Source: Kiritimatiellia bacterium (GTDB lineage Bacteria > Verrucomicrobiota > Kiritimatiellia > WLWN01). Taken from it: a stretch of 64,000 nt of DNA. Both the position numbers and the translations under genes were made by a program. Of this stretch, positions 1-64,000 are shown in pieces. The stretch is from NCBI GenBank assembly GCA_012103575.1, contig WLWN01000001.1, positions 75,792 through 139,791 of the forward strand, read 5' to 3'. The notes beneath the pieces are model-generated. The model saw only the letters and a program-made list of their open reading frames with translations. It had not been told where the DNA came from and searched no databases. Within the stretch, counting starts at the first letter, position 1, and every line of letters starts with the position of its first letter.

Positions 1-502
1 CGACTTCAATCACCCACAAATCAGGTGATCCAATTCGCACATTGCCCATATGTTTCTCATCCACCCAATTGACAATAGCCCCCCCATTGACTACAGATGG
101 GTTTTTATCCATATAAGATAAAGTCCACCCTACCAGTCCTGCTACAGTCGTCTTTCCCGCTGTACCAGCAATCGCAATCGTTTGTTTACCCTGCACAAGC
201 CGCGCAAGCATTTCTGCTCGATGAATAACGGGAACGCCTAATTGGCGAGCCGTGATCAAGTCAGGATTATCTTTTTCGATCGCTGTGCTAACAATTAGCC
301 CCAACGTTTCTTTCGTAAGACCGGAACCATTTTGAGGAACAAATCGAATCCCTGCGCATCTTAGTTTCTTAATAACCTCAAGATCGGCACCTTGATCATA
401 ATAACGATCAGAACCGGTTACCTCATATGGGTAAGCAACCAGCACTTGAGCCAATGCACTCATCCCTACACCCGCAACGCCTGTCAGATGGTAATGTTTC
501 AT
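1..502 (-). CDS. murC: UDP-N-acetylmuramate--L-alanine ligase MurC, N-terminal part (3' end outside window)
   Basis: Minus-strand frame open to window edge, ATG at 500-502; N-terminus MKHYHLTGVAGVGMSALAQVL and Mur-ligase P-loop GTAGKTT. Confidence 0.7.
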   Translation of the reverse strand, partial: MKHYHLTGVAGVGMSALAQVLVAYPYEVTGSDRYYDQGADLEVIKKLRCAGIRFVPQNGSGLTKETLGLIVSTAIEKDNPDLITARQLGVPVIHRAEMLARLVQGKQTIAIAGTAGKTTVAGLVGWTLSYMDKNPSVVNGGAIVNWVDEKHMGNVRIGSPDLWVIEV

Positions 503-621
503 TTTCACTAAGTTTACCGGATCTAGGTTGAAACGATTATTATTTGGAGCGCTGAAGTTTGTTGAAAAAACATAGCGGATTTCCACATTCCATCCCAACA
601 ACGAATAGCTAACCTTGAATA

Positions 622-1299
622 TCAAGCATTGCTATAAGGCCACCCCCCCCCTACAGCCAAATGCTCGGCAGACAGGCTCCCTTCAAAAAGACCTCCGGCT
701 TGAATATGAACCAAGCCGGATGCTTTAAGATTGGCTTTGAGGTTCCCATAAAGCTCAACGTTTCTATAGCAAGCCTTTTGTTTAAATATAACGTGGCCCC
801 CTCGCGCGACTCTCAGATCGCGCCCTTTAAAAAACTCTTCATCAATCGATACAGAGGCACCGATCTCAAGCCAGCGAGATGCAAATAATGTTCCGCCTTC
901 CACCTTTCCTTCAAGAATAATATCGGTAGCATTCAATGCTCCATCCTTTAGAATCCCTGAAGGCTGGATATGAATATTACCACCTGTTCTTATGGACTCA
1001 CACCATGGGCCGTCAATGGTATAATCTTTCATATCAAGTTCTACCTTACACTTTGGACAATGAATCTGGTCGACCCGTCCTGCAAACTGAAATTGATAGG
1101 TACACTCATAACACACCACATCATGTTTAGTAGGCATAACGGTATGCCCAATATGGCTTGCTACTGAGGGAACATTTTTTTTATTAGAAACGGAAGGTTC
1201 TGCAGATGTCTTGCCGGAACTTCTATCGTGCTGAACCGCACGTTGAGCAGCTTTTAAGGTCGTAAACCCATCAACAAGTCTAGCTTTCTCTTCTGCCAT
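622..1299 (-). CDS. bactofilin-like protein with N-terminal CxxC...CxxC zinc-ribbon
   Basis: ORF track 225 aa; CYEC...CPKC motif followed by bactofilin-like beta-helical repeats; C9 tract at 643-651 encodes GGG near C-terminus. Confidence 0.5.
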   Translation of the reverse strand: MAEEKARLVDGFTTLKAAQRAVQHDRSSGKTSAEPSVSNKKNVPSVASHIGHTVMPTKHDVVCYECTYQFQFAGRVDQIHCPKCKVELDMKDYTIDGPWCESIRTGGNIHIQPSGILKDGALNATDIILEGKVEGGTLFASRWLEIGASVSIDEEFFKGRDLRVARGGHVIFKQKACYRNVELYGNLKANLKASGLVHIQAGGLFEGSLSAEHLAVGGGWPYSNA

Positions 1300-1327
1300 G
1301 GGGAATGAGCGGTCCGTTATTCTTCAT

Positions 1328-1774
1328 CTAGCGTTTAGAAAATACGCCCGTCTTTGCACCTTTCCCTTCAGGGGCTGTATTATCCTCTTTGAGTTGATCG
1401 ACTCTATTCTTCGAAGTATTCGATCCACTACTTACAGAACTACCACTTGGGTTTACCTCTGATTTCCCGACAAACGTCACACCATCTTCAACCGCCAACC
1501 GTTTTGCTTTGATATCCCCCGTTACCCGAGCCGTGGATGTCATTTCTATACGATCCTTCGCTGTAATATTCCCATTAACCGTCCCAGAGATCGTAATCGA
1601 GTTAATTGCCAAGTTCCCTTTAATATTAGCGCTTTTCCCAATGGTCGCATCGCCACCACTCTCCAAATCCCCATTTAGCTTTCCATCAATTTGAATAGCT
1701 CCCGAGGTTTTTACAGTACCGGTAATTTCGGTTTCAGACGATATAACAGATTGTGAATTCATATGTTGCTCCAT
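1328..1774 (-). CDS. bactofilin family cytoskeletal protein
   Basis: 148 aa; repetitive G/I/T-rich beta-helix core (TGTVKTSGAIQIDGKLNGDLESGGDATIGKSANIKGNL) typical of bactofilin/CcmA. Confidence 0.65.
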   Translation of the reverse strand: MEQHMNSQSVISSETEITGTVKTSGAIQIDGKLNGDLESGGDATIGKSANIKGNLAINSITISGTVNGNITAKDRIEMTSTARVTGDIKAKRLAVEDGVTFVGKSEVNPSGSSVSSGSNTSKNRVDQLKEDNTAPEGKGAKTGVFSKR

Positions 1775-1902
1775 TCTTCGATCTCCTTACTTTTGTTATT
1801 TATATCTGAGAAATGAATTTGTTTTATATTCGAGTCTATCTCTCTTTTCAAAGGGCACCATGCTACGTCATGCTTTAAAAGAAAAGTCAAAATTTGCAAC
1901 TA

Positions 1903-2432
1903 GAACGCTTCACGATTGAGGTGTCGCGATGTAGCACGAAGAAAACCAGCCGATTACCTCGTCGGGAGAAACCTCTTCGGACGCTTGTGTGATCGCTTCA
2001 GATAGTTCCTGCTGACTGCGGGCTGTAAGGCTGCCCAACCGATTCTTTATCTTGCCCCACATTTTTTCAATGGGGTTGGAATCGGGGCTGTAGGGTGGAA
2101 GGAATCTTACATGGACCCCACATGACTCAATGAGTTCAATGACCTTGGGATTGTGATGGACGTGAAGATTGTCCATGATGACCGGGATGTTTGCCCCCCA
2201 GTTGAGCCAACGCCTTGAGCTGCTTTCCGCTGTAGAGGGCCTGACGATGCCCACGCGGTCGGGGAGCGGTCTGTCCGGTTTCGTTGAAACGAGAGAGCCC
2301 ACGCTGAAACGTTCTAAGATCTACACGATAAGAAGATGCGATATCGGCCTGGGAACCTTTGCCCATTTTGTAGGCATCTATCGCACGCCGCCGGATTTCT
2401 GCTAGCGAGGCATTTTCAATCGTTAAATGCTC
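1903..2432 (-). mobile_element. IS630-family element, internally deleted copy (TA-flanked)
   Basis: Ends GAGCATTTAACGATTGAAAATGCC and CCTCAATCGTGAAGCGTTC match the other copies; flanking TA at 1901-1902 and 2433-2434; transposase N- and C-terminal pieces joined by a ~420-bp deletion. Confidence 0.75.
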
Positions 2433-3216
2433 TAATGTGCGTGCCGCCGCCAAAAGGCGCGCTATTTTTAGTAATGGTACAATTCTCAGTTGAACCACCC
2501 CGCATTCCTCCACCATAAATGTTGGCAATGTTGTCGCTAATGATAGAGTTCCGAACAGGCCCAAAATGCGTACCTCCACCATAATTGGCGACGTTGCTGT
2601 ACAATACACGATTCTCAACAACAGCGTGAGCTGCCGCGCCACCATCAACACCCGCCTGATTACTAACAAGGCTACAGTGTTTCAATATTCCTCCATATGC
2701 GCCACCACCAGCAACATTAGCTCTATTGCCAACAATAAAGCAGTTGGAAATTATGGCACCCGGTTCACACCAAACGCCTCCACCAGAATCTTCTTTAACA
2801 ATATCCCTAAAATTTTGGGTAAACCCATTTGTCAGAGTGAATCCGATCAATTCTGCCCCGTTTATCATATAGGCACAGCGTACGGCATTCGAACCAAGAG
2901 GTCCTTGCCCTTCGATTACGGTAAACGCTGGTCCATTCACACTGCAAACGGTTATGGGTTTGGTAATGGCAATCCGGTTTGTTCCATAAGTGAAAACGGC
3001 AACACCCCCGGTTGAGTAGGTTCCGTTGGTGACCAGGACCGTATCCCCATTGGAAGCCACATCAATGGCCGATTGAATATCGGTAGCCGCAGTGGCCCAA
3101 CTGGTAAAAGGAGTCGTATGACTTCCTGAGAAGGACACATAGTTCGTCGCTCCCCAGATCACGGACGTTAGGCAAAAGAAAAAGATCGGAACTAAATACT
3201 GTTGTTTCTGCATCAT
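2416..3216 (-). CDS. secreted parallel beta-helix repeat protein (Pmp/autotransporter-passenger-like), 3' end interrupted by IS630
   Basis: 266 aa; N-terminal signal peptide, repeated GGG/GGA and N-rich beta-helix motifs; stop codon lies inside IS630 terminus. Confidence 0.5.
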   Translation of the reverse strand: MMQKQQYLVPIFFFCLTSVIWGATNYVSFSGSHTTPFTSWATAATDIQSAIDVASNGDTVLVTNGTYSTGGVAVFTYGTNRIAITKPITVCSVNGPAFTVIEGQGPLGSNAVRCAYMINGAELIGFTLTNGFTQNFRDIVKEDSGGGVWCEPGAIISNCFIVGNRANVAGGGAYGGILKHCSLVSNQAGVDGGAAAHAVVENRVLYSNVANYGGGTHFGPVRNSIISDNIANIYGGGMRGGSTENCTITKNSAPFGGGTHIRAFND

Positions 3217-3344
3217 TGGATCTCCTAGTTTAGTTTTTCACACAAAATTGGTATACTATTTTTGCTTCTATTCATACTAGAGTATTTAACGATTGAAATG
3301 CCTCGCTAGCAGAAGTCCGGCGGCGTGCGATAGATGCCTACAAA

Positions 3345-3707
3345 ATGGGCAAAGGTTCCCAGGCCGATATCGCATCTTCTTATCGTGTAGATCTTAGAAC
3401 GTTTCAGCGTGGGCTCTCTCGTTTCAACGAAACCGGACAGACCGCTCCCCGACCGCGTGGGCATCGCCAGGCCCTCTACAGCGGAAAGCAGCTCAAGGCG
3501 TTGGCTCAACTGGGGGGCAAACATCCCGATGCAACGCTTGAAGAACTCAAGAACATGAGCGGCGTGAAGGGGTCGATCATGGCCGTACAGCGGGCGTTGA
3601 ATCGGTTGGGCTGCCGGTATAAAAGAAACGCTTCACGCCAGCGAGCAAGACCGGGCGGATGTAAATCTCTTGAGAAAGCAGTGGATCCAAGAAGTGGCCA
3701 AACTTGA
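3345..3707 (+). CDS. IS630 transposase, N-terminal HTH part (orfA)
   Basis: 120 aa helix-turn-helix-like region; overlaps orfB by 38 nt suggesting frameshift expression or decay. Confidence 0.7.
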   Translation: MGKGSQADIASSYRVDLRTFQRGLSRFNETGQTAPRPRGHRQALYSGKQLKALAQLGGKHPDATLEELKNMSGVKGSIMAVQRALNRLGCRYKRNASRQRARPGGCKSLEKAVDPRSGQT

Positions 3708-4233
3708 TCCAAGTCGCCTTGTCTTTATTGATGAATCCGGGGCGAAAACGAATATGACTTGTCTGCGGGGCCGGGCGTTGGGCGGGAACAGGCTTTTTGC
3801 CAAAACGCCTCATGGACATTGGTGTACCACCGCCTTGATTTCTTCGGTCCGCCTGGACGGAACAACAGCGGCCATGGAGGGGGAGGGGGCGACAGAGACG
3901 GCTGTTTTTGGAGAATATATTCGCCGGGTTCTTCTCCCGACTCTTTCACCTGAAGACATCGTCATCATGGACAATCTTTGCGTCCATTACAATCCCAGGG
4001 TCATTGAACTCATTGAGTCATGTGGGGCCCATGTAAGATTCCTTCCACCCTACAGCCCCGATTCCAACCCCATTGAAAAAATGTGGGGCAAGATAAAGAA
4101 TCGGTTGGGCAGCCTTGCAGCCCGCAGTCATCAGGAACTATCTGAAGCGCTCACACAAGCGTTCGAAGAGGTTTCTCCCGACGAGGTAATCGGCTGGTTT
4201 TCTTCGTGCTACATCGCGACACCTCAATCGTGA
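3670..4233 (+). CDS. IS630 transposase, DDE catalytic part (orfB)
   Basis: 187 aa; DDE_3-type motif VIMDNLCVH...FLPPYSPDSNPIEKMWGKIK. Confidence 0.8.
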   Translation: MRKQWIQEVAKLDPSRLVFIDESGAKTNMTCLRGRALGGNRLFAKTPHGHWCTTALISSVRLDGTTAAMEGEGATETAVFGEYIRRVLLPTLSPEDIVIMDNLCVHYNPRVIELIESCGAHVRFLPPYSPDSNPIEKMWGKIKNRLGSLAARSHQELSEALTQAFEEVSPDEVIGWFSSCYIATPQS

Positions 4234-4459
4234 AGCGCTCTAATGCCAGGCGCTAAAGGAAGGAACGGCATTCATGTGAGAAAGTTCAAAACAGAGAGAA
4301 ACACGTGGGCACCCTGCAGGAGAGTTCAACGTTTCGCGTGAACACCCTGCACGGTTGCCATGAAGCAGAGCTTTTGATTTTTCCTTTTTTATACGAACAA
4401 TCCCTTTCCTATACCGGCTGCGCCATGAAGCGTGGTTCGCGCAGCGAAGCTCTGCTTCA

Positions 4460-4535
4460 TGGCACCCCCAACGGGAATCGAACCCGTGTTTCCGGGATGA
4501 GAACCCGACGTCCTAGTCCACTAGACGATGGGGGC
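4460..4535 (-). tRNA. tRNA-Glu (anticodon CUC)
   Basis: Cloverleaf folded by hand: acceptor GCCCCCA/TGGGGGT, T-arm ACGGG-TTCGATT-CCCGT, anticodon loop TTCTCAT, CCA encoded. Confidence 0.8.
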
Positions 4536-4705
4536 AGTTATAGCGCAGAGGTCAGTGATCAGATACCAAATCATTAAAGTCTTATGAGCCTTCTTCAAAA
4601 CTAGTAAGTCAGCCATTCCTGGCTGACATGTATCAGGCAAGAATGCCTGACGTACTAAGGTTTTTGAGGAGACTAACATACCGAAAATCTTTTACAAAAG
4701 CCTCT

Positions 4706-5710
4706 TTATAGATGGGGATTAACACGGTTCCACTCTGTTAATGACGGTAAGATACCCATTTCAATGACTTCGTCACGTAATTCTTTTAGATGTTCATACG
4801 AAGTGTTCAATGCTTCTAATTCTCTGTCTGTTCCCTTAGGGATTTGCCATGTCACACCCACATGGGTGAGTTCTGTTTCCATAGCCATCATAATCTTTTC
4901 AAATCCATGTTCAGGCGCATCCACATAAACGCCGCTTGGCCAAGGATATCCTTTTCCATCAATCACCGCTTTCACCATCAAAAGAGACTGGTGAGAAGGG
5001 CTTTGAAACGAACTGCGGCCCCGTAGCTGAATAATCTTTTTTCCGCCCTGACGGACATGTTGCTTGATCTCTTCCCATCTTTCTTCGGGTAGTTCCGAGG
5101 TCCCAATAAAGTCCACAAGCGGGGTACTGTTTACCTGTGCGGTGCTTGCAAATACCGCCATTTGCTCTCCATGTCCTCCATAGGTACGGCAATGGGTGAC
5201 TTGATCTTGTGCTATATCGAAATGCTGGGCTAAAGCGATTTGTAAGCGGGTACTGTCTAAGGCAGCGAGGGTGGCTATGCGTTTAGATGAAAGTCCTGAG
5301 TACAATAAAGTGACTAATCCTGTAATATCTGCAGGGTTAAAAATAATAACGCCAAACTTTAGGTCTGGGCAGTAAGCCTTAATATCTTTTCCTAGTTGAG
5401 CCGCGATTTCAGCATTTCCCTTGAGTAAATCTTCACGTGTCATCCCTTCCTTACGTGGGGCGCCACCTGAAGAAATCAAATAATCAGCGCTTTCTAGCGC
5501 TTCAGCGATGTCGGTTGTCCATGTGACATGTGAACCCGGAAACGCGCAGTGATATATTTCTTCGGCAGTTCCTTGAAGTCCCTTTTCAAAAGGATCATAC
5601 ATCGTTACCCGCGAAGTTACCCCAAGGGTTAATGCCGATTGAACCATATTGGAGCCAATCGCACCTGCGGCGCCCAGAATCACTAATTTGTCTTTACTTA
5701 AATAGTCCAT
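4706..5710 (-). CDS. mdh: malate dehydrogenase (NAD-dependent)
   Basis: 334 aa; LGAAGAIGS Rossmann motif, SGGAPRKEGMTREDLL, IFNPAD, LDSTRL, YGGHG blocks matching E. coli-type MDH. Confidence 0.85.
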   Translation of the reverse strand: MDYLSKDKLVILGAAGAIGSNMVQSALTLGVTSRVTMYDPFEKGLQGTAEEIYHCAFPGSHVTWTTDIAEALESADYLISSGGAPRKEGMTREDLLKGNAEIAAQLGKDIKAYCPDLKFGVIIFNPADITGLVTLLYSGLSSKRIATLAALDSTRLQIALAQHFDIAQDQVTHCRTYGGHGEQMAVFASTAQVNSTPLVDFIGTSELPEERWEEIKQHVRQGGKKIIQLRGRSSFQSPSHQSLLMVKAVIDGKGYPWPSGVYVDAPEHGFEKIMMAMETELTHVGVTWQIPKGTDRELEALNTSYEHLKELRDEVIEMGILPSLTEWNRVNPHL

Positions 5711-5884
5711 TACGCGTTTCCTTTCTTGTTAAAATGAAAAAGCTAAACGTTGCTAGGAGAAGTTTCAATGTTTACTTTTTTATATGGACACTATTTTACC
5801 TGCGTTGAGCGATAAGGCTAAAGGTTCTACTTGCATTTCAAAGCGGGTTGATTTACACACGTCAGGATCTGTTGATACAGCGAA

Positions 5885-8185
5885 ATGATAACCCAAGAGA
5901 AAAAAACACCCATGTATATAGAAAAAAACAGATTAGATTGGGAAGCACAACAAGCTAGAAATCACGAGCTTCTGAATGCTTCTAAATATATGCGTGAAAA
6001 AGTTATTTCAGAGGTTTTACCTTTTCACATTGATATGGAGAAAACAAAAACCCTCTCACAAGATCAGCTATATGTCTTGCAGGCAATGGGAATCGAAGCC
6101 GCACGAACGGCCATAGAAAGTGTAGGATCGCTTGCAAAGATTAATGAAGTGGACCATCTGGGTGGTGCGCTAGACCTCATTTCTTCCCTCCTCTTAACGC
6201 TTTCAATTACCGATTATAAAAAAACTGAATATACGATTGAGAATGCTCACACCAGTATTGGCTATTATGCGGCCTTATCCGTACTCGGTTACTTAGATCG
6301 AGAATGGGTCATTAATACCTTTCGCCGGGGATTAGATATTGCGGGTCATGTATCTTGGGTTCCAGGAGGCACACAACTAAATGGGGGTCGGCTAGGTGTT
6401 ATGGTTCCTATGGCTGTAGGACAGGCCCTTGGCAAAAGAGCGGTTTATGGTGAGGAGACATGGGTTGTTTGTCATTGTGGAGATGCAGGATGGATATCGG
6501 GTCAAGCGCTTAATGGCTTTAATGGGGCGGATCTGCACCGGGCGCCCATCACATTTGTGATGCAACGTAACGGCATTCAGCTTTCTGGATCCAATAAACA
6601 GATTATGGATAAAGATCCTCGGCCCATTATTGAATCGTTTGGAATAACCATTCTCGAAACGCCTAGTCTACACGAAGTGGACGTTTTATATAACGTGTAT
6701 AAAGAAGCGTATTCGCTAGCTCAACAAGGGCGGCCTTCCCTTATCTATCCAACTGGGTACGTGTCTTCTGATAATGAGTTGGTTGATCTCAATGTGTTTG
6801 GCAAACGATATAACGTTGAAAAAGAAGTAAAAGCTTTTGCGGAGACCCATCGTGTTTCTATGGATACCCCTATCTGGATCCCTGGTGCTCTCATGGGGTA
6901 TCGTGACGTCCCGGCAATGCTTGAGTGCTTATTTTTTACCAATGAGTTGCCCGGAGGGAAGGCACACCATGATGGACATCTTAAAGGACGTGATATGGAC
7001 GCGTTGCTAGCCAATCCCACGTTACAGATGTCCACAGAACAACAGACCGCATTAGACCGCCTTCGTTCTGTGCCCAGAAGAAAAGTTGAGACAAAGGCTC
7101 GTCCTGTTCCTGGAGCGAAAAACCTTGAATTGCCCCATTCTATCTTGTCTGAAATCAAATTGCCCGAAGCAGGCGAGCGAGTCAGTGCGAGGGTCGGGGT
7201 TGAAGCGGGATATGCCGCCGTGGCTGAAGCTTTTCCGGATCAAATGTTTGTCATTGGATGTGACTTGGACCCTTCTACTAAGTTAGGCAAAGCAAGCTCG
7301 CATCTAGATGTGAATCGCTGTTTCGAAATGAGTATTGAGGAGCAGGCCTCTGCGCTCATGGCCAGTGGGTTGGCCACAAGCCATGATGAGCCTCAACTCG
7401 TTGTCTTTTCGACCTTTGCTGCTTTTTTTGAGGGTATCGCACGTGAAGGATTGGAGGTGTGGCGTTATCAGCGAAATTTAAATGGCATGAACGAAGGTTT
7501 AAACGTGACGTTTCATATGTCCCATGTTGGCGCGTGTACGGGGCGCGACCATTTTTCGGGATGGGCGTTGGATTGGATAACCATGGCTATGGGTTACCTC
7601 CCCTATTTACACCGTTTTTATGCACCTGCAGATGCACGCTCAACGTTTATCGGAATAAGAGATTTAGCGGCACATTATGGCGCATATATTATGGGTGTTC
7701 CTAGAGATAACTTGCCGATTCTTGAAAAACAAGACGGCTCAGGTCCCCTCTGGGACGTTCATACTCCTTGGGAACCGATGACCCCGTTTCGAACCTATCC
7801 CAATGCCCAAAAGGCGATTTTGGCCTTTGGCGCGCCGGCGTTTCTCACCGATGAAGCGGCCCACGAACTTAATGAACAAGGAACACCTGTTGATGTATAC
7901 ATTGTTAATGGGCTCCCCTGTCCACTCCAAATATTGTCCGATATTTTTTCTCGATATCCAAAAGGTGTAGTGACCATTGAAGACGGGATTATAGCTACCC
8001 GAGAAATAGGGTTAAGAGGGTTTGCAGGGTTTATTGCAAGTGCTTCTTACTCGTCAAGTACGCCTACAGAACATATAGGTATTATTGATCCACGTCTGGC
8101 GCCCTCTGACGGTCACATGGAGGTATGGAAACACTTTGGCATTACGACAGAGGCCCTTGTAGAGACTGCTCTAAGCTTGGGGTAA
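5885..8185 (+). CDS. thiamine-diphosphate-dependent transketolase-like enzyme (divergent)
   Basis: 766 aa; ThDP-binding-like block CHCGDAGWISGQALNGFNGADLHRAPITFVMQRNGIQLSG; exact family uncertain. Confidence 0.45.
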   Translation: MITQEKKTPMYIEKNRLDWEAQQARNHELLNASKYMREKVISEVLPFHIDMEKTKTLSQDQLYVLQAMGIEAARTAIESVGSLAKINEVDHLGGALDLISSLLLTLSITDYKKTEYTIENAHTSIGYYAALSVLGYLDREWVINTFRRGLDIAGHVSWVPGGTQLNGGRLGVMVPMAVGQALGKRAVYGEETWVVCHCGDAGWISGQALNGFNGADLHRAPITFVMQRNGIQLSGSNKQIMDKDPRPIIESFGITILETPSLHEVDVLYNVYKEAYSLAQQGRPSLIYPTGYVSSDNELVDLNVFGKRYNVEKEVKAFAETHRVSMDTPIWIPGALMGYRDVPAMLECLFFTNELPGGKAHHDGHLKGRDMDALLANPTLQMSTEQQTALDRLRSVPRRKVETKARPVPGAKNLELPHSILSEIKLPEAGERVSARVGVEAGYAAVAEAFPDQMFVIGCDLDPSTKLGKASSHLDVNRCFEMSIEEQASALMASGLATSHDEPQLVVFSTFAAFFEGIAREGLEVWRYQRNLNGMNEGLNVTFHMSHVGACTGRDHFSGWALDWITMAMGYLPYLHRFYAPADARSTFIGIRDLAAHYGAYIMGVPRDNLPILEKQDGSGPLWDVHTPWEPMTPFRTYPNAQKAILAFGAPAFLTDEAAHELNEQGTPVDVYIVNGLPCPLQILSDIFSRYPKGVVTIEDGIIATREIGLRGFAGFIASASYSSSTPTEHIGIIDPRLAPSDGHMEVWKHFGITTEALVETALSLG

Positions 8186-8360
8186 GGGTGTTCAAAAAGG
8201 TAGTTGTACTGCGAGTAGGGCTGAACCTGTTCCATCACCAGATAGAAGGACTGCTACGAGTTCTTGTGAGATCCATGCCGCCATCAGTCCCTCATAAATG
8301 TGCAGGCCTTTATTCCTTTATCCAGACTATGGAATGACTTTTAACCCCGTTTTCCTGAGT

Positions 8361-8690
8361 GGTAGAGTAACAATACAAGTGCAAAGGTCCGCAGCATAGT
8401 TCATTCTTTGGGTATCTGACCCCCCCAAAGGAGAACATAGAATGCCACGAACCTACGAACATTTAAACCGTTATGAACGAGAAGTGATAGCCCAGATGCT
8501 AAAAGAAAAATATAGCTTATCTCAAATTGGCCATCGCCTGGGCCGATCCCCCTCGACTATTTGGTGCGAATTTCGCCGTAATCAAGTCCGTGGCCGCTAT
8601 TACCCAAGACACGCAAATGGCCTGGCTCAAAGCCGATTACAGCTAGCTCGAAAGCCTCAAAAAGTGATGGGAGCTAGCAAAGAATAAGTG
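8361..8690 (+). mobile_element. IS30-family element, truncated copy (left end and first 81 codons only)
   Basis: Left end GGTAGAGTAACAATACAAGTGCAAAGG identical to copies at 17149, 32309, 40160; transposase ORF 8442-8687 diverges from the full copy after residue ~80. Confidence 0.7.
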
Positions 8691-8880
8691 GACCTGAATC
8701 CGTCAGCTATCGCTTCGGAAGGCGTTTTGGGGCTCAAAAGTTGAAAATTTTTTCCTTGAGATGCTCGCTTTTGGGCGGATTGGGACCGGCAAGTATCACC
8801 CTGATGAATTTTTTGAGCGTACAGGTCAGATTCACTCTGATTTGACCATTTTGGGGCGTAGGCCTCCTTGGGCAGTCGCC

Positions 8881-10253
8881 TTAGAGTATTGTTAAAGGTG
8901 CACGGAGGGCTATGCGAAGGAATGGGGCAATATCTTGTATCACTTCAAACCAGCAACAACGCTTGCCAAAGTGAAGTTCAATTCGTCCGGCGTGGCGGAC
9001 CAATCGAACCGCGCAATAAACGATATTTTTGAGAACCGTTTTGATTCGCCAGCACGGGATGTTGATTTTTTGCGGGGCAAGCCCAGCCCGTTTGATGACC
9101 TCTTGGCCAAGACCGCGCAATAGGTTGAAGGCCACCATGGCGCATAACAAAATAATCTTATTGGCACAGAGTCTCCCCGAAGGCAATCGCTCAACATCAA
9201 GATCGCTTTTGAGTTCACTGTGGTACTGCTCGCTGGGGCCATGTCCATGATAGAGATCTAGCACCGTCTTGGCACGACAAGAGAGGTTCGTCTACCAGGT
9301 GTTCACCTCAAGTTTAGGAACCAGAAGTTTCTGACCATCGATATCGATGGTGCGTTCAATCACTTCGAAGGCCACCGGGACACAAGGGCGGTTTTGGTCA
9401 CCACCGGGATGGAAATGATCGAAAAAGCCTGTGTAAACGTTCTTGCCTTCACGACTGTCTTGTTTGTCTCCAACTCGGCGTGCAAGGGCCAGCATTTGTT
9501 CAGGACATTCGCGGTGAGGATTTCGCTTTACGATAAAATAATGATCCCCAAAAGCGTCGAAGTTATCGGCCGCAGCGTTGCCACTATCAAGCCGAAGCAA
9601 ACATTTTCCACCTAGGCCCAGGGTTTGGAGCGTTTCAACGCTGCGGGCAATAAACGCGGTCGTTCCCGACTGACAATGTTGTTTACCGGGTCGAAGTTCG
9701 CACTCAAGCATGTGGCCTTGAGTGCCCACATAGGCAAATATCGGGGCGTAACCATCATGGCCCTTATAGGTATAGGAAACGCCTTCTTTCGAAGAGCCTG
9801 AGTGATCCAAAGGGCTCACATCGATATCGACGGGAACAAGATCAAGCCCTTCGACATCTACCTAGCCAAAGGGGCCCGAGGAAAGAAGTTCGGTGTTGAG
9901 TTTGCGTAGCCCCACATGGGTTCTGGCTGGGGGCAGGTCGTCGGAACGACATCGGAACACCGGCTCAGAAGCTACCTTTTTAACTCCCCTTTTAAAGTCC
10001 AAAGGCATTCATAAAAATCTCATCACCCCGGTACAGGTCGATATCATTGAAAATCGGTTCGACCGTTGCAAAGTAAGCCGATCTGGGTAAGGAGGATCTC
10101 CCGATCAGAGATCGCATCGGAGCGGCGTGGTTGAAAATTGGAGGGAAGAATCTGTTGAGCATGATCCTCAAGCAGCAGGCCGCAAAGATGATTTCCGCTT
10201 GTGCTGTTGAGTTCGCCCTTGCCAGTCTTTATTTTATATTGTTTCATATACAC
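8881..10253 (-). pseudogene. IS1380-family transposase, disrupted (in-frame TAG at 9292-9294 plus further breaks)
   Basis: ORFs 9292-9819 and 8881-9264 are in the same frame separated by TAG; motifs GHDGYAPIFAY...LRPGKQHCQSG...RLDSG and C-terminal HSELKSD...LPSG...AFNLLR. Confidence 0.55.
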
Positions 10254-10327
10254 ACCTGTTGGGGTGGGGTTGTTTGTTTGAATACGGGTATGCTCCCCGC
10301 TTTAGCCCAACAGGTAATGAAAAATCG

Positions 10328-10702
10328 TCAGATTTTGTCTGACGGATTCAGGAGATACCCTTTAGTGAGAGTTAGGTCTGAGATAACAAAATGACTCGCA
10401 TAGCTCTTGAAAATCCGGCTACTATTATCTCCACTAATGGTCAGATTTGTTCGACCTGGCCCAATAATGGTTAAGTCCTGGTTAATATCAATTTGACCGG
10501 TAGTAAGCGTGATGGTTGCACCGTCGAGAATATTTGCAAAAACAATGGTGTCTCCAGGTGCAGCTATTCCAACGGTGTCTCGCAATGAGCCTGGACCATT
10601 ATCCATTGAATTGAGCACAGTCAACGTTGCTCCCTCACTGGATACTACCAAAAAAATTAAGAACAGGATTAAAAAAGCTACGTAACGGAATGTATTGTTT
10701 AT
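10328..10702 (-). pseudogene. N-terminal fragment of a large beta-helix surface protein (signal peptide + GSLRD...TIVF...ITL...LTISG start)
   Basis: ORF reads straight out of the MITE at 10703; only ~100 aa of beta-helix before stop; no ATG start. Confidence 0.4.
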
Positions 10703-10865
10703 CCTGGATCCGTCAGTTAAACGCGGTTTTCTGCACGAACCATTTGGGCCAAAAGGAATTACAAAAAAGCCTCGACGCACCCAGCGGGTGCGCCTGCGTT
10801 TTTTTGCAACCTTTTGCCTCCAAAGCATTCGCACAGAAATCCCACGTTTAACTGACGGATCCAGG
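10703..10865 (+). mobile_element. MITE-1 copy 1 (163 bp, 21-bp perfect TIR CCTGGATCCGTCAGTTAAACG)
   Basis: Near-identical to copies at 15947-16109, 36061-36223 (inverted) and 51184-51338 (left TIR truncated). Confidence 0.75.
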
Positions 10866-12255
10866 GTTCAATATCACCTGGCACACCATCATTATCTGTG
10901 TCAGTAGACACGTCATAAACACGGGCAAACCACGTATAGGCTCCTGATAATGGATTTTCTCCAATATCAGATAGTGATGAACTCAAAACAGCTCGGTAAT
11001 AACCAGGCCCAAGATTTGTACTAAAACTTTGCAAGGCTACATTAAAATCATTTTCATAGGTAAATTACGCTTCCTGTCACAACCACATCATCCACAGTAC
11101 TATGAATCCCATCTGGACCCGCCTCAAAAATGGCAAAGGAACTGATATCTAATGTTGATGCATCCATAGGCTCACTGAATGTAGCTGAAAAGACAGAAAG
11201 ATCTTTGAGCAACGACCCGTTCTTAGGTGTCACCGCTTTTACCTGGGGTGAGGTCGCATCAAGTAGAAGTGTTACAACAATGTTACTACTCCACGTTGCA
11301 TTTCCTCCTGTATCACTGGCACGTGTTTGAATTGAAAATGTGGACTGCTCGGTTAATCGAGGGGTTATGAAATGATATTCAAACGGGAAGTTTCCATCGG
11401 TAGGGGCTTTGATTCCATCAATATAAAACTCAACATTACGAATTTGGACATCATCATTCACCTCAACGTTAATGCGGACCCATTTCCCTTCTTCAGCTTG
11501 GGGAGGATTTAAGGAAAAGTTGGCTGACAACGTAGCAGACGGAGGATTTCCTGCCGTATCCGCAGATAAGTAATTGATGACCTGCAGACCGGCGCTGTGA
11601 TCGGCTACATAGGCTTGGCCATTATATATGGAGACCGCACGGGCAATCCCTGGTGTTTGGTGTTCGGTGATAGTTGAAGGCATTTACATTACTCGGGTTA
11701 CTGACATTGTATAAAGAAATGTTGTGAGCGCCATCCAATGTACTATTAGGACTCACTGCAGCAATACCCAACCCTGAACCATTCACGACCATGTGTTTCC
11801 AACCAAACTGCGAGGCTGATAAGTTATCAACAGGGGATCAGCAGGATCACTGACATCAAGCGTATTATACCCTCTACGATATATTGTGTAGGCAATGTCA
11901 TTTCCGACAAACAAACGCATTCGCCCACTGCCTGAACTCGGTGTACCCGGTGAAGAAACCGAGCCAAGGATTTGCATAGACCCCTTTTAGTATTCTAGAA
12001 TATGAAAAGCCCTTAAAGCAAGGACATATAAGTAATTTCCTGAAAAAACCACGTCATGGACCTCGTAAAGGAAAGAGTATGTTTCAAGAACCTCACCACT
12101 CCCTAAATCAACTTCACATACTTTGCTATTAAAACCATTGGCAATCCCCACAAAGGCGATCCCTCCTGCGGCAGCAACAGCCCGTGTAAAACCTATAAAG
12201 TTGACTTGATGGGTAATAGAGGCCAACGCTGGATCAGTAATGTCAATGATAGCTA
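10866..12255 (-). pseudogene. LVIVD-repeat/beta-propeller-like surface protein, fragmented (4 ORF pieces), 5' cut by IS630, 3' interrupted by MITE-1
   Basis: ORF fragments 10759-11034, 11054-11683, 11783-11977, 11987-12226 in different frames; repeated YVADHSAGLQVIN / NYLYVLA type motifs. Confidence 0.4.
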
Positions 12256-12863
12256 GAGCGCTTCACGATTGAGGTGTCGTGATGTAGCACGAAGAAAACC
12301 AGCCGATTACCTCGTCGGGAGAAAAACCCGGCGAATACATTCTCCAAAAACAGCCGTCTCTGTCGCCCCCTCCCCCTCCATGGCCGCTGTTGTTCCGTCC
12401 AGGCGGACCGAAGAAATCAAGGTGGTGGTACACCAATGTCCATAAGGCGTTTTGGCAAAAAGCCTGTTCCCGCCCAACGCCCGGCCCCGCAGACGAGTCA
12501 TATTCGTTTTCGCCCCGGATTCATCAATAAAGACAAGGCGACTTGGATCAAGTTTGGCCACCTCTTGGATCCACTGCTTTCTCAAGAGATTTACATCCGC
12601 CCGGTAACGCCTTGAGCTGCTTTCCGCTGTAGAGGGCCTGACGATGCCCACGCGGTCGGGGAGCGGTCTGTCCGGTTTCGTTGAAACGAGAGAGCCCACG
12701 CTGAAACGTTCTAAGATCTACACGATAAGAAGATGCGATATCGGCCTGGGAACCTTTGCCCATTTTGTAGGCATCTATCGCACGCCGCCGGATTTCTGCT
12801 GTTGCTATACTCGTGTCATGGAGTATAGATCTTCTAGAGAGGCATTTCAATCGTTAGATGCTC
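12256..12863 (-). mobile_element. IS630-family element, internally deleted copy (TA-flanked)
   Basis: Same termini as other copies; TA at 12254-12255 and 12864-12865; DDE region deleted at junction GGGAGAAAAACCCGG. Confidence 0.75.
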
Positions 12864-12867
12864 TAAT

Positions 12868-14566
12868 GTGTCTGCTCAAGGTGTCGACTTTACCACATTG
12901 TTCGATCCTGTTACGTGGAGCTTAACGACGGGTTATTACGCAATACGAGCCAGAAGTGAAGATTCATTTGGGCAATCCGATAATTTCCAGCCAGACATCA
13001 GCGGTGTAGGCGCTGATACCTCTGGTAAGACCACAGCAGAATGGCATAGAGATTTGGGTGTAATTAGAGTAATAGAAATTATTCTCCCTCCGGTAGACTT
13101 GGACATTGATTCTGACAATAACAATAGATTAGGCATTCCGGATAGAAGTACTACAGAGGATGAGGGTGAAGACGTTTTGGGGAATTCCGCTCAACCTGGA
13201 AAATTTATAGAGGTAAGCACAGAAGACGCAGACAATGACAATATACCTGACTTTGCAGATGGATTTAACCTCGATGGAATGGGTGGAAATGATGACGATA
13301 CCTCTGTTGGTGTAGGGTTTATACCTTTAGTCTTTGAATTGGCAGGCGTCACAAATCTAGAAGTTGCCGAAAATAAGGCTTACATATAACGCATCCGATC
13401 CATTGGGGGTTGCTGTGTCGGGGACATCCACGAATCGAACCTATACACCTGGGGCAGGTGGCTTGCGGATATGGACCGAAGATGGTGGGGTCGTTCGGAA
13501 TGGAAATCAGGTACATGTCGGTGGAAATTTTATTTCTTCGAGTGTTTATGATGCGACCAATTTGGGTTTCTCAATGAACAACCTTATTGTTACATCCTAT
13601 GTCGAAGGGATATGGGGAAGCGCATCTGTAGCGGATCAACACATTCTAGTTGAGGTAGATCCTGATGGGTCAGCTGGAGCAGGGTTCGTGCATAGTGATG
13701 CGGTTCGGGTTACTCTGCTTGAGTTAACCTTTTCTAGCGATGAGACAGGGAATCTATATCTACCTGCATTTAACGGCTCGACTAATGTGGCAAGGTTAGA
13801 TGAATTCAGGTTTTTAGTGGGGGAAAACCGCGCGATACTGGGTAAAGTGTCCGGGAGTTTGGATAGGAGTTTTACCTTTGAAGTTGTGGGAGATAGTATT
13901 CCGGCTATTCCGCCCGTGCCCGCTTTGGGTAATTTAGCAAATAGTGGGTTTTCTTTTACACCTAATGCCACGTTAGGGAATCGACCTCTCGGAACAACAG
14001 CAATTCCCGCTGTACGCTATACCGTTAGTATTAAAAACTCACTAGGAACGGTTGTGGTTGACAAGACTATATCCCAAGATCTGATTGACCGAGTACGGCA
14101 AGAATATATAGATCGTTTTATTCATCACGGTACTGGTTTTACAGCAGGGAGTATAGGGTTGGTTTCTCATGCCCCTTCTCGCGATGAGGTTAAGCGTGCG
14201 CCATCTATACAAGTGGGTGGACCTGGACCTATTGGAAACTGTAGGGATTGGCCGAATCCGAATTATACAGAATCGGGAATAGGCATTGTGTGGGATCAAG
14301 GGTCTGTTGATCTTATTAACAATATTCGGTTAAACATGGGTCCTGATACGGTCTGCCTTCATAGCGGGCATAGGAGTCCGTCTCATAATCAGCGAGTAAA
14401 CGGTGCGACTAATAGTGACCACCAATGGGGACGGGCCGCAGACATGTCTTATGAAAATACGGTGGTAGTGGGTACCGTTGCAGCAGCTTTATTTCACTTG
14501 CGTCTCTATCGGGTTGCTCTTGGAGAGACAACGGGTCAGATTCTGCTTGAGCTGAATTCAGCCTAA
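12868..14566 (+). CDS. secreted acidic protein with C-terminal peptidase M15 (VanY/zinc D-Ala-D-Ala carboxypeptidase-like) domain; 5' end abuts IS630, internal frameshift near 13364-13389
   Basis: Two overlapping ORFs (12868-13389, 13364-14566); motif HSGHRSPSHNQRVNGATNSDHQWGRAADM resembles the M15 SGYRSPxxN...SxHxxGxAADi signature; D-rich possible Ca-binding stretch. Confidence 0.45.
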
Positions 14567-14994
14567 CGACTACCCAACCGATGGGATCCACCTCCAACCA
14601 ATCATACGTTTGTTGCGATATCAGGAAACGCCAATTGGCAAGTGGAAGTCGAAGACAGTAATCAAGATGGTCTGCCGGATCAAGTAAACGCGGTAATGGG
14701 CACGATTCCAAATGCTACAGATTTAGTTTGGAATGGGGGAGGGACAAGTAATCCTCCGCTTAGGGTTTTAGATGGAAATAATAATAACCAAATCGATGTT
14801 GGGGAAACGTTAGTGATCATCTATAACGGGACACATACGCTTTTCGAACGATTTTCTGGAGCTAGCCATATCCATGCAGAAACCAATTAAGAAAAAAGGA
14901 AAGACTTTATTGACGGAGTGTTTAATTCATGCGAAGCAGAGTGATGAGTCAAGAAGGCCTTAGACTATGAAAAATAGATCATGGGAGAAAGAGA

Positions 14995-15290
14995 CAGCGC
15001 CCCTCCAGGGCGCAGGATCTGTTCTCATGACCTTTCCTGGGGTTAAAACCCCAGGCTATATACCCTCACTGCGTTGCAGTGAAACAGGATTGAAGAGGTT
15101 GGAATTATGGATGAGATTGAAACTCTAGGTGGCATGTCCACACTGCATTGCAGTGAAGAAAGGTCGGATTTTGTATGGCGACAAATATGATGATTCCAAA
15201 GATGTCCCAACGGGACAAGGTGATACAGCCTGGGGTTTTGACCCCAGGAACGAGGGAACAACCCTTCCATTGCGCCCTGAAGGGGCGCTG
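14995..15290. repeat. MITE-2 copy 1 (hairpin-rich ~296-bp element with palindromic ends GCGCCCCTCCAGGGCGC / GCGCCCTGAAGGGGCGC)
   Basis: Second copy at 15615-15896; internal perfect palindromes CCTGGGGTTAAAACCCCAGG. Confidence 0.6.
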
Positions 15291-15348
15291 TTGAGGAGAG
15301 GAAAATGAGGAAAATAATGTTTAATTTAAATTTTACAGAAGGAGAAAA

Positions 15349-15594
15349 ATGAAAATAAAAGAATCCATAGCTGAAATCCAAGCCGTCGGACGTCGGATAT
15401 CCACAGAGTATGGACCTGGTATAAAAGCCTTGCTTAATCACTGCAAGGAATCCGCAAAGTCCTATAAAGATCAATTATTGCTCCATTCTAAACGACAGAT
15501 CCACAGAGTGGCCGAAACTTTGGCTGAGTACACAGCCGAGAAAGAGGATGAAACAGGGCAGGTTAAGAAGGCATTAGAAAATGAGAAGAAATAA
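15349..15594 (+). CDS. small hypothetical protein (81 aa) between the two MITE-2 copies
   Basis: ATG preceded by GGAGAAAA Shine-Dalgarno-like sequence; charged K/E-rich; no recognisable family. Confidence 0.3.
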   Translation: MKIKESIAEIQAVGRRISTEYGPGIKALLNHCKESAKSYKDQLLLHSKRQIHRVAETLAEYTAEKEDETGQVKKALENEKK

Positions 15595-15614
15595 ATCATG
15601 GGTGAAGAAGGTAC

Positions 15615-15896
15615 GGCACCCCTTCAGGGCGCAAGATCTTTTTTCATTACGTCTCCTGGGGTTGAAACCCCAGGCTATGCGTTGCAGTGAAAGAGGATGG
15701 AAGATGTTGGAATTATAGACGAGGTTGGACAGGTTGGCATGTTCACACATCATTGCAGTGAAGAGAGATCGGATTTTATAGGGTGACGAATATGATGACT
15801 CAAAAAGATGTCCCAATGGGACAAGGTGATACAGCCTGGGGTTTCAACCCCAGGAACCAGAAAACAATCATCCCATTGCGCCCTGAAGGGGCGCTG
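15615..15896. repeat. MITE-2 copy 2
   Basis: Near-identical architecture to 14995-15290 with scattered substitutions. Confidence 0.6.
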
Positions 15897-15946
15897 TCTA
15901 ATGAAAAAGAGTAAGAGCATGAATAAAGAACGTATAAATATAATAG

Positions 15947-16109
15947 CCTGGATCCGTCAGTTAAACGCGGTTTTCTGCACGAACCATTTGGGCCAAAAGG
16001 AATTACAAAAGAGCCTCGACGCACCCAGCAGGTGCGCCTGCGTTTTTTTGCAACCTTTTGCCTCCAAAGCATTCGCACAGAAATCCCACGTTTAACTGAC
16101 GGATCCAGG
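15947..16109 (+). mobile_element. MITE-1 copy 2
   Basis: Perfect TIRs; same internal sequence as copy 1. Confidence 0.75.
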
Positions 16110-16170
16110 AATAGGAAAACGTTCCGCCCCAAATCTTTTTTCTGCTATCTTCTTCGTATTCTGTGGTTTA

Positions 16171-17148
16171 ATGATCTTTCTCTTGTATGCGACAACCTCG
16201 ACAGCTAATCCTCTGGTCACGGTTACATCAAAAGTCGTGGGGACTCAACTGGAAGTTTCTCCCGTGCAAATGGCGGTGCCAAAAGGAATCGCCGGGTCTG
16301 TAAATGTGAACATTGTAGCAGGACTTGGAGGTGAAAATGAAACATCCCTTGCCCTAGCCGATGGCGTTCATATTGAGGCAACCCTACGGGGTCCTTCTTT
16401 TGCGGCCCGACAAACCTTTGGTCGCCCAAATGAACCCCTGTTGTTCCCGCCATTACCGCTAGTCGGCGATTATCAACTCGATGCTATTAAGCTGGTCGAT
16501 TCTGCAACCGGTAAAATCCGCCTCGAAGGTTCCCCCTCAAGCATCCCTATTTTTGTATTCAAAGAAGTGCTGGTTACCCGGGTAACTTCACGGCCGTTAA
16601 CCCTCGACGAGATTCAGGAAAAAGGGATTTTGATCGATGAATCCAATTTTCGGGCGGTGGAATTTGAAGTGGGGTTTGTGATCGACGGAAAAACGGTTCC
16701 GGTCAAGTTACCGGTGATTGCCCCCACGTTTAAAGAAGCCACAGAAATTATTCCTCAAGCAGAAATCGATGAAAAGATGGCGGCAGCCAATGTGATGAAT
16801 CAGCAACTTTCTCAGACAGCGGAGTTACCGCCGGAACTGGAAGCCGCAGGTCTAAACATTGAAATTCAAGGCATCAATTTTCAGTTTGTGGATACAACTT
16901 TAGAATTAGGTCTTGCTCTACAACCTCCTCCGATTCCTGCATTGATGGTGATTCCGGGGAATATTGGTTTTATCAATCAGTTTTTTAGTGTTCAGATTTT
17001 TATGGAAAATGGGGTGCCGGGAGGTTCGGGACTTAACGTGCATAATATGCAGGCCGAACTACTCCTGCCGGTGGGATCGGATTTGGTAGCTGGAACGTAT
17101 GAGGTTTCCGGCGATGATCCATTGCGTTTTGCGCGGACAGGAACGAAT
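16171..17148 (+). CDS. hypothetical protein fragment, 3' end runs into IS30
   Basis: ORF 16171-17187 continues into the IS30 left end at 17149; no recognisable motifs. Confidence 0.35.
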
Positions 17149-18194
17149 GGTAGAGTAACAATACAAGTGCAAAGGTCCGCAGCATAGTTCATTCTTTGGG
17201 TATCTGACCCCCCCCCAAAGGAGAACATAGAATGCCACGAACCTACGAACATTTAAACCGTTATGAACGAGAAGTGATAGCCCAGATGCTAAAAGAAAAA
17301 TATAGCTTATCTCAAATTGGCCGTCGCCTGGGCCGATCCCCCTCGACTATTTGGCGCGAATTTCGCCGTAATCGAGTCCGTGGCCGCTATTACCCAAGAC
17401 CCGCAAATGGCCTGGCTCAAAGCCGATTACAGCTAGCTCGAAAGCCTCAAAAAGTGATGGGAGCTAGCAAAGAACAAGTGGAGACTCTCCTGGCGAATAT
17501 TGGTCTCCAGAACAGATTGAAGGTCGAGGAAAGCTAGAAGGTGACCCTCCCATCAGTCGAATGATGATCTACCGCTACTTGTACAGTCCAAGAGGGGCTG
17601 GCTACCGAAAATACCTGCGTGGCCCCGGAAAGAAAAAACGAGCGACTCGGAAAAGCCATTCACGTATACACAACCAAACGATGATTGACCAACGCCCCGA
17701 AGAGGGTGAAAGTCGCAAGGTGGCAGGCCATTGGGAAGGTGACACTATTCAGGGCCAAACGAGAAAAGAGGCCTGTGTAGTCACTCTAGTAGATCGAGCG
17801 ACTCGATATCTCATCGCCGATCTTTTACCTCGATGCAATGCCGAATCGGTCAACCGTTCCGTACCTCAGTTCGCTGATTCAGGGCTCCCCTTTAAAACGG
17901 TGACTGTAGATAATGGCATGGAGTTTGCCAGCCATGCTAAACTACAGAAAAAAATAGCAACCCCCATTTTCTTTGCTGAAGGGAGAAACCCTTGGCAAAG
18001 AGGGAGCAACGAAAATACGAATGGTTTGCTTCGCCAGTTTTTCCCGAAGAAAACCGACTTTGCTGCCCACAGCTCCGCTCAGTTGAGCTGGGCTGTGGAG
18101 TTACTGAATAATAGGCCGAGAAAATGCTTAGAATATAGAACGCCCAAAGAAATGATGGACAGCTTCGGTTTTGCACTTGTAAGTTGAGTCTGCA
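17149..18194 (+). mobile_element. IS30-family element (type 1), transposase frameshifted
   Basis: Transposase split into ORFs 17232-17537 and 17561-18187 by a 1-nt deletion (GAATATTGG versus GAAGTATTGG in the intact copy). Confidence 0.8.
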
Positions 18195-19154
18195 AGCGTG
18201 GAAAGGAGGTGTAGTTCTTGGCCCATGAACGTTAGCCCATGTATACATTTTTTTAATACCCTCTTCAAGAGACGTACTCTCTTTTAGCCCCAATACCTCT
18301 TTTATTTTTTCATGGTCTGAATACGCATGTACAACTTCATTGCGGCTTTCACAGTAAGTAATTTTGGGGTTTGACAGGCCGAATGTCTGGCCAACAATTT
18401 TTGCCAACTCACTAACCGAATAAGGGTGATCACTCCCTATATTAAATACATCATTATAACACGATTTGAGCTCGATAGATTTTGCCATGATAGGTGCAAG
18501 GTCTCCAATATACGAAAAAGCACGTGTCTGTGCTCCGTCCCCAAAAATCGTGAGCGGTTGATCTTGCATAAATTGGTTCATGAAGATACCGATTACGTTC
18601 CGATACTTATCCCCAATATTTTGGCGCTCTCCGTAAACATTGTGTGGCCGAAAAATAATATAGTTCAGGTCGTACATAGAACGCGCCGCCTTAAGATCTA
18701 GTTCAACCGCATATTTAGAAATTCCATAAGGATCTTCCGGTTGAGGGGTAAGGCTTTCAACCATAGGCAACTGATTCTGTCCATACACGGCTATAGACGA
18801 GGTAAATACAGAACATTTTATCTCATGCTTTATAGATGCATTAAGAAGATTTACGCTGCCAATGAGATTGTTTTCATAATTGAAGCGCCGGATAAAATGA
18901 CTTAACCCCTCTGCGGCATAAGCGGCTAGATGAAAGACATAATCAAAATCATGTGTTTCAAAAAGCTGATTGATGAGGTCAGTATCCAATATACTTCCCT
19001 CGACAAACCGGGCTTCGTTTGAAACGTTATCTCGGAACCCACCTGAAAGATCATCGAGAGCAACAACATCATGATGGCATTTCAGTAATTCATCAACCAC
19101 ATGGGACCCCATGAATCCTGCACCCCCGGTTACTAATGAATATTTTTTAGTCAT
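17937..19154 (-). CDS. NAD-dependent epimerase/dehydratase (GalE/WcaG-like); 3' end fused to IS30 sequence
   Basis: MTKKYSLVTGGAGFMGSHVV Rossmann start at 19154; reading frame continues into IS30 right end (CRLNLQVQ...). Confidence 0.7.
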   Translation of the reverse strand: MTKKYSLVTGGAGFMGSHVVDELLKCHHDVVALDDLSGGFRDNVSNEARFVEGSILDTDLINQLFETHDFDYVFHLAAYAAEGLSHFIRRFNYENNLIGSVNLLNASIKHEIKCSVFTSSIAVYGQNQLPMVESLTPQPEDPYGISKYAVELDLKAARSMYDLNYIIFRPHNVYGERQNIGDKYRNVIGIFMNQFMQDQPLTIFGDGAQTRAFSYIGDLAPIMAKSIELKSCYNDVFNIGSDHPYSVSELAKIVGQTFGLSNPKITYCESRNEVVHAYSDHEKIKEVLGLKESTSLEEGIKKMYTWANVHGPRTTPPFHACRLNLQVQNRSCPSFLWAFYILSIFSAYYSVTPQPSSTERSCGQQSRFSSGKTGEANHSYFRCSLFAKGFSLQQRKWGLLFFSVV

Positions 19155-19247
19155 CATTTCTATTTCATAAGTTTGCATCCAATTGAATATGTCAATATGT
19201 GACGGATGGACCGGCATTGAGCCACAAAAAAATGTATATGGCTAGAA

Positions 19248-20261
19248 TTATTTAAGGCAGGTCAAATCCTCAGTGGTATTTAGGGGGTCGCGTAAAAAGA
19301 ATCCTCTTATAAATCCAATTCCGTACCCGATATGACCCGCCAGGAACGCAAAAGGGGCAACAAAAATTTCCTTGTATGACTGAGATAAACGTATGCTTTC
19401 CACAACAACCGCTAGTAGATATAAGAATACAGGTGCGCAAAGCGCTCTGTATAGAAAGTGGTCATGTATCCATGGGAGGAGCACGAGTAGCCCTGCCGCG
19501 TATAAGGAAAAAAATGCAGGCGCCGCTTGCCATATATAGGAAACATCGCTTTTACTCTTTCTTAACCTTCCCTTATCTAACCCATAATTATAAAACTGTT
19601 TCATAAAGGGTCTGAGTATTTTTCGGCGATGATGAAAAACGACTACGTCAGGGTCATACAAAACTTTCTGTCCTTTTGCCCGGATCTCCAGGCAATACAT
19701 CATGTCCTCACTCGTATTCAAATCTTCTCGAAATACAATGCCTCTTTGACGACGAATGATCATGTTGCATGTTGGCATTTCGTTAACATATTGACGTTGC
19801 TTGGGTACATGGCGAATATAAGCGGGGCCAAAACCGATGGGGCTTTCCATCACGCGCCCTGAAATACGCCGTGAAAAATGATCGTGCGGAGGTGTTAGGT
19901 TTGGACCGGTCACAACGGTCACGTTTTTCTGTAGCAAGGGGAGGCCTTTTCCCAGCCAATCCATCCTTGGGTAGGCGTCAGCATCGATCAAGGCAAATCG
20001 CTCGGCGTCACTTTTTTGTAATACAATATTTCTTTTATAGGCTGGATTACCGGGTCCGGTCGGTTCGATAATAAGTTGTGGAGGCTGTACGAGAAGATCA
20101 AGTCTTTTCCTCCATTCGAGGGTGGGCATATCATCTGGTAATAACCATATTCTTGTTTCGAAACTTGCTGCGGCTAACCTTCCGCATTTGTCAACGCATT
20201 CTAAAAGCCACGAATCTGCTATTTGAAAGGGTATTATGATATCAATTTTCTTATACGTCAT
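19248..20261 (-). CDS. family 2 glycosyltransferase with C-terminal membrane segments
   Basis: 337 aa; GT-A fold-like N-terminus (IIIPF..., DADAYP), hydrophobic C-terminus. Confidence 0.65.
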   Translation of the reverse strand: MTYKKIDIIIPFQIADSWLLECVDKCGRLAAASFETRIWLLPDDMPTLEWRKRLDLLVQPPQLIIEPTGPGNPAYKRNIVLQKSDAERFALIDADAYPRMDWLGKGLPLLQKNVTVVTGPNLTPPHDHFSRRISGRVMESPIGFGPAYIRHVPKQRQYVNEMPTCNMIIRRQRGIVFREDLNTSEDMMYCLEIRAKGQKVLYDPDVVVFHHRRKILRPFMKQFYNYGLDKGRLRKSKSDVSYIWQAAPAFFSLYAAGLLVLLPWIHDHFLYRALCAPVFLYLLAVVVESIRLSQSYKEIFVAPFAFLAGHIGYGIGFIRGFFLRDPLNTTEDLTCLK

Positions 20262-20318
20262 TGTTTCTGTGTGTTTGTATCGTTCCCAATGATCTGTTGT
20301 TGCTCTGTGAAAGCAGGT

Positions 20319-20720
20319 TTACCATACACATTGGTTATACTGAGCGGACATCCAGCGATCTCGTGTTATGAGCGGGAGATTCATGGCTTTAGCTGTGGCA
20401 AGGACGATCTGATCAAAGGGGTCTCTGTGGTCACACAAATACATGCTTTCGGCCATGATTCGTTCTTCGTAGGGTTGGAACCGAAAATTTTTTGAGCCTT
20501 CAATATATTTAATAACTTCTTCAATCTGTGCATCAATGCGTTTAATTTCTATCAATATTGAACTTCGAGAGTTACCATTGTGGGTACGTAAAAGATATTT
20601 CGAGCCTGACAGATAATCCGTCTGATTTTTTGAGATAGTGTGTCGGGTTCTAATAGCCAATAAATGAGTGAATGAGTATCGATGACGAAAGCATGCGAAG
20701 GGGCTGCGTTCATTTCGGAA
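20319..20720 (-). pseudogene. PIN-domain (VapC-like) toxin, frameshifted
   Basis: N-terminus MNAAPSHAFVIDTHSLIYWLLEPD in one frame (from ATG ~20720) and C-terminus DPFDQIVLATAKAMNLPLITRDRWM in another; shift near 20580. Confidence 0.5.
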
Positions 20721-20779
20721 GATGCAGGTGTTTCAACAACTCGGTATCCGCGCTTTCCAAATCCCCTATGATCTTTCCC

Positions 20780-20953
20780 TTAATCTTTTCTTTTCTTTAG
20801 TAGATGGGGGTTCTTTGTCTTGCTGTAGACTTCTTCAGAAACAATAACGGCATTGCCAAATCGTGTCTGTATATGTACGGGAATCCCTTGTAAAGCAACT
20901 CGGAGTTCTTTAAACAGTCTGTTTCTTAATTGAGTAGGTGTCAGATAGTTCAT
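20780..20953 (-). CDS. Phd/YefM-like antitoxin (putative)
   Basis: Internal Met start MNYLTPTQLRNRLFKELRVALQGIPVHIQTRFGNAVIVSEEVY; immediately upstream of the PIN remnant. Confidence 0.45.
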   Translation of the reverse strand: MNYLTPTQLRNRLFKELRVALQGIPVHIQTRFGNAVIVSEEVYSKTKNPHLLKKRKD

Positions 20954-21075
20954 GTTTTCTCCCTTTCCAACTTTTTGAATATGTACATAACAGTATGTAC
21001 GTATTCTTGTCAAGGAGGTGTTTCCGTTAAGTTTTCTGTTCCGTGTTTTTCGTGGGTAAAAATCTGCTGTTGTTG

Positions 21076-21837
21076 TCAGTGGTGAGCGGATCCGTCTGTG
21101 GCGGAAGCATCCAGCGCTTTTCCCATCTCCTTCAATCCTGTTGGAGTTCCCATATCGAGTAGAGGAGGGGGGGTCTTATAGGCTTTGAGTCGTCCTTCTT
21201 GACTTAAGACAGGAAAGATATCTGTTTCTAAAGACATGGTTTTGTTCGGCTCAATAGACGCTAAAACTTTTTTAGCCATCAGGTAAACACCGCCATTAAT
21301 CCATCCCTCCGTGTGATGCGCTTTCTCTTGGAAGGAGGTAACGAGATCTTGGTCGTTAAAGGTCACCGTTCCGTAGCGACCGGCATCTTGGATCTGTGTT
21401 ATAGAAAGTGTCATAAGGGCATCCAAAGACGTACAGTGTTGGTTGCTTAATGCTTGGAAATCTAGATTGAGGAGTAGGCTGTCCCCATTCAGAACAAAAA
21501 AAGGATCCGTTTGAATAGCGTTCTCTAAAAATTTGATGGCTCCAGCTGTCCCCAAAGGGCGTGGCTCTATAGAAAGAGAGATTTTAAGGTCAGGGAAAGG
21601 GTCAGCGTCAAGCCACTCTTGTATAGCCTTTGGCATATAACCCGCTGACAAATGAATATCTGTAATGTTCTGCTTGCTTAGCCATTCGATTTGCCATTGC
21701 AGAAAGGGTTTTCCCGCTATAGAGATTAACGCTTTCGGTCGGTCTGGAGCAACGGAACGGATGCGTGTTCCTTGACCGCCTATGAGTAAAATAGCTTGAG
21801 GAGAGGGCCGATAGAGGTAAGACGCAGAGGAAGTCAT
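21076..21837 (-). CDS. sugar-phosphate nucleotidyltransferase (HddC/ManC-like)
   Basis: LLIGGQGTRIRS G-x-G-T-R motif. Confidence 0.7.
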   Translation of the reverse strand: MTSSASYLYRPSPQAILLIGGQGTRIRSVAPDRPKALISIAGKPFLQWQIEWLSKQNITDIHLSAGYMPKAIQEWLDADPFPDLKISLSIEPRPLGTAGAIKFLENAIQTDPFFVLNGDSLLLNLDFQALSNQHCTSLDALMTLSITQIQDAGRYGTVTFNDQDLVTSFQEKAHHTEGWINGGVYLMAKKVLASIEPNKTMSLETDIFPVLSQEGRLKAYKTPPPLLDMGTPTGLKEMGKALDASATDGSAHH

Positions 21838-21839
21838 GT

Positions 21840-22850
21840 TTATGTTTCGTTCGGGAGCCGTGTTTTAACATGTTCGTATGTTTTTTTTAACCCCTCTTCA
21901 AAAGAGGTGTTAGGGACCCAATCATATAGTAACTGTTTTGCTAGTGTGCAGGTTACGGCTTGACCCCACAATGTCGTCTTAACAGAGAGATCGAATGATA
22001 ATGTAAGGTCTTTATCCGCTATTTTGATAATGTGTTCTGCAATTGTTTTAATGGTGACGCGACCCTCTTGTCCTAAGCTGAAAGGGCCGACGATGGAATG
22101 ATTTTTTTGTGCAGAAATACTGCGGAGGATGGCATCTACTACATCATCTATAAAACAATAAGAGCGTGTTTCTTCGCCCGTACCCCAAAGAGGAATGGCT
22201 TCTCTACGATTAGCCCGTAAAGCCCGATGGCATAAAACAGGGATGACCGAACCTGTCTCTAGTCCGATGTCTTGGTTATAGCCATAAGCCCCAACAATAC
22301 GGGCTATAGATACCCGGAGCCAAGGATGTTCTTGTGCGAATCCTTCCAGCGTTTGTTCCCCTATCAGTTTTCCCCAGCCATAGCTTAATCCCGGGTTAGC
22401 TGGATAGGCTTCATCTTCTGTTAAAGGAGAACTGTCTGGTGTTTGTTGTCGTTCTTCGGGGTAAACATGTGCACTACTTGCATAGAACACTGAGGGGATA
22501 CGGTGTTCTATAATGGCTTTGAAAACGTTTTGATCAATAAGAAGGTTATTATTTAAAATGTCTCCCGGATGGTTTAAATAAACTTTGATGCCACCGACTT
22601 TGGAGGCTAAGTGAAAGACCACCTCTGACCCTTTTAAACAATCGCGGGTTTCCTCAAGATTACGAAGATCCATTTGATGAAAATCAACTTTGTCTATGAA
22701 AGGTGTTATAAACTCAAGAGCGCCGCGTTCTAGATTGTCAAGAATTTTGACGTTTGCTCCTTCCTGTACCAATCGTTTGGCCAGGATCGATCCAATGCAT
22801 CCGGCACCCCCTGTTATGACGACTGAACGATTTTTCCATGTATAATTCAT
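21840..22850 (-). CDS. NAD-dependent epimerase/dehydratase (extended SDR)
   Basis: VVITGGAGCIGS Rossmann motif; YxxxK region. Confidence 0.7.
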   Translation of the reverse strand: MNYTWKNRSVVITGGAGCIGSILAKRLVQEGANVKILDNLERGALEFITPFIDKVDFHQMDLRNLEETRDCLKGSEVVFHLASKVGGIKVYLNHPGDILNNNLLIDQNVFKAIIEHRIPSVFYASSAHVYPEERQQTPDSSPLTEDEAYPANPGLSYGWGKLIGEQTLEGFAQEHPWLRVSIARIVGAYGYNQDIGLETGSVIPVLCHRALRANRREAIPLWGTGEETRSYCFIDDVVDAILRSISAQKNHSIVGPFSLGQEGRVTIKTIAEHIIKIADKDLTLSFDLSVKTTLWGQAVTCTLAKQLLYDWVPNTSFEEGLKKTYEHVKTRLPNET

Positions 22851-22862
22851 AATGCTAGGTAC

Positions 22863-24068
22863 TTATTTTTCAACGGGGAAGAAAGAGTATAATGCATGTG
22901 CCCATTGTTGCGTTATTTTTTTAGGATCCAGTTTTTCTTGTACTGTTTTATACGCCTCTATCCCCATTTGTTTTCTATTTTCGGGATGATCAAGCATACG
23001 TATCAGCTGATTGCAAAATTCATCGCGGTCCGTTGGATCAAATAGCAAGCCGTTTTTCCCGTCTTTAACCCATTCGGAAATGCCCTTTAAACGGGCCGCT
23101 AGAATAGAGGATCCGCATGCTAAACTATGTAACAAATTAGCGGTGACTTGAAAATGATCTGAGAACTTTCCTTCTCTCATAACTAATGACACGTCTCCTG
23201 CATTCAGTAGATCGTTTAAGGCGTTGACGTGGGGTAGCCATCCTAAAAACTGTACATGCTTTTCCATGTCCAACTTTTTTGCCTGAATTTCTAATTTTAG
23301 TCGTAAAGGGCCGTCACCTGCAATAACAAAAAGGATGCTTTTATGCTGATCGAGAAGAGGCTGTACAAAACTGAAAATACGGTCTAGGGCCTTGTTAGGA
23401 TGAAGAATGCCGTGATGAACAATCACGAAATCATGGTCATGGAATCCAAACTGTTCACGGGCTGACTGCTTGTCGATAGGATAGAAAATATGGGATTCAC
23501 ATGCTTCCGAGATAACCGCGATATTGTCCGCCTTTATGCCTTTGGAAACAGCATATTGTTTATATGCTTCTGTATGAGTAATGGTCCCTTGAAGACGTTT
23601 CCACGTAAAAACATCCATTTTTTCAAAGAATTGGCGGATGGGTTTTTCCCACTTTTTGTGGCCCAGATAGACGTCCCAGAGGATGTCGCAACTACTGATG
23701 GCAACAGGGCGACCTGAAAAGAACATAAGAATGAGGGGGAGTATGGGCAGTGATTCTTCGATGTAGATCAAATCAATTTTTTTCGCCCGAGCCCATAGGC
23801 CGATCCATGGAGCGGTGATATACCACAAGATTGTTTTGCTCCATTTATCAAACGCTGAACTTCGTTTCAGGCGTATAGGCATCTCATGGATATATATGTG
23901 CTCATGTTCAGTTAGCCAATGCTTATGAAGTGACTTGAATGAAAAATGATGAACGTCGAGTGTTTCAGAAAGTTTTAGGAGTACATGCGGATAGGTGTTT
24001 GCCATGGCTTCATGATCGGCAAGACCATACCGGAATAAAGAAAGAATTTGTTTGCGTTTTTTGTTCAT
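22863..24068 (-). CDS. glycosyltransferase, GT-B fold (GT4-like)
   Basis: 401 aa; C-terminal half typical of GT1/GT4 (EGFS/ E-x7-E-like region). Confidence 0.65.
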   Translation of the reverse strand: MNKKRKQILSLFRYGLADHEAMANTYPHVLLKLSETLDVHHFSFKSLHKHWLTEHEHIYIHEMPIRLKRSSAFDKWSKTILWYITAPWIGLWARAKKIDLIYIEESLPILPLILMFFSGRPVAISSCDILWDVYLGHKKWEKPIRQFFEKMDVFTWKRLQGTITHTEAYKQYAVSKGIKADNIAVISEACESHIFYPIDKQSAREQFGFHDHDFVIVHHGILHPNKALDRIFSFVQPLLDQHKSILFVIAGDGPLRLKLEIQAKKLDMEKHVQFLGWLPHVNALNDLLNAGDVSLVMREGKFSDHFQVTANLLHSLACGSSILAARLKGISEWVKDGKNGLLFDPTDRDEFCNQLIRMLDHPENRKQMGIEAYKTVQEKLDPKKITQQWAHALYSFFPVEK

Positions 24069-24097
24069 AGAAAACTAGCGATGAGATTGTGAGTGAT

Positions 24098-25123
24098 TTA
24101 GGGGCACGTGCTAGACCAGGTTTGCACGCCTACGTTCGAAAAGCTGAAGGTCATAAAGATGCCACCTAATTCCTCTAATTTTTCTTTGACGTCTCTTTTT
24201 TTGTCCATGGGAACAAAAAGAAGTAAAAATCCGCCACCCCCTGCACCTAGAATCTTTCCTCCGAAAGCGCCTTCCTTACGGGCTGCATTATATAATGCAT
24301 CAATATGTTCATCGGTAGTTTCGGGGTTCATTCTCTTTTTAGCCAATCCTGCTTTGTGTAGAAGGTGTCCGAACTCAAATATTTTTCCACGTAGAAGAAG
24401 GCTTTTTGCCTCATACGCTAAGGCTTTTAATTGTTCTGTACCCTCGCGGCTTGTTCCTGCGTTTTCTTGAAACGCTGCGACTTGTTTGTCGATTAGATTT
24501 GCTGATAACCGTGTCCCACCTGTAAAGCATAGCATACAGTGGCTTTCGAGATCGTTGAGGGTGTCCTGGTGGAGCCGTAAAGGCGTTACTTCTACATGAT
24601 CGGTGTTAAATTCTATTAAATTGAAGCCGCCAAATGTGCTTGCGTATTGATCTTGTTTCCCTCCGCTAATACCCATTTTGATCCGTTCAACGCGATAGGC
24701 TTTTTCGGCCAGTGCATAAAGATCAAGGTGTGCTTCGTTTAGCGTTTGTAAGCCGGCAAGGACGGCTGTGAGCATAGAGGAGGAGCTTCCCAGTCCGCTT
24801 CCTGGTGGGGCTTCTGTTTGAATACAAATGTCAAGCCCTCTATCAATATTTAATTCTTCGATACTGGCTTTGACCAAATCTAAAACACCATCGTATTTGG
24901 GTTTATCCTTAAGGTTAAAGTCAATTTGTTTGTTATAATCTAAAGACCGTACAGAGATTTGGTGGTCATCGTGGGGTGTAATCGAGGCGTAACTATACTT
25001 GTTAATCGTGCTAACCAGTACCGCACCCCCGATATTCTGATACACGGCTTCTATATCCGTACCTCCTCCAGCAAAACTAATGCGCAGTGGAGATTTTGCT
25101 CGGAGATAGGTTACTTCTTTCAC
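24098..25123 (-). CDS. GHMP-family sugar kinase (D-glycero-D-manno-heptose 7-phosphate kinase HddA-like)
   Basis: PPGSGLGSSSS GHMP motif; adjacent to nucleotidyltransferase. Confidence 0.7.
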   Translation of the reverse strand: MKEVTYLRAKSPLRISFAGGGTDIEAVYQNIGGAVLVSTINKYSYASITPHDDHQISVRSLDYNKQIDFNLKDKPKYDGVLDLVKASIEELNIDRGLDICIQTEAPPGSGLGSSSSMLTAVLAGLQTLNEAHLDLYALAEKAYRVERIKMGISGGKQDQYASTFGGFNLIEFNTDHVEVTPLRLHQDTLNDLESHCMLCFTGGTRLSANLIDKQVAAFQENAGTSREGTEQLKALAYEAKSLLLRGKIFEFGHLLHKAGLAKKRMNPETTDEHIDALYNAARKEGAFGGKILGAGGGGFLLLFVPMDKKRDVKEKLEELGGIFMTFSFSNVGVQTWSSTCP

Positions 25124-26073
25124 TTTCGCGCCTCATGTTGGTGTGCTCGGTACCAATCAACCGTTTTTTGAAGCCCCTCTTCAAGGGATGTCTTGGCTTT
25201 CCACCCTAACTCTTCTTTTGCTTTGGTGATGTCAAAACATCGATGAAGCTGTCCATCGGGTCGTGACGTATTCCATTCGATTTGTCCCTTATATGCTGTG
25301 ATACGTGTTAAGATATCTATGACCTCTTTGATGGAAGTTTCTTGTCCAGAACTTAGGTTCACAATGGCATTGGTATTAAAGTATTCAGCGCTTAAAAGAA
25401 GCCCTTCAGCGACGTCCCCAGCATAGACAAAATCGCGCGCAGCTTTTCCTGTTCCCCAGACCTCTATTCGCTCTGTTGCCTGTTTAGTGGCCTCAACAAA
25501 TTTGCGGACTAAGGCGGGAATAACATGAGCATCAAGTAGGTTATAATTATCATAAGGTCCGTAAATATTTCCGGGAATTCCGATGACAGAAACAAAATTA
25601 TGCTGTCTATAATAGGCTTCGGATTGGATCGTTAACAACCTTTTTGCCAGTGAATAGTGTGCGCTTTCCTGCTGGGGAAACCCTGACCAAAGATCAGACT
25701 CCTTTAATGGATTTTCAGCAAACTGAGGATAGCCGCAGCCTGCACCCGCGGCGATAAATTTAGAGGCGCCATGCTCCCATGCATGATGGAGCATAAATGT
25801 TCCCATGAGAAGATTTTGATAGAAGTAGCTAGCCGGTTGCTCTTTGTTCGGCAAAATACCTCCTACGAGTCCAGCTAGATGGATAACAATATCGCACGGA
25901 TGTTCTTTGAAAAGCCTGATAACTTCATCTTCACGGGTCAGGTTATAGTCCTTACTGCGAACACTGAAAATTTCCGCTATATCTTTTTTGCTCTCTAGTG
26001 CCTGAGTCACGTGTGTGCCGAGGAATCCACCGCCGCCTGTAACCAGTATTCTTTTGTTTGTCCAGATCGACAT
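25120..26073 (-). CDS. GDP-L-fucose synthase family 3,5-epimerase/4-reductase (Fcl-like)
   Basis: ILVTGGGGFLG..., HVIPALVRKF...VWGTG...SRPDG blocks matching Fcl. Confidence 0.7.
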   Translation of the reverse strand: MSIWTNKRILVTGGGGFLGTHVTQALESKKDIAEIFSVRSKDYNLTREDEVIRLFKEHPCDIVIHLAGLVGGILPNKEQPASYFYQNLLMGTFMLHHAWEHGASKFIAAGAGCGYPQFAENPLKESDLWSGFPQQESAHYSLAKRLLTIQSEAYYRQHNFVSVIGIPGNIYGPYDNYNLLDAHVIPALVRKFVEATKQATERIEVWGTGKAARDFVYAGDVAEGLLLSAEYFNTNAIVNLSSGQETSIKEVIDILTRITAYKGQIEWNTSRPDGQLHRCFDITKAKEELGWKAKTSLEEGLQKTVDWYRAHQHEARK

Positions 26074-26227
26074 AAATAAAATTCACCTTTCTCTTAAGTT
26101 AGTGCTGCATCCATACCACCGAAAATAGGGTTTGTAAATGTGCGAATGAATCCTCTTGAAAAATCGAAGAAAGAATGTCAAGATCCCAAACAAATCCTAA
26201 TAACCCAAATTTGAATGTAAAAAGATC

Positions 26228-26995
26228 ATGATAGACAGCCCTCCCAACGTACAGACTCATTCTCGAAAAGAAATCTGGTCCATATTCGATCGCATAGCGC
26301 ATCGATATGATCTGTTGAATCAGTTGTTATCGTTTGGTCAAGATCGTGTCTGGCGAAATAAGTTGGCCCTATGTCTACGCGGAAAAAAAGATTTACATCT
26401 TCTTGATTTGGCAACGGGCACAGGCGATCAACTGTTATCGATATGCAAAAAAGGGATTCTTATTCAATCAGGGGTTGGAATGGACATGTCCGAAAAGATG
26501 CTCGAAATCGGGCGTAAAAAAGTGGCTGAACGCAAATGGGAAGGACGCATAGCGCTGCAACGTGGCGATGCGATGGACATCCCTTTAGAAAACAATCGTT
26601 TTGATGCGGTAACGATTTCGTTTGGTATCCGTAACGTAGTGAATGTTGTCCATGCTTTAAAAGAAATGTATCGCGTACTTAAACCCGGCGGACGCGTATT
26701 GGTTTTAGAATGTTCACTCCCACCCAATCGGTTTGTGCGTTCCGTTTATTTATTTTACTTTCGGAATATTTTACCTCGCATGGGGTCATTAATTTCTGGT
26801 GATTCATACGCGTATCGATATCTAAACGAAACCGTTGAAACGTTTCCGTGTGGACAAGATTTTTGTGATATGATGTTGTCAGCAGGACTTGTAGACGCTA
26901 GGGCAACACCTCTCACGTTTGGGATTGCTACTATTTATGAAGGAACGAAACCCGGGTTCGAAGATCAGCCATCAGAAGCGAGCCCTATAGCATAA
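26228..26995 (+). CDS. ubiE: demethylmenaquinone/ubiquinone methyltransferase
   Basis: SAM-binding LDLATGTGD, UbiE/MenG-like blocks. Confidence 0.8.
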   Translation: MIDSPPNVQTHSRKEIWSIFDRIAHRYDLLNQLLSFGQDRVWRNKLALCLRGKKDLHLLDLATGTGDQLLSICKKGILIQSGVGMDMSEKMLEIGRKKVAERKWEGRIALQRGDAMDIPLENNRFDAVTISFGIRNVVNVVHALKEMYRVLKPGGRVLVLECSLPPNRFVRSVYLFYFRNILPRMGSLISGDSYAYRYLNETVETFPCGQDFCDMMLSAGLVDARATPLTFGIATIYEGTKPGFEDQPSEASPIA

Positions 26996-26997
26996 CG

Positions 26998-28380
26998 ATG
27001 AATGGTGCCGTTACAGAATCTCTAGGCGTCTCTCGGATGAATGCTTTTATGATTCAATTAGCCGAAAAAATCAAAGCGTTCCAAAACGTTTCGGATCATC
27101 CTCCGTTTCAAGCCACCAGACTCGTTATCCCTATTCCATCCGTAGACCCTTTAGACTGGCTGAATCAACAGAAAAGCGATGTAAAAAGTTATTGGTCTTC
27201 CCGCGATAAACAGTTTGAAATGGCTGCTGTGGGTATGGCTGATTGCATCACCGCCAAGACCTTTCATGAATTTCCTCACTTTTCTCAACGGCTTAAGGAC
27301 ATCTTGTCTGTTAGCTCAAAAGGCGTTCGGTATTATGGGGGATATCGATTTTCTAATTCTGCGTCGACTGAAATGTGGGAACCGTTTGGATCTTATTATT
27401 TTTATTTGCCTCGCTTTGAACTCATTCACAAACGTGGCAAGAGGTATCTCGCGTGTAATGTTTTTTTAAAAGATTCAACCACCGTCGATCAAGTTCTTGC
27501 CGAATTAGAAGAGATTACCTTTTCTTCAAACAGCTCAGAAAGCGTTCCTCTCATTCCTACGTTAAGGGAAGATGACCCGGGCAAAGAACAATGGCATACA
27601 AATATTTATCGCGCGTTGGCCTCTTTTGATGTCGGTGAAATGGAAAAAATCGTTTTGGCCCGAAAATCAACGTTCTCATTTGACCATCATCTCAATCCCT
27701 TGACCTTATTGCAGAAGTTACAAGCAGGCACACCCCAATGCTTTCATTTTTGTTTTCAACCCCAAAAAGGGACCGCTTTTGTCGGGGCCTCCCCTGAACG
27801 TCTTTACCGACGAACCGGGCAATCCATTGAAAGCGAAGCCGTGGCGGGAACGCGTCCTCGTGGCCAAACAAGGTCCATAGACACTCGACTGGCCCAAGAA
27901 CTATTAGATAGCGATAAAGAGCTGCGTGAACATTGTTTTGTTCGTGATTCCATACGTGACCTCTTAGAGCCCTTATGTGAATCTTTAAATCTAGATGCGG
28001 ATGTGTCTTTGATTCGGCTTGCCAGGGGCCAGCATCTTTTCACAGGGTTCCACGGTAGTTTAAAAGCCCATGTAACGGATCAAGATTTATTACATGAACT
28101 CCATCCCACGCCTGCCGTAGGTGGCTGTCCAACCGAAAAAGCCATACAGAAAATCACAGAATGGGAAAACTTTGATAGGGGTTGGTATGCCGCACCCATC
28201 GGTTGGATCGGACGTGATTCTGCTGAATTTGCTGTGGCGATTCGGTCTGGACTCATAAACGGTGATCAGCTTTCTTTATTTTCCGGAGCTGGCATTGTTC
28301 AGGGATCGACCCCTGAAAGAGAATGGAGCGAAATCGAAAACAAAATCGGCGACTTTATCAAATTATTAACCGGCACATGA
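26998..28380 (+). CDS. menF: isochorismate synthase (menaquinone-specific)
   Basis: Chorismate-binding C-terminal domain (GASPERL..., AGTRPRG); context ubiE-menD. Confidence 0.7.
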   Translation: MNGAVTESLGVSRMNAFMIQLAEKIKAFQNVSDHPPFQATRLVIPIPSVDPLDWLNQQKSDVKSYWSSRDKQFEMAAVGMADCITAKTFHEFPHFSQRLKDILSVSSKGVRYYGGYRFSNSASTEMWEPFGSYYFYLPRFELIHKRGKRYLACNVFLKDSTTVDQVLAELEEITFSSNSSESVPLIPTLREDDPGKEQWHTNIYRALASFDVGEMEKIVLARKSTFSFDHHLNPLTLLQKLQAGTPQCFHFCFQPQKGTAFVGASPERLYRRTGQSIESEAVAGTRPRGQTRSIDTRLAQELLDSDKELREHCFVRDSIRDLLEPLCESLNLDADVSLIRLARGQHLFTGFHGSLKAHVTDQDLLHELHPTPAVGGCPTEKAIQKITEWENFDRGWYAAPIGWIGRDSAEFAVAIRSGLINGDQLSLFSGAGIVQGSTPEREWSEIENKIGDFIKLLTGT

Positions 28381-30116
28381 AAGACCTCAATCTCAACGAT
28401 GTCTGGGCCCATCTTATCATTGAAGAGTTTTATCGGCAAGGGGTCCGATGCGTAAGCCTTTCTTCTGGATCGCGTAGTTCTCCTTTAACGGTTGCTGCTG
28501 CCGAACATCCTGGCATAGAATGTATCGTCCACTACGATGAACGAGGCGCCGCTTTTTTTGCGGTGGGATGGGGCCGAGCGACAGGGATGCCGGCGCTTGT
28601 GATTACAACGTCTGGAACTGCCGTAGCCAATGCCTTTCCAGCTGTCATTGAAGCAGCGAAGGATCATGTGCCTCTTATTTTACTGACGGCAGATAGGCCT
28701 CCTGAACTGAGAGACACAGGGGCTAATCAAACGATTGACCAAGTAAAAATCTTTGGTGAATATGTGCGATGGAATGTTGATCTTCCGTGCCCAACACAGG
28801 ACATCGATCCCGCTATGGTTTTAACCACCGTTGACCAGATTTGGTTTCAAACCCTAAACACTAAAGGGCCTACTCATTTGAACTGTATGTTTCGAGAACC
28901 TTTAACTTCAACAGACAGAGATTTCAGTGATGTCGTTTCGCTAAAAAATATTCAAAAATGGCGTGACGGAGAAAGCCTTTATACTTCATATCCAATGCCC
29001 ACAGTGCGATTGGAGGAGTCGAAACTCGAAGAGGTAGCTTCAGCCTTATCTTCTGTTAAACAAGGTATCATCGTCGTCGGAAAACTTGATCACCCAGAAC
29101 AAAGCAAAGCGGTTTCTACATTGATTGCGGCTATGCAATGGCCTGTGTTTCCGGATAGTACATCGGGTTTGAAAGTAGGAAATCATAGCCCCTATATAAT
29201 CTCTCATTGCGATCAAATCTTGGTATCCCAACCTGCAACCGAATCCACTCGGCCAGAAGCAGTACTGCATGTGGGGGGGGCTATAGTTTCAAAACGCTTG
29301 CTTCATTTCATTAAACAATCTAGGCCTAAGAAATATATTGTTGTCAAAGAACATGCTCAACGACAGGATCCTTTTCATCATGTAACGACGAGTATTCAAA
29401 CAAATCTTGAAGATTTTTGTTGTCGATTCGCGTCCATTGTAAAAATAACCCCTGATCCTTCTTGGCTCTCTCAATGGTTAACGTATTCAGACAAAATAGG
29501 CGAAAAAATCAGGAATCATTTTTCTGGCATGAATGAACTAAATGAACCGCTCATTGCCCGATTAGTATCAGCCGAACTTCCAGAAAATCATGGCCTTGTT
29601 TTGGGCAATAGTATGCCTATATGCGATATGGATATGTACGGCGCTTGTGATGGGTCGTCGATTCGGATCATCGCCAATCGTGGAGCGAGTGGGATTGATG
29701 GACTGATTGCCACCGCAGCGGGTTATGCTCAAGGCACAGGAAGTCCTGTTACGGTTATTATAGGTGATTTAACTTGTTTACACGATTTAAACTCACTGGC
29801 TTTTTTAAAAAAGATAAAAGTGCCTGTAACCCTTATTGTTATAAACAATGATGGGGGTGGTATTTTTTCATTTCTACCTGTCTCGAAAGACAAAAACAAC
29901 TTTGAACCCTACTTTGGAACCCCTCATGGTTTATCTCTTCAAGGAGGAGCAAAGCTATTTCAATTGGATTATAAGCATCCCCAAACAGCAGATGAGTTTG
30001 TGAAAGATTTTGAGGAAGCGACCCAATCCGATCAATCAACTCTTATAGAGGTCTTTACAGATCGACAAAAAAATTATGAGTTGCACGAGACTCTACTGAG
30101 AATAAAAGAAGAGTAA
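28377..30116 (+). CDS. menD: 2-succinyl-5-enolpyruvyl-6-hydroxy-3-cyclohexene-1-carboxylate synthase
   Basis: ThDP enzyme; ATG at 28377 overlaps menF stop (ATGA); MenD-like N-terminus. Confidence 0.8.
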   Translation: MKDLNLNDVWAHLIIEEFYRQGVRCVSLSSGSRSSPLTVAAAEHPGIECIVHYDERGAAFFAVGWGRATGMPALVITTSGTAVANAFPAVIEAAKDHVPLILLTADRPPELRDTGANQTIDQVKIFGEYVRWNVDLPCPTQDIDPAMVLTTVDQIWFQTLNTKGPTHLNCMFREPLTSTDRDFSDVVSLKNIQKWRDGESLYTSYPMPTVRLEESKLEEVASALSSVKQGIIVVGKLDHPEQSKAVSTLIAAMQWPVFPDSTSGLKVGNHSPYIISHCDQILVSQPATESTRPEAVLHVGGAIVSKRLLHFIKQSRPKKYIVVKEHAQRQDPFHHVTTSIQTNLEDFCCRFASIVKITPDPSWLSQWLTYSDKIGEKIRNHFSGMNELNEPLIARLVSAELPENHGLVLGNSMPICDMDMYGACDGSSIRIIANRGASGIDGLIATAAGYAQGTGSPVTVIIGDLTCLHDLNSLAFLKKIKVPVTLIVINNDGGGIFSFLPVSKDKNNFEPYFGTPHGLSLQGGAKLFQLDYKHPQTADEFVKDFEEATQSDQSTLIEVFTDRQKNYELHETLLRIKEE

Positions 30117-30239
30117 AGAATCAGGTTGCATCGTTGCATTGTGCCCATGTACTATCCCCGCACTCACAACGTATTCATAAAGCAGATAAACCTAAGTTTG
30201 TACTTTTCGGGAAAGTCAATATGAGAGCACCTAAAAACT

Positions 30240-31382
30240 ATGAAAATACACGAATATCAAGCAAAGGATTTATTTCGGTCCTATGGCATGCTTCTTCCTT
30301 CAGGCAAGGTTGCACGCAGTGCGGATGAAGCCGAATCTATCAGTAACGAATTAGGTTCTACAGTAGCTGTCAAATCTCAGGTTCATGTCGGGGGTCGTGG
30401 CAAAGCGGGTGGGATTAAGCTCGCTCATTCTCCAGAAGAAGCTCGTGCCGCTGCCGAGGCTATTTTAGGGATGGATATTAAAGGAAGCATCGTTCGCAAA
30501 GTATGGGTCGAACAGGCGGCAAGGATTTCAAAAGAAGCCTATCTTGGTCTAATTGTGGATCGTAGTTCAGCCTGTCTTTCCTTTATTTGCAGCTCCGAAG
30601 GGGGCGTGGAAATTGAAGAGACCGCTGCTAAAACGCCTGAAAAAATTCTGCGTTTTAAAACGTATCCCAAAGAATTTCCTGAAGATGGAGCCAGAAAATA
30701 CGCGGGACAGTTGTTTGGGGATGAAACGTCTGTCGACGGCGTTCTCGATGTCATGCGGAAATTATTCAAATTGTTTGCTCAGAAAGATTGTTCCCTCGCA
30801 GAAATCAATCCCTTAGTGTTAACCGAAGACGGGCAAGTCATAGCTTTAGATGGAAAGATTAACTTTGATGACAATGCTTTGTATCGACATCCGGAAATTG
30901 AAGAACTTCGCGATATGGATGAAGAGAACGAAAACGAAATCACAGCCAAGGAACAAGGCCTAAGCTTTGTACAATTAGATGGCGATATTGGGTGCATGGT
31001 CAACGGTGCTGGTTTAGCCATGGCGACCATGGATGCGATTAAGCTTTTTGGAGGTGACCCTGCTAATTTTCTCGATGTGGGAGGCAGTTCAAATCCGGAA
31101 AAGGTCGTCAATGCGTTTCGTCTCATTCTAAACAGCTCAAAGGTAAAAGCCATCCTCATTAATATTTTCGGGGGGATTACCCGATGCGATGATATTGCCA
31201 GAGGCATCATAGAATCCGGCAGACAAATCGATATCAACGTACCTATTGTTGTTCGTCTCGTGGGCACAAATATGGAAGAGGGGCTTGGGCTCTTAAAAGG
31301 GACTTCACTAATTCCGGCTTCAACATTAGCGGATGGGGTCCAAAAAACAATTGACTTGGCGAAAGGAACGATATCGGGATGA
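30240..31382 (+). CDS. sucC: succinyl-CoA synthetase beta subunit
   Basis: [12 protein letters not shown]... ATP-grasp N-terminus; CoA-ligase C-terminus. Confidence 0.9.
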
Positions 31383-32248
31383 GTATTTTAGTAGACGAAA
31401 ATACGCGATTGATTGTTCAAGGTATTACGGGGCGTGATGGATCGTTTCACGCTCACCAAATGCTTGATTACGGGACCAACGTCGTGGGTGGGGTCACTCC
31501 CGGAAAAGGGGGGCAAACCGAGCATGACCTCCCTGTTTTTAATACGATGAGAGAAGCCGTACTAGGAACCCATGCGAACGCATCTGTTATTTATGTGCCC
31601 GCAAAATTTGCCCCTGAAGCTATCGTAGAAGCTGCGGATTCAGGCATTGAACTGATTGTCTGTATTACCGAAGGGGTGCCAGTCATCGATATGATAGAGG
31701 TGTATCATGCCGTGAAAAATAAAGGCCTGATATTGATTGGACCTAATTGTCCCGGCGTTATTTCTCCGGGAGAATCCAAGGTGGGTATTATGCCCGGTCA
31801 AATCCACAAACCTGGAAACGTGGGGGTCATTTCCAGAAGCGGTACATTGACCTATGAAATTGTGCATGCATTGACCCAATTCGACATAGGTCAGTCAACG
31901 TGTATTGGGATTGGTGGCGATCCAATTATTGGTACTTCTTTTCGAGATTTACTGCCCTTATTTCAAGCAGACGATCAAACCGATGCTATCGTGATCGTCG
32001 GCGAAATTGGAGGCGATGAAGAAGAAAAAACCGCGGAATTTATTCAAAAAAATGTTTCCAAACCGGTCTTTTCCTTCATTGTTGGGCATACAGCCCCTGA
32101 AGGAAAACGAATGGGGCATGCGGGTGCGATTATTTCAGGCGGAAGCGGTACAGCTGAATCCAAGACAAAAGCCTTAAATGATGCGGGGGTTCCTGTCGCT
32201 AAAACTATTGACGAGCTCGCAGGTCTTGTTAGAGATCATTTTGCCTAA
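31379..32248 (+). CDS. sucD: succinyl-CoA synthetase alpha subunit
   Basis: Start overlaps sucC stop; [15 protein letters not shown] catalytic His block. Confidence 0.9.
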
Positions 32249-32308
32249 GTAGCGCGAAGTTGACCTGACTTCAACGCCTGGATCACTGGAATAAGAAATT
32301 TCCAGACG

Positions 32309-33357
32309 GGTAGAGTAACAATACAAATGCAAAGGTCCGCAGCATAGTTCATTCTTTGGGTATCTGACCCCCCCCAAAGGAGAACATAGAATGCCACGAA
32401 CCTACGAACATTTAAACCGTTATGAACGAGAAGTGATAGCCCAGATGCTAAAAGAAAAATATAGCTTATCTCAAATTGGCCGTCACCTGGGCCGATCCCC
32501 CTCGACTATTTGGCGCGAATTTCGCCGTAATCGAGTCCGTGGCCGCTATTACCCAAGACCCGCAAATGGCCTGGCTCAAAGCCGATTACAGCTAGCTCGA
32601 AAGCCTCAAAAAGTGATGGGAGCTAGCAAAGAACAAGTGGAGACTCTCCTGGCGAAGTATTGGTCTCCAGAACAGATTGAAGGTCGAAGAAAGCTAGAAG
32701 GTGACCCTCCCATCAGTCGAATGACGATCTACCGCTACTTGTACAGTCCAAGAGGGGCTGGCTACCGAAAATACCTGCGTGGCCCCGGAAAGAAAAAACG
32801 AGCGACTCGGAAAAGCCATTCACGTATACACAACCAAACGATGATTGACCAACGCCCCGAAGAGGGTGAAAGCCGCAAGGTGGCAGGCCATTGGGAAGGT
32901 GACACTATTCAGGGCCAAACGAGAAAAGAGGCCTGTGTAGTCACTCTAGTAGATCGAGCGACTCGATATCTCATCGCCGATCTTTTACCTCGATGCAATG
33001 CCGAATCGGTCAACCGTTCCGTACCTCAGTTCGCTGATTCAGGGCTCCCCTGTAAAACGGTGACTGTAGATAATGGCATGGAGTTTGCCAGCCATGCTAA
33101 ACTACAGAAAAAAATAGCAACCCCCATTTTCTTTGCTGAAGGGAGAAACCCTTGGCAAAGAGGGAGCAACGAAAACACGAATGGTTTGCTTCGCCAGTTT
33201 TTCCCGAAGAAAACCGACTTTGCTGCCCACAGCTCCGCTCAGTTGAGCTGGGCTGTAGAGTTACTGAATAATAGACCGAGAAAATGCTTAGAATATAGAA
33301 CGCCCAAAGAAATGATGGACAGCTTCGGTTTTGCACTTGTAAGTCTCCACCTCTGCA
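32309..33357 (+). mobile_element. IS30-family element (type 1), apparently intact
   Basis: Left end GGTAGAGTAACAATACAA..., right end ...TTTTGCACTTGTAAGT...TGCA; single 323-aa transposase ORF. Confidence 0.85.
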
Positions 33358-33362
33358 AATGA
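32391..33362 (+). CDS. IS30-family transposase (323 aa, intact)
   Basis: HTH N-terminus; DDE block GHWEGDTI...TVTVDNGMEF...NPWQRGSNENTNGLLRQF. Confidence 0.85.
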   Translation: MPRTYEHLNRYEREVIAQMLKEKYSLSQIGRHLGRSPSTIWREFRRNRVRGRYYPRPANGLAQSRLQLARKPQKVMGASKEQVETLLAKYWSPEQIEGRRKLEGDPPISRMTIYRYLYSPRGAGYRKYLRGPGKKKRATRKSHSRIHNQTMIDQRPEEGESRKVAGHWEGDTIQGQTRKEACVVTLVDRATRYLIADLLPRCNAESVNRSVPQFADSGLPCKTVTVDNGMEFASHAKLQKKIATPIFFAEGRNPWQRGSNENTNGLLRQFFPKKTDFAAHSSAQLSWAVELLNNRPRKCLEYRTPKEMMDSFGFALVSLHLCK

Positions 33363-33416
33363 GATGAAAAAACCATTCTAAACATTGGCAAAAAAAGAGG
33401 AAAACCCTTTATTCGT

Positions 33417-34445
33417 TCATGCTGCTGTCGTTAGCAGATCGTGTTTATAGAGTTGTCGGATCATCTGGACATCTAGCCAATGCCCGGCTTTATAGGATAT
33501 GGCATTACCCACAAAATGTCCTTCTTCTATCAAAGCTAATGCTGCTAATAAATCTAATATAGCCCGATGCCAAACCGCTTCTAGTGATTTACCTTCATGA
33601 CTGCATTGTGGTTTATTATAATATCCAAACCGACCTGCAATCAAAAGATTTTCTGGCGAATACCCAAGATTTCGAATATCTGCAAACAGCATGCCGATTG
33701 TTTTGCAATAGAACATTTTCATAAATGAAGTATTTGTACGTGCCACAGATCCGTATCGGAAATGTTCGTAATTTAAAGGGAATTTAATTCGTTGTTTTCG
33801 TATAGCGGTTTTAAAATGGATCGCACAGTCAATGTTCAGGACAGGGTGGCTCTTTTCACAAGGGGCCAACGTTAAAAAACTACCATGCGGACCTGTAACC
33901 GTTACCGTTTCCTTGACGGTTATATAGCGAGATGAACGTTTTTGCTCTTCTGTTCCTGCCCTTTCAAAGGCTTCAACAAGATCTAGGCTGCCCTGATTAA
34001 AAAGGGGCGGGTCCCCTGAATCGATTTGAATCATTAGATTATCAATACCCGTTCCAAGTTTAAGAGCAATAATATGTTCAACGAGTCTGATATAATTATG
34101 CGGGGATCCACTGCGTAATACAATATTGCTGACGATAGCGCCTGTAGTCCATACATTGCGTATAGAGACTTTAACCGGAAGAGCATCGGGCAAATCAGTC
34201 CGATCAAACCACCAGCCTTCTTCATGTGTGGGCCTTAAGGTAACTGTTCTTTTTGCTTTACCAAAAAAGGTGCCAGGACCTGTGACGCTGACGGGTTCTG
34301 CAATGGTTTTTTGGTAAGGGGCGATTTTTCTTGGAGAGGTACTCATCAAATCCCAATCAATCGGTTGTTGTGCCCATTGATCGTATGATTTCTGAATCGT
34401 ATTGGATGGCCCTAAAATGATTTTTCCATATGATTTATATGACAT
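33417..34445 (-). CDS. lpxC: UDP-3-O-acyl-N-acetylglucosamine deacetylase
   Basis: Blocks TGPGTFFGKAKRTVTLRP, EHIIALKLGTGIDNLMIQIDSGDPP, HEGKSLEAVWH align to LpxC. Confidence 0.75.
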   Translation of the reverse strand: MSYKSYGKIILGPSNTIQKSYDQWAQQPIDWDLMSTSPRKIAPYQKTIAEPVSVTGPGTFFGKAKRTVTLRPTHEEGWWFDRTDLPDALPVKVSIRNVWTTGAIVSNIVLRSGSPHNYIRLVEHIIALKLGTGIDNLMIQIDSGDPPLFNQGSLDLVEAFERAGTEEQKRSSRYITVKETVTVTGPHGSFLTLAPCEKSHPVLNIDCAIHFKTAIRKQRIKFPLNYEHFRYGSVARTNTSFMKMFYCKTIGMLFADIRNLGYSPENLLIAGRFGYYNKPQCSHEGKSLEAVWHRAILDLLAALALIEEGHFVGNAISYKAGHWLDVQMIRQLYKHDLLTTAA

Positions 34446-34594
34446 GTTTTTTCTTTAATATATATGATCTAGGTATTACGGTACTCAATTGGTTCGGCTA
34501 GATCCGAGCTCAAAATGATTTTTTTCTAGTATGCAGGCTAATCTTTAGATTCATACCTATCTCAAACTCGTAAAGTAAAAGAAAAGGCAAAAGA

Positions 34595-35494
34595 GTGACA
34601 AAAGTAAAAGATATACCTCAATGGGTCGTTGGAATCATGATGTGCATTTCGTGCTCCGTGTCTGCTAAAACAGATTCGGAAATAAGAGTACTGTTAGAAC
34701 ATGTGAACCTTCGTGCACGACCTAGCTTGACGTCTGAAGTGGTTGGTCAAGTCAACTATGGCGATGTTTTGATGGCAAAGAAATTTAAGGAAGAATGGGT
34801 CAAAGTCGTTCCTCCTCCTACATTGGATTTATGGGTTCACCAGACCTTTCTTGAAAATGATCAGGTTTCCGTTGCGACCCTGAATGTGCGGGCAGGGGCG
34901 GGTATTAACTTTAATATAGTGGGTCAGCTAAAACGAGGCATGAAGATAAAATCAAGAGGAACCTTTGGCGAATGGGTCAAAATTGAACCCCCAGCCTCCG
35001 CCTCGTTATGGGTTCATCGCACTTTGGTTGAAGTGATTAAACCAATACCAAAACCTAAGCCTTTACCCAAGCCACAAAAACCTACGACAACACGCACTAA
35101 TATGCTTGTCGAGCCGAAGGAAGACGCACAACCTCCTGGCAACCACAAGAAGGTGAGCCCTAAGCTCTCTGAAGCATCGAAAAAGAATCGTCCCCCAAAA
35201 GCACTTAAGCTAATTCCTTTAGATGGTCAGGGTCTTGAAGTCGAACGAGTGGGGATTTTAACGAAAGCGGGTTTTGTCTTTAAGCCACCTGCTCGTTATA
35301 GACTCGTTCGGTATAGGGGTAATTACACAGAGACGATCTGCTATGTATATGCGAAAGAAGATAAGTTGCTTCCACTAAAGGGTAAACGTGTACTTATTCA
35401 CGGTCACGAGTATTGGGTACATAAGAGTAAGTATCCTGTCGTGGTTCCTCGAAAAATCGAAATCAGAGATGCTGTTCAGCAAATCTCTTTCTGA
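34595..35494 (+). CDS. secreted protein with two bacterial SH3-like repeats and a proline/lysine-rich linker
   Basis: Signal peptide; duplicated (V/L)N(V/L)RA...G...G....V.V block; PKPKPLPKPQKP linker. Confidence 0.45.
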   Translation: MTKVKDIPQWVVGIMMCISCSVSAKTDSEIRVLLEHVNLRARPSLTSEVVGQVNYGDVLMAKKFKEEWVKVVPPPTLDLWVHQTFLENDQVSVATLNVRAGAGINFNIVGQLKRGMKIKSRGTFGEWVKIEPPASASLWVHRTLVEVIKPIPKPKPLPKPQKPTTTRTNMLVEPKEDAQPPGNHKKVSPKLSEASKKNRPPKALKLIPLDGQGLEVERVGILTKAGFVFKPPARYRLVRYRGNYTETICYVYAKEDKLLPLKGKRVLIHGHEYWVHKSKYPVVVPRKIEIRDAVQQISF

Positions 35495-35551
35495 GCTATT
35501 TATTCTGACCTATCTGTCATGATAAATCCCGCAAGGATAAAAGAGGAGTTT

Positions 35552-36043
35552 TTAAGAGGGACCCGTAATACGTTTTTTTTGAAAAAACGTTTGTAGAAGA
35601 TCCTTGCCGTCTTCTTCTAAAATGCCTGAACAGATTTCCACGTGATGATTCAATGCCTTACACTGTAGAATATTAAACAAAGACCTTCCACCTCCTCTCA
35701 ATGGATCGGTCATAGCCCAGACAACGCGTGGAATTCTGGCTTGGACAATGGCACCTGCACACATCGGGCAAGGTTCTTTAGTCACATAGAGCACGGTATC
35801 TAACAGTCGCCAGTTTTCTAATGCACTGGCTGCTTGGGTAATGGCAATAATTTCTGCATGGGCCGTTGGGTCTTTAAGTAATTCCACTTGGTTATAAGCC
35901 CGGGCAATAACCCGGTCTTTATGAACAATGACGGCTCCCACAGGGACTTCATTTTCCCGGGCCGCTTGGTGGGCCATGTTGATCGCCATTCTCATATAGG
36001 TTATGTCATTATCTATAACTTGCATTAGGATACAATTTTTCAA
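35552..36043 (-). CDS. tadA: tRNA-specific adenosine deaminase
   Basis: HAEIIAI...PCPMCAGA zinc-binding deaminase motifs. Confidence 0.85.
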   Translation of the reverse strand: MKNCILMQVIDNDITYMRMAINMAHQAARENEVPVGAVIVHKDRVIARAYNQVELLKDPTAHAEIIAITQAASALENWRLLDTVLYVTKEPCPMCAGAIVQARIPRVVWAMTDPLRGGGRSLFNILQCKALNHHVEICSGILEEDGKDLLQTFFQKKRITGPS

Positions 36044-36060
36044 CCCGTTTTAGTATATTA

Positions 36061-36223
36061 CCTGGATCCGTTAGTTAGACGTGGGATTTCTGTGCGAATG
36101 CTTTGGAGGCAAAAGGTTGCAAAAAAACGCAGGCGCACCCGCTGGGTGTGTCGAGGCTTTTTTGTAATTCCTTTTGGCCCAAATGGTCCGTGCAGAAAAC
36201 CGCGTTTAACTGACGGATCCAGG
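36061..36223 (-). mobile_element. MITE-1 copy 3 (inverted orientation)
   Basis: Perfect TIRs; located 18 bp upstream of tadA start. Confidence 0.75.
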
Positions 36224-36306
36224 TATTATCTCTATCTAGGATTCCTTATCCGATATTGACATTTAATGTATTTGATTTTTATGCGTAACGCTATACACTC
36301 CTGCCC

Positions 36307-37164
36307 ATGTCACGTTTACCATCATGGATTCGATTATCACTGTGTACAGACCAAGGCTTTAACCATGTTCATAGCCTGATCTCAAGTCATAAATTAAACA
36401 CCGTTTGTGAGAGCGCCAAATGTCCGAACCGACATGCCTGTTGGAATCGTGGTACAGCTACGATGATGATATTAGGCGACGTGTGCACACGTGACTGTAA
36501 ATTTTGCGCGATCAAAACCGGGCGACCTCTCCCTTTAGACTATGATGAACCCCGTCGAGTGGCTTCAGCAGCAAAATCAATGAACTTAAATCATGTGGTT
36601 ATAACGAGTGTAGCTCGTGATGATCTTGATGATGGAGGGGCGGGTATCTTTGCAGAGACCATATCAGCTATAAGAGATGAATTGCCAGAGGCCTCTATTG
36701 AAGTATTAACGCCCGATTTTGACAGTAAAATTGAAAATCTTGATCAAGTATTAAAAGCGCGGCCTGATGTTTTTAACCACAATCTGGAGACGGTTAAACG
36801 ATTTCAACCTCTGATACGTCCACAAGCTTCGTACGGACGTTCGTTGGCGACTCTCAAACATGCGGCATCCAGTCCTATTCGGCCTGCTATTAAATCGGGT
36901 ATGATGTTGGGATTAGGCGAGACCGAAGAAGAGATCGTTGAAGCGATGGGAGATCTCGTTTCCGTGGGATGCGAACTGTTGACCTTAGGGCAATATCTAA
37001 GGCCGACACCTGATCATATTAAAGTCAATCGTTATGTTGCACCTGATGAGTTTAATCATTTTGCCGATCGAGCACGAGAGATTGGATTCAAAGGTGTTGC
37101 TTCAGGGCCTATGGTCCGATCTTCTTACAAAGCTGACGAATTGCTTGCACAGTTACGTTCTTAG
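36307..37164 (+). CDS. lipA: lipoyl synthase
   Basis: Radical-SAM CTRDCKFC motif plus N-terminal Cys cluster. Confidence 0.9.
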   Translation: MSRLPSWIRLSLCTDQGFNHVHSLISSHKLNTVCESAKCPNRHACWNRGTATMMILGDVCTRDCKFCAIKTGRPLPLDYDEPRRVASAAKSMNLNHVVITSVARDDLDDGGAGIFAETISAIRDELPEASIEVLTPDFDSKIENLDQVLKARPDVFNHNLETVKRFQPLIRPQASYGRSLATLKHAASSPIRPAIKSGMMLGLGETEEEIVEAMGDLVSVGCELLTLGQYLRPTPDHIKVNRYVAPDEFNHFADRAREIGFKGVASGPMVRSSYKADELLAQLRS

Positions 37165-37241
37165 TATAGTTCAAGGTTCGCAGTTCGCGGTTCAGGGTTG
37201 GCGCATCCAGTTTTCACCCAAAAAACCAAGAGAGGAAAAAA

Positions 37242-38261
37242 ATGAGTGCCATACAGATGTCGAATTCAATTTCTTCGGAAAGTCCATTGTCCATACTAGT
37301 CCTACGGGGAATGATTGGAGGAACCCTCATGGGTTTGGCCAATTTAGTGCCCGGAATTAGTGGTGGCACTATGCTGTTGGCAGCAGGGGTATACCCTTTA
37401 TTTATCAATGGGATTGCTGAAGTAACAACAGGACGCTTCAGAAGACCATCATTGGTTGTTTTAGGGGCTGTTGTGTTATCGGCGGGATTTGCCATTCTAT
37501 TACTCGCAGGTAGCGTAAAAAGTTTAGTGGTAGACCATCGTTGGGTGATGTACAGCTTATTTATTGGACTTACATTGGGCGGTGTTCCTCTTGTGTGGAA
37601 CATGGTGGGTAAAGCAACGCGGGGGACTTGGGTAGGGGTTGGGATGGGGTTCTTAACAATGGTCTTTTTGGCTTATGTTCAGCAAGTAGGGTTTGGAACG
37701 AGTGGAGGGGGGGGGGAGGCTGCAGGCATTATCATGCTTTTTGTAGCCGGCATTGCGGGTGCTAGCGCCATGATCCTACCAGGTATCAGTGGGGGGTATT
37801 TACTTTTGGTGCTAGGTCAGTACGTCATTATCTTATCCGCAATCGGTCGATTTAAAGAAGCATTACAAGCAAGCGACTTTAGTACGGTTTTGAATATAGG
37901 ACTTTATGTCATCCTGCCGGTTGGGTTAGGGGTTCTGATAGGAATTGTTGGGGTCAGCAATTTACTTCGTATATTACTCAAACGATTTGAAAAGACTACC
38001 TTAGGTGTGCTTTTGGGTCTATTAATTGGGGCGACAGTGGGCCTTTGGCCTTTTCAGCACGGAGTACAACCTGAAATTGGCGATGTGATCAAAGGCCAAA
38101 TTGTAACACATGAGACCCTCATCAACTTTGAGCCTGAAGATTACCTTACAGCATTTTTCCAGCCAACGTTCGGTCACGTTGGAGGCGTTTTAGGCCTTAT
38201 CATTATCGGCTTCTTTGGGACCGTGGCCGTGGCTAGGATTGGCAATCCTTCAAAGGGATAG
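37242..38261 (+). CDS. DUF368-family polytopic membrane protein (polyprenyl-phosphate translocase-like)
   Basis: Duplicated PGISGG motif (LVPGISGGTML / ILPGISGGYLL) in hydrophobic protein; G10 tract 37707-37716 inside CDS. Confidence 0.55.
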   Translation: MSAIQMSNSISSESPLSILVLRGMIGGTLMGLANLVPGISGGTMLLAAGVYPLFINGIAEVTTGRFRRPSLVVLGAVVLSAGFAILLLAGSVKSLVVDHRWVMYSLFIGLTLGGVPLVWNMVGKATRGTWVGVGMGFLTMVFLAYVQQVGFGTSGGGGEAAGIIMLFVAGIAGASAMILPGISGGYLLLVLGQYVIILSAIGRFKEALQASDFSTVLNIGLYVILPVGLGVLIGIVGVSNLLRILLKRFEKTTLGVLLGLLIGATVGLWPFQHGVQPEIGDVIKGQIVTHETLINFEPEDYLTAFFQPTFGHVGGVLGLIIIGFFGTVAVARIGNPSKG

Positions 38262-38384
38262 TTTCTGATCTTAAAGGGGTTAACAATCCTCCTCGACGCT
38301 CGACGCTGAGGTTTTTTATTGTTAAAAAAGTACATACATTGTACGTTCGGAGTAATCCAAACATCAAATCGAAGGAATTAGAAG

Positions 38385-38996
38385 ATGCCAGATCAGAGCG
38401 CTGTTGAAAATCCGATAAAAATCACGGGTGAATTTACACCTGATCCCGATGTGTGTAAATTTATCATCGATCGTCCCATACTTGACGGGTGGACATTAAT
38501 CTTTAAAGACAAAGATCAGTCCATGGGCTCTCCCCTTGTCGATGCCTTATTTGAAATAGAAGGTATTACCGAAGTAAAGGTTACAGGCTCTACGGTAACC
38601 ATTACTAAAAATATTTCAATACCTTGGCCCGACATGGGCAACGATATCTTGCCGGCTATACGCCATGTATTAACCCATAACAAATCCGCTATTTCTCAAG
38701 AAGCCATTGAAGCCGTTGAACAAGCAGCCACAGAAGATATAGGATCTGTGATCGAACAATTGTTTGAGGTTCACATCAATCCCGCCTTAGCTTCACATGG
38801 TGGTTACGTCCGGTTACTAGAAGTTCAGGATCGAGATGTGTACCTTGAAATGGGTGGTGGCTGTCAAGGATGCGCGGCATCTCAGGCGACTTTAAGGGAT
38901 GGAATTGAAACAGCCATTCGCGAAGTCGTTCCACAGGTCCGGCAGGTTATAGATGCCACCGATCATTCATCCGGCGCCAATCCTTATTATAGCTGA
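38385..38996 (+). CDS. NifU/Nfu-type Fe-S cluster scaffold protein
   Basis: C-terminal NifU domain with GGGCQGCAAS motif. Confidence 0.6.
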   Translation: MPDQSAVENPIKITGEFTPDPDVCKFIIDRPILDGWTLIFKDKDQSMGSPLVDALFEIEGITEVKVTGSTVTITKNISIPWPDMGNDILPAIRHVLTHNKSAISQEAIEAVEQAATEDIGSVIEQLFEVHINPALASHGGYVRLLEVQDRDVYLEMGGGCQGCAASQATLRDGIETAIREVVPQVRQVIDATDHSSGANPYYS

Positions 38997-39089
38997 AGGG
39001 GTAGGGGAGTGTGATTATTATGAGTCGATATCTTTGATGGCTATTACTGATTCGATACTTCCTTAATATTGATCAAAAAAAACGAATAA

Positions 39090-39164
39090 GCGGGGCGTAG
39101 CTCAGCCTGGTAGAGCGCTACGTTCGGGACGTAGAAGCCGTGGGTTCAAATCCCGCCGCCCCGA
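39090..39164 (+). tRNA. tRNA-Pro (anticodon CGG)
   Basis: Hand-folded cloverleaf: acceptor CGGGGCG/CGCCCCG, anticodon loop TTCGGGA, T-arm GTGGG-TTCAAAT-CCCGC. Confidence 0.8.
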
Positions 39165-39212
39165 CCCAACAAACCACGGAGTTGTAAACGGCATGGATGA
39201 AACGGAGAATTG

Positions 39213-39668
39213 TTAGCTCTTGTTTTTTTGGTACTCCTGGAGCAGTGACTGCCACTCTGTAATGAAGTCATTGTAGTGGTCTTTCGTAAAGCTGTTGATG
39301 AACTGCTCACCAGTGGTTGATAAGGCAACGCACCTGTAAGTAACGGTAACATCTGTGGTCTCTTGTCCTGAATCAGAGCAGGTAACTCTGATGACTCCGA
39401 TTTTCTCCTCTGGTTCTACTCTGTAGAGCTCAATTACGTAATTTCCGGGATCGTAGTGTTTCACGATCCAGAGAGCTTTGGTTGCGGTGTGGTCATGCGT
39501 CTTCGTCGTAAAGATGTAGTCTTCGCAGAGCTCTGTTGTGCCCATAAGATTCTGGTAATTCCACCCTAGCACCCATTCCTTCTCGCCCTCTGGGCTAAAC
39601 AAATGGAACGCTTGTTCAATGGGTATTTCTTCTATCTTGAATGCTTTGCTGCAGGCTATAGACGTCAT
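39213..39668 (-). CDS. hypothetical protein, possibly SRPBCC/START-like
   Basis: 151 aa ORF between two tRNA-Pro genes; weak resemblance only. Confidence 0.3.
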   Translation of the reverse strand: MTSIACSKAFKIEEIPIEQAFHLFSPEGEKEWVLGWNYQNLMGTTELCEDYIFTTKTHDHTATKALWIVKHYDPGNYVIELYRVEPEEKIGVIRVTCSDSGQETTDVTVTYRCVALSTTGEQFINSFTKDHYNDFITEWQSLLQEYQKNKS

Positions 39669-39919
39669 CTTTTTCCGGTTCAGTTATTCGGGTTGGACCA
39701 AAGGTTTGTCTAGAGTATTAACGACTTACGCAAGAAAATTTTCCTATATTAGCTCTTAGAATCAATTATTGATCCTGAAAATAAGCTGCAAGCCAGATTG
39801 TTAGATTCAGCTCTCACAATAATTGGAGGAGAGCCCATTACTCAAGACCCTTGAAAATCCTATCCAAAAATCCTTCCCAGCATCCCCCTAAAATCTCCAA
39901 ATCTCAAAACTGTCTAAAG

Positions 39920-39996
<77 letters not shown>

Positions 39997-40159
39997 AACC
40001 CGTTCATTTTCTGATGACACTCTTTTCGGTCCACGAATCTAGAAAGTTTGTGATCAGACAATCATCATTACGCTTTCTGTACATTACAAGCATGCGTACA
40101 TTCATTTCAAGGTTTTTTCTTCCAAAGCATTAGATTAGAACTCCCAGCTTATGCTAATC

Positions 40160-41206
40160 GGTAGAGTAACAATACAAGTGCAAAGGTCCGCAGCATAGTT
40201 CATTCTTTGGGTATCTGCCCCCCCCCAAAGGAGAACATAGAATGCCACGAACCTACGAACATTTAAACCGTTATGAACGAGAAGTGATAGCCCAGATGCT
40301 AAAAGAAAAATATAGCTTATCTCAAATTGGCCGTCGCCTGGGCCGATCCCCCTCGACTATTTGGCGCGAATTTCGCCGTAATCGAGTCTGTGGCCGCTAT
40401 TACCCAAGATCCGCAAATGGCCTGGCTCAAAGCCGATTACAGCTAGCTCGAAAGCCTCAAAAAGTGATGGGAGCTAGCAAAGAACAAGTGGAGACTCTCC
40501 TGGCGAAGTATTGGTCTCCAGAACAGATTGAAGGTCGAAGAAAGCTAGAAGGTGACCCCTCCCATCAGTCGAATGACGATCTACCGCTACTTGTACAGTC
40601 CAAGAGGGGCTGGCTACCGAAAATACCTGCGTGGCCCCGGAAAGAAAAAACGAGCGACTCGGAAAAGCCATTCACGTATACACAACCAAACGATGATTGA
40701 CCAACGCCCCGAAGAGGGTGAAAGTCGCAAGGTGGCAGGCCATTGGGAAGGTGACACTATTCAGGGCCAAACGAGAAAAGAGGCCTGTGTAGTCACTCTA
40801 GTAGATCGAGCGACTCAATATCTCATCGCCGATCTTTTACCTCGATGCAATGCCGAATCGGTCAACCGTTCCGTACCTCAGTTCGCTGATTCAGGGCTCC
40901 CCTGTAAAACGGTGACTGTAGATAATGGCATGGAGTTTGCCAGCCATGCTAAACTACAGAAAAAAATAGCAACCCCCATTTTCTTTGCTGAAGGGAGAAA
41001 CCCTTGGCAAAGAGGGAGCAACGAAAACACGAATGGTTTGCTTCGCCAGTTTTTCCCGAAGAAAACCGACTTTGCTGCCCACAGCTCCGCTCAGTTGAGC
41101 TGGGCTGTAGAGTTACTGAATAATAGACCGAGAAAATGCTTAGAATATAGAACGCCCAAAGAAATGATGGACAGCTTCGGTTTTGCACTTGTAAGTTGAG
41201 TCTGCA
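40160..41206 (+). mobile_element. IS30-family element (type 1), transposase frameshifted
   Basis: Transposase split into ORFs 40242-40700 and 40552-41199 by a 1-nt insertion in a C-run (GACCCCTCCC versus GACCCTCCC). Confidence 0.8.
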
Positions 41207-42641
41207 CATACGCAAAGTCGGTCCGGGTCCCATTCCCGTATTCACGACGTTCGGCACGGGTAGGTCCTATATAATCGTACGTGGCCACCAGACCATTCTG
41301 GTCTGTTATGCTTTGCTTACGTTCGAGCTCATCGTACGTACAGGTAACAACACGGCCTCCTGGATAAATACATGAAAGCATGTTGTCCACTCCGTCATAG
41401 GTGCAACTGTTTGTTTCTCCGTTAAGAACTTCTTGAATGATATAAGACAGGGAATCATAACTACGCGTGATCACCGAGTCATTGTCTTGGACATAAATGA
41501 TTCTGGATAACCCATCATATTGACAGCTTTCAAAGAGGGTGTTCGAAGAAATGCCGGGACCGGGCAACACATTTTTAGCCATAAGACGATCAAGCTGATC
41601 ATAGATATTTGACATGATGCTGCCATTGGCATCAATGCTCTGAACGAGGTTATCGTACACGTCATAGAAACTGCTATGGGTAGTGCCATCTGCATAGATG
41701 GTTAAGACCTCACGATCTAAGGGGTCATATCCGTAAGTGGTTGTATTCCCGTTATCATCGGTTATGGACGTGAGACGCGAAGAGTCATCCCAGACCCGGC
41801 TAATGGTAATGATATCAATAAAATTGCCACTTCCGGTACCATCGTCGGTTAAATCGTTCATGCTACTTGTAAGGCGATTGAGACCATCGTATTCATATCG
41901 AGATCTATTCCCCAAGGCATCAATCAAAAGCATATGATTATCGCGAGAGTCGTACGCGTATTCGATCGTATTAGAAGTATTATCGATGCTCTTAATACGA
42001 CGATTGAGGTTGTCATATTGATAGGTTGTCGTGAAAAGTTAGGGTTCCCCTGGTCAGATTTTTCTATCTCATCGACTTGTAATACGTTGTTATTGGCATC
42101 GTAGGCATAGGTAGAGATGTTGCTCTTAGCGTCTGTGCCAATAGATACACGATGGGCAGTATCGTATACGGTAAAGGTCTCGTTGCTATTATCGTTTTTA
42201 GTCCGTACAACTTGGGAGGCATCACTATAATAGAACTCAGTAATGGATTGGCCATCACCAATGGGCCATTGTGTAGTCGAATCAAAAAACTCGGTTTCTG
42301 TGCGAATACGACGATCCATAGTATCGTAAATATAAGCTGTTTCTGACAGACGGACATTATTTACCTAACCGATCAGATCGGTTAACTCACCATCGGTCTG
42401 CTCTGAGACACGATTATGATTGTCGTCATAGTGATAGGTCGCGACATTGCCCATGGAATCGGTTACCGCAACGGGTCGATTGTACTCATCATACACATAA
42501 GCTGTTATGTGTGGGGAACCTTCAAGCCCTTATAAGGTTCTAATCAGACTTCCGTTTTTATTGTAATCATATTGTACGGTTGACTGGTCAGGGCCACCTC
42601 CTGCTCGAACCACTTGAAAGAGTTTATCGCGTTCGTCATTC
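41207..42641 (-). pseudogene. RHS/YD-repeat protein, internal fragment with frameshifts, both ends cut by IS elements
   Basis: Repeated YD motifs (YEYDGLNRL, YGYDPLDRE, YDQLDRL, TYDELERK, YAYDANNNV); ORF pieces 41091-41933, 41924-42319 and further. Confidence 0.6.
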
Positions 42642-43867
42642 GGTGGATTGTAAAATTAAATGCCGCAAAAAATGGACCTGAGAGCTTCTGCTCATGCGGC
42701 GATCTCCAAATCGAAACACTCCTGTGCGGGTTTGTATTCTAGGATCTTGCGAGGATAGTTGTTAATCCATTTTTCAATCTCACCAATACGGTCGATGGTA
42801 TATTTTCCGATGTTGTCTCCTTTGGCGACGAAACGACAAACCATACGGTTGGCATTTTCGTTGGAGCCTCGTTCCCAGGAAGAATACGGGTGAGCATAAT
42901 AGAGTTTAACACGTCTCTTTTTGCTAAATCCGGAACGTTCCATCTGCTCCACGTCGAGAAGCTCGCTCCCGTTATCGGCTGTAATCGACTTGAACATCGA
43001 TCTGAATGGGCCAACTCCCGTCGATCTTTCGATCGCTTTGAGGGCCTGCAGAACCGATGCCTGTGTTTTATCCGAAAGTTTTCTCACCCTTAGCATTCGG
43101 GTCTTTCTTTCTACTAACGTCATTAAAACCGGTTTTGAAGTTCCTTTTCCGCCGACGATCAAATCCAATTCCCAGTGCCCAAATTCCTCGCGTTTTTCTA
43201 CGGTCTTAGGTCGTTTTTCGATACTGGTCCTTCGGGCATGTTGCTTTTTAACCCGCTTAATAGCACGTCTTTTTCGTTTTATCCGTTTTCGTTTTTCCCA
43301 TAGGGACTCGTTGCTCACCCCCGGGATGAGACCTTGGTCAATATAGGTATACAGCGTTTTTGTACTCACCGCTGCAGGTCTCTGCTCTTGTTTAAGCAAA
43401 GGAGCAACCACATCGGGTGAGCGTTTGTGAACAAGAATGTGCTCGCTGGTAAACACGGCCGCTTCATGATGCTTTCCAAGCTTAAGCTCAGGTCCCTTGG
43501 CCGTCGCATTTAGATCATGAAGTTCCTGGGCTCGATCACTGCTGTATGCTTTCTTCTTTCGCGGCTCTGTATCGAAATGCTCTACCTCCCCACGTTTGAT
43601 TTCGCGCTCTATGGTTCGACGATGCCTTCCCAGATAGCTAGTAGCTATCTCCAAAGGACGTCCTCGGTTTTTGAGCATTGTTTCAATCATGATCCGTTCT
43701 TTCTGTGTCAAATGCTTGCCTTTTCGGGGATGAATACTACTCTTGATTTGTTCCATGTCTTTTTCCTTTTTTTGTCTTCTGTCGAGTTTCTAAATCTAGA
43801 AGATTTCGGCATGGAACACTCCTGTTTTACAATATCTTCTTTTGGGCATTTAATATTACAATTCTCA
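42642..43867 (-). mobile_element. IS30-family element (type 2), copy A
   Basis: Ends TGAGAATTGTAATATTAAATGCC / GGCATTTAATTTTACAATCC; near-identical to copy at 49959-51183 in inverted orientation. Confidence 0.75.
42692..43756 (-). CDS. IS30-family transposase (354 aa)
   Basis: GHWELDLIVGG...ITADNGSEL...YYAHPYSSWERGSNENANRMV DDE block. Confidence 0.8.
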   Translation of the reverse strand: MEQIKSSIHPRKGKHLTQKERIMIETMLKNRGRPLEIATSYLGRHRRTIEREIKRGEVEHFDTEPRKKKAYSSDRAQELHDLNATAKGPELKLGKHHEAAVFTSEHILVHKRSPDVVAPLLKQEQRPAAVSTKTLYTYIDQGLIPGVSNESLWEKRKRIKRKRRAIKRVKKQHARRTSIEKRPKTVEKREEFGHWELDLIVGGKGTSKPVLMTLVERKTRMLRVRKLSDKTQASVLQALKAIERSTGVGPFRSMFKSITADNGSELLDVEQMERSGFSKKRRVKLYYAHPYSSWERGSNENANRMVCRFVAKGDNIGKYTIDRIGEIEKWINNYPRKILEYKPAQECFDLEIAA

Positions 43868-43922
43868 CATATAAAATCTATATGAAGCTTGACCTTAACG
43901 AACCGTAGGTATATCTTTAGAC

Positions 43923-44126
43923 ATGGATACTTCGATTATACAGAAGATGAATACACAAGAACAGTTGCAAACTATGGAGCAGCTTTGGGACAACTTGTGT
44001 AGACGTTGTGATTACCCTCTCACGCCTGAATGGCACGAAGACATTCTTAATGAGAGAAAGGCTATTCTCGACTCAGAAAATGCTTCATTGCTTTCCTTAG
44101 ATGAAATCAGGAAGCAACGAACCTAA
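43923..44126 (+). CDS. putative addiction-module antitoxin (TIGR02574-like)
   Basis: 67 aa; MEQLWDNL...LTPEWHEDILNERKAIL pattern; stop overlaps start of downstream toxin (ATGA). Confidence 0.5.
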   Translation: MDTSIIQKMNTQEQLQTMEQLWDNLCRRCDYPLTPEWHEDILNERKAILDSENASLLSLDEIRKQRT

Positions 44127-44428
44127 TGTTTCAAAAAGAAGTCTTGGTCCTCAAAGAAGTAAAAGAGGACATTGAATTAGGTAAAACTTTTTATGACTCA
44201 ATAGAACCTGGTGTTGGCCACTACTTTGCAAGCTGTATTTTAGCTGATCTCGAATCGTTACCGTTTTATTCAGGTGTACACAAGAAGATTTTTGGAGTCT
44301 ATCAAGCTTTATCAAAGAGATTCCCGTTTGGTATATATTACGAAATTAAAAATGAAACGATCATCGTTGTGGCTATACTTAACATGAGGCAAAATCCTGA
44401 GTCAATCCACAAAAGATTAACACGCTAA
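44126..44428 (+). CDS. RelE/ParE-family toxin
   Basis: 100 aa; C-terminal FPFGIYYEIKNETIIVVAILNMRQNP typical of ParE/RelE fold. Confidence 0.6.
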   Translation: MFQKEVLVLKEVKEDIELGKTFYDSIEPGVGHYFASCILADLESLPFYSGVHKKIFGVYQALSKRFPFGIYYEIKNETIIVVAILNMRQNPESIHKRLTR

Positions 44429-44721
44429 TAAAATCAGGATTCGTTCAACAATTAGATCCACCTAATACCACTCGCTGCGCCCACATTCTGGATCTATCGC
44501 ATAGGGTATTTATTTCGAGGTAACTGGTAACGAAACAAAGAACCACATGCATCCTTATAACTTATATTTAAAGGTATGGCCCCATTCCATTCACAACCTG
44601 AACCCGGACTACCTCATTTTTCTTTGCCTTGTTTACCACTTTTCGGTAGCGCAATCAAGATGCGCCCTTTTGGGGGGGTGTTTTGGTTTGATATGTTTCT
44701 GAATGCTGCTATGCTTTATTT

Positions 44722-44961
44722 ATGAGTCCGACAGTTTTTAGAGAAAAAGGGTATCGATTTTACTTTTTTTCGTTGGAAGAAAATCGGATGCATGTGCATG
44801 TCGCCTGTTCAGATGGCGATGCAAAATTTTGGCTCGAACCTAAAATTGACCTTGCCATGCAGCGTGGTCTTGCACCACACCGGCTAAATCAAATTCGGAA
44901 GATTATAGGAGACCATCAAAATGAGCTCACAGATGCTTGGCGAGAACACCTCGCTCGTTGA
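44722..44961 (+). CDS. DUF4160-family protein (toxin-antitoxin pair component)
   Basis: 79 aa; FYFFSLEENRMHVHV motif. Confidence 0.6.
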   Translation: MSPTVFREKGYRFYFFSLEENRMHVHVACSDGDAKFWLEPKIDLAMQRGLAPHRLNQIRKIIGDHQNELTDAWREHLAR

Positions 44962-45181
44962 GGTAACACACATGGACATCCGAGGGTTTTGGCTCTATGT
45001 CGACGGAACGGAACATTATCTGCCCTTTGACGACTTTCCCTGGTTTGCCAATGCAACCGTTAGGCAAATCTGCCATATTGAGCGATATCGTCCTCACCAT
45101 TTTCACTGGCCAGATATTGATGTTGATCTAACACTTGATATGATTGATCATCCCGATAAGTATCCTCTAAAATACACGTGA
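44921..45181 (+). CDS. DUF2442-family protein (partner of DUF4160)
   Basis: 86 aa; overlaps upstream gene by 41 nt; VEVTHMDIRGFWLYVDGTEHYLPFDDFPWF pattern. Confidence 0.55.
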   Translation: MSSQMLGENTSLVEVTHMDIRGFWLYVDGTEHYLPFDDFPWFANATVRQICHIERYRPHHFHWPDIDVDLTLDMIDHPDKYPLKYT

Positions 45182-45435
45182 AATACGAAGCATATGAGGC
45201 CATATATAATGAAGGGAAAGAAAGCAACGAACAATAGGTCCTCCTGCATACTCTATTCTGGGCATCCTCGGACACTAAACAAATAAGGGTAAGTCACCGA
45301 TACTTAAATCCGAGGACACCTTTTCCCCGAGAGAACGAAGCAAAGAACCGCGTACCCTTTTCCTAATCTTCCTTTTGTCTGGCCGTTATTCGCCAAGCTA
45401 AAAATTGGAAAATTGGAGACCTGACCCGAATGGCA

Positions 45436-46031
45436 CTAACTTAAGCATGATTTCCTTTTGTTTAACCAATGGCGATTTCTGTGAGCAGGCACAATCATTT
45501 CGTGCCTTGGTTTAGTCAGCAAATGATAGTTTTTTCGTCGTCTCTTTACAGCTCGAGGTTCACTTCTGCCAGGGCGTTGCCGCAAGGGTCTTTGGGTCAT
45601 GCTTTCATAGAGCATAAAAATCAAACCGAAACGTTCCTTCCGACTCATTCTCGCTTGATTTAGATTCGGCTCCCAACTGCGCAAGGCTTGAAGCGAAGTT
45701 TTGAAGCTAATTTGCCGAACGGGCAAACCAGCCTCTTCAGCCGCCTCATACATGATCCGGCGCATGCAGTTGTAGGCAATAAAATACATCACCATCTCTT
45801 TTCGGATCATTTCCGGGCTCTTGCATCGTAAGATATCCATACCCAGCGTTGTTTTTATATCACGGAAAAAGAGTTCAACATCCCAACGCCGAAAATACAC
45901 ATCGGCTAAATCTTTGGCAGGGTACTTTTCTGCATCTAATAATGTGGTGACCAGATAGATCACTTTAGATCGAAAGCCGGGCTGATTGATCGTTATTTTA
46001 ACTTGGCGTAGGAACAAACTAGAGCGCTTCA
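45436..46031 (-). pseudogene. IS4-family (DDE_Tnp_1) transposase, C-terminal fragment; 5' part removed by IS630 insertion
   Basis: YFRRWDVELFFRDIKTTLGMD (Y-R-E-K signature) ; ORF 45436-46056 runs into IS630 end. Confidence 0.6.
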
Positions 46032-46871
46032 CGATTGAGGTGTCGCGATGTAGCACGAAGAAAACCAGCCGATTACCTCGTCGGGAGAAACCTCTTCGGA
46101 CGCTTGTGTGATCGCTTCAGATAGTTCCTGCTGACTGCGGGCTGCAAGGCTGCCCAACCGATTCTTTATCTTGCCCCATATTTTTTCAATGGGGTTGGAA
46201 TCGGGGCTGTAGGGTGGAAGGAATCTTACATGGGCCCCACATGACTCAGTGAGTTCAATGACCTTGGGATTGTGATGGACGCGAAGATTGTCCATGATGA
46301 CGATGTCTTCAGGTGAAAGGGTCGGGAGAAAAACCCGGCGAATATATTCTCCAAAAACAACCGTCTCTGTCGCCCCCTCCCCCTCCATGGCCGCTGTTGT
46401 TCCGTCCAGGCGGACCGAAGAAATCAAGGTGGTGGTACACCAATGTCCATGAGACGTTTTGGCAAAAAGCCTGTTCCCGCCCAACGCCCGGCCCCGCAGA
46501 CGAGTCATATTCGTTTTCGCCCCGGATTCATCAATAAAGACAAGGCGACTTGGATCAAGTTTGGCCACCTCGTTGGATCCACTGCTTTCTCAAGAGATTT
46601 ACATCCGCCCGGTAACGCCTTGAGCTGCTTTCCGCTGTAGAGGGCCTGACAATGCCCACGCGGTCGGGGAGCGGTCTGTCCGGTTTCGTTGAAACGAGAG
46701 AGCCCACGCTGAAACGTTCTAAGATCTACACGATAAGAAGATGCGATATCGGCCTGGGAACCTTTGCCCATTTTGTAGGCATCTATCGCACGCCGCCGGA
46801 TTTCTGCTGTTGCTATACTCGTGTCATGGAGTATAGATCTTCTAAAGAGGCATTTCAATCGTTAAATGCTC
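46032..46871 (-). mobile_element. IS630-family element with ~150-bp internal deletion (TA-flanked)
   Basis: TA at 46030-46031 and 46872-46873; transposase ORFs 46505-46858 and 46029-46568. Confidence 0.8.
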
Positions 46872-47050
46872 TAGCAGAATCGTTGGGGTTCAGGCCATGA
46901 TTGTTTTCCCACTAATTCGGCAAGCCATCTAGATCGGTATCCACTCCAGGATCAAAACTGAACAAATTCTTTACTTGTCCGACGTTTGCAATGGCATAAT
47001 CATCGGCGATCCCTCCTGTCCAGGGATATTAGTTGGTATACCCACCACAA

Positions 47051-47416
47051 TCAACCAATCGTAAAAATTTGCGGCAATCGTTTTGATCTGCGCAAGATTA
47101 AGAGGGACATAATTTCCCTGACTTGAAAAGCCATATACCACATATTGGAGACCACATCCTGTTCGGGAATGGCTGTTGGTGGGAGATGGGTTTTTAGATA
47201 CTGATACCCCTGAAAGGCAATATGCTTGACCTGTCCATCAAGGACTGGAGAGTAGTCATCAGGGGATACATTGCTATTAATCACTCCCCGACTCGTCCAC
47301 CATTGGGGCGGAGCAGAGAAAACATGGGACGATGCGCCCATGCTAAACAGCAAGGTTAATATCCATAGGGCTATGCTTTTAATCCGAAACATTATCAATT
47401 TTTTCCTTATCTTCAC
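47051..47416 (-). CDS. hypothetical secreted protein
   Basis: 121 aa with N-terminal signal-peptide-like segment; no family recognised. Confidence 0.3.
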   Translation of the reverse strand: MKIRKKLIMFRIKSIALWILTLLFSMGASSHVFSAPPQWWTSRGVINSNVSPDDYSPVLDGQVKHIAFQGYQYLKTHLPPTAIPEQDVVSNMWYMAFQVREIMSLLILRRSKRLPQIFTIG

Positions 47417-47450
47417 TTTACGTTTTTGAATCCTCGATGTTCGATCCTGG

Positions 47451-49125
47451 CTATTCAGCTTTCGAACCCTCAGGGACTATTCGTGTAACTCCCCATCTGG
47501 AGATCGCCACGTGGTTGTATTGAATCGTGTTGAAAGCGGTCAGGATCAGGCTGTTTACAAGATTCGTGTCCGTTGTCGGCCAAGTCGATCGTGTTTCACT
47601 TCCGAGCGTAAGCGTTCCTCCAATCGTTAATCCGCCACTGATGGTATCACCTGCTTTATTGACATAGTTCGTCAACTGACTGGATGAAGCAAAGGTAGAG
47701 GCATCCAGACCGTCGAGCAGGTCCGCATTCCAATTCGTCCACAGAGTTGTGGAGGCCGTGCTCTTCTGGTTGAAATTAATCTGCTCATTTCCGTCATAGG
47801 TTATCGTTCCATCTATAAAATCGATTTCACTGCGATCATTCGACCCGGGATTAATACCTATATCACGAATATTCAGGGCACCGGTCATCGTGTCGCCCGC
47901 TTTGGTCACATAACGTCCATCGGCGGCGTTAGTGCTTATCGTTTCTGGCCAGGTGGTCAGCGCCGTCCCACCAAGCGTTAACGATTGGGCACTTACATCT
48001 CCGCCTACCGACAGGCTCCCACTGACCGCTCCTCCCATTTTATCTACATAATTGGTCAACTGACTATTTTGAGCAAAGCTCGAGGACTCCAACCCGTCAA
48101 TGAGATCCGCATTCCAATTCGTCCACAGAGTCGTGGAAGCCGTACTTTTCTAGCTAAAATTGATCTGTTCGGTGCCATCATAAGTTATTGTTCCATCTAT
48201 AAAGTCAATTTCACCACGATCGTTTGACCCGGGGTTAATACCGATGTCGCGAATATTCAGAGCGCCGGTCATGGTATCGCCCGCCTTGGTCACATAGCGA
48301 CCATCGGCGGCATTAGTGCTTATCGTTTCTGGCCAGGTGGTCAGCGCCGTCCCACCAAGCGTTAACGATTGGGCACTTACATCTTCGCCTACCGACAAGC
48401 TCTCACTCACGGCTCCTCCCGTTTTATCTACATAATTGGTCAACTGACTATTTTAGACAAACGTCGAGGCCTCTAAACCGTCAATGAGATCGGCATTCCA
48501 ATTTGTCCATAGAGTTGTGGAGGCCGTACTCTTCTGGTTGAAAATTGATCTGTTCGGTGCCGCCGTAAGTTATCGTCCCATCTATAAAGTCGATTTCACC
48601 ATCCTGATTCGACCCGGGGTTAGCCCCAATATGACTAACTTCCAGTGGGCCGGTCATCGTGTCTCCTGATTTGCTTACATAACAACCATCGGCGGCATTG
48701 GTGCTTATGGTTTCCGACCAATTGGTGATCGCTGTCCCGTCCAGCGTCGACGATTGAGCGACGCTTACATCTCCTGATACTGACAAGCCACCACTGATCG
48801 TATCACCTGTTTTATTCACATAACGACCATCAGCCTGATTCGTGCTTATCGTCTCTAGCCAGTTCGTAATCGTGCTCCCATTAAGAGTCAAGGAACCCGC
48901 CGTTACATCAGCGTCTACCGTCAGATCTTGTTTGAACAGCACATTACTGTTTACCGCTAGATCACCTTCCATGATAATGGCATTAGTTGCTATTTCTGCC
49001 TGAATGAGTAAAGAGAAGCTCAACAGAACCCCTAAAAAACAAAAACACCGCCTCAGAGAATAAAACCCAAAGAAAGAGGGGGGGAAGGAATCTTTATGGT
49101 TGGTCTCAAACAGTTGTCTTTTCAT
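47451..49125 (-). pseudogene. phage-tail-fibre-repeat protein with signal peptide, interrupted by a TAG, a TAA and a 1-nt insertion
   Basis: Three ORF pieces (48481-49125, 48150-48443, 47451-48092); recurring DGRYV(T/N)K(A/T)GDT(M/I)(T/S)G motif; tandem 384-bp units. Confidence 0.55.
47657..48808. repeat. tandem repeat, period 384 bp (128 codons), about 3 units, inside the tail-fibre-like gene
   Basis: TATCTACATAATTGGTCAACTGACTA recurs at 48041 and 48425; diverged homologue at 47657. Confidence 0.7.
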
Positions 49126-49182
49126 GGCTATATGCTCCCTTTTTTTACTATTCGTTAGATCATTGAATTATTGATTTAATAT

Positions 49183-49883
49183 TTATCTTATAAATACGGT
49201 TCCCCTAGGTCTGAAGATGATGGTTCCATTTGGTTTGAGTATCTGTTCATCATAACTACCCCCTTTTATTTCTAAGATATCTTGATCGAAAGCTACAGCC
49301 AAACCGCCTTCAACCGTTTCCTTGGGCCCATGACCATTTTCGACTATTGGTTTCACGCCATCATAGAGGTCATCGCCTGTAAGTGAATTGGCGTATAGAA
49401 TGATATGTGCGCTCTGTATATTCGTTGGATCCGTGCCGCGTTGGTACTCTTGGACATTGATGAACCCGTCACCATCCAGGTCTTGGGTTCCATCAATCTG
49501 GTCAAGCGGGTCTAAAAAGGATCTGTTTAATTCATAGACATCATCAATGCCATCCTGATCGGTATCCAGCGCATTGGTTATGGCCACGCGTTGGACATAA
49601 TAGAAGCCCATCGAATTCGTTGATGTCCCGAGCAGTTGCCCGCTAGCCTGCTGACCAAGGGCCATGTAGGTGGCCACTGTCATATCGGTTAGGGTCGGGC
49701 CATGAAGCAAAGTATAGTAATAGTTTGTACTGGACTGGTGGTGAATTTAAGAGTTGTTCAAATTATGGAACTGAACATCGGTGATTTGAAAATCCTGAGC
49801 ACTAACAAAATAACTAAGAGAAAGAGATAGAAGAAGTGCGGCGCCTGTCCTCCCCAAAAATTTACCTACTTTAAACCCCATTC
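49183..49883 (-). pseudogene. secreted protein with calcium-binding-like D-x-D-x-D-G repeats; signal peptide separated from body by frameshift/stop
   Basis: Signal peptide MRMGFKVGKFLGRTGAALLLSLSLSYFVSA ends in TAA (~49740); body ORF 49183-49710 with DTDQDGIDD and DLDGDGFIN motifs. Confidence 0.35.
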
Positions 49884-49958
49884 TCATCCTAAACACTATC
49901 TCCTTTTTATATTTAAAAAATGACAATGGAAAGATTTAAAGATTGTGTCAACTAAAAT

Positions 49959-51183
49959 GAGAATTGTAATATTAAATGCCCAAAAGAAGATATTGTAAAA
50001 CAGGAGTGTTCCATGCCGAAATCTTCTAGATTTAAAAACTCGACAGAAGACAAAAAAAGGAGAAAGACATGGAACAAATCAAGAGTAGTATTCATCCCCG
50101 AAAAGGCAAGCATTTGACACAGAAAGAACGGATCATGATTGAAACAATGCTCAAAAACCCAGGACGTCCTTTGGAGATAGCTACTAGCTATCTGGGAAGG
50201 CATCGTCGAACCATAGAGCGCGAAATCAAACGTGGGGAGGTAGAGCATTTCGATACAGAGCCGCGAAAGAAGAAAGCATACAGCAGTGATCGAGCCCAGG
50301 AACTTCATGATCTAAATGCGACGGCCAAGGGACCTGAGCTTAAGCTTGGAAAGCATCATGAAACGGCTGTGTTTATCAGCGAGCACATTCTTGCTCACAA
50401 GCGCTCACCCGATGTGGTTGCTCCTTTGCTTAAACAAGAGCAGAGACCTGCAGCGGTGAGTACAAAAACGCTGTATACCTATATTGACCAAGGTCTCATC
50501 CCGGGGGTGAGCAACGAGTCCCTATGGGAAAAACGAAAACGGATAAAACGAAAAAGACGTGCTATTAAGCGGGTTAAAAAGCAACATGCCCGAAGGACCA
50601 GTATCGAAAAACGACCTAAAACCGTAGAAAAACGCGAGGAATCTGGGCACTGGGAATTGGATTTGATCGTCGGCGGAAAAGGAACTTCAAAACCGGTTTT
50701 AATGACGTTAGTAGAAAGAAAGACCCGAATGCTAAGGGTGAGAAAACTTTCGGATAAAACACAGGCATCGGTTCTGCAGGCCCTCAAAGCGATCGAAAGA
50801 TCGATGGGAGTTGGCCCATTCAGATCGATGTTCAAGTCGATTACAGCCGATAACGGGAGCGAGTTTCTCGACGTGGAGCAGATGGAACGTTCCGGATTTA
50901 GCAAAAAGAGACGTGTTAAACTCTATTATGCTCACCCGTATTCTTCCTGGGAACGAGGCTCCAACGAAAATGCCAACCGTATGGTTTGTCGTTTCGTCGC
51001 CAAAGGAGACAACATCGGAAAATATACCATCGACCGTATTGGTGAGATTGAAAAGCGGATTAACAACTATCCTCGCAAGATCCTAGAATACAAACCCGCA
51101 CAGGAGTGTTTCGATTTGGAGATCGCCGCATGAACAGAAGCTCTCAGGTCCATTTTTTGCGGCATTTAATTTTACAATCCACC
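49959..51183 (+). mobile_element. IS30-family element (type 2), copy B
   Basis: Same termini as copy A; right end abuts a MITE-1 copy lacking its first ~8 TIR nucleotides. Confidence 0.75.
50069..51133 (+). CDS. IS30-family transposase (354 aa)
   Basis: Near-identical to 42692-43756 product (few substitutions). Confidence 0.8.
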   Translation: MEQIKSSIHPRKGKHLTQKERIMIETMLKNPGRPLEIATSYLGRHRRTIEREIKRGEVEHFDTEPRKKKAYSSDRAQELHDLNATAKGPELKLGKHHETAVFISEHILAHKRSPDVVAPLLKQEQRPAAVSTKTLYTYIDQGLIPGVSNESLWEKRKRIKRKRRAIKRVKKQHARRTSIEKRPKTVEKREESGHWELDLIVGGKGTSKPVLMTLVERKTRMLRVRKLSDKTQASVLQALKAIERSMGVGPFRSMFKSITADNGSEFLDVEQMERSGFSKKRRVKLYYAHPYSSWERGSNENANRMVCRFVAKGDNIGKYTIDRIGEIEKRINNYPRKILEYKPAQECFDLEIAA

Positions 51184-51338
51184 CGTCAGTTAAACGCGGT
51201 TTTCTGCATGAACCATTTGGGCCAAAAGGAATTACAAAAAAACCTCGACGCACCCAGTGGGTGCGCCTGCGTTTTTTTGCAACCTTTTGCCTCCAAAGCA
51301 TTCGCACAGAAATCCCACGTTTAACTGACGGATCCAGG
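51184..51338 (+). mobile_element. MITE-1 copy 4 (left TIR truncated at IS junction)
   Basis: Begins CGTCAGTTAAACG directly after IS30 type 2 end; right TIR intact; ends 25 bp upstream of serS ATG. Confidence 0.65.
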
Positions 51339-51363
51339 AAATAGAAAGATGGGGAGCCACCAT

Positions 51364-52632
51364 ATGCTCGATTTAAAAATAGTTAGGAACGAGATCGGTC
51401 GTGTTCGGGATGGAATCCGTTCTCGATCTGTCGATATTGATTTGGATGTTGTGGTACAGTGTGATCAACAACGTCGGCTGCTTCTTCAAGACGTTGAGTC
51501 TTTGAAAAGTGAGCGAAACCGTGTCTCTAAAGAGATTGGAGCTCTTAAAAAGAGTGGTGAAGATGCTTCGGCAAAACAAGAGGCCATGCGGTCGGTGGGT
51601 ATCCGTATCAACCAGTTAGATCAAGAGATTCGTGAAGTTGAAACCCACTTACACGATCTATTGCTAGCGATTCCTAATATGCCTCATGAAAGCGTTCCCC
51701 TTGGGCAAGATGATGCAGCCAATAAATTAGTGCGTACGCATGGAGCACCCAAACATTTTTCTTTTACCCCTCGATCTCATGGGGAATTGGGTGAGAAACT
51801 ACGGCTTTTTGATTTTGAACGTGCAACCCGTATGAGTGGCGCAGGATTTCCGTTGTTGCTGGGTCAGGGAGCTCGTTTGGAGCGAGCCTTAATTCAGTTT
51901 ATGTTAGATCTACATATCAAAGAGCATGGGTACACAGAAATTGCGCCCCCTTTATTGTGTACACCAGCGGCTATGACAGGGACGGGCCAATTACCGAAGA
52001 TGGCCGAAGATGTGTATCATATCGTTGGCGATGATCTCTATTTGATTCCTACTGCTGAAGTCTCTGTAACGAATTATTATAGAGAAGAGGTTATACAGAA
52101 TCCATTGCCTTTATTGTTTGTGGCATACACACCCTGTTTTAGACGGGAAGCCGGTGCAGCGGGTAAAGATACCCGTGGACTGATCCGTGTACATCAATTT
52201 AATAAAGTGGAGATGGTAAAATTTGTCGAGCCCGATCGATCGTATGATGAGCTTGGATTTCTTGTTAAAGATGCAGAAGATGTTTTGCAGCGATTAGGGT
52301 TGCATTATCGTGTACGTGAACTGTGTACCGGAGACCTAAGTTTTGCCGCGGCTAAATGTTATGATATAGAGCTTTGGGCCCCGGGCCAGCAGGATTGGTT
52401 AGAGGTCTCTTCATGTAGCAATTTTGAAGCGTTTCAGGCGCGTCGTGCGAATATCCGGTACCGAAACAGTGAAGGAAAAACAACATTTGTTCATACATTG
52501 AACGGTTCTGGGGTTGCTTTGCCGCGTTTAATGGTTGCTATTTTGGAAAATGGGCAGGAAGAAGACGGCTCCGTTTCTTTGCCCGAAGCGCTATGGCCTT
52601 ATATGGGGGGCGTGCAACGACTGACGGCATAG
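51364..52632 (+). CDS. serS: seryl-tRNA synthetase
   Basis: MLDLKIVRNE start with GGGGAG 9 nt upstream; class II aaRS motifs; track ORF begins 15 nt earlier at 51349. Confidence 0.9.
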   Translation: MLDLKIVRNEIGRVRDGIRSRSVDIDLDVVVQCDQQRRLLLQDVESLKSERNRVSKEIGALKKSGEDASAKQEAMRSVGIRINQLDQEIREVETHLHDLLLAIPNMPHESVPLGQDDAANKLVRTHGAPKHFSFTPRSHGELGEKLRLFDFERATRMSGAGFPLLLGQGARLERALIQFMLDLHIKEHGYTEIAPPLLCTPAAMTGTGQLPKMAEDVYHIVGDDLYLIPTAEVSVTNYYREEVIQNPLPLLFVAYTPCFRREAGAAGKDTRGLIRVHQFNKVEMVKFVEPDRSYDELGFLVKDAEDVLQRLGLHYRVRELCTGDLSFAAAKCYDIELWAPGQQDWLEVSSCSNFEAFQARRANIRYRNSEGKTTFVHTLNGSGVALPRLMVAILENGQEEDGSVSLPEALWPYMGGVQRLTA

Positions 52633-52717
52633 ATGTTACCTTAAAAAGAAGAACGTTTAGAGGCCTTTAAATCCCAGAACAATAGAATATCCAAAATCCG
52701 CCATCCGCCATCCAATT

Positions 52718-54133
52718 ATGCTTCGTCAGGTACAGAAGACAATAAAGGGTCATCAACTCATTTTTTCAGGTCAACATATCCTTATTGGGGTTTCTGGGGG
52801 CGCTGATTCTGTAGCATTAACCTGTCTTCTTCATCATTTACAATCTCGCCTTAAAGTGAAGCTGACGCTCGTTCATCTGAATCACAAGATACGCGGTCAG
52901 CGAGCTGATGAAGATCAACGATTTGTCGAAGCATTAGCTAACAAGCTGGGGTTAGCGTTCATTACCCAAACACGTAATATACCACGATTAGCTCGTGAAA
53001 AAAAATGGTCTTTGGAAATGGCTGCTCGGGAAGCTAGACATGACTTTTATAGAAGCACATTGAAACGATTCGGCACTCAAAGCATGGCCCTTGCTCACAC
53101 GTCCGATGATCAGGCTGAAACGGTTCTTCTTAAATTGGTGCGCGGTGCGGGCGTCCAAGGGTTGAGCGCTATGGATTATCAGTGTCAGCTGAAAGGGATC
53201 CATGTGGTTCGCCCTATGCTAGATGTGACGCACCAGGCCGCGATCGATTTCCTTAAAAAACGCGGGCAAGAATGGCGCGAAGATGAGAGCAATCAGGATT
53301 TTCGTTTTCAGCGAAATCGAGTTCGACATGAAGTGATTCCTTTGCTTGAAGCGACATTGAATCCGTCTCTTCGGCAAGCTTTAGTCCGAACAGCCGATCT
53401 CTGTAGAGAAGAAAATAAGTGGATGAACGATCTAACGTGCTATATGTTTGATGCAAGTTTGGATCCTGTATATCCTGCAGCGTTGAAGCTTGATGTGGTT
53501 AATCAATACTCGATTGCTGCTAGAAGGCGAATCCTTTTGTGTTGGCTGACTAAACATCATGTTGATGTGGGTCGCATTGATTATCAATTGATTGATCGTT
53601 TGCTCTCATTGATAAGGTGCTCAGCAGGAACAAAAAATTTATCTGTATCAAAAGATGTGCGTGTGATTCGTAACTATGACCGTTTGTTGATCGAGAGAAA
53701 TAAGGATGGGGTTCTTTCTCCTTTTAAAATTCAGATAAAGGCCCCTGGTATTACATGCTGTTTTGACCAAAACATCCGTGTACAAACAACATGGGCCCGT
53801 GGATGGGTAAAGCAGGAAAGGGGACCTGTAGGCGATTTTCCGGCCCACGCCTTTTTGAATGCACAACGAATAGGCTGGGCAAAAATCTATATCCGTTCCT
53901 GGAATCCAGGGGATCGGTTTAACCCGTTGGGATTCAAAGGCTCTAAAAAAATTCAGGATATTTTCGTCGATCAAAAAGTGCCTCAACAAAAACGACCCAT
54001 GATACCACTCGTTCAGTGTCGCGATGAAATCATTTGGGTCCCTGGATATCAGATTGCTTGTGGTTGGGAGGTAAAGGATTCCCAAACCCGCACATTACAT
54101 ATAACCATGGAGTTGGTTCCACATAATAAATAG
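52718..54133 (+). CDS. tilS: tRNA(Ile)-lysidine synthase
   Basis: PP-loop SGGADS motif. Confidence 0.85.
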   Translation: MLRQVQKTIKGHQLIFSGQHILIGVSGGADSVALTCLLHHLQSRLKVKLTLVHLNHKIRGQRADEDQRFVEALANKLGLAFITQTRNIPRLAREKKWSLEMAAREARHDFYRSTLKRFGTQSMALAHTSDDQAETVLLKLVRGAGVQGLSAMDYQCQLKGIHVVRPMLDVTHQAAIDFLKKRGQEWREDESNQDFRFQRNRVRHEVIPLLEATLNPSLRQALVRTADLCREENKWMNDLTCYMFDASLDPVYPAALKLDVVNQYSIAARRRILLCWLTKHHVDVGRIDYQLIDRLLSLIRCSAGTKNLSVSKDVRVIRNYDRLLIERNKDGVLSPFKIQIKAPGITCCFDQNIRVQTTWARGWVKQERGPVGDFPAHAFLNAQRIGWAKIYIRSWNPGDRFNPLGFKGSKKIQDIFVDQKVPQQKRPMIPLVQCRDEIIWVPGYQIACGWEVKDSQTRTLHITMELVPHNK

Positions 54134-54362
54134 ACCTTCATGTTCGATTATCCATTGCATAGTTTTTACTGGGGTGATACGATTAACCCGCTTTAAATAA
54201 AAACACTACAGTGACACGTAGCGAAAGTCGCAGTCTATTCATATAGAAATTTTAGCGTTTCAGGTGTCAGAGCTCAGAAGTCAGGTCAATTTTCCCCTCT
54301 CCCAGAGGGAGAAGGATTGTGTTTATTAATTCTCGTCGTAGTGATGCCTAAAGAAAGATAAG

Positions 54363-56351
54363 ATGGAAGAAAAACAAAAAAAAGAAAAAGGAAATGATTC
54401 AAATCAACAGCGTTTTTCTGTGCGTGGATTAGTTATGTGGCTTTTACTGCTTGCGCTTTGTTTAAGTATGTTTCAAGTATTTTCCCATGGCCATGAAAAG
54501 TATGTGAAAATCGATTTATACCCCGATTTTTACAAGTTACTAGATAACGATCGAATCTCAAAATGTGAACTCGTCAAGGAAGTGTCTGGCGTTATGTTTA
54601 TTCGTGGAGAGCAGGTTGATGTGGACGAAAAAACAAAACTTCCCCGTAAATTTAAAGTTTTTGTGATGGGTAAAGGGGACGAGATTCAGAAGCTATTGCT
54701 CGAAAAAGGGATTCCAACGGAAGCAAAATATCAAAATCCATATGTATGGGAAATTCTATCTGCGGCCATCCCTTTTCTTCTTGTACTTGGATTACTTTAT
54801 TTTCTCTTTATTCGACAGATGCGCATAGCGGGTAAAGGCGCGATGAGTTTTGGTAAGAGCCGCGCACGCATGCTGACCCGTGATCGGAACAAAATAACGT
54901 TTGAACATGTAGCGGGTATTGATGAAGCGAAAGAAGAAGTACATGAAATTATTGAATTTCTTCGTGATCCTAAAAAATTCCAAAAATTAGGTGGAAGAAT
55001 TCCTAAAGGGGTCCTTTTGGTCGGATCTCCGGGTACCGGTAAAACCTTATTAGCTAAAGCGATTGCGGGAGAAGCAGATGTGCCTTTTTTCAGTATTAGC
55101 GGTTCTGATTTTGTAGAGATGTTTGTAGGGGTGGGTGCTTCTCGTGTACGTGATATGTTTGAGCAAGGTCGAAAACAAGCTCCATGTATTGTTTTTATTG
55201 ATGAGATTGATGCGGTAGGCCGTAGTCGTTTTAGCGGTATTGGAGGAGGCCATGATGAACGTGAACAGACCTTGAATGCTTTATTAGTGGAGATGGATGG
55301 ATTCGAGACCCAAGAAGGGGTGATTATTATCGCCGCGACAAATCGGCCAGATGTACTAGATCAAGCGCTGCTCAGACCGGGTCGTTTTGATCGTCAAATT
55401 GCTATAGATCTACCCTCCCTCGAAGGGCGTGAATCCATTCTAAAGATCCATGCTGAAAAAGTAACACTATCTCAAGTAGCAGATTTACGTCGTATTGCTC
55501 GCGGGACACCTGGGTTCTCAGGTGCTGACTTAGCCAATCTTGTTAATGAAGCAGCCCTATTAGCTGCGCGTCGTGAGGCTGAGGTCATTGAAACAGCTGA
55601 TTTAGAAGAAGCGCGTGATAAAGTGCGTTGGGGACGAGAACGGCGAAGTCGACTTTTGGATGATCACGAGAAAAAACTAACAGCCTATCATGAAGCGGGC
55701 CATGCTATTACCATGCAATTGGAGGAAGAGAGTGAGCCCTTACATAAAGTAACCATTATACCGCGTGGCCAATCACTCGGTTCTACCATGCAGTTACCTG
55801 AAAAAGATAGATATACCGAAAGCAAGAGAAAGCTTTTAGCCATGCTCGTTGGTTTAATGGGAGGACGCGCGGCTGAAGAAATTGTTTTCGGTGACATTAC
55901 AACAGGCGCTTGTAGTGATTTAAAACAGGCTACCTCCATTGCGCGATCGATGGTGTGTGAGTGGGGCATGAGTTCTCTTCTAGGCGCTCAATCATTTGGG
56001 AATAAGGAGGAGCTTCTGTTTCTAGGGCGTGAGGTCAATAAAACGCAGGAATATAGTGAAGAAACGGCAACAAAGATCGATCAAGAAATCAGTCGTATCA
56101 TGCAAGAAGCCTATAATCGCGCCATGAATCTTCTCAAAGAAAATAGAGATCTTTTGGAAGCATTAGCCAACCTTCTTTTGGAGCGAGAAACCGTGGATGG
56201 ACGCGAAGTGGAAAAATTGGTTAAGCATGGACGTTTGCTAACGGACGAGGAACGAGGCCCTATAGAAACTGCTGAAAAAAAAGAGATTGAGCCTGTTTCT
56301 CAAACTCCAGAAACAGCGCCTGAATCGCCTGCGGTTCCGCTTGATGCGTAG
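54363..56351 (+). CDS. ftsH: ATP-dependent zinc metalloprotease FtsH
   Basis: Walker [12 protein letters not shown] second region, HEAGH zinc site, N-terminal TM helices. Confidence 0.9.
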
Positions 56352-56388
56352 ATCCTGAATATGGATACTCCATCCTGGATAATAGAAG

Positions 56389-57357
56389 ATGAATCGTAGA
56401 ATCGAAGATTCTAGTATCAAGCATCAGGCATCCAACACCAAGCATTCAATATCCAGCCCCCAGTCCTTGCCATCAAAGCGCTCATCGTTCATCTGGGCAT
56501 GCCGAGACCAAGTTGTGCAGCTAGGTCCTCGAACGCTTATTATGGGGATTCTAAATGTAACCCCTGACTCTTTTTTTGATGGAGGTAATTACTTTACCCT
56601 TGATCAAGCTATTCAACGCGGATTAACCATGGTAAAGGAGGGGGCCGATATCATTGACGTGGGTGGAGAGTCAACACAACCGGATTCCGTACGTATATCG
56701 GTTCAGGAAGAATTGAAGCGTGTCATTCCTGTTGTAAGAGAACTTGTCAAACAAGGAAATACACTGATTTCCGTGGATACAATGAAAGCCGATGTGGCTC
56801 GGGAAGCGGTTCGGGAGGGGGCTCACATTATTAATGATATTTCGGGGTTAACCTTTGATCCAGAAATGGTTGAGCTGGTTTGTCAATCACGTGTTGGTGT
56901 TCTGATAGTGCATATGCAAGGACAACCGGAAAACATGCAGCAAAATCCAACGTATGAGGATGTTATTAGTGAGGTCCATGAATATTTGTTATCGCGCGTT
57001 GCTGTCCTGGTTAAAAAAGGGGTCGCTTTAAACAGGATTGCTATTGATCCTGGCATTGGATTTGGTAAAACAGTAGAACATAATCTAAAATTGTTAATGG
57101 CGGTAAACCGTTTTACATGTCAACGACCTATCGTTGTCGGCCTTTCTCGAAAAAGGTTTCTAGGCACTTTAACCCATAGATCGACAGATGAACGACTTTC
57201 GGCAAGTTTAGGGGCTGCCGCGTATGCCATAGGGCGTGGTGCTCATGTTTTACGTGTTCATGATGTCCAGGAAACAGGTGATGTGGCAAAGGTCGTAGAC
57301 CGTCTTTTAAAAGAGGAATATAATGGTACAGGTATGGAACCAGATCCGTGCGATTGA
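56389..57357 (+). CDS. folP: dihydropteroate synthase
   Basis: GILNVTPDSFFDGG motif; true start may be downstream of 56389 (non-ATG). Confidence 0.8.
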   Translation: MNRRIEDSSIKHQASNTKHSISSPQSLPSKRSSFIWACRDQVVQLGPRTLIMGILNVTPDSFFDGGNYFTLDQAIQRGLTMVKEGADIIDVGGESTQPDSVRISVQEELKRVIPVVRELVKQGNTLISVDTMKADVAREAVREGAHIINDISGLTFDPEMVELVCQSRVGVLIVHMQGQPENMQQNPTYEDVISEVHEYLLSRVAVLVKKGVALNRIAIDPGIGFGKTVEHNLKLLMAVNRFTCQRPIVVGLSRKRFLGTLTHRSTDERLSASLGAAAYAIGRGAHVLRVHDVQETGDVAKVVDRLLKEEYNGTGMEPDPCD

Positions 57358-58192
57358 GTTTAGTGCATTGCTCGAGATATTCGCTTTGGCGATTTTATTC
57401 TATTACTTGATTTTGTTTTTTAAAGGGACACGTGGGGCTGCGGTGCTTACGGGATTTATGTTGGTGTTTATTGTCCTGTTGATCTTAACTCAAATTTTTC
57501 GGCTCGATACACTCAATTGGATTTTACAACGGTTTTCGGGTTTTCTAGTCATTGCCTTTGTTATCATTTTTCAACCAGAAATTCGTCGGGCCCTTGCTGA
57601 ATTAGGGAAACAACATGTTTTTGTGTCTACAAAAAGCGAACGGAGTTTGATCGATGATATTGTCAAAGCTGTTTTGCATTTAGCCGAACGAAAGATCGGG
57701 GCGCTGGTTGCCATTGAACGTGAAATTGGAATGCGTGCGATTCAGGAGTCTGGCACAAGAGTCGATAGTTTGGTGACACCTGAACTATTAGCCACTATTT
57801 TTTTCCCTCAAACCCCGCTCCATGATGGGGGGGTTATTATTCAAAGAAATCGTGTCGTGGCTGCGGGTTGTTTTTTCCCCCTTTCTCAGCGGGCTGAGCT
57901 TAGTAAATCATTGGGGACCAGGCATCGTGCAGCTATTGGGATTACCGAAGAAACCGATTCGTTGGTGATTGTTGTATCGGAAGAAACAGGCGCTATATCG
58001 GTCGCCTATAATGGGCGGTTGAGTAGAGGGTTAGATGAAGAACGCCTACGTCGATTATTATCTGGGGTTTTAATTCGGCGGAAAAAAAAGACCCAAACGC
58101 GACTCACAAAAATGCAAGAACAATTGGATCTCACGCCTGAAGGCGTTGCCAGGGCAGATGATTTAGCAGCGGAGTCAGAACATGTCGGATAA
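57323..58192 (+). CDS. cdaA: diadenylate cyclase (c-di-AMP synthase)
   Basis: N-terminal TM helices; DAC domain with LHDGGV and TRHRAA motifs. Confidence 0.85.
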   Translation: MVQVWNQIRAIEFSALLEIFALAILFYYLILFFKGTRGAAVLTGFMLVFIVLLILTQIFRLDTLNWILQRFSGFLVIAFVIIFQPEIRRALAELGKQHVFVSTKSERSLIDDIVKAVLHLAERKIGALVAIEREIGMRAIQESGTRVDSLVTPELLATIFFPQTPLHDGGVIIQRNRVVAAGCFFPLSQRAELSKSLGTRHRAAIGITEETDSLVIVVSEETGAISVAYNGRLSRGLDEERLRRLLSGVLIRRKKKTQTRLTKMQEQLDLTPEGVARADDLAAESEHVG

Positions 58193-59132
58193 GTGGCCAG
58201 GATTAGAACGAGGCGTGTTTAGCCATAAAGGTCTTAAAATAGCGGCCTTGGTGTTAGCCGTGATTACTTGGTTTGCTGTTCATAAAGCGATACGTTTTGA
58301 GACAGAAGTAGATGATATTCCGATCACCATATTAGTGGATCAAGGATGGGCTGTATTGGAGCGGTCTGCGGATACCGTCAATGTTCGGTTCCGTGGGGCC
58401 CAAGAAGATATCTTGCCTCTTCGCGCGGATACGATTCAGGCCGTTATTGACATTAAAGGTCAATCCTTTGAAGGAACGCGGACCATCGAGATCGAGCCTA
58501 AACATGTCAGAGTACATGGCGCCGCACGGCCGGTATTGATTCGGCCAAAAAAAATTACACTGCGCTTGGATCAGGAAGCGGAAAAATTAGTGCCTGTAAA
58601 AGTGGATATGAAAGGAACGGCTTCACCGGGGTATGAAATCGAAAAAGTAGAGATTTCACCGCTATCGGTTATGCTTAGAGGTCCTAGCAAGTTGATCGAA
58701 AACATCCATGAACTGCGTACAAAACCGATTGATATTGAGGGACGTGTACAATCCTTCAAAATCCGGACAGACTTTCTTTCACCAAGCACAGATTGGGTGG
58801 GGTATATTGATCCGGAAAAAGTGACGGTTGATGTGACCTTTGTTGAACGGTCAACGTATAAAAGCTTTGAACAAGTGTCTTTACACGTCCTGATGAATCC
58901 AGGGATCAGTCCTTCTGTCACGATCAATCCAGCCTATGTGCAGATAAAAATAAAGGGCCGTTCAGAGGTTGTAGAATCGCTTGAACAAGACTGGATTACC
59001 GCGTATGTCGATGGTTCTTCTTTAAAATCTGCTGCACGGTATCAGTTGCCTGTTCGTGTTCATGCGCCTACGAGGATCATCGTAGAAAGTATTGTTCCTG
59101 ATACGGTAGATATTAGTATCGGCGATTTGTAG
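58182..59132 (+). CDS. cdaR: YbbR-domain protein, CdaA regulator
   Basis: Overlaps cdaA end; N-terminal TM segment then repeated YbbR-like beta-rich domains. Confidence 0.6.
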   Translation: MSDKWPGLERGVFSHKGLKIAALVLAVITWFAVHKAIRFETEVDDIPITILVDQGWAVLERSADTVNVRFRGAQEDILPLRADTIQAVIDIKGQSFEGTRTIEIEPKHVRVHGAARPVLIRPKKITLRLDQEAEKLVPVKVDMKGTASPGYEIEKVEISPLSVMLRGPSKLIENIHELRTKPIDIEGRVQSFKIRTDFLSPSTDWVGYIDPEKVTVDVTFVERSTYKSFEQVSLHVLMNPGISPSVTINPAYVQIKIKGRSEVVESLEQDWITAYVDGSSLKSAARYQLPVRVHAPTRIIVESIVPDTVDISIGDL

Positions 59133-59157
59133 ACCCGACTGGATTATAGGGGATTAA

Positions 59158-59931
59158 CTATTTCTTCGGATACCTTCCGGCTAGCGCATTTCGAATGATG
59201 TCTTGAGTATCGGATGGAAAATCAGTTTTAAGTATCCACTTCAGAAACCCAGGGTCGTCCGTCGCTAGATTTCGCAATGTGCGCCCTTTATTCTTTCCAA
59301 AATTAATAACCGCTTCCTCGCTTTCCCATTTTAGTCTTCCCGTATAATCGATCCATGCTCTATCTCGAGGGTTGCAATATTCGTTCAAGCTTTTTGGTGT
59401 GTGGGGTAAATCTGGATATGTATCTAGTTGTCCTTCTAATACATGAATAGTGGCCTCAACATCTTTCAATGCGCCATGAGCGCCTGTATGTTTCTTGCCA
59501 CAATAGAACGCTAAAGCAGCCGATAAATCGCGTGGTTCCTTTTTATGGTAAATACGTTGAGCGTCGATTATCTGTCGACCTTCAAGGATAAAAGGGATGC
59601 CGGCCCGGGCATACTCTTCACAAAGCAAGGGGATATCAAAATGAACAATATTAAAACCACCAAGATCACAGTTCTCGAGTCGATGTATAACGTCGGGTGC
59701 AATCTCTTTAAAGAATGTTGCCTGTTCTACGTCGGCATCTGTAATTCCATGAATATCCGTTGACTCTTTGGGGATCGGTATTCCTGGATTTACACGATAG
59801 GTGTAATCTTTTTGTTCGCCGTTTGGCATGATTTTGATAATCGCTAAATCAATAACTCGATCGGTCTTGCGATTAATGCCGGTTGACTCAATGTCAAATA
59901 CAGCTAGAGGTCTTTCTAGATTTAGCTTCAC
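59158..59931 (-). CDS. DEDDh-family 3'-5' exonuclease (DnaQ-like) with C-terminal extension
   Basis: Exo motifs FDIESTG, VHFDIPLL, HGALKDVEA; GTG start overlapping upstream stop. Confidence 0.7.
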   Translation of the reverse strand: MKLNLERPLAVFDIESTGINRKTDRVIDLAIIKIMPNGEQKDYTYRVNPGIPIPKESTDIHGITDADVEQATFFKEIAPDVIHRLENCDLGGFNIVHFDIPLLCEEYARAGIPFILEGRQIIDAQRIYHKKEPRDLSAALAFYCGKKHTGAHGALKDVEATIHVLEGQLDTYPDLPHTPKSLNEYCNPRDRAWIDYTGRLKWESEEAVINFGKNKGRTLRNLATDDPGFLKWILKTDFPSDTQDIIRNALAGRYPKK

Positions 59932-61751
59932 TTTAGATGTTCTTCCGTATAGAGAGAAAGTTCGATCATGCGTTCAAGTAAATCTTCGGTTGAGTGCCCG
60001 GGAAAATTTTTAAAAACCAGCTCTTTTGAAAAAAGACGACACATATAGCGTAGTTTAAGGGCATTAAACCGAGATGCATAAACAAAATCGCGATGTCCAT
60101 TATTAATCACAATAATGTTCTGTTCGGTATCATACCGAGATCGCGAAAGTTCCCTTGACGCACGTTTGAATGTATAGCTAGGGAGCCCTTGCTGAAAGGT
60201 CGTGGGTTCTTTATTGTCGGGTAGCAATAACGCATCCGTGACCGTAAGAAGCGCTTCGGATTCACAGGCGACGGCGTTTTGTGTAGCGGTTACTTTAATG
60301 TGTGTTAATCCCGGTTCGGACGTGGCTTTGAACGTGACCATTTCGTCAAGATGATCGCTAAGGGTTCCTGTTCCTTCAATGATCTCCCATTGAAAAGTGA
60401 TCCCCTGTTCTATTAGAAGACGTGAACGATCACGCGGTATAGCGTGCAAGGTTTTTTCTTCGTTTACCGGTACGACACAGGATGTGGGAGATATCCGTAC
60501 ACTAAATAGGGGGCCTGCATATTCAAAGAATTGTTTTTGCGCGTTAGAAATAGATTCATTGCCTTCAAGGTTGGTTTCTTTTTCTGAGTCTGTAACGGCT
60601 ATTCCTTTGATATCTTTGGGGGATTTAGCGGCCTCTCCTCTTTCTTTTTTGTGAATATCGAACCAGTCATATTCTTCAACAGGCAGGGCGAGAAGCGCTT
60701 CTTTAAACGCCTTTTGAATCGCCCGTAATGTTTCATGACTGGCGCGTTCTTCCTCGGCCTTTTTTTGTTCTTCAATAATTTTTATGAGCGCTTGCTCAAC
60801 GGGTTCTAGCGATCTGCAGAAGTCGTAGAACGGTGTATCTTGAATGATCCCGGTGCGTGTTCCTGGCGTTAGATTGAGAAAGGGAGCTTCGATAATGCCT
60901 TGCAGATAGTCGGTAGACCATGGCATATGCTGAAAAGCATCCAGGTCCGTAATCTTTTCTAAAACACGTGTTCCGGGCCGATAAAGGCTGACGGAGTTGT
61001 CTGGGGTTGGTGTGGTTAGATAGAGCTCAAGATAAATTTCTCCATGGAGTGTGTTGACTGACGGTAATTGGTGAAGAAGGCGTCCTTCAAATTCCCGAGG
61101 TTCAACGATATATTGTTTTCCAGCATGCCGATCAATCACTTTGATCGTTACCCCAGACTGTCGGATCCGATCACGTAATTCTGAGGCAAGATACCGTTGG
61201 ATTTTGTCACCATTCAATTGGCGTATGCCGGGTAACAGGGGTTTAATCTTTAATTCGGTGCCTGGTTGGGGTATCAGAACGCGTTTTCCCTTTACGCGAT
61301 AACCGGGTTCTCCTTTCCGCATTTTCATCTCATAGGTTTTGCCCCCCATGCCTGCTGAAGTTAGCGTAAGTTCCTCACCGACCGTCCAAAAGCTTAAAAG
61401 CCCAATCCCAAATTCGCCTTGAAGGCCGGTGATGCCTGTTGCTTTTAAATGGCGCTTGATAGAATCGCAGATATGAGTGGCCACATATTTAAAATTAGGT
61501 TGGCCTTCTTCGTTTTGAGGAATCCCTTCTCCATCATCGACAATACGCAAGTACGGTTCACCGCCTTCTCGTCCCCGGGTAATGATAATATGGCGCGAGT
61601 GCGCATCAATACTGTTTTCTACAAATTCTGCGATAGCTTTGAGAGGGTTATTCTGTGAAAGGGCAATGATCGTGATCGCGTTCCAATCGTCACCTATACG
61701 TAGTTTTCCTGAAAGCCCTGATTTCTTTTTTGAGTGTGTAGACTTTTTCAT
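59928..61751 (-). CDS. GHKL-superfamily ATPase (MORC/HATPase_c_3-like) with uncharacterised C-terminal region
   Basis: Bergerat-fold motifs AIAEFVENSIDA, LRIVDDGEGI, GEFGIGLLS in first ~130 aa; 607 aa total. Confidence 0.6.
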   Translation of the reverse strand: MKKSTHSKKKSGLSGKLRIGDDWNAITIIALSQNNPLKAIAEFVENSIDAHSRHIIITRGREGGEPYLRIVDDGEGIPQNEEGQPNFKYVATHICDSIKRHLKATGITGLQGEFGIGLLSFWTVGEELTLTSAGMGGKTYEMKMRKGEPGYRVKGKRVLIPQPGTELKIKPLLPGIRQLNGDKIQRYLASELRDRIRQSGVTIKVIDRHAGKQYIVEPREFEGRLLHQLPSVNTLHGEIYLELYLTTPTPDNSVSLYRPGTRVLEKITDLDAFQHMPWSTDYLQGIIEAPFLNLTPGTRTGIIQDTPFYDFCRSLEPVEQALIKIIEEQKKAEEERASHETLRAIQKAFKEALLALPVEEYDWFDIHKKERGEAAKSPKDIKGIAVTDSEKETNLEGNESISNAQKQFFEYAGPLFSVRISPTSCVVPVNEEKTLHAIPRDRSRLLIEQGITFQWEIIEGTGTLSDHLDEMVTFKATSEPGLTHIKVTATQNAVACESEALLTVTDALLLPDNKEPTTFQQGLPSYTFKRASRELSRSRYDTEQNIIVINNGHRDFVYASRFNALKLRYMCRLFSKELVFKNFPGHSTEDLLERMIELSLYTEEHLK

Positions 61752-62223
61752 GAGAATATTCTATCTAAAAGTTTGCATACGTTTCCAAAAACGATAATCC
61801 ATGTAGGAGTACGAATACTAGACTAATTTTTTTAAGGACGTTCTTGTAGCTAAGATAACTTCTCATACCTGCCAGATTGGCCAGCCAACGGATGATCCCT
61901 CGCAAAGAGATTCGATCCGAGCCACTGATTGACCCGGTCACGTGTTTATCGTATAGTTCCATAAATGCTTTTATTGAGTTCTCCTTATCTTTATGGAGTC
62001 TTCATTGACCCCTATTGGGTGTCATCAGATTGATGATGTTGGGAGAACGTGTCTATTTTTTTATGCGATTACAAATAAAAAAATTTGGTTGCGACTTTGC
62101 TGCGCTAGGGAATCTGCGGATTGAGCAAGCAGAATAAGAGGTCATATTAACATCAGAAAAGGAGGGATTAATACAATTGCTCAATGCAAGCGAGCGGCTA
62201 AATAGATATAAGGAGAGGAATAA

Positions 62224-63267
62224 ATGGATATTAGATTGTTTAAAATATTAAGCGAAACGCCGAGTGTGCCAGGGAACGAAGATCGCTTGCGGAACATCGT
62301 AATGGATACGATAAAACCCCTCGTTGATACCGTTGAGATAGATATTATGGGGAACGTTATTGGACTTAAAAAGGGGCATGGCCAACGCAAAGTGATGATC
62401 GCTGCTCATATGGATGAGATTGGATTTCTAGTCAAATATATCGATGAAGAAGGATTTTTACGAATCCAACCCTTAGGTGGATTTGACCCTCGTCAGTTAT
62501 TCGCCCAACGTGTATTTGTTCATACGACTAACGAGTCCTTGCACGGTGTACTATCTTATACATCAAAACCTACACACATGCTTACGCCTGACGAGATCAA
62601 ACAGGCGCCCAAACTAGAAAACTTTTTTGTCGATTTGGGAATGCCTGCCGACCTTGTTAAAGAAAAAGTCCACGTGGGAGATATGGTGACGATGGATCGT
62701 ACATTTGAACCATGTGGTGACACTTTTATCGGGAAAGCATTAGATAACCGGGTAGGTGTATTTGTCATGCTAGAAGCGCTAAAGAGGTTAAAAAAATGTG
62801 AAGTTAATATTTATGCGGTAGCCACTGTTCAAGAGGAAATTGGTCTTCGCGGGGCCACAACATCTGCTTTTGCGATTGAGCCGGATGTTGGCATTGCTTT
62901 AGATACAACGTTAGCCACGGATTATCCCGGCCCCGCAAAAGAAGATCTGGTCACAGAACTGGGAAAAGGAGCTGCAATTAAAATCATGGATGCCTCACTT
63001 ATTTGTCACCCCAAAGTAGTAAGTCATTTTAGAGATATTGCCGAAAAAGAGAAGATTCCTTTTCAGATGGAGATTCTCGGTCGGGGCGGAACAGATGGAG
63101 GCGCTTTGCAGCGTTCACGATCCGGGGCGGCAAGCATGACACTTAGTATCCCTACACGTTATATTCATACGGTAAACGAAATGGTTTCCCGCAAAGATGT
63201 AGAGGCCACTATTCAACTATTGGTCTGTTATCTGGAAGAAGCACACACAAGGGAATACAGGTTTTAG
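62224..63267 (+). CDS. M42-family metallo-aminopeptidase
   Basis: AAHMDEIGF, LDNRVGV, QEEIGLRGA, GGTDGGAL blocks. Confidence 0.8.
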   Translation: MDIRLFKILSETPSVPGNEDRLRNIVMDTIKPLVDTVEIDIMGNVIGLKKGHGQRKVMIAAHMDEIGFLVKYIDEEGFLRIQPLGGFDPRQLFAQRVFVHTTNESLHGVLSYTSKPTHMLTPDEIKQAPKLENFFVDLGMPADLVKEKVHVGDMVTMDRTFEPCGDTFIGKALDNRVGVFVMLEALKRLKKCEVNIYAVATVQEEIGLRGATTSAFAIEPDVGIALDTTLATDYPGPAKEDLVTELGKGAAIKIMDASLICHPKVVSHFRDIAEKEKIPFQMEILGRGGTDGGALQRSRSGAASMTLSIPTRYIHTVNEMVSRKDVEATIQLLVCYLEEAHTREYRF

Positions 63268-63494
63268 TTGAAGTGGTATCACTTTATCCCCCTCCGATTC
63301 GAGATCTTCAACTCAGGAATCTTCCCAAAATGTTTCTCATTATTTGTTACAAGCACATCATTCATGATAAGCGGAGTTGATCCAATCAACAAATCAAAGT
63401 CATCAACGGTTTTTCCTCTTTTTCCCGTCTTGCACAAGATACAGAATTATGATCTAATCTATAAAGATATATCACCATTTAAAATAGGGAACAT

Positions 63495-64000
63495 ATGAAA
63501 AAGATCATATTTATATGTAAGTCCTTTCTCCTTCTCGCGATTGCCGTCAATACCACAGAAGCGGCAACCTTATATACTGGAGATGGCGTTCTATCAACAC
63601 GGCTAGAAACAGAGCGATGGGCCATTAATCGCGCACGATCTGCTCCAGAGATGGAGGCCGACCGATTATTGCTTACGAACTCTACCCCGGGCGGTCATCC
63701 TGATTATGATGTAGGGGAAGACATTAATGCCCCAAACGACTTTGGAACAACAACCAATGAATGGGCCCTATGGAAACAGTCCAAACAACCTTTAGCTCCG
63801 AACGGATTGCTCAACACAGCTTCGGACAAACACTGTCAAGATTTAGCACGCGTTGGATTCCTCACACATTTCACACCTGCTGGCTCACTTTTTTATGCTG
63901 AGAATGCTAGCACAATCGACCGAGCGCTTGCCGAAGGCTATGTAAACACAGTAATAGGCTTTGTCGAAAACCTTGCGTCAGGATCGAGGGGGTCGAGCAT
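63495..64000 (+). CDS. secreted protein, possibly CAP (SCP/PR-1-like) domain; 3' end outside window
   Basis: ATG at 63495, signal peptide MKKIIFICKSFLLLAIAVNTTEA; weak CAP-like pattern (HCQDLARVGFLTHF...AENAS). Confidence 0.3.
   Translation, partial: MKKIIFICKSFLLLAIAVNTTEAATLYTGDGVLSTRLETERWAINRARSAPEMEADRLLLTNSTPGGHPDYDVGEDINAPNDFGTTTNEWALWKQSKQPLAPNGLLNTASDKHCQDLARVGFLTHFTPAGSLFYAENASTIDRALAEGYVNTVIGFVENLASGSRGSS

What the first reader, a model, noticed from the sequence alone, without database searches (positions are those of the whole stretch)
10703..10865. MITE-1: 163-bp miniature inverted-repeat element with 21-bp perfect TIRs, four copies, no matching autonomous IS in the window
Copies at 10703-10865, 15947-16109, 36061-36223 (inverted) and 51184-51338 are near-identical and bounded by perfect terminal inverted repeats CCTGGATCCGTCAGTTAAACG / CGTTTAACTGACGGATCCAGG. 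The TIR does not match the ends of the IS630, IS30 or second IS30-type elements present here, so the autonomous partner is elsewhere or lost. Copy 1 interrupts two surface-protein genes; copy 4 directly abuts an IS30 type 2 end and lacks the first ~8 nt of its left TIR, indicating nested insertion. Six-frame ORFs inside the element are artefacts of its palindromic structure.
Basis: seen in the sequence. Interest (0 to 1): 0.55.

Follow-up and report, generated by a model that had tools for sequence, protein, structure and literature searches.

The report
IS1380-type MITE in a sponge symbiont

Summary
There are three complete 163-bp copies and one 5'-truncated copy at the stated coordinates, with a 21-bp TIR (7 TIR hits against 0 expected).

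The element is a genuine MITE. In Mycale hentscheli sponge metagenome contigs from the same organism I found 36 more complete copies at distinct sites. Of 39 complete copies, 31 have a perfect 5-bp AT-rich target-site duplication, with a C|WWWWW|G target. Copies are on average 98% identical to their consensus.

A 1,660-bp IS1380-family element at 8693-10352 ends in CCTGAATCCGTCAG, which matches the MITE tip CCTGGATCCGTCAG at 13 of 14 positions. Other copies of the same IS match at 14 of 14. IS1380-family elements make 5-bp duplications.

Every resident IS copy I could examine is defective. They share a 13-bp duplication that causes a frameshift and carry private stop codons, so the MITE family may now be immobile.

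The whole element folds into a long hairpin with a terminator-like centre on both strands.

The window very probably comes from "Ca. Patea custodiens" (Kiritimatiellota), the pateamine producer. This is a new member of a known kind, of low to moderate interest.

The parts
10703..10865 (+). MITE copy 1, 163 bp. It is identical to the consensus of 36 aligned copies and has perfect 21-bp TIRs. It has no TSD (flanks TTTAT / GTTCA) and sits at a junction between two truncated surface-protein-like genes.
15947..16109 (+). MITE copy 2, with perfect TIRs. Its 5-bp TSD AATAG lies at 15942-15946 and 16110-16114. It is 62 nt upstream of ORF 16171-17187.
36061..36223 (-). MITE copy 3, inverted. One TIR has 2 mismatches. 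Its 5-bp TSD TATTA lies at 36056-36060 and 36224-36228. It sits in the divergent intergenic region between tadA (-) and lipA (+).
51184..51338 (+). MITE copy 4. It lacks element nt 1-8 and abuts the end of the IS30-type element. Its right end is 25 nt upstream of the serS start codon at 51364.
8693..10352 (-). Defective IS1380-family insertion sequence, 1,660 bp, and the likely autonomous-partner lineage. Both tips read CCTGAATCCGTCAG. The transposase is broken by two frameshifts (one a shared 13-bp tandem duplication) and two in-frame stops. It has no TSD (GTGGA / AGATA).
10774..10794 (.). Central GC-rich stem-loop of the MITE (GACGCACCCAGCGGGTGCGCC) flanked by an A-run and a T-run. It is terminator-like on both strands, and the same feature is present in copies 2-4.
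49958..51183 (+). IS30-type element (HTH_38 + rve transposase) that truncates MITE copy 4. An inverted twin lies at 42642-43867.

Best explanation
MITE-1 is a non-autonomous DNA transposon (a MITE). In the past it was cut and pasted, or copied, by the DDE transposase of a co-resident IS1380-family insertion sequence.

Shown: the element is 163 bp and non-coding. It is bounded by 21-bp inverted repeats whose outer 14 bp (CCTGRATCCGTCAG) are the same as the tips of the 1,660-bp IS1380-family element of this genome. Insertions are flanked by 5-bp duplications of an AT-rich target (C|WWWWW|G). It is present at 39 or more complete sites plus about a dozen truncated ones, and copies are about 98% identical to a consensus. 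The whole element is an imperfect palindrome that would fold into a long hairpin, with a terminator-like stem-loop at its centre in both orientations.

Inferred: the transposase binds the shared 14-bp tips and makes 5-bp staggered cuts at the target, as in other IS1380-family members. The family expanded in a recent burst during the IS proliferation of this sponge symbiont. Because every resident IS copy examined carries the same frameshifting 13-bp duplication plus private nonsense mutations, the family is probably no longer mobile. Copies without TSDs (copy 1 among them) are products of later recombination between copies. Any effect on neighbouring genes, such as insulation by the bidirectional terminator or promoter displacement upstream of serS, tadA and lipA, is untested.
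For: TIRs and copies in the window: 7 TIR hits against 0 expected; the copies align edge to edge.

There are 38 complete copies at distinct sites, 30 with perfect 5-bp TSDs and 3 more matching at 4 of 5. One further copy has TSD TTAAA.

Target: the five TSD positions are 83-93% AT, with C at -1 in 15 of 29 sites and G just after the TSD in 13 of 29.

The IS: ORFs at 8881-9819 hit Pfam PF13701. The reconstructed protein is 76-78% identical to intact 440-aa proteins, which score 312.7 bits on NCBIfam NF033539 'IS1380 family transposase' against a cut-off of 180.

Shared tips: CCTGRATCCGTYAG allowing 1 mismatch hits only the two IS ends and the seven MITE ends, 9 hits against 0.09 expected. IS copies of the same lineage carry the tip CCTGGATCC (L007, L036), and one MITE carries CCTGAATCC (L035). 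Intact relatives are 1,658 bp with TIR CCTGAATCCGTTAGATAA.

Family properties: IS1247 (IS1380 family) is 1,672 bp with a 5-bp DR (PMC3281130). ISEcp1 makes 5-bp duplications (PMC2887853).

Structure: folding gives -86.6 and -107.2 kcal/mol, z -11.8 and -14.6. Terminator-like hairpins are found on both strands in each copy.
Against: Beyond the 14-bp tips, the MITE interior shows no significant similarity to the IS ends (p 0.04-0.5 against shuffles), so it is not a simple deletion derivative of this IS.

Nucleotides 15-21 of the MITE TIR (TTAAACG) differ from both IS ends.

No intact transposase of this lineage was seen in the organism. The 15 listed members of a 16-member cluster on the 3.1-Mb contig carry only partial transposase sequence: fragments of 127-286 aa, plus one 551-aa fusion of a C-terminal fragment to an IS630-type transposase. 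The window copy, L005 and L028 share the 13-bp duplication.

No empty or occupied polymorphism was found. All assemblies of the four sites I could test (copies 2, 3 and 4, and the L001 site) are occupied.

A second IS1380-like element carrying the full 21-bp TIR elsewhere in the 3.1-Mb genome cannot be excluded, because the complete genome could not be scanned.
Confidence: 0.8

Rival explanations
1. The element is a MITE, but it was mobilised by a different, unseen transposon whose ends carry the complete 21-bp TIR. This could be a second IS1380-subgroup element or another family that makes 5-bp duplications, such as Tn3. On this reading the resident defective IS shares the 14-bp tip only through common ancestry.
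For: TIR nt 15-21 and the interior do not match the resident IS. All resident IS copies examined are defective. Tn3-family elements also give 5-bp AT-rich duplications (PMC2887853).
Against: No such element appears in about 430 kb of this organism's DNA held here (window plus loci). tblastn with an IS1380 transposase finds only the one lineage. The tip is CC..., not the GGGG-type 38-bp IR of Tn3. The 14 of 14 tip identity and the A/G polymorphism at position 5, shared by IS and MITE, argue for a direct relationship.
Confidence: 0.12
2. The element is a domesticated structural repeat. It would function mainly as a bidirectional transcription terminator or insulator, or as a structured RNA, and be retained by selection near genes, with transposition being only its historical origin.
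For: A terminator-like GC hairpin with A/T runs is present on both strands in every copy. The hairpin is very stable and strand-asymmetric, -107 versus -87 kcal/mol. Copies sit directly upstream of serS and between tadA and lipA. Insertion sites are less often inside long open frames than random positions, median 151 versus 284 codons.
Against: Palindromic MITEs fold this way by construction. AT-rich target preference alone would place copies in intergenic or promoter DNA. Truncated and decayed copies exist. There is no Rfam match. The copies are too similar (98%) to test covariation, and there are no expression data.
Confidence: 0.06
3. The element is not mobile at all, and is instead a conserved repeat spread by duplication or recombination (REP/BIME-like or part of a larger repeat).
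For: Eight of 39 complete copies lack a perfect TSD, including copy 1. No occupancy polymorphism was seen.
Against: Thirty-one different perfect 5-bp TSDs occur at unrelated sites. Homology stops exactly at the TIR tips, and the flanks are unique. The target consensus is symmetric.
Confidence: 0.02

Closest known systems
IS1380-family insertion sequences (IS1380, IS1247, ISEcp1, ISAzo40)
   Same: The resident 1,660-bp element has one DDE transposase (NF033539 / PF13701), short IRs beginning CC and a family-typical length. The MITE shares its 14-bp tips and produces the 5-bp TSD reported for IS1247 and ISEcp1.
   Different: MITE-1 encodes nothing, is one tenth the size, has a longer (21-bp) perfect TIR, and has an interior unrelated to the IS. 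The resident IS transposase is only 35-45% identical to plasmid-borne named members.
Bacterial MITEs with identified IS partners, such as the IS630-, IS5- and IS4-related MITEs and the MaeMITEs of Microcystis
   Same: All are small, have TIRs and a fixed-length TSD, occur in high copy number, lie mostly in intergenic positions, fold as hairpins, and depend on a transposase supplied in trans. The Microcystis genome paper lists MITE families alongside an IS1380-family IS, without linking them.
   Different: The partner family here is IS1380. I found no paper in the searchable library that describes an IS1380-derived MITE, which is not proof that none exists.
Tn3-derived inverted-repeat miniature elements (TIMEs)
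   Same: Both have a 5-bp AT-rich TSD, are non-coding, and are mobilised in trans (PMC4133298 listed; Tn3 5-bp repeats).
   Different: TIMEs carry roughly 38-bp Tn3-type IRs. MITE-1 tips are CCTGG... and match an IS1380-type IS. No Tn3 transposase was seen.
Correia elements (NEMIS) of Neisseria
   Same: Both are elements of about 100-160 bp with long TIRs, lie next to genes, fold into long hairpins and can carry transcription signals (from my own knowledge).
   Different: Correia elements duplicate TA and have no known transposase. MITE-1 duplicates 5 bp and has an identifiable partner lineage.

Membership tests
MITE (prokaryotic miniature inverted-repeat transposable element) | Small size (below about 600 bp) and no coding capacity | tested here: met
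   The element is 163 bp. The only overlapping ORFs read in from the flanks or lie wholly within the palindrome. There is no Rfam hit.
MITE (prokaryotic miniature inverted-repeat transposable element) | Terminal inverted repeats | tested here: met
   A 21-bp perfect TIR is present in copies 1 and 2, and homology ends at the TIR tips.
MITE (prokaryotic miniature inverted-repeat transposable element) | Target-site duplication of fixed length | tested here: met
   Thirty-one of 39 complete copies have a perfect 5-bp TSD and 3 more match at 4 of 5. All TSD sequences differ and are AT-rich.
MITE (prokaryotic miniature inverted-repeat transposable element) | Many dispersed, near-identical copies | tested here: met
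   There are 39 complete copies and about 12 truncated or contig-end copies at distinct sites. Mean identity to the consensus is 98%.
MITE (prokaryotic miniature inverted-repeat transposable element) | Insertion polymorphism between strains (direct evidence of mobility) | tested here: inconclusive
   All assemblies of the four sites examined are occupied and 99.9-100% identical, so they represent the same population. L049 shows a different left flank for copy 2, but this may be an assembly chimera.
IS1380-family-dependent non-autonomous element | Ends matching those of an IS1380-family IS in the same genome | tested here: met
   The tips match at 13 of 14 positions for the window IS and at 14 of 14 for the L007 and L036 copies of the same lineage. 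The 14-mer occurs only at IS and MITE ends, 9 hits against 0.09 expected.
IS1380-family-dependent non-autonomous element | TSD length typical of the family (5 bp for IS1247 and ISEcp1) | tested here: met
IS1380-family-dependent non-autonomous element | Interior derived from the IS by internal deletion | tested here: not met
   Local alignments beyond nt 14 are no better than shuffles, p 0.04-0.5. Only a weak shared TTTGGG(N)CAAAAG motif appears about 35-45 nt from the tips.
IS1380-family-dependent non-autonomous element | Functional transposase available in trans, and demonstrated mobilisation | not testable with these tools
   Every resident copy seen is defective. Mobilisation requires an experiment.
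Tn3-derived TIME | Tn3-type IR of about 38 bp | tested here: not met
   The TIR is 21 bp and begins CCTGGATCC. The 38-bp Tn3 IR is described in PMC2887853.
REP/BIME-type palindromic repeats | Short palindromes of about 20-40 bp without a TSD, associated with a RAYT transposase | tested here: not met
   The element is 163 bp with 5-bp TSDs. I did not search for a RAYT.

The most novel reading that the evidence does not exclude
MITE-1 would be the first described MITE family tied to an IS1380-type transposase. Beyond being a fossil, its copies would have been co-opted as bidirectional terminators or insulators, or as strand-specific structured RNAs, that now organise transcription of essential genes (serS, tadA, lipA) in the IS-ridden genome of the pateamine-producing sponge symbiont.
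Probability: 0.1. Interest if true: 0.5.

Novelty: new member of a known kind. Interest (0 to 1): 0.3.

Why it matters
The finding adds a well-defined MITE family (consensus sequence, TSD length, target motif and likely transposase lineage) to a genome of pharmacological interest: the probable pateamine producer "Ca. Patea custodiens". Neither of the two genome papers mentions insertion sequences or MITEs in this genome.

It links MITEs to the IS1380 family, which is best known through ISEcp1 and antibiotic-resistance mobilisation.

MITE-1 and several IS families together make up roughly one sixth of this window and coincide with broken genes. This is what one expects of a symbiont undergoing IS expansion and rearrangement.

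There is a practical consequence. The repeat breaks short-read assemblies, and many of the metagenome contigs end inside a MITE or the IS. In one such case a contig (L001) ending in a MITE is deposited in the wrong MAG.

None of this changes current understanding of how MITEs work.

Tried and rejected
(1) Autonomous element with the full 21-bp TIR. I found none in the window, in 38 metagenome loci, or in later loci. Lone TIR hits proved to be truncated, internally deleted or decayed MITEs.

(2) Whole-collection scans. The viral-contig scan returned none. The plasmid collection gave no match.

(3) Access to the source genome. Copy number in the complete genome could therefore not be counted.

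(4) Presence/absence polymorphism. All assemblies found for copies 2, 3 and 4 and for the L001 site are occupied.

(5) Cross-phylum sharing. The only genome hit was labelled Gammaproteobacteria, but its M16 peptidase is 100% identical to a protein on the 3.1-Mb Kiritimatiellae contig, so the contig is mis-binned.

(6) Homology of the MITE interior to the IS. It is not significant.

(7) Sigma-70 promoter consensus inside the MITE. The scans of the copy 3 and copy 4 regions found none in the element. The only match overlapping a copy is a 9-of-12 hybrid at copy 2, with a -35-like hexamer in the TIR and a -10-like hexamer in the flank.

(8) Composite IS + MITE transposon spanning 8693-10865. Its flanks, GTGGA and GTTCA, do not form a TSD.

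(9) Programmed +1 frameshift at the shared lesion of the IS. The site is a 13-bp tandem duplication relative to intact relatives and has no recognisable slippery motif, so I treat it as a mutation.

(10) Rfam. No family matches, even at E<=1.

Full report
**1. The observation**

The 21-mer CCTGGATCCGTCAGTTAAACG, allowing up to 3 mismatches, occurs seven times in the window against 0.00 expected. Three inverted pairs bound 163-bp units at 10703-10865, 15947-16109 and 36061-36223. One lone right-hand TIR lies at 51338.

Aligning the four copies with 30-nt flanks shows near-identity that begins and ends exactly at CCTGG...CCAGG, with unrelated flanks. Copy 3 is inverted and has two substitutions in one TIR. 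Copy 4 starts at element nt 9, immediately after the last base (51183) of a 1,226-bp IS30-type element whose inverted twin is at 42642-43867.

**2. Source organism**

The 127-aa ORF at 8881-9264(-) is identical to NKB22871.1/NKB25515.1 of "MAG: Kiritimatiellae bacterium". That protein is carried on a single contig of 3,096,896 bp.

Contigs from the Mycale hentscheli sponge metagenomes are 99.9-100% identical to stretches of the window. JAAHTG and JAAHTH are the WGS accessions of Rust et al. 2020, PMC7196800. The WLWD-WLWI contigs are other assemblies of the same organism.

Storey et al. 2020 (PMC7157528) report the pateamine producer "Candidatus Patea custodiens" (Kiritimatiellaeota) on a single 3.09-Mb contig. 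The window is therefore very probably from that genome, by inference from contig size and taxonomy. Neither paper discusses IS elements or MITEs in it.

**3. It is a transposable element**

In these loci plus the window I found 38 complete copies, 36 of them exactly 163 bp, each at a different site with unique flanks.

- Thirty copies carry a perfect 5-bp direct repeat immediately outside the TIRs, with a different sequence at each site.
- Three more match at 4 of 5 positions.
- A 39th copy (L053/L054) has TSD TTAAA.

In the window, copy 2 has AATAG and copy 3 has TATTA. Copy 1 has none.

The five duplicated positions are 83-93% A/T, in a genome of about 45% GC. The base before the duplication is C in 15 of 29 sites, and the base after is G in 13 of 29. 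This gives a symmetric C|WWWWW|G target.

Copies average 98% identity to their consensus, and that consensus is identical to window copy 1. Truncated, internally deleted and older decayed copies also exist.

This pattern excludes a non-mobile conserved repeat.

**4.

Between 8693 and 10352, only 350 bp from copy 1, lies a 1,660-bp element with CCTGAATCCGTCAG at both ends. Its minus-strand ORF fragments hit Pfam PF13701.

A reconstructed protein is 76-78% identical over 99% of its length to intact 440-aa proteins from other metagenomes. Those proteins score 312.7 bits on NCBIfam NF033539 "IS1380 family transposase", against a cut-off of 180.

The degenerate 14-mer CCTGRATCCGTYAG, allowing 1 mismatch, occurs in the window only at the two IS ends and the seven MITE ends: 9 hits against 0.09 expected.

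In other contigs of this organism:
- the same IS lineage (98.7% nt identity) has the tip CCTGGATCCGTCAG, identical to the MITE tip (L007, L036);
- one MITE has the A variant (L035).

Many metagenome contigs end inside this IS, which shows that it is multi-copy. Intact relatives are 1,658 bp with an 18-bp TIR, CCTGAATCCGTTAGATAA.

Published IS1380-family members match the size and TSD. IS1247 is 1,672 bp with a 5-bp DR (PMC3281130). ISEcp1 makes 5-bp duplications (PMC2887853).

The most economical reading is that MITE-1 was mobilised in trans by this IS1380-family transposase acting on the shared 14-bp tips.

**5. Limits of that reading**

Beyond nt 14 the MITE and the IS ends are not significantly similar, so MITE-1 is not a plain deletion derivative of this IS.

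Every IS copy that I could inspect is defective.
- Relative to an intact relative, the window copy and L005 share a 13-bp tandem duplication (GGACTTAAAAAGG / GGAGTTAAAAAGG) that shifts the frame near residue 84.
- The 5'-truncated L028 copy begins inside that duplication.
- Each copy has private stops or indels.
- The 15 listed members of the 16-member protein cluster on the 3.1-Mb contig carry only partial transposase sequence. They are fragments of 127-286 aa, plus one 551-aa fusion to an IS630-type transposase.

Either a functional copy exists that I could not see, or the IS and the MITE are both recently extinct.

I could not demonstrate occupancy polymorphism. All assemblies of four sites are occupied. 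One short contig (L049) gives copy 2 a different left flank, but it may be chimeric.

**6. Structure and context**

The whole element is an imperfect palindrome.
- As RNA it folds into one long hairpin of -86.6 kcal/mol on the plus strand of copy 1 (z -11.8).
- On the minus strand the value is -107.2 kcal/mol (z -14.6).

The centre is a GC-rich stem-loop between an A-run and a T-run. The simple scan scores it as terminator-like on both strands in every copy. Apart from a 9-of-12 hybrid match at the left end of copy 2, no sigma-70-type promoter consensus is found in the element. There is no Rfam match, even at E<=1.

Positions of the window copies:
- Copy 4 ends 25 nt upstream of serS.
- Copy 3 lies between the divergent tadA and lipA genes.
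- Copy 2 lies 62 nt upstream of an unannotated 338-aa ORF.

Restored insertion sites are less often inside long open frames than random positions, median 151 versus 284 codons. That fits either AT-rich target choice or purifying selection.

Functional effects on neighbouring genes are possible but untested.

**7. Copies 1 and 4**

Copy 1 lacks a TSD (TTTAT versus GTTCA).
- On its right is the open 3' part of a frameshifted Ig-domain gene (Big_7/Big_5).
- On its left is the start-codon-less signal-peptide end of a beta-helix-like gene fragment. The only family hit for that fragment is a weak NosD-like one.
- That fragment is in turn cut by the IS1380 element, which itself lacks a TSD and interrupts a partial IS30 copy.

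This 2.5-kb stretch is a patchwork of junctions. It is best explained by recombination between dispersed repeat copies, not by a simple insertion.

For copy 4, the missing 8 nt are not on the other side of the IS30-type element. The IS insertion was therefore followed by deletion or rearrangement.

**8. Distribution**

The only hit in the species-representative genome collection (L001) belongs to a MAG labelled Gammaproteobacteria. However, its M16 peptidase is 100% identical to a protein on the Kiritimatiellae 3.1-Mb contig, and the nearest other homologues are from Kiritimatiellae, Lentisphaerae and Verrucomicrobia. The contig is mis-binned.

All evidence for MITE-1 therefore comes from one symbiont population. 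There were no matches among viral contigs or plasmids.

**9. Comparison and verdict**

MITE-1 meets every structural criterion of a bacterial MITE. By tips and TSD length it is tied to the IS1380 family. It fails the test of being an internal-deletion derivative. It is not a Tn3-type TIME, a Correia element or a REP.

I found no paper describing an IS1380-derived MITE in the searchable library. That makes the partner assignment mildly new, but the biology is standard.

It is a new member of a known kind, interest about 0.3.

Noticed in passing
window 8693-10352; L005 9374-9796; L028 about 1900-3202: Independent copies of the resident IS1380-family element share the same frameshifting 13-bp tandem duplication (GGACTTAAAAAGG/GGAGTTAAAAAGG) near transposase residue 84. 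A 5'-truncated copy (L028) starts inside it and is fused in frame to a host ORF. Either the IS spread after it was already defective, or the lesion was homogenised by gene conversion.
   Followed up: partly
window 1898-4242, 8360-8690, 12253-12870, 17150-18190, 32309-33362, 40160-41200, 42642-43867, 46017-46872, 49958-51183: The window is crowded with IS copies. These are four IS30-type copies (one truncated by the IS1380 element), two inverted IS30-type-2 copies bracketing a 6.1-kb segment, and four IS630-type fragments. Together with the IS1380 element and the MITEs they make up roughly one sixth of the 64 kb.
   Followed up: partly
window 14989-15900: A unit of about 606-619 bp is tandemly duplicated at 83-90% identity, immediately upstream of MITE copy 2. 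It is packed with short GC-rich palindromes: CCTGGGGTTNNAACCCCAGG four times (0 expected), plus GCGCCCTGAAGGGGCGC and GTCCCAACGGGAC. There is no Rfam hit at gathering score, and its nature is unknown.
   Followed up: partly
window 47655-48795: A 384-bp tandem repeat, 3 copies at 82% matches, lies inside minus-strand ORFs (47451-48092, 48481-49125). It is probably a repeat-domain protein gene.
   Followed up: no
L001 (JAALKB010000137.1, 'Gammaproteobacteria bacterium MH1_Bin6'): This public MAG contig is mis-binned. It encodes an M16 peptidase 100% identical to one on the 3.1-Mb Kiritimatiellae contig, and it ends inside a MITE-1 copy.
   Followed up: yes
L019 8876-9038 and L028 10184-10346: Two unrelated MITE insertions have flanks TCAGA/TCTGA and TCTGA/TCAGA. 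These are either TSDs with a central mismatch or 5-nt inverted extensions of the TIR. The same near-palindromic target occurs twice.
   Followed up: no
window 10703-10865 (both strands): The hairpin is about 20 kcal/mol more stable on the minus strand of copy 1 than on the plus strand. Five of six transition differences between the arms become G-U pairs on that strand. The sample is too small to be significant (about p = 0.1).
   Followed up: partly
L049 1-450 (JAAHTG010024432.1): In this assembly MITE copy 2 has a different left flank, with no TSD and an IS1380 end 203 nt upstream. The MITE sequence is a mosaic of copy-2 and consensus variants. It is either a structural variant or an assembly chimera formed through the repeat.
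   Followed up: partly
window 51184-51364: The essential gene serS has only 25 nt between its start codon and a MITE, which is itself preceded by an IS30-type element. No sigma-70-like promoter is predicted between the MITE's terminator-like centre and the start codon, so how serS is transcribed is unclear.
   Followed up: partly
window 39091-39166 and 39920-39996: Two tRNA-Pro genes (CGG and TGG anticodons) lie in inverted orientation, 78% complementary, flanking a 151-aa minus-strand ORF.
   Followed up: no

Follow-up and report, generated by a model that had tools for sequence, protein, structure and literature searches.

The plus-strand interval 12868-14890 of the window (the whole 64-kb stretch of DNA that was analysed) is very probably a pseudogene. 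It retains the final ~675 codons of a gene that encoded a giant protein of the secreted or surface type, and no functional product is expected from it. The locus bears three lesions, which are loss of the 5' part of the gene, a frameshift and a nonsense codon. It is read as a pseudogene on the basis of the domains that were identified, the lesions, and the presence of the same lesions in independent assemblies.

Organization of the locus

The features of the locus and of its left flank are as follows.

11054-12262, minus strand: remnant (pseudogene) of another giant surface protein with LVIVD, Big_7 and Big_5 domains, from Pfam matches
12256-12863, minus strand: IS630-family element of 608 bp, with ends taken from repeat families and a four-copy alignment
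12868-13389, plus strand: ORF-A, frame 1, 173 aa
13364-14566, plus strand: ORF-B, frame 2, 400 aa from a TTG codon (383 aa from 13415)
14642-14890, plus strand: ORF-C, 82 aa, in the same frame as ORF-B
12868-13050, plus strand: tail of an upstream beta-rich domain and site of the 5' truncation, to which P0013 and P0017 align (joined residues 24-159)
13051-13771, plus strand: acidic domain of ~230 aa with the frameshift inside it (DLDIDSDNNN ... NDNIPDFADGFN ... RIWT ... VEVDPDG)
13366-13376, plus strand: frameshift site, where an indel of one base in GCCGAAAATAAGG takes the reading from frame 1 into frame 2, located by homologue alignments
13760-14266, plus strand: N-terminal part of the predicted peptidase module, consisting of a beta-sandwich (13760-14074) and a helix plus linker with QD..RQEYID (14075-14266), from HMMER, alignment and AlphaFold2
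14267-14563, plus strand: first part of the predicted LAS/M15 core, with SGHR, H-x6-D and LLE
14564-14566, plus strand: premature in-frame TAA within the predicted catalytic domain, at a position that homologues span
14567-14839, plus strand: beta-rich insertion of ~105 aa after the premature stop, from alignment and model strands
14840-14890, plus strand: last predicted LAS core strand with H-x-H, and the native stop; H370 and H372 are invariant in 18 of 18 sequences

A first-pass annotation of this DNA had given the feature as 12868-14566. The start of that interval stands, but its end does not, since the TAA there is premature and the native stop is at 14888-14890. Between ORF-B and ORF-C there is one TAA (14564-14566) and no further stop. 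An uninterrupted frame with a start and an N-terminus, as a functional gene would have, is not found at the locus, which is broken at 12863-12868, 13366-13376 and 14564-14566. TAA is a normal stop in this DNA, as 11 of the 34 long ORFs of the window end with it (standard genetic code). The GC content of the locus is 45.6%, compared with 45.1% for the window. ORF-B is found in NCBI as the hypothetical protein NKB22882.1 (GKR87_00480), on a 3.10-Mb contig of a 'Kiritimatiellae bacterium' MAG, and an NCBIfam search returned nothing significant. MITE-type repeats, rather than an ORF, come after 14890.

Loss of the 5' part at an IS630-family element

The plus-strand frame opens within the end of an IS element, and its first start codon is a GTG at 12868. 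The four-copy alignment ends the element at 12863, as expected from the earlier claim that the ORF starts at an IS630 boundary. The IS630 family pattern consists of a transposase with an HTH and a DDE_3 domain, terminal inverted repeats, and a TA duplication. The window contains four copies of the element, located at about 1902-2470, 3296-4240 (inverted), 12256-12863 and 46021-46870, and all four possess terminal inverted repeats of ~20 bp (GAGCGCTTCACGATTGA...) and a TA on both sides. For the local copy these TA dinucleotides are at 12254-12255 and 12864-12865. Pfam identifies HTH_29 and DDE_3 in the local copy, where the DDE_3 match covers only positions 1-71 of 146, and in the inverted copy at 3296-4240 the DDE_3 match covers positions 1-141 of 146 (E 2e-27). 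The local copy can be assigned to the IS630 family by its DDE_3 domain with an N-terminal HTH, its inverted repeats and its TA flanks, and it is defective, having an internal deletion of ~231 bp relative to the copy at 46021-46870 and a frameshifted transposase.

The first lesion would have removed the start codon, the signal peptide, the promoter and all other upstream sequence at the edge of the element. A simple insertion of the IS into the gene was considered and rejected. Excision of the element in silico extends the plus-strand frame by only 13 codons before a stop is reached, which leaves the ORF broken, and the sequence on the other side of the element belongs to another broken gene, which is read from the opposite strand. 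Because TA flanks every IS copy, the TA is uninformative on whether the two flanks were formerly contiguous. A tblastn search with 78 homologues found no other pieces of the gene in the 64-kb window. The window belongs to a 3.1-Mb genome, in which the missing 5' part may be at another place, as may an intact paralogue. Since excision fails to restore the gene, the left flank codes for another protein and no further fragment is found, the 5' part appears to have been lost or moved, probably through an IS-mediated rearrangement involving recombination between IS copies. Truncation by IS630, as the first-pass annotation worded it, therefore holds for the cut at the IS edge but not for a simple insertion.

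The remnant on the left flank is 5'-truncated at the same IS element and has at least four in-frame stops within its homologous part. It is matched in tblastn by residues 1412-1799 of P0029 (E 1e-40). P0029 and P0030 have the domain order M15 module, LVIVD, Big_7 and Big_5, from which came the idea that the minus-strand remnant is an inverted continuation of the same gene. This idea was rejected. Two separate genes are more likely, since the native stop of the window module coincides with the end of its closest relatives, P0021-P0025.

Frameshift within the acidic domain

An apparent frameshift had been placed near 13364-13389 in the first-pass annotation, and homologues now locate it to a single-base indel at 13366-13376. 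A search with the joined protein identified 18 proteins (370-1170 aa) that come from metagenomes and from MAGs of Planctomycetota, Lentisphaerae and Tepidisphaeraceae, and every one of these covers joined residues ~62-300 in a single piece that crosses the junction. In tblastn the homologues match frame 1 up to 13370-13377 and frame 2 from there on, and no residues are lost. In the case of P0010, residues 490-588 correspond to 13072-13377 (frame 1) and residues 586-711 to 13370-13738 (frame 2). The indel could be the loss of an A from the A-run or the gain of a G, as the homologue alignment is compatible with either. This one-base change, the second lesion, breaks the frame inside the acidic domain.

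The D-rich stretch that had been remarked upon earlier is indeed present, it is conserved among the homologues, and the domain to which it belongs is separate from the peptidase module. A structural model of a homologue's copy of this domain (50% identical) resembles the N-terminal/middle calcium-binding region of a protein-arginine deiminase (PADI6, PDB 9fmn), and the acidic domain is a putative calcium-binding domain. Pfam gives no PAD_N or PAD_M match in the acidic domain. The acidic domain does not occur in any of the module-bearing proteins sampled, and the ancestral domain combination is thus unrepresented among the matches.

Premature stop and true end of the gene

Homologues spanning the stop were found with an exhaustive HMMER search of 1.84 billion representatives, for which the query consisted of ORF-B residues 133-400, an X and ORF-C. 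This search gave 59 matches. P0021 (2597 aa, 53% identity, E 7e-123) aligns in one stretch across the stop, which is at module position 269, and a total of 17 homologues (P0021, P0022-P0026, P0028-P0033 and others) align unbroken through it over module positions ~2-375. When the module was used as query in a word-indexed protein search, nothing but its own protein came up. The column of the stop is occupied by Gln in 9 of the 17 homologues, which makes CAA to TAA the simplest change, and the nonsense codon would most simply have arisen from a CAA (Gln) codon. The native stop at 14888-14890 coincides with the end of the closest homologues. Judged by these alignments the gene ends at 14890 rather than 14566, and ORF-C belongs to the same domain as the end of ORF-B.

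A continuation in the third frame after the stop was also considered and was dropped, as the homologues show that the same frame continues. Translations that read through the stop, either with the stop as X or in the third frame ('DGIHLQ'), did not extend the Pfam M15_3 match. The third lesion, the TAA at 14564-14566, leaves the H-x-H (14867-14875) cut off from the His and Asp (14420 and 14441) and from the putative catalytic Glu (14549).

Assembly checks and the state of the locus

The window, contig WLWF01009984 (GCA_012267705.1) and the Logan assembly of SRR10090328 agree in every base of the broken sequence (100% identity), including GCCGAAAATAAGG, and 12 contigs have exactly this ORF. SRR10090328 is a read set from a metagenome study of the sponge Mycale hentscheli, for which MAGs were obtained by PacBio and Illumina hybrid assembly and Illumina PE150 reads were generated per specimen (PMC7157528). 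Most of the read sets of this study are Illumina, and the broken allele is also seen in an assembly made from short reads only. The paper treats a single Kiritimatiellaeota MAG, 'Candidatus Patea custodiens', which is the probable source of the window. All three assemblies stem from a single study and a single host species, and they show fixation for that population only.

It is exceedingly improbable that errors of sequencing or assembly account for the frameshift and the stop and that the actual gene continues unbroken after the IS. In favour of such errors, the window derives from a hybrid MAG (PacBio and Illumina) and the indel adjoins a run of four A, but the sequence recurs identically in the independent Logan assembly and in a separate metagenome assembly, and the 12 contigs contain this very ORF. 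Furthermore, a TAA-creating substitution is atypical of long-read errors, and more than 30 long ORFs in other parts of the window are intact, which speaks against systematic indel errors. Intact genes also occur in long runs (17.9-35 kb and 51-63 kb), an indication that the lesions are not a general problem of assembly quality. The decay is local, and adjacent genes and IS copies are broken too.

Alternatively, the locus could still be functional, with ORF-B expressed, from a transcript that reads outward or begins upstream, as a truncated binding protein or peptidase, possibly as a split enzyme together with ORF-C. The window copy keeps all 33 conserved residues of the module (22 of 22 invariant and 11 of 11 nearly invariant residues, including R205, H221, D228, E264, H370 and H372), ORF-B is annotated as a protein by NCBI, and the two halves of the LAS core are in consecutive ORFs in the same frame. 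Intact conserved residues are also compatible with a gene under selection, and the NCBI-annotated ORF of 383 or 400 aa could be translated from a read-out transcript, both of which count against reading the locus as a pseudogene. ORF-B, however, has no signal peptide, no sigma-70-like promoter was found on the plus strand, and the first ~130 residues of ORF-B are the back half of the frameshifted domain. The third zinc ligand would also be absent from the ORF-B product, as would the final strand of the core, the two-ORF organization occurs in none of the 59 homologues, and the neighbouring genes are decaying as well. A functional locus is very unlikely when these observations are taken together. 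Under the preferred reading as a pseudogene, the decay was probably recent, since the module has kept every one of its 33 invariant or nearly invariant residues.

The zinc-peptidase module

The first-pass annotation had described an M15-type zinc-peptidase signature near the C-terminus and had proposed an HMM search against Peptidase_M15 families, structure prediction of the C-terminal region and a search for homologues as checks on it. All three gave results that agree with the signature. Pfam Peptidase_M15_3 (PF08291) matches residues 315-366 of ORF-B (E 6.6e-8, 33.1 bits against a cut-off of 23.2), though only profile positions 29-79 of 108 are covered, both in the window copy and in every homologue scanned. 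The profile match stops at position 79 because an insertion of ~105 aa lies between the ligand motifs. Sequence comparison with the PDB matched 1lbu and nothing else (E 0.003 for the sequence alone, 2.2e-7 when the family profile was used, 24% identity), and in 1lbu R138, H154 and D161 align with the SGHR Arg, the SDH His and the AAD Asp of the window copy. A match to PHROG 894 (endolysin) has an E value of 1.2e-7 and is limited to 50 residues.

The core stretch in ORF-B is HSGHRSPSHN...SDHQWGRAAD, and the codons for its key residues are at 14372-14374 (SGHR Arg), 14420-14422 (His) and 14441-14443 (Asp), followed by that for the LLE Glu at 14549-14551. The H-x(6)-D zinc-ligand motif, as defined in PMC6027127, is present as SDHQWGRAAD and is invariant in 18 sequences. 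The H-x-H motif, which provides the third zinc ligand, is present as SHIHA (His codons at 14867-14869 and 14873-14875) but is located in ORF-C, outside the annotated ORF. The peptidase domain that had been assigned to the ORF is thus there in its H-x6-D half, while its H-x-H half sits in the next ORF. The homologue consensus at the end of the module has an invariant H-x-H in the form 'A(T/S)H(V/I)HA', and the counterpart in 1lbu is DHTHVA (residues 194-199, checked in the 1lbu sequence). SHIHA is likely equivalent to H195/H197 of 1lbu, based on motif and position rather than on a residue-level structural alignment. The spacing from the Asp to the H-x-H is 142 residues in the module versus 34 in 1lbu. 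The insertion possesses the motifs LLPxRWxPP, DxxxDGLPD, GGG..NP and DVGE, with P272, P278, D299, D303 and G326 invariant, and has a weak match to the TSP3-like region of CglD. In the ancestral peptidase, the H-x6-D and H-x-H metal-ligand motifs would flank this beta-rich insertion.

AlphaFold2 was run on the window module with an X at the stop and with 17 homologue segments as the alignment, and gave a model with a mean pLDDT of 91.8 and a pTM of 0.87. The model consists, in order, of a beta-sandwich (~20-105), a long helix (108-126), an alpha/beta core (170-268), the beta-rich insertion (270-360), and a final helix and strand with the H-x-H. The predicted core has the LAS fold, a central sheet with the putative zinc site. 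Among solved folds the nearest to the model are the Hedgehog signalling domain, which is the top structural neighbour, and 1lbu; Foldseek against the PDB gave no significant match for the whole module. From the HMM match, the PDB sequence match and the predicted fold, the C-terminal part is assigned as an M15/LAS-type zinc-peptidase domain.

Homologues and the ancestral protein

That the locus is a remnant of a larger protein, as had been suggested, is borne out by the proteins that carry the module, which have lengths of 600-3500 aa. These proteins are rich in Ig-like, CARDB, Big, Calx-beta, CarboxypepD_reg, TSP3 and RCC1 domains, and several have N-termini that resemble, as judged by eye, signal peptides or those of lipoproteins. 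In their source entries they are named just 'hypothetical' or 'Ig-like domain-containing protein' (e.g. in Crocosphaera). The module is C-terminal in the closest relatives, P0021-P0025, and internal in P0026, P0028-P0031 and P0036, where up to 1900 residues come after it. The ancestral protein of the window would have ended with the acidic domain of ~230 aa followed by the module of ~375 aa (beta-sandwich, helix and LAS/M15 peptidase). At two intact loci (P0021 and P0022) the gene is flanked by genes for other giant proteins. Directly downstream of P0021 is a gene for a 1041-aa protein, and P0022 is followed, after ~1.2 kb, by the gene of a 158-aa Y1_Tnp-like protein (transposase domain). Genes that adjoin the intact homologues have no counterparts in the window.

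M15 enzymes bind the carboxylate of their substrate through the SGxR arginine, and the conservation of this arginine in the module points to a substrate with a free carboxylate. By analogy, intact relatives may be active Zn2+ peptidases that are tethered to the cell surface, recognize a free carboxylate through the SGxR arginine and cleave stem peptides of peptidoglycan, a proposal for which the chances appear evenly balanced. The Hedgehog domain, the top structural neighbour, is not a proven peptidoglycan enzyme, which counts against a peptidoglycan substrate.

Other roles can be envisaged for the ancestral protein. The first-pass annotation raised the possibility of a polymorphic toxin, in which case the protein would be an antibacterial effector whose C-terminal M15 domain cleaves the peptidoglycan of competitors. 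A giant protein with a peptidoglycan-type peptidase module at its C-terminus, as in the closest homologues P0021-P0025, has such an architecture, and the same 50-residue core matches a phage endolysin family. This role is nevertheless unlikely. Toxin-trafficking and pre-toxin domains (RHS/YD, haemagglutinin-repeat and pre-toxin) are absent from the window copy, whose N-terminus is lost, and from nine homologues, the module is internal in the six proteins given above, neither of the two intact loci examined has a small immunity-type gene downstream, and the sequence of the module is conserved rather than variable. An endolysin, a class of enzyme that had been named in connection with the signature, is not supported either, as the PHROG 894 match spans 50 residues, the homologues are giant multi-Ig surface proteins, and the flanks of the locus consist of IS copies and surface-protein remnants with no phage context.

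It is also conceivable, if rather doubtful, that the ancestral module was a Hedgehog-like Zn/Ca domain that acted on or bound the extracellular matrix or surface molecules of the host (sponge). Its nearest fold is that of the Hedgehog signalling domain, but its sequence match is to the DD-carboxypeptidase 1lbu (24% identity) as opposed to 12-19% identity with Hedgehog, and the carboxylate-binding SGxR arginine of M15 enzymes is invariant.

The insertion between the ligand motifs, the N-terminal sandwich plus helix and the placement on giant surface proteins are, as far as sequence comparison goes, outside the Pfam and NCBIfam models. A tentative proposal is that the intact relatives constitute an undescribed LAS/M15 subfamily, with a core split by the acidic beta-rich insertion and a sandwich plus helix, on giant surface proteins of the PVC group and cyanobacteria, and that they might act on an extracellular substrate other than peptidoglycan, such as matrix or host surface. 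If this were true, the decayed gene would be a sign that the sponge symbiont has given up a trait of free-living life or one for surface interaction.

Implications

The locus itself represents ordinary gene decay within a part of a sponge-symbiont genome that is rich in IS elements. For the annotation, three ORFs, annotated or annotatable, become one pseudogene, and the 'hypothetical protein' in the database becomes half a predicted peptidase domain. Two surface-protein genes are cut at one IS630 copy, the frameshift and nonsense lesions add to this, and the conserved residues are still intact. This pattern fits a recent and continuing loss of surface proteins, associated with IS elements, in a Kiritimatiellae bacterium that lives with a host. 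The window copy also led to a family that is annotated merely as 'hypothetical' or 'Ig-like domain-containing' and that appears to be a peptidase with an unusually large insertion. With its invariant catalytic-type residues and a high-confidence model, the family is a target for testing surface peptidases and the kinship between Hedgehog and DD-peptidases.

Comparison with known systems

The IS element resembles IS630 and Tc1-mariner elements in its HTH and DDE_3 domains and, on all four copies, in the ~20-bp terminal inverted repeats and TA flanks. Unlike typical members, the local copy is a 608-bp deletion derivative, and its flanks are different genes on opposite strands. The acidic domain, likened to PAD (PADI6, 9fmn) through the homologue model, differs in that the deiminase catalytic domain is absent and in that the bacterial giant proteins carry tandem copies.

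The module shares with Peptidase_M15_3 (PF08291) and PHROG 894 significant matches over the SGxR...H-x6-D core, whereas the insertion has displaced what would match the profile's C-terminal third, and the phage context is absent. Compared with the N-terminal signalling domain of Hedgehog, the identity is only 12-19%, and Hedgehog lacks the large insertion. Roelink (2018; PMC6027127) described a bacterial Hedgehog/DD-peptidase family comprising 'bacHh' proteins with >50% identity, from which the homologues found here differ. 1lbu is the zinc D-Ala-D-Ala carboxypeptidase of Streptomyces albus G (MEROPS M15A) and lacks the insertion of ~105 aa found in the module. Where 1lbu has a peptidoglycan-binding domain, the module has its own predicted N-terminal beta-sandwich and helix. 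Unlike 1lbu, the module is carried on proteins of 600-3500 aa, and the copy in the window is broken.

Broken genes on both sides of the IS630 copy

The IS630 copy at the 5' edge of the M15-type pseudogene adjoins, on its opposite side, a second broken gene for a giant surface protein:

11054-12262, minus strand, remnant with LVIVD, Big_7 and Big_5 domains

Its reading frame is interrupted by four or more in-frame stops. Compared with P0029, a protein from Crocosphaera, it shows 31% identity over residues 1412-1799. In P0029 and a further giant homologue, P0030, an M15 module of the pseudogene's family precedes an LVIVD-Big_7-Big_5 block, which indicates that both flanks of the IS630 copy come from relatives of one protein family.

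Further probable traces of surface proteins occur near 47-50 kb:

47616-48759, three tandem repeats of 384 bp, 75-88% identity, inside minus-strand ORFs
49806-49426, minus strand, 40% identity to an Ig region of giant protein P0028

The ORFs holding the repeats have no Pfam match; probably each repeat codes for one of a series of domains in a further surface protein that has decayed.

Mobile elements and repeats

The stretch at 1.9-17.2 kb is a mosaic of gene remnants and mobile elements, whereas intact operons occupy 17.9-35 kb and 51-63 kb. The patchwork is attributable to IS4-like fragments together with the other elements located there. Transposase elements in the window are as follows:

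1902-2470, 3296-4240 (inverted), 12256-12863 and 46021-46870, IS630-family copies
8881-9819, minus strand, DDE_Tnp_1_4 (IS4-like) transposase fragments, split over at least two ORFs
17150-18187, 32309-33362 and 40160-41199, IS30-like copies (HTH_38 and rve)
42642-43867 and 49958-51183, inverted repeat pair of 1226 nt, 99% complementary

All four IS630-family copies have TA on both sides, and they differ from one another in their internal deletions or frameshifts. Inversions of the 8-kb segment between the inverted pair could be mediated by that pair. Only the middle IS30-like copy retains an intact transposase ORF (323 aa); the first adjoins ORF 16171-17187 at its 3' end and may have cut it short. 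No family match exists for this ORF. Each arm of the 1226-nt pair encodes a 354-aa HTH_38 and rve transposase, and the arms enclose 6.1 kb in a composite-transposon-like arrangement. Two smaller repeats were also found:

10700-10865, 15944-16109, 51173-51338 and (inverted) 36061-36223, MITE-like dispersed repeat of 166 bp, 95-98% identity
14989-15291 and 15608-15897, repeat of ~300 bp, 83-90% identity

The MITE-like repeat gives rise to spurious ORF segments (e.g., '...RKPRLTDGSR...'). The ~300-bp copies, which are spaced ~606-619 bp apart and include a GC-rich hairpin (14997-15013), lie immediately 3' of the pseudogene (12868-14890).

Loci of intact homologues

Intact P0022 (ENA ERZ25072980 contig_8) and P0021 (Logan SRR33230239) lie within clusters of giant-protein genes, where neighbouring products measure 1041 aa or exceed 2000 aa. 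In P0022 a clostripain-type Peptidase_C11 domain accompanies the M15 module, and thus two different peptidase domains are combined in one protein.

What the first reader, a model, noticed from the sequence alone, without database searches (positions are those of the whole stretch)
14995..15896. Pair of hairpin-rich ~290-bp repeats (MITE-2) flanking a small 81-codon ORF
Two diverged copies (14995-15290 and 15615-15896) begin and end with self-complementary GC-rich palindromes (GCGCCCCTCCAGGGCGC and GCGCCCTGAAGGGGCGC, themselves inverted repeats of each other) and contain internal perfect palindromes (CCTGGGGTTAAAACCCCAGG) and repeated CATTGCAGTGAA motifs. They bracket ORF 15349-15594, which has a Shine-Dalgarno-like GGAGAAAA. 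A MITE-1 copy follows within 50 bp. The arrangement could be a small mobile cassette, a structured non-coding RNA locus, or a recombination hotspot.
Basis: seen in the sequence. Interest (0 to 1): 0.45.

Follow-up and report, generated by a model that had tools for sequence, protein, structure and literature searches.

The report
Duplicated REP-like transposase hairpin cluster
Two neighbouring ~300-base repeats are clusters of DNA hairpins of the same kind that flank, and are probably handled by, a small single-strand-DNA (Y1/HUH) transposase in at least ten bacterial phyla; Rfam files these hairpins as a small RNA ('Acido-Lenti-1'), which they most likely are not.

Summary
Copy A (14995-15291) and copy B (15613-15897) are 82% identical, each has ~67-nt inverted arms, and ORF81 lies between them.

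Each arm is a three-hairpin module: hp0, ~22 nt, hp1, CT, linker, hp2. The hp1-linker-hp2 part matches Rfam RF01687 (Acido-Lenti-1) below threshold (25-33 bits; cut-off 37).

The exact hp1 sequence occurs in more than 119 loci from ten phyla, often as inverted doublets or tandem arrays. The only recurrent neighbouring gene is a 150-aa IS200-like Y1 transposase. Its motifs fit TnpAY1 subclass 1.2, which the literature lists as having no REP.

In 80 further Y1 loci, 56 of 70 with adequate flanks carry outward-facing hairpin+CT modules. Bona fide RF01687 hits (37-58 bits) flank the gene. The window's arms match these gene-flanking arms best.

I conclude that this is a REP/BIME-like, non-autonomous cluster cognate to a Y1 transposase, duplicated locally and partly decaying. 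The window holds no transposase, no target-site duplication and no other copy.

ORF81 has normal codon usage but no homologue. There is no evidence that it is cargo. The element itself is ordinary. The link between Acido-Lenti-1 and Y1 appears to be new.

The parts
14948..14994 (+). Upstream extension of repeat copy A. It is similar to the 3' end of ORF81 plus the spacer before copy B, with the remnant reading 'VKKALDYEK*'. It contains a 20-nt stretch (14967-14986) that weakly resembles the last 20 nt of Y1 transposase ORFs.
   Evidence: Local alignment 14948-14989 versus 15562-15606. Similarity to Y1 3' ends scores 28 against a null maximum of 23-26, and is collinear with hp0. This is weak and post hoc.
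14995..15291 (+). Repeat copy A. It is an 'R...L' cluster: a right-type arm (hp0-hp1-hp2), a lineage-specific core with a degenerate second module, then an inverted left-type arm (hp2-hp1-hp0).
14997..15013 (+). hp0 of the copy A left arm (GCGCCC CTCCA GGGCGC). It is an hp2-type hairpin.
   Evidence: Sequence. Partial hp2-like hit with model R1 at 14989-15011. The same hairpin lies 5-8 nt after the Y1 stop codon in L062 and L124-L133.
15036..15083 (+). hp1 (15036-15055), CT, linker and hp2 (15067-15081). This is an Acido-Lenti-1-like module of the copy A left arm.
   Evidence: RF01687 27.0 bits, below the gathering score of 37. R1 49.7 bits (this arm was in the training set).
15112..15157 (+). 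Degenerate second hp1-hp2 module inside the core, 72% identical to 15038-15083.
   Evidence: Direct repeat D5.
15201..15250 (-). hp2 (15203-15217), linker and hp1 (15229-15248) of the copy A right arm, read on the minus strand.
   Evidence: RF01687 24.9 bits. R1 46.2 bits.
15272..15288 (-). hp0 of the copy A right arm (GCGCCC TGAAG GGGCGC).
15349..15594 (+). ORF81, probably a real lineage-specific small gene (GKR87_00490, hypothetical protein). It sits between an inverted left-type arm and a right-type arm, in the geometry in which Y1 genes sit. Its last 11 codons lie in the duplicated segment.
   Evidence: Only hit in 5.8e9 proteins is itself. Codon score 0.205 against 0.238 +/- 0.092 for in-frame genes and -0.51 off-frame. 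No Pfam, PADLOC or PDB match. No similarity to Y1.
15562..15612 (+). Upstream extension of repeat copy B: the ORF81 tail, its stop codon and a spacer.
15613..15897 (+). Repeat copy B, with the same architecture as copy A. Its left arm is decaying: hp0 has a stem mismatch and hp2 was lost through an 11-nt deletion.
15653..15702 (+). hp1 (15655-15674), CT and the hp2 remnant of the copy B left arm.
   Evidence: RF01687 24.7 bits, hp1 only. R1 32.9 bits.
15807..15856 (-). hp2 (15809-15823), linker and hp1 (15835-15854) of the copy B right arm.
   Evidence: RF01687 33.4 bits, the best of the four. R1 51.3 bits.
15878..15894 (-). hp0 of the copy B right arm.

Best explanation
The two repeats are one locally duplicated cluster of REP-type hairpin modules. 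REP stands for repetitive extragenic palindrome.

Anatomy. Each arm holds three hairpins: hp0, ~22 nt, hp1 (8-bp stem, 4-nt loop), an abutting CT(A/G)T, a ~9-nt linker, and hp2. The hp1-linker-hp2 part is the motif that Rfam calls Acido-Lenti-1 RNA.

What was shown. Such modules flank, in inverted and outward-facing orientation, the genes of a 150-aa IS200-like Y1 (HUH) transposase. That enzyme has the motif signature of TnpAY1 subclass 1.2. The same modules are scattered as inverted doublets and tandem arrays through the genomes that carry them. The window's arms are homologous to these gene-flanking arms.

What is inferred. By analogy with TnpA_REP and IS608, the hairpins extrude on single-stranded DNA, for example at the replication fork. 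The Y1 enzyme would bind hp1 and tell the strands apart by loop and tag: CT at the 3' foot, which reads NTAG or NCAG at the 5' foot on the other strand. It would cut at or near that CT through a 5'-phosphotyrosine link and rejoin the strand, spreading or rearranging the modules without a target-site duplication.

In this window. The cluster is non-autonomous and possibly a relic. There is no Y1 gene here, this is the only locus in 64 kb, and one arm is decaying. The two copies arose by duplication of a ~615-bp segment rather than by two insertions.

ORF81 is a probably genuine, lineage-specific small gene in the spacer. Its position between a left-type and a right-type arm follows automatically from two adjacent R...L clusters.
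For: 1. The repeats and their arms are real.

2. There are four RF01687 hits with the full two-hairpin architecture, on + in the left arms and on - in the right arms.

3. The exact hp1 sequence occurs in more than 119 loci of ten phyla. In 144 of 160 cases a perfect hairpin follows 10-13 nt downstream, against 23% in shuffles. Many are +/- doublets or tandem arrays, and several genomes carry copies on 4-7 contigs.

4. The only recurrent hairpin-flanked gene is a Y1_Tnp protein (Pfam 83-95 bits; NCBIfam IS200 65-73 bits, cut-off 55), found in L047, L062 and L119.

5. Its motifs are D/NH[VI]H, WQ and Y..NQ..HH at 150 aa. These fit subclass 1.2 of Quentin et al. 2018.

6. In 80 independent Y1 loci, 37 of the 70 with adequate flanks have a perfect hairpin+CT on both sides facing outward, and 19 more have one on one side. 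The inward-facing control gives 3 and 15.

7. There are 23 RF01687 hits at or above the gathering score in 11 of 20 Y1 loci. All upstream hits are on the - strand and all but one downstream hit are on the + strand.

8. hp1 stems covary between loci: 96.5% paired, 8 of 8 pairs with double changes, score 0.569 against 0.163 in shuffles (0 of 500) and at most 0.139 when slid.

9. In a scan that did not require CT, 61 of 80 hairpins near Y1 genes are followed by CT, mostly CTAT, CTAC or CTAA. TnpA_REP enzymes cut at C|T next to REPs, and the last two bases (AG) of the GTAG tag matter most (PMC8266576).

10. The window arms match the arms next to Y1 genes best (78-82% over 66-80 nt, E = 1e-9 to 1e-12). 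The core has no homologue.

11. Between copies A and B, about 68 stem positions carry one change. Spacers are 73% identical and the core 80%.

12. There is no target-site duplication, as expected for Y1 elements. The neighbouring MITE-1 does have 5-bp duplications.
Against: - The window holds no Y1 gene or remnant: profile HMM against the six-frame translation, best E = 1.3. The rest of the 3.1-Mb genome could not be searched.
- This is the only locus in 64 kb. The family is therefore not abundant here in the way REPs usually are.
- The window modules score below Rfam's gathering cut-off.
- Their tags are ATAG and ACAG, not the canonical GT[AG]G.
- No empty site or strain polymorphism was found. 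All assemblies carrying the locus are identical.
- The two copies are adjacent and share non-arm flank, so nothing shows that this R...L unit ever transposed.
- No subclass 1.2 enzyme has been tested biochemically. Binding, strand choice and cleavage site are inferred from other subclasses.
- Covariation fits an RNA structure as well as a single-strand-DNA structure.
Confidence: 0.68

Rival explanations
1. The modules are genes for a structured small RNA, which is Rfam's own annotation of Acido-Lenti-1. The repeats are then an sRNA locus, and the hairpins act at the RNA level, for example in mRNA stabilisation, processing or protein binding.
For: Weinberg et al. 2010 rated the motif a likely RNA on covariation grounds. 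Covariation is strong here too. REP-type elements are often transcribed and can affect mRNA. The arms lie just downstream of two small ORFs.
Against: Modules occur on both strands as inverted pairs within one element. They flank Y1 genes symmetrically, - upstream and + downstream. They carry a CT/AG tag like REPs. The Y1 gene plus its arms moves as a discrete 650-700-bp block. The promoter and terminator scan of the region gave no more sites than shuffles.
Confidence: 0.12
2. The mobile or functional unit is the inner one: left-type arm (15203-15288), ORF81, right-type arm (15616-15690). This would be a Y1-arm-bounded cassette in which a lineage-specific gene has replaced the transposase.
For: The geometry matches that of L062, L119 and L124-L140: hp2-hp1-hp0, gene, hp0-hp1-hp2. 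ORF81 has gene-like codon usage. Twenty nucleotides just before hp0 weakly resemble the end of Y1 ORFs and are collinear with it.
Against: Any two adjacent R...L clusters give this geometry automatically. What is duplicated is the R...L unit, not the arm-ORF-arm unit. ORF81 has no homologue, so no second cassette exists in the databases. ORF81 shows no similarity to Y1 at protein level, and there is no DNA similarity on the 5' side. The right-type arm of this putative unit is the decayed one.
Confidence: 0.08
3. A classical MITE, meaning a deletion derivative of a DDE-transposase insertion sequence that is recognised through its terminal inverted repeats.
For: It has ~67-nt terminal inverted repeats, a size of ~290 bp and no coding capacity of its own. 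The window is full of IS30-like and IS630-like copies and a true MITE.
Against: There is no target-site duplication. The ends match nothing else in the window, including the IS ends. The arms are homologous to Y1-flanking hairpin modules. The copies share flank beyond the inverted repeats.
Confidence: 0.04
4. An integron-type gene cassette in which ORF81 is followed by an attC-like folded recombination site.
For: A small ORF is followed by a structured imperfect palindrome. Weinberg et al. noted Acido-Lenti-1 near group II introns in Lentisphaerae. From my own knowledge, some of these introns target attC sites.
Against: No integrase-like gene was seen among the neighbouring ORFs examined, although the rest of the window was not screened. 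There are no GTTRRRY core sites at the boundaries. At ~290 nt the repeats are far longer than attC sites. The family is tied to Y1 genes.
Confidence: 0.01

Closest known systems
REP/BIME sequences with their RAYT (TnpA_REP) genes, known as REPtrons (E. coli, Pseudomonas, Stenotrophomonas, Marinomonas)
   Same: A GC-rich hairpin carries a short conserved tag that ends in AG (CT on the other strand). Inverted copies flank a Y1 HUH gene. Further copies are scattered as inverted dimers and clusters. Stems covary between genomes. There is no target-site duplication.
   Different: The enzyme is the IS200-like core type (Y..Q..HH, subclass 1.2), not class 2 (Y...NP). NCBIfam REP_Tyr_transpos scores only 24-28 bits against a cut-off of 80.

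The module has three hairpins rather than one. The tag is NTAG or NCAG rather than GT[AG]G. The gene plus arms behaves as a discrete ~670-bp block in unrelated contexts. An identical hp1 is found in ten phyla, whereas REPs are usually lineage-specific.
Rfam RF01687, Acido-Lenti-1 RNA motif (Weinberg et al. 2010)
   Same: The architecture is the same: an 8-bp hairpin with a 4-nt loop, CU(A), a ~10-nt linker and a 5-bp hairpin. Some seed members (Rhodopirellula, whale-fall and soil sequences) have the same UUGAAAC loop region.
   Different: The window copies score 25-33 bits, below the cut-off of 37. Rfam types the family as an sRNA gene. Here it appears as paired DNA ends of a transposase gene, together with an extra hairpin (hp0) that the model does not cover.
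REPINs (Bertels and Rainey 2011)
   Same: Two REP-type units lie in inverted orientation around a spacer. The whole folds into a long hairpin. The unit is non-autonomous and is presumed to be mobilised in trans by a Y1 enzyme.
   Different: Each unit here is a three-hairpin module. The element also holds a third, degenerate module. Copy number in the host genome, and the presence of the enzyme there, are unknown.
IS200/IS605 insertion sequences and their PATE derivatives
   Same: The transposase passes the NCBIfam IS200 model. The gene plus hairpin ends form a compact ~670-bp unit. The chemistry is that of single-strand DNA. There is no target-site duplication.
   Different: IS200/IS605 ends carry hairpins in direct orientation on one strand. 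Here the ends are long inverted repeats. Quentin et al. list subclass 1.2 as low-copy and lacking IS200-type ends.
TIRYT/TIRtrons (Di Nocera et al. 2013), including Koribacter versatilis ORF1552
   Same: Y1 genes are flanked by long, partly self-complementary inverted repeats, which can form small repeat families. Koribacter is also a host of Acido-Lenti-1 seed sequences.
   Different: Most TIRYTs belong to subclass 2.1 and share a GGGGWSAS motif, which is absent here. Whether the ORF1552 repeats are Acido-Lenti-1 modules was not tested.
Classical bacterial MITEs, such as the MITE-1 copy 44 nt downstream, Correia and ERIC elements
   Same: They are small and non-coding, have inverted ends, and fold strongly.
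   Different: MITE-1 has plain 24-nt inverted repeats, 5-bp target duplications and four 95-98% identical copies in the window. The hairpin element has none of these features.

Membership tests
Rfam RF01687 Acido-Lenti-1 | Covariance-model score at or above the curated gathering score of 37 bits. | tested here: not met
   The four window modules score 33.4, 27.0, 24.9 and 24.7 bits. Related modules flanking Y1 genes score 37-58 bits.
Rfam RF01687 Acido-Lenti-1 | Architecture of an 8-bp hairpin with a 4-nt loop, then CU, a ~10-12-nt linker and a 5-bp hairpin. | tested here: met
   Full-length alignments (model positions 1-46) for three of the four arms. The fourth lacks hp2.
REP (repetitive extragenic palindrome), canonical | A 5' GT[AG]G tetranucleotide at the foot of the hairpin. 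| tested here: not met
   The window tags read ATAG (twice) and ACAG (twice) on the tag-5' strand. Family-wide the tags are CTAT 19, CTAC 14, CTAA 9 and CTTT 8 of 80. Only the AG/CT part is conserved, and GTAG is a minority.
REP (repetitive extragenic palindrome), canonical | Many dispersed intergenic copies in the host genome. | not testable with these tools
   Only 64 kb of the 3.1-Mb genome is held, and it contains one locus with four modules. In other genomes the exact hp1 sequence lies on 4-7 different contigs.
REP (repetitive extragenic palindrome), canonical | Inverted copies flank a cognate Y1 (TnpA_REP) gene, forming a REPtron. | tested here: inconclusive
   Met for the family: 37 of 70 loci on both sides and 19 on one side, with RF01687 hits on both sides. 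Not met in the window, which has no Y1 gene. The rest of the genome was not searchable.
REPIN | Two REP units in inverted orientation around a short spacer, able to form one long hairpin. | tested here: met
   The arms are 76-79% complementary across ~150 nt. The minimum-free-energy fold pairs the arms, with z = -9.8 and -7.6.
REPIN | A population of copies in the genome, replicated by a single-copy RAYT. | not testable with these tools
   There are two adjacent copies that share non-arm flank.
TnpAY1 subclass 1.2 (Quentin et al. 2018); applies to the partner enzyme found in related loci | About 148 aa, HuH motif DH[IV]H, W motif WQ, Y motif Y..NQ..HH. | tested here: met
   The proteins are 150 aa with NHVH, DHVH or DHIH, WQ, and YIENQEEHH, YILNQEAHH or YVRNQKEHH, compared with Table 1 of the paper. 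This is a motif comparison, not a search with the authors' HMM.
Classical MITE | Terminal inverted repeats plus a target-site duplication, and several dispersed copies. | tested here: not met
   Inverted ends are present, but the flanks differ (AGAGA|...|TTGAG and AGGTA|...|TCTAA). There is no further copy in the window.
IS200/IS605-derived PATE | Subterminal hairpins in the same orientation at both ends. | tested here: not met
   The hairpin modules at the two ends are reverse complements of each other.
Integron attC site or cassette | R''/R' core sites (RYYYAAC ... GTTRRRY), a 57-141-nt site, and an integron integrase or attC array nearby. | tested here: not met
   There are no core sites at the boundaries, and the repeats are ~290 nt. 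The neighbouring ORFs scanned are an M15 peptidase and IS30-type transposase parts.

The most novel reading that the evidence does not exclude
Two claims go beyond what the evidence establishes.

First, Acido-Lenti-1 is not an sRNA. It is the three-hairpin single-strand-DNA end of a ~670-bp Y1 (subclass 1.2) element that has spread across at least ten phyla.

Second, the window preserves such an element with its transposase swapped for a lineage-specific gene. The inner arms bracket ORF81 exactly as they bracket the Y1 gene elsewhere, and a 20-nt trace of the Y1 3' end remains. That would be cargo capture by a HUH/Y1 element, giving a REP-bounded gene cassette.
Probability: 0.08. Interest if true: 0.65.

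Novelty: new variant of a known kind. Interest (0 to 1): 0.5.

Why it matters
Taken alone, the locus is a decaying cluster of palindromic repeats in a repeat-rich genome, which is ordinary. Tracing it led to three more general points.

1. An orphan Rfam family, Acido-Lenti-1, has been annotated as an sRNA since 2010. It turns out to be the inverted, hairpin-rich flank of a Y1 HUH transposase gene.

2. That enzyme subclass (TnpAY1 1.2) was described in 2018 as having no REP-like partner and no IS-like ends. Here most of its genes carry such ends, and the gene plus ends forms a discrete block.

3. The same 22-nt hairpin is found unchanged in ten phyla, which is unusual for REP-type repeats.

If this holds, genome annotation pipelines are labelling transposase recognition sites as sRNA genes. 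A new and very compact REPtron/IS type would also become available for biochemical study of how Y1 enzymes read hairpin, loop and tag.

In the paper library I could search, five papers mention Acido-Lenti-1. The four listed do not appear from their titles and abstracts to concern transposases; only Weinberg 2010 was read. No paper contains the hairpin sequence. That library is incomplete, so priority cannot be claimed.

Tried and rejected
- **Rfam at gathering threshold on the whole window:** only three tRNAs.
- **ORF81:** Pfam, PADLOC and PDB sequence searches found nothing. The homologue search in 5.8e9 proteins found only itself. I did not run a structure prediction, because a single sequence with no alignment would be uninformative.
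- **ORF81 or the spacer as a degraded Y1 gene:** tblastn, a 120-sequence profile HMM against all six frames, hmmsearch on ORF81 alone (-1.0 bits; shuffles reach 10 bits) and hhalign (probability 0.05) were all negative. An apparent SY..Q..H match that I saw by eye is therefore rejected.
- **Region after the left-type arm versus Y1 5' ends:** no similarity.
- **Strain polymorphism:** every assembly that carries the locus is identical or breaks at repeats.
- **Cognate Y1 in the same samples:** two look-ups of close Y1 clusters came from unrelated assemblies.
- **Phage carriage:** no hp1 match and no Y1 relative in 2.9 million viral contigs.
- **Intrinsic terminator or promoter role:** the number of sites is not above shuffles.
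- **Integron, CRISPR-like and type III toxin-antitoxin array ideas:** dropped for lack of any defining feature.
- **Limitation:** Genome-wide copy number in the source organism was therefore not obtained.
Full report
**1. The observation**

The region 14995-15897 holds two diverged direct repeats. Copy A is 14995-15291 and copy B is 15613-15897. They are 82% identical over 296 nt, E = 3e-81.

- Each copy ends in ~67-nt inverted repeats, 76-79% identical.
- Each folds into a long rod far more stably than shuffled sequence, with z = -9.8 and -7.6.

Two corrections apply. First, the similarity between the copies continues ~45 nt upstream of the left palindrome (14948-14989 versus 15562-15606). 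It therefore covers the last 11 codons of ORF81, and a broken remnant ('VKKALDYEK*') precedes copy A. Second, copy B has lost its left hp2 hairpin through an 11-nt deletion and has a mismatch in its left terminal palindrome.

**2. Anatomy**

Reading inward, each arm is a three-hairpin module:

- hp0 (GCGCCC-loop-GGGCGC)
- about 22 nt of spacer
- hp1 (CCTGGGGT-NNAA-ACCCCAGG)
- CT directly at the foot of hp1
- a ~9-nt linker
- hp2 (a 5-6-bp stem with a 3-nt loop)

The left arm lies on the + strand and the right arm on the - strand. The core between them holds a third, degenerate hp1-hp2 unit at 15112-15157.

Between copies A and B, the roughly 68 stem positions carry a single change. The spacers are 73% identical and the core 80%. 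The other differences inside hairpins fall in the loops. The stems have therefore stayed constrained, or been homogenised, since the duplication.

There is no target-site duplication.

**3. The Rfam lead**

A permissive Rfam scan gives exactly four hits in the 64-kb window. All are to RF01687 (Acido-Lenti-1): two on + in the left arms and two on - in the right arms. They score 33.4, 27.0, 24.9 and 24.7 bits against a gathering score of 37.

Weinberg et al. [quoted passage not shown]

Their seed alignment shows the same architecture as the window modules. It has a nearly invariant CU after the first hairpin. Some members carry the same UUGAAAC loop region as here. Many members sit in tandem arrays with periods of 74, 110-115 or 190-200 nt.

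The window comes from a Kiritimatiellae MAG, a PVC relative of Lentisphaerae.

**4. Relatives elsewhere**

They come from ten phyla: Cyanobacteria, Acidobacteriota, Desulfobacterota, Planctomycetota, Verrucomicrobiota, Chloroflexota, Bacteroidota, Myxococcota, Sumerlaeota and Spirochaetota.

- In 144 of 160 instances, hp1 is followed 10-13 nt later by a perfect hairpin of varying sequence. Shuffles give 23%.
- An hp0-type hairpin often lies ~22 nt upstream.
- Many loci hold +/- or -/+ doublets 30-570 nt apart, or same-strand tandem arrays.
- Several genomes carry copies on 4-7 different contigs.

This is the organisation of REP/BIME-type repeats.

**5. The partner gene**

I clustered all ORFs within 1.5 kb of hp1 in these loci. 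Only one recurrent hairpin-flanked family emerged: a 150-aa protein in L047, L062 and L119. The three proteins are 39-44% identical to each other.

- It is a Y1 HUH transposase: Pfam Y1_Tnp 83-95 bits and NCBIfam IS200 65-73 bits, against a cut-off of 55.
- It is not the NCBIfam RAYT type: REP_Tyr_transpos scores 24-28 bits against a cut-off of 80.
- Its motifs (D/NH[VI]H, WQ, Y..NQ..HH) and its length fit TnpAY1 subclass 1.2 of Quentin et al. 2018.
- That paper lists subclass 1.2 as low-copy, without IS200-type ends, and 'REP: no'.

In L062 and L119 the layout is hp2-hp1-hp0, gene, hp0-hp1-hp2, with the two arms inverted and facing outward. In L119 one hp1 carries compensatory changes, and hp0 has a different sequence that still pairs.

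**6. Test on independent loci**

A metagenome scan with the three-protein profile gave 80 further Y1 loci.

- Aligning each downstream flank with the reverse complement of its upstream flank recovers the same three-hairpin module in most loci. The hp1 stems differ from locus to locus but stay paired: CCAGGGCC, CCGGTGGT, CCCACGGC, CCCCCGGT, CACCCGGC and others.
- I applied a strict criterion: a perfect stem of at least 7 bp followed by CT. Of the 70 loci with at least 120 nt on both sides, 37 have it on both sides facing outward and 19 more on one side. The inward-facing control gives 3 with both and 15 with any.
- Rfam's own model at its gathering threshold finds 23 Acido-Lenti-1 hits (37-58 bits) in 11 of 20 such loci. 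All upstream hits are on the - strand, and all but one downstream hit are on the + strand.
- On an alignment of 68 modules, hp1 is 96.5% paired and all 8 pairs show double-sided changes. The covariation score is 0.569, against 0.163 in shuffles (0 of 500) and at most 0.139 with slid partners.
- In a scan that did not require CT, 61 of 80 distinct hairpins near Y1 genes are followed by CT. The commonest tetranucleotides are CTAT, CTAC, CTAA and CTTT, which read NTAG or AAAG at the 5' foot on the other strand.

**7. Link back to the window**

BLAST of copies A and B against all fetched loci gives its best matches to the arms immediately next to Y1 genes in L133, L129, L140, L124 and L062. These are 78-82% identical over 66-80 nt, E = 1e-9 to 1e-12.

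The left arm of each copy matches the arm downstream of the gene. The right arm matches its reverse complement. The core (~15085-15200) has no homologue.

Each window copy is therefore 'right arm, core, left arm' (R...L). This is the opposite order to 'left arm, gene, right arm'.

Both R...L and L...R doublets occur in other genomes. Those in L085, L097 and L101 look like gene-less L-R derivatives, with the two hp0 hairpins innermost.

**8. The Y1 unit is discrete**

Among close relatives of the L062 gene (80-91% nucleotide identity), most pairs share only a 650-700-bp block. It runs from about -108 to +115 around the ORF, which is the gene plus both arms. The DNA beyond is unrelated.

In L127 and L130 versus L129, the same neighbouring DNA lies on the opposite side of the block and in the opposite orientation. 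The gene plus its arms therefore behaves as a mobile or rearranging unit.

Neither the hairpin nor the gene occurs in 2.9 million viral contigs.

**9. Mechanism**

Shown here:
- homology of the window arms to Y1-flanking arms;
- the family-wide inverted flanking of a Y1 gene;
- stem covariation and conservation of the CT/AG tag;
- absence of a target-site duplication.

Inferred from published work on other Y1 enzymes (PMC8266576; PMC6006769):
- Hairpins form on single-stranded DNA.
- The enzyme recognises the stem-loop plus the tag.
- It distinguishes a REP from its inverse.
- It cleaves at a C|T next to the hairpin through a 5'-phosphotyrosine intermediate and then transfers the strand.
- In those systems the last two tag bases, AG, are the most critical. 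AG is also the invariant part here.

Which strand is the substrate, and where exactly the cut falls, remain untested for subclass 1.2.

**10. Status of this locus**

The window holds no Y1 gene or remnant. The profile HMM against the six-frame translation gives a best E of 1.3.

A covariance model built from 68 modules and run without filters finds only the four arms, plus the hp0 hairpins as partial hp2-like hits. The arms were part of the training set, so their own scores are not independent evidence. The absence of any other hit is informative.

The cluster is therefore non-autonomous and locally rare. One arm is decaying. The two copies are best explained by duplication of a ~615-bp segment.

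Whether the genome holds a cognate enzyme or other copies could not be tested. All assemblies of the locus are identical.

**11. ORF81**

ORF81 has no homologue in 5.8e9 proteins other than itself, where it is annotated as a hypothetical protein of a Kiritimatiellae MAG. It has no Pfam, PADLOC or PDB match.

Its codon usage is that of real genes in the window. It scores 0.205, against 0.238 +/- 0.092 for in-frame windows and -0.51 +/- 0.23 for off-frame windows. No off-frame window reaches its score.

ORF81 sits in the slot a Y1 gene would occupy, between a left-type arm and a right-type arm. That follows from the adjacency of two R...L units.

It shows no similarity to Y1, and the DNA on its 5' side shows none either.

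One weak lead remains. The 20 nt at 14967-14986, just before hp0 of copy A, resemble the last 20 nt of Y1 ORFs and are collinear with them. The score is 28 against a shuffle maximum of 23-26. The corresponding stretch at the end of ORF81 aligns in the same way but with weaker support (scores 14-22; p about 0.04 at best, mostly above 0.05). This was noticed post hoc, in A-rich sequence.

**12. Comparison and novelty**

The system works like REP/BIME-RAYT. It fails the strict REP definition, because there is no GT[AG]G tag. Its enzyme is not class 2.

It resembles IS200 in its enzyme and its compact size, but its ends are inverted rather than direct.

It resembles the TIRtrons of Di Nocera et al. 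2013. However, most of those belong to subclass 2.1 and carry a different motif.

I file it as a new variant of a known kind. The element in the window is ordinary. The link between Acido-Lenti-1 and subclass 1.2 Y1 genes, and the three-hairpin end, appear to be unreported in the library I could search. That library is incomplete.

Noticed in passing
window 15941-16115; also 10700-10865, 36056-36228 (-), 51183-51340: 'MITE-1' is a true MITE family. There are four copies, 95-98% identical, with 24-nt terminal inverted repeats (CCTGGATCCGTCAGTTAAACGCGG). AT-rich 5-bp target duplications flank two copies (AATAG at 15941; TATTA at 36056). The copy at 51183 lacks its left end.
   Followed up: partly
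window 17146-18194, 32309-33344, 40156-41206; partial copy at 8351-8692: An IS30-like element of ~1.05 kb is present in three full copies (about 99% identical) and one partial copy. In the copy next to the finding, the transposase is split into an HTH_38 ORF (17232-17537) and an rve ORF (17561-18187).
   Followed up: partly
window 1898-4242, 12253-12865, 46017-46873: Fragments of another repeated element, with IS630-like ORFs at 12307-12850 on the minus strand, occur three to four times in both orientations. Short-read assemblies of this organism break at these repeats: L120 spans 12686-17273.
   Followed up: no
window 42642-43867 and 49958-51183; 47655-48400 and 48039-48788: A 1.2-kb inverted repeat (98.8% identical) brackets ~6 kb. 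Within that stretch is an overlapping ~750-nt self-match at 82% identity, offset by ~385 nt, which indicates tandem repeats. The window as a whole is unusually rich in repeats.
   Followed up: no
L024 ~900-1010, L090 ~4490-4610, L092 ~6020-6140 (Desulfobacteraceae MAGs): In these loci the three-hairpin module is enclosed by a 13-nt outer stem (ATCGTTTCGGCCA ... TGGCCGAAACGAT). The whole ~140-nt unit could fold as a cloverleaf-like four-way junction.
   Followed up: no
L127/L130 versus L129 (metagenome Y1 loci): The same neighbouring DNA lies downstream of the ~680-bp Y1 block in L127 and L130, but upstream and inverted in L129. This points either to inversion between the inverted arms or to re-insertion of the block.
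   Followed up: partly
L202 2226-2834; L143 846-1097; L095 6350-6437: Bona fide Acido-Lenti-1 modules form same-strand tandem arrays next to or away from Y1 genes, with periods of 188, 69 and 66 nt. In these arrays the hp0 hairpin of one unit is the hp2 hairpin of the preceding unit.
   Followed up: partly
L004, L033, L035, L098, L100, L112, L118 (Stigonema ocellatum MAG): Here the exact hp1 hairpin sits without hp2 inside CCCCACT-type short repeats (...CCCACTCCCT-hp1-ATCCCCACTCCCC...). This is a different context from all other genomes.
   Followed up: no
window 14967-14986 and 15581-15602: The 20 nt before hp0 of copy A (ATGAAAAATAGATCATGGGA) resemble the last 20 nt of Y1 ORFs (ATGAAAAATATATC-TGGGA) and are collinear with them. 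The copy B equivalent at the end of ORF81 aligns similarly but with weaker support. This may be a trace of a former transposase gene. The statistical support is weak.
   Followed up: partly

Follow-up and report, generated by a model that had tools for sequence, protein, structure and literature searches.

The closest described counterparts of the locus analysed here belong to GDP-heptose biosynthesis. The capsule GDP-heptose toolkit of Campylobacter jejuni comprises the C4-dehydrogenase Cj1427, the 4,6-dehydratase DdahA, cupin-type C3/C5-epimerases and C4-reductases of the Fcl family (PMC10680097). In the heptokinase WcbL, mutation of R13, D22, S118-120, Q162 or D163 abolishes activity; its authors linked Q162 to the accommodation of heptose, and mannose has been found bound in the sugar pocket. 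Within the window (the whole 64-kb stretch of Kiritimatiellia DNA that was analysed), the minus strand at positions 17937-26073 carries what is probably a chromosomal operon for making a modified, GDP-activated seven-carbon sugar and attaching it to a cell-surface glycan.

According to ORF calls and family matches, this region consists of seven enzyme genes, a frameshifted gene for a PIN-domain toxin and a short antitoxin-like ORF. The enzymes are three extended short-chain dehydrogenases/reductases (SDR1 to SDR3), an HddA-type GHMP kinase, an HddC-type guanylyltransferase and two glycosyltransferases, of the GT4 and GT2 families. An earlier, sequence-only reading had counted eight genes here; the ORFs lie where it placed them and have strong family matches, but they amount to seven enzymes plus two toxin-antitoxin remnants. 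Its family assignments were borne out for all seven enzymes, as were the PIN remnant and the junction with an IS30 element. By comparison with related genomes, five of the genes form a conserved core. The first gene of the operon, SDR3 (25120-26073), encodes an Fcl-like extended SDR resembling GDP-4-keto-sugar 3,5-epimerase/4-reductases and overlaps by 4 nt the GTG-initiated gene for the HddA-type anomeric sugar kinase (24098-25123). These are followed by the GT4 glycosyltransferase of the GT-B type (22863-24068; Glycos_transf_1, E = 1e-22), SDR2, a divergent extended SDR similar to GDP-mannose 3,5-epimerase (GME; 21840-22850), and the HddC/ManC-type sugar-1-phosphate guanylyltransferase (21076-21837). 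No genes for a flippase, polymerase, export system or priming transferase were found in the locus.

The kinase has HddA as its top NCBIfam match (220 bits, E = 6e-65), well below the equivalog cutoff of 600, although two gmhA-linked kinases from canonical gmhA/gmhB cassettes (P0119 and P0049) also fall under this cutoff, at 283 and 265 bits. Other models scored lower: 95 bits for the fucokinase Fkp (cutoff 721), in a match limited to the GHMP core, and about 70 for galactokinase. In the PDB, the kinase matched WcbL, 3K85 from Bacteroides thetaiotaomicron and 4N3O from C. jejuni with E = 1e-50 to 1e-59 (9e-59 for WcbL, versus 2e-19 for Fkp). All essential WcbL residues are retained, with R14, D23, S113-116, Q157 and D158 corresponding to R13, D22, S118-120, Q162 and D163, respectively. 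The kinase clade is identical at nearly all positions that are at least 85% conserved among 50 gmhA-linked kinases. The Pro-Tyr pair that follows the sugar-binding Asp in the gmhA-linked kinases is replaced by Ala-Val in a PVC clade that includes the locus kinase, a change that could reflect an altered substrate.

Similarly, the nucleotidyltransferase matched HddC best (146 bits, cutoff 300), closely followed by the Rv mannose-1-phosphate guanylyltransferase model (133 bits); its counterparts in canonical gmhA/gmhB cassettes also score below the HddC cutoff (158 and 138 bits). It aligns with YpHddC in the PDB (E = 3e-33), carries the GxGxR motif at residues 20-27 (GGQGTRIR) and has E91-PRPLGTAGA in place of the guanine-binding motif EXXPLGTGGA, with the Glu retained. 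Thus, in both HMM and PDB comparisons, the two enzymes place with HddA and HddC and away from galactokinase and GlmU, which the sequence-only reading had named as examples of a contrary placement. The locus resembles the WcbL/HddC system in its kinase residues, in having a small guanylyltransferase that keeps the guanine-binding Glu motif of HddC and in the location of these genes in a glycan locus beside glycosyltransferases. It differs in the lack of gmhA and gmhB from the cassette, in the modest level of identity seen in the E-values and sub-equivalog scores given above, and in the replacement of Pro-Tyr by Ala-Val beside the sugar-binding Asp. Bacteroides Fkp (L-fucokinase/GDP-fucose pyrophosphorylase) also combines a GHMP kinase with a guanylyltransferase to produce a GDP-sugar without a sugar-phosphate mutase, but the genes of this locus are separate, not fused, and its kinase is far from the Fkp cutoff.

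Both core SDRs share the extended-SDR fold, the Tyr-x3-Lys motif and membership in GDP-sugar families with Escherichia coli Fcl (GMER) and with plant and bacterial GME; they differ in their catalytic residues, and neither is accompanied by Gmd. SDR3 aligns over its full length with Fcl (NCBIfam Fcl, 246 bits, cutoff 500; PDB Fcl, E = 1e-53). Of the Fcl triad Ser107-Tyr136-Lys140 and the epimerization pair Cys109/His179, it retains Tyr, Lys and Cys109, but Ser107 is replaced by Ala and His179 by Tyr. With these substitutions and its sub-cutoff score, we rejected SDR3 as a true GDP-L-fucose synthase. SDR2 likewise gives a full-length alignment with GME, and plant GMEs are its top PDB matches (E = 6e-34). 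GME is marked by the acid-base pair Cys145/Lys217 together with a Ser-Tyr-Lys triad; in SDR2, Cys145 and Lys217 are replaced by His and Thr, respectively, and both changes are common to seven orthologues; lacking this acid-base pair, SDR2 was rejected as a canonical GDP-mannose 3,5-epimerase. Given such non-canonical catalytic residues, the chemistry suggested below for the two core SDRs is extrapolated. The motifs themselves are conserved: AGAGCGYP of SDR3 is kept in its orthologues, including that of the gmhA-linked locus L012, and SS(A/T)H(V/I)YP and TGS of SDR2 are kept in all orthologues.

Analysis of related loci showed that the core is conserved. Relatives from Kiritimatiellia and Verrucomicrobiota, which contain the nearest, syntenic cassettes (kinases 70-73% identical), keep its gene order, and their Fcl-like SDR and kinase genes likewise overlap by 4 nt. 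The GT4 slot that separates the kinase from the GME-like SDR is conserved as well: L004 and L008 have orthologues of 48-49% identity there, and L012 also has a GT4 in this slot. The pair of Fcl-like and GME-like SDRs was found in at least six lineages (Kiritimatiellia, Verrucomicrobiota, Pirellulales, Gemmatimonadales, Acidobacteriaceae and, in part, Spirochaetia). Among 51 species-representative loci with at least 3 kb on each side of a homologous kinase, gmhA, for the SIS-domain sedoheptulose-7-phosphate isomerase, was present in 38, gmhB, for the HAD-type heptose-1,7-bisphosphate 7-phosphatase, in 30 and the nucleotidyltransferase gene in 39. In a neighbour-joining tree, which carries no support values, all kinases linked to Fcl-like SDRs, including the window kinase, form a single clade. 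Three members of this clade (L011, L012 and L017) have gmhA in the cassette, and two of these (L011 and L012) also have gmhB. In the Pirellulales locus L012, the order is SDR, kinase, nucleotidyltransferase, GmhB, GmhA, Fcl-like SDR, GT4, GME-like SDR and Wza; its Fcl-like SDR is 57% identical to SDR3 and its GME-like SDR 49% identical to SDR2. In the 64-kb window, tblastn (with two GmhA queries) gave no match for gmhA or gmhB, and both genes are also missing from five related cassettes (10 kb on either side), those of L010, L013 and the three closest relatives. The heptose reading is supported indirectly, by a kinase that keeps the essential WcbL residues and belongs to a clade that is without exception tied to the Fcl-like SDR and has three gmhA-carrying members; the genomic context in the relatives favours a GDP-heptose origin of the pathway.

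In the pathway that we consider probable, the kinase, judging by its family and catalytic residues, would phosphorylate the sugar at O1, GmhB encoded elsewhere would next remove the 7-phosphate, and the guanylyltransferase, with its guanine-binding Glu motif, would form the GDP-sugar. From family chemistry, the two core SDRs may then reconfigure the sugar via a 4-keto intermediate, with C4 oxidation, epimerization at C3 and/or C5 and stereospecific reduction at C4, and would not deoxygenate C6; the GT4 enzyme would move the product onto a surface glycan. Activation of GDP-heptose at C4, subsequent resetting of stereocentres and an Fcl-family SDR for the last reduction are all features of the C. 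jejuni toolkit (PMC10680097), whereas the locus has neither a cupin epimerase nor a 4,6-dehydratase and instead combines a GME-like SDR (Cys145 replaced by His) with an Fcl-like SDR that has the epimerase Cys. Since the SDRs take the place of the cupins, epimerization presumably occurs inside them. Read this way, the locus is a conserved, uncharacterized variant of the GDP-heptose modification clusters that uses only SDRs, without cupin epimerases. More tentatively, the Fcl-like (AGAGCGYP) and GME-like (SSAHVYP) SDRs, always found beside an HddA-clade kinase, might constitute an uncharacterized SDR-only route of GDP-heptose remodelling without cupin epimerases, yielding a heptose stereoisomer of no assigned pathway, such as D-glycero-L-galacto- or L-gulo-heptose.

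An unlikely alternative is hexose salvage, in which the anomeric kinase would act on a free sugar, either a hexose or a 6-deoxyhexose (for instance D-mannose, L-fucose or L-galactose), the nucleotidyltransferase would make the GDP-hexose directly and the SDRs would interconvert GDP-hexoses for the GT4 enzyme, with no need for GmhA or GmhB. Conversions of GDP-mannose to GDP-L-galactose or GDP-L-gulose are examples of what such SDRs could carry out. The lack of gmhA and gmhB in the window and in five related cassettes, the binding of mannose by WcbL, the Ala-Val substitution beside the sugar-binding Asp, the nearly equal score of the nucleotidyltransferase with the mannose-1-phosphate model and the identity of SDR2's closest solved relative, a GDP-mannose 3,5-epimerase, are all consistent with this scheme. 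However, the kinase scores far better with HddA than with Fkp or galactokinase, nests among gmhA/gmhB-linked kinases whose loci have orthologous SDRs and retains Q157, which corresponds to Q162, the WcbL residue associated with heptose, while SDR2 lacks the GME acid-base pair.

Downstream of the core lies a lineage-specific appendix that probably adds a second, UDP-hexose-derived residue and is made up of the toxin-antitoxin remnant, a GT2 that is membrane-associated and SDR1, which is GalE-like. The sequence-only reading had placed the three SDRs in a single pathway, but SDR1 and the GT2 gene are missing from the conserved cassette of the relatives. The antitoxin-like ORF (57 aa, 20780-20953, minus strand), possibly truncated at the C terminus, lies immediately upstream of the PIN gene and has a sub-threshold match to Phd/YefM (E = 0.09, over positions 1-54 of the 74 in the profile). 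The VapC-like PIN pseudogene (20319-20713, minus strand) falls into two overlapping segments that are read in different frames, with 20552-20713 covering profile positions 2-43 and 20319-20660 covering 43-112; repair of a single frameshift near 20560 gives one match of 54 bits over positions 2-112 of 120. Although the arrangement, with a small antitoxin-like ORF ahead of the PIN gene, is that of VapBC-type modules, the frameshift and the sub-threshold antitoxin match led us to reject an intact module. The GT2-like protein (19248-20261, minus strand) has a weak match to Glycos_transf_2 (24 bits), a better one to MftF-like proteins (70 bits), a DAD motif and hydrophobic stretches in its C-terminal region; it has no counterpart in the relatives' cassettes and is a lineage-specific addition. 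SDR1 (18195-19154, within an ORF at 17937-19217, minus strand) is a GalE-like NDP-hexose 4-epimerase-type gene (Epimerase family, E = 3e-51; top PDB match, Thermotoga maritima GalE, E = 1e-54). With homologues of 64-71% identity, mostly 328-345 aa long, in bacteria and archaea, it belongs to a generic, very widely conserved family.

Alignment with these homologues showed that the conserved tail of SDR1, xNIE(I/V)..xLPxxW, is gone and that 85 IS-encoded residues stand in its place: the ORF runs 258 nt into an IS30-family element (about 17150-18194, plus strand) and ends at 17937. The last ~16 codons have thus been replaced by the IS, and the lost tail was not found elsewhere in the window. The sequence-only reading had the first epimerase reading into the end of an abutting IS; the read-in is real, whereas the replacement goes beyond mere abutting. 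Both genes that flank the element are truncated and read into it, the other being an ORF at 16171-17187 that ends inside its left end. A deletion associated with IS30 has damaged SDR1, and the IS lies at the deletion junction. It is distinctly improbable that the whole locus is a decaying, non-functional remnant in a genome under IS expansion. The loss of the SDR1 tail, the frameshifted PIN gene, the truncated genes at both IS flanks, the presence of at least 10 IS-derived segments in the window and the lack of adjacent export and polymerization genes point that way, but the five core ORFs and the GT2 gene are full-length with intact catalytic motifs, and the core, free of stops and frameshifts, is 48-73% identical to its orthologues.

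The IS30 copy at the locus was delimited by alignment with two further copies in the window, at 32309-33370 and 40160-41205; the three are near-identical, align over about 1045 bp and have ~27-bp imperfect inverted repeats. The copy at 32309-33370 is intact and encodes a 323-aa protein with HTH_38 and rve domains. A single transposase with HTH and DDE (rve) domains, terminal inverted repeats and multiple copies are features of the IS30 family, from which the locus copy departs in that a 1-bp deletion divides its transposase (101 + 208 aa) and it sits at a deletion junction. As IS elements occur throughout the window, its position beside the locus is not specific. The sequence-only reading had described the locus as flanked by IS30 and had suggested horizontal acquisition. 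The IS is found on one side only, with ubiE-menF-menD on the other, and the GC content (0.431 versus 0.451 for the window), GC3 (0.36-0.44 versus 0.33-0.40) and codon usage (r = 0.87) match those of the neighbouring housekeeping genes. A recently acquired island mobilized by IS30 between the direct copies at 17150 and 32309 is very unlikely: two same-orientation copies do bracket 18195-32308, and the locus does contain a toxin-antitoxin remnant, but the bracketed segment also holds ubiE, menF, menD and sucCD, the locus matches its surroundings in composition, and the nearest cassettes are syntenic and come from the same class and phylum.

The Thr/Ser-x-Glu motif of 4,6-dehydratases is missing from all three SDRs, in which the site reads SSIAV, SSAHV and GAGCG, and scores with the Gmd model TIGR01472 are negligible (E = 1e-5 and 4e-3 for two SDRs, the third being unlisted). 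The context in relatives favours the GDP-heptose part of the sequence-only reading, whereas its GDP-6-deoxyheptose or fucose part fails for lack of the dehydratase site. Synthesis of GDP-6-deoxyheptose or a GDP-fucose-type 6-deoxy sugar is extremely unlikely, since, although the locus has an Fcl-like SDR and the C. jejuni 6-deoxyheptose pathways end with Fcl-family reductases, it has no 4,6-dehydratase, the orthologous cassettes contain no Gmd/DmhA-type gene, and Fcl-family reductases of C. jejuni also act on 6-hydroxy 4-keto-heptoses produced by a C4-dehydrogenase.

ORF mapping and Pfam/NCBIfam scans recovered every gene that the sequence-only reading had listed in the minus-strand glycan operon at 17937–26073, each at the same coordinates, and its family-level interpretation held up against both profile and structure matches. 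From the promoter-proximal end, the operon encodes an Fcl-like SDR (SDR3, 25120–26073; 246 bits against GDP-L-fucose synthase), an HddA-type GHMP kinase (24098–25123; 220 bits, E = 6e-65), a GT4 glycosyltransferase (22863–24068; Glycos_transf_1), an Epimerase-family SDR (SDR2, 21840–22850) and an HddC-type nucleotidyltransferase (21076–21837; 146 bits), followed by a toxin–antitoxin remnant, a gene with a weak GT2 match (19248–20261) and a GalE-like SDR (SDR1, 17937–19217) whose ORF runs into an IS. Proteins of the window have identical GenBank entries (NKB22895.1 for the kinase, for example), and the same locus is present on short-read contigs of two other assemblies, WLWG01 and WLWE01, with contig breaks at the IS copies. 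A promoter and terminator scan of 17000–26400 returned no more sites than shuffled sequence and was not used to set operon boundaries. The locus very probably serves GDP-sugar synthesis and transfer to a surface glycan. It is fairly likely to be a GDP-heptose-type glycan operon with no gmhA or gmhB of its own and with a conserved, uncharacterised SDR pair, apart from which it is a routine envelope-glycan operon.

The closest solved structures to the kinase are the B. pseudomallei heptokinase WcbL (E = 9e-59), Bacteroides 3K85 and C. jejuni 4N3O. Structures of fucokinase, galactokinase and mevalonate kinase match it far more weakly, and Fkp-like salvage was rejected as the first-choice reading of the locus. 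Mutations of WcbL at R13, D22, S118–120, Q162 and D163 abolish activity and capsule production, and all positions with such activity-abolishing mutations are conserved in the window kinase (as R14, D23, S113–116, Q157 and D158, respectively). The WcbL authors tied Q162 to making room for the additional carbon of a heptose; the residues that bind the 7-phosphate were left undefined in that paper, substrate soaks having failed. Among 50 gmhA-linked kinases, the columns with at least 85% conservation are nearly all the same in the clade of the window kinase, and every one of their conserved charged residues is kept. The notable exception lies directly after the sugar-binding Asp (kinase residues 26–27), where the Pro-Tyr found in 92–94% of gmhA-linked HddA homologues is replaced by Ala-Val in the Kiritimatiellia/Verrucomicrobiota clade, which could mark a substrate shift.

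The closest match of the nucleotidyltransferase is HddC of Y. pseudotuberculosis. It retains GxGxR and, from the guanine-reading motif EXXPLGTGGA, the Glu, so that a GDP-sugar product is expected, in agreement with the GDP-sugar families to which SDR2 and SDR3 belong. Both the kinase and the nucleotidyltransferase score below the NCBIfam equivalog cutoffs, but since the enzymes of canonical nucleotidyltransferase–kinase–GmhA–GmhB cassettes do so as well, these cutoffs are uninformative here.

Neither gmhA (sedoheptulose-7-phosphate isomerase) nor gmhB (heptose-1,7-bisphosphate 7-phosphatase) lies within the 64-kb window, and both are absent from the loci of the closest kinases (70–73% identity), found in Kiritimatiellia, in Verrucomicrobiota and on a metagenome contig of no assigned lineage. 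The gene order in these loci is Fcl-like SDR, kinase (4-nt overlap), GT4 or methyltransferase, and GME-like SDR (after GDP-mannose 3,5-epimerase), a methyltransferase and the nucleotidyltransferase being variably present. Kinases of 48–53% identity include that of Neomoorella glycerini, in a nucleotidyltransferase–kinase–GmhA–GmhB cassette, and that of a metagenome locus with the order SDR–kinase–SDR–SDR–nucleotidyltransferase::GmhA fusion–GmhB. A contig search yielded at least 80 kinase-homologue loci, and counts were made on those species-representative loci in which the kinase is flanked by at least 3 kb in both directions. Among the matches listed, 38 of the 51 such loci carried gmhA, 30 carried gmhB and 39 the nucleotidyltransferase. 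In a neighbour-joining tree, all kinases linked to an SDR3 orthologue fell into one clade, which takes in the window kinase and the gmhA-linked kinases of three relatives' loci, L011, L012 and L017. One of these, L012 (Pirellulales MAG JADZFK010000152.1, 623–9714), has the order SDR–kinase–nucleotidyltransferase–GmhB–GmhA–Fcl-like–GT4–GME-like and adjoins a Wza-type exporter; its Fcl-like protein is 57% identical to SDR3 and its GME-like protein 49% identical to SDR2. L011, on an unassigned metagenome contig, has the Fcl-like SDR and the kinase and no recognisable GME-like orthologue; gmhA and gmhB are both present in L011 and L012. An Fcl-like SDR, an HddA-clade kinase and a GME-like SDR occur together as a module in Planctomycetota, Gemmatimonadales and Acidobacteriaceae as well (L012, L010 and L013); in Gemmatimonadales its neighbours are a gene of the GT9 heptosyltransferase family, a MurJ-like flippase gene and one for a priming transferase.

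Taken together, the residue, clade and cassette evidence favours heptose 7-phosphate as the probable kinase substrate; GmhA and GmhB would then be provided by genes elsewhere. Synthesis of ADP-heptose has been reported for members of the Verrucomicrobiota, Akkermansia among them, which makes housekeeping GmhA and GmhB copies plausible in PVC bacteria. The GDP-heptose origin proposed in the sequence-only reading is probably right; for the heptose mechanism, we put the chances somewhat better than even.

That reading had also allowed a 6-deoxy product (6-deoxyheptose or fucose). The Thr/Ser-x-Glu motif of nucleotide-sugar 4,6-dehydratases was sought in all three SDRs and found in none, and their scores against Gmd (GDP-sugar 4,6-dehydratase) were negligible; 6-deoxygenation is therefore unsupported, and a 4,6-dehydratase role was rejected for every SDR. 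SDR3 can be aligned with Fcl over its full length and keeps Tyr-x3-Lys and the epimerisation Cys, with Ser107 replaced by Ala and His179 by Tyr. The nearest match of SDR2 is GDP-mannose 3,5-epimerase (E = 6e-34), with Cys145 replaced by His and Lys217 by Thr. The SDR3 motif AGAGCGYP is conserved across orthologues, including that of the gmhA-linked Pirellulales cassette, and is imperfect in L017 and L011, and the position of Fcl His179 varies between His and Tyr; SS(A/T)H(V/I)YP and TGS of SDR2 are likewise conserved across orthologues, the Pirellulales cassette included. Because most of the substitutions are conserved in this way, their pattern indicates that SDR2 and SDR3 define uncharacterised subfamilies and are not products of decay. 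C. jejuni makes its GDP-heptose derivatives with a dehydrogenase or dehydratase and epimerases that are cupins, whereas the window locus would use two divergent SDRs in their place. One account of the C. jejuni pathways (PMC10680097) describes C4 oxidation of a GDP-heptose by a dehydrogenase or dehydratase, epimerisation, and reduction by Fcl-family C4-reductases. If the GDP-heptose reading is true, what is known of the enzymes of GDP-heptose tailoring, so far based on Campylobacter, Yersinia and Burkholderia, gains a different solution with two divergent SDRs that is widespread in environmental and host-associated phyla, and the locus would open a way to the surface glycans of Kiritimatiellia, about which almost nothing is known. 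For genome annotation, the lesson is that genes of such cassettes labelled 'GDP-L-fucose synthase' or 'UDP-glucose 4-epimerase' probably carry a wrong or uninformative name.

The inclusion of all three SDRs in one pathway found no support in the comparison with relatives, whose cassettes hold no counterpart of SDR1 or GT2. SDR1 belongs to a generic GalE-like family, its nearest structure being T. maritima UDP-glucose 4-epimerase, and we read SDR1 and GT2 as a lineage-specific addition for providing a second sugar and transferring it. Homologues of SDR1, 64–71% identical across bacteria and archaea and mostly 328–345 aa long, end in a conserved xNIE(I/V)..xLPxxW tail. SDR1 of the window lacks this tail, with 85 IS-encoded residues following F339-H340, and a search of the rest of the window did not find the lost motif; the enzyme is probably impaired. 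Alignment of the three IS30 copies places the one beside the locus at ∼17150–18194, its transposase split into 101 and 208 aa by a 1-bp deletion. On its other side, the plus-strand ORF 16171–17187 (338 aa, no Pfam match) has its last 12 codons inside the left end of the IS. As both flanking ORFs are truncated there, this IS30 copy marks the junction of a deletion or rearrangement and did not simply insert.

The toxin–antitoxin remnant comprises a PIN gene split over two frames (20319–20713, minus strand) and a 57-aa minus-strand ORF (20780–20953) assigned as antitoxin from a sub-threshold Phd/YefM match (E = 0.09) and position only. The PIN pieces cover contiguous stretches of the profile (positions 2–43 and 43–112), and a one-frameshift splice restores a single 54-bit match, so the toxin is a pseudogene.

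The sequence-only reading suggested horizontal acquisition of the locus and, as a check, a comparison of composition and of relatives; neither comparison supported it. GC content is 0.431 in the locus versus 0.451 in the window, GC3 is 0.36–0.44 versus 0.33–0.40 for ten housekeeping genes, and codon usage of the locus correlates with that of the housekeeping genes at r = 0.87, the value for one half of the housekeeping set against the other being 0.92. A compositional signature of transfer was rejected; the nearest cassettes are syntenic and belong to the same class and phylum. The IS30 copies at 17150–18194 and 32309–33370 are direct repeats around the locus, and the interval between them (18195–32308) also holds ubiE, menF, menD and sucCD. 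We see no evidence of recent import; the IS and the toxin–antitoxin remnant reflect the general mobile-element load of the genome.

That load is evident throughout the window. A third near-identical IS30-type copy (40160–41205) has a 1-bp insertion, and a fragment lies at 8360–8659; only the copy at 32309–33370 has an intact transposase (323 aa, HTH_38 and rve domains). A second IS30-like element forms a 99% identical inverted pair of 1226 nt (42642–43867 and 49958–51183), each arm encoding a 354-aa transposase with HTH_38 and rve; the ∼6.1 kb between the arms resembles a composite transposon or an invertible segment. Fragments of IS630/DDE_3 type, direct and inverted, and of a DDE_Tnp_1_4 transposase occur at 1900–4242, 12253–12870, 46017–46872 and 9292–9819. 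Such an abundance of IS suggests that the genome is going through a phase of IS expansion and, possibly, that the lifestyle is host-restricted.

A dispersed repeat of ∼165 nt, in four copies 95–98% identical (10700–10865, 15944–16109, 51173–51338 and, inverted, 36061–36223), could be MITE-like or form the end of some larger element. A two-copy direct repeat (14989–15291 and 15608–15897; 83–90% identical, ∼606-nt spacing) was seen only in a separate repeat search, Tandem Repeats Finder reporting nothing over 14500–16300; short GC hairpins (GGGGTTnAAACCCC, GGGCGC) abound in it, and the region around it, which has no convincing ORFs, is bounded by a Peptidase_M15-containing protein and ORF 16171–17187. 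Three tandem copies of a 384-nt unit (47616–48760; 75–88% identical) fall within the minus-strand ORFs 47451–48092, which has no Pfam match, and 48481–49125, and may represent a repeated, possibly interrupted, protein module of 128 aa.
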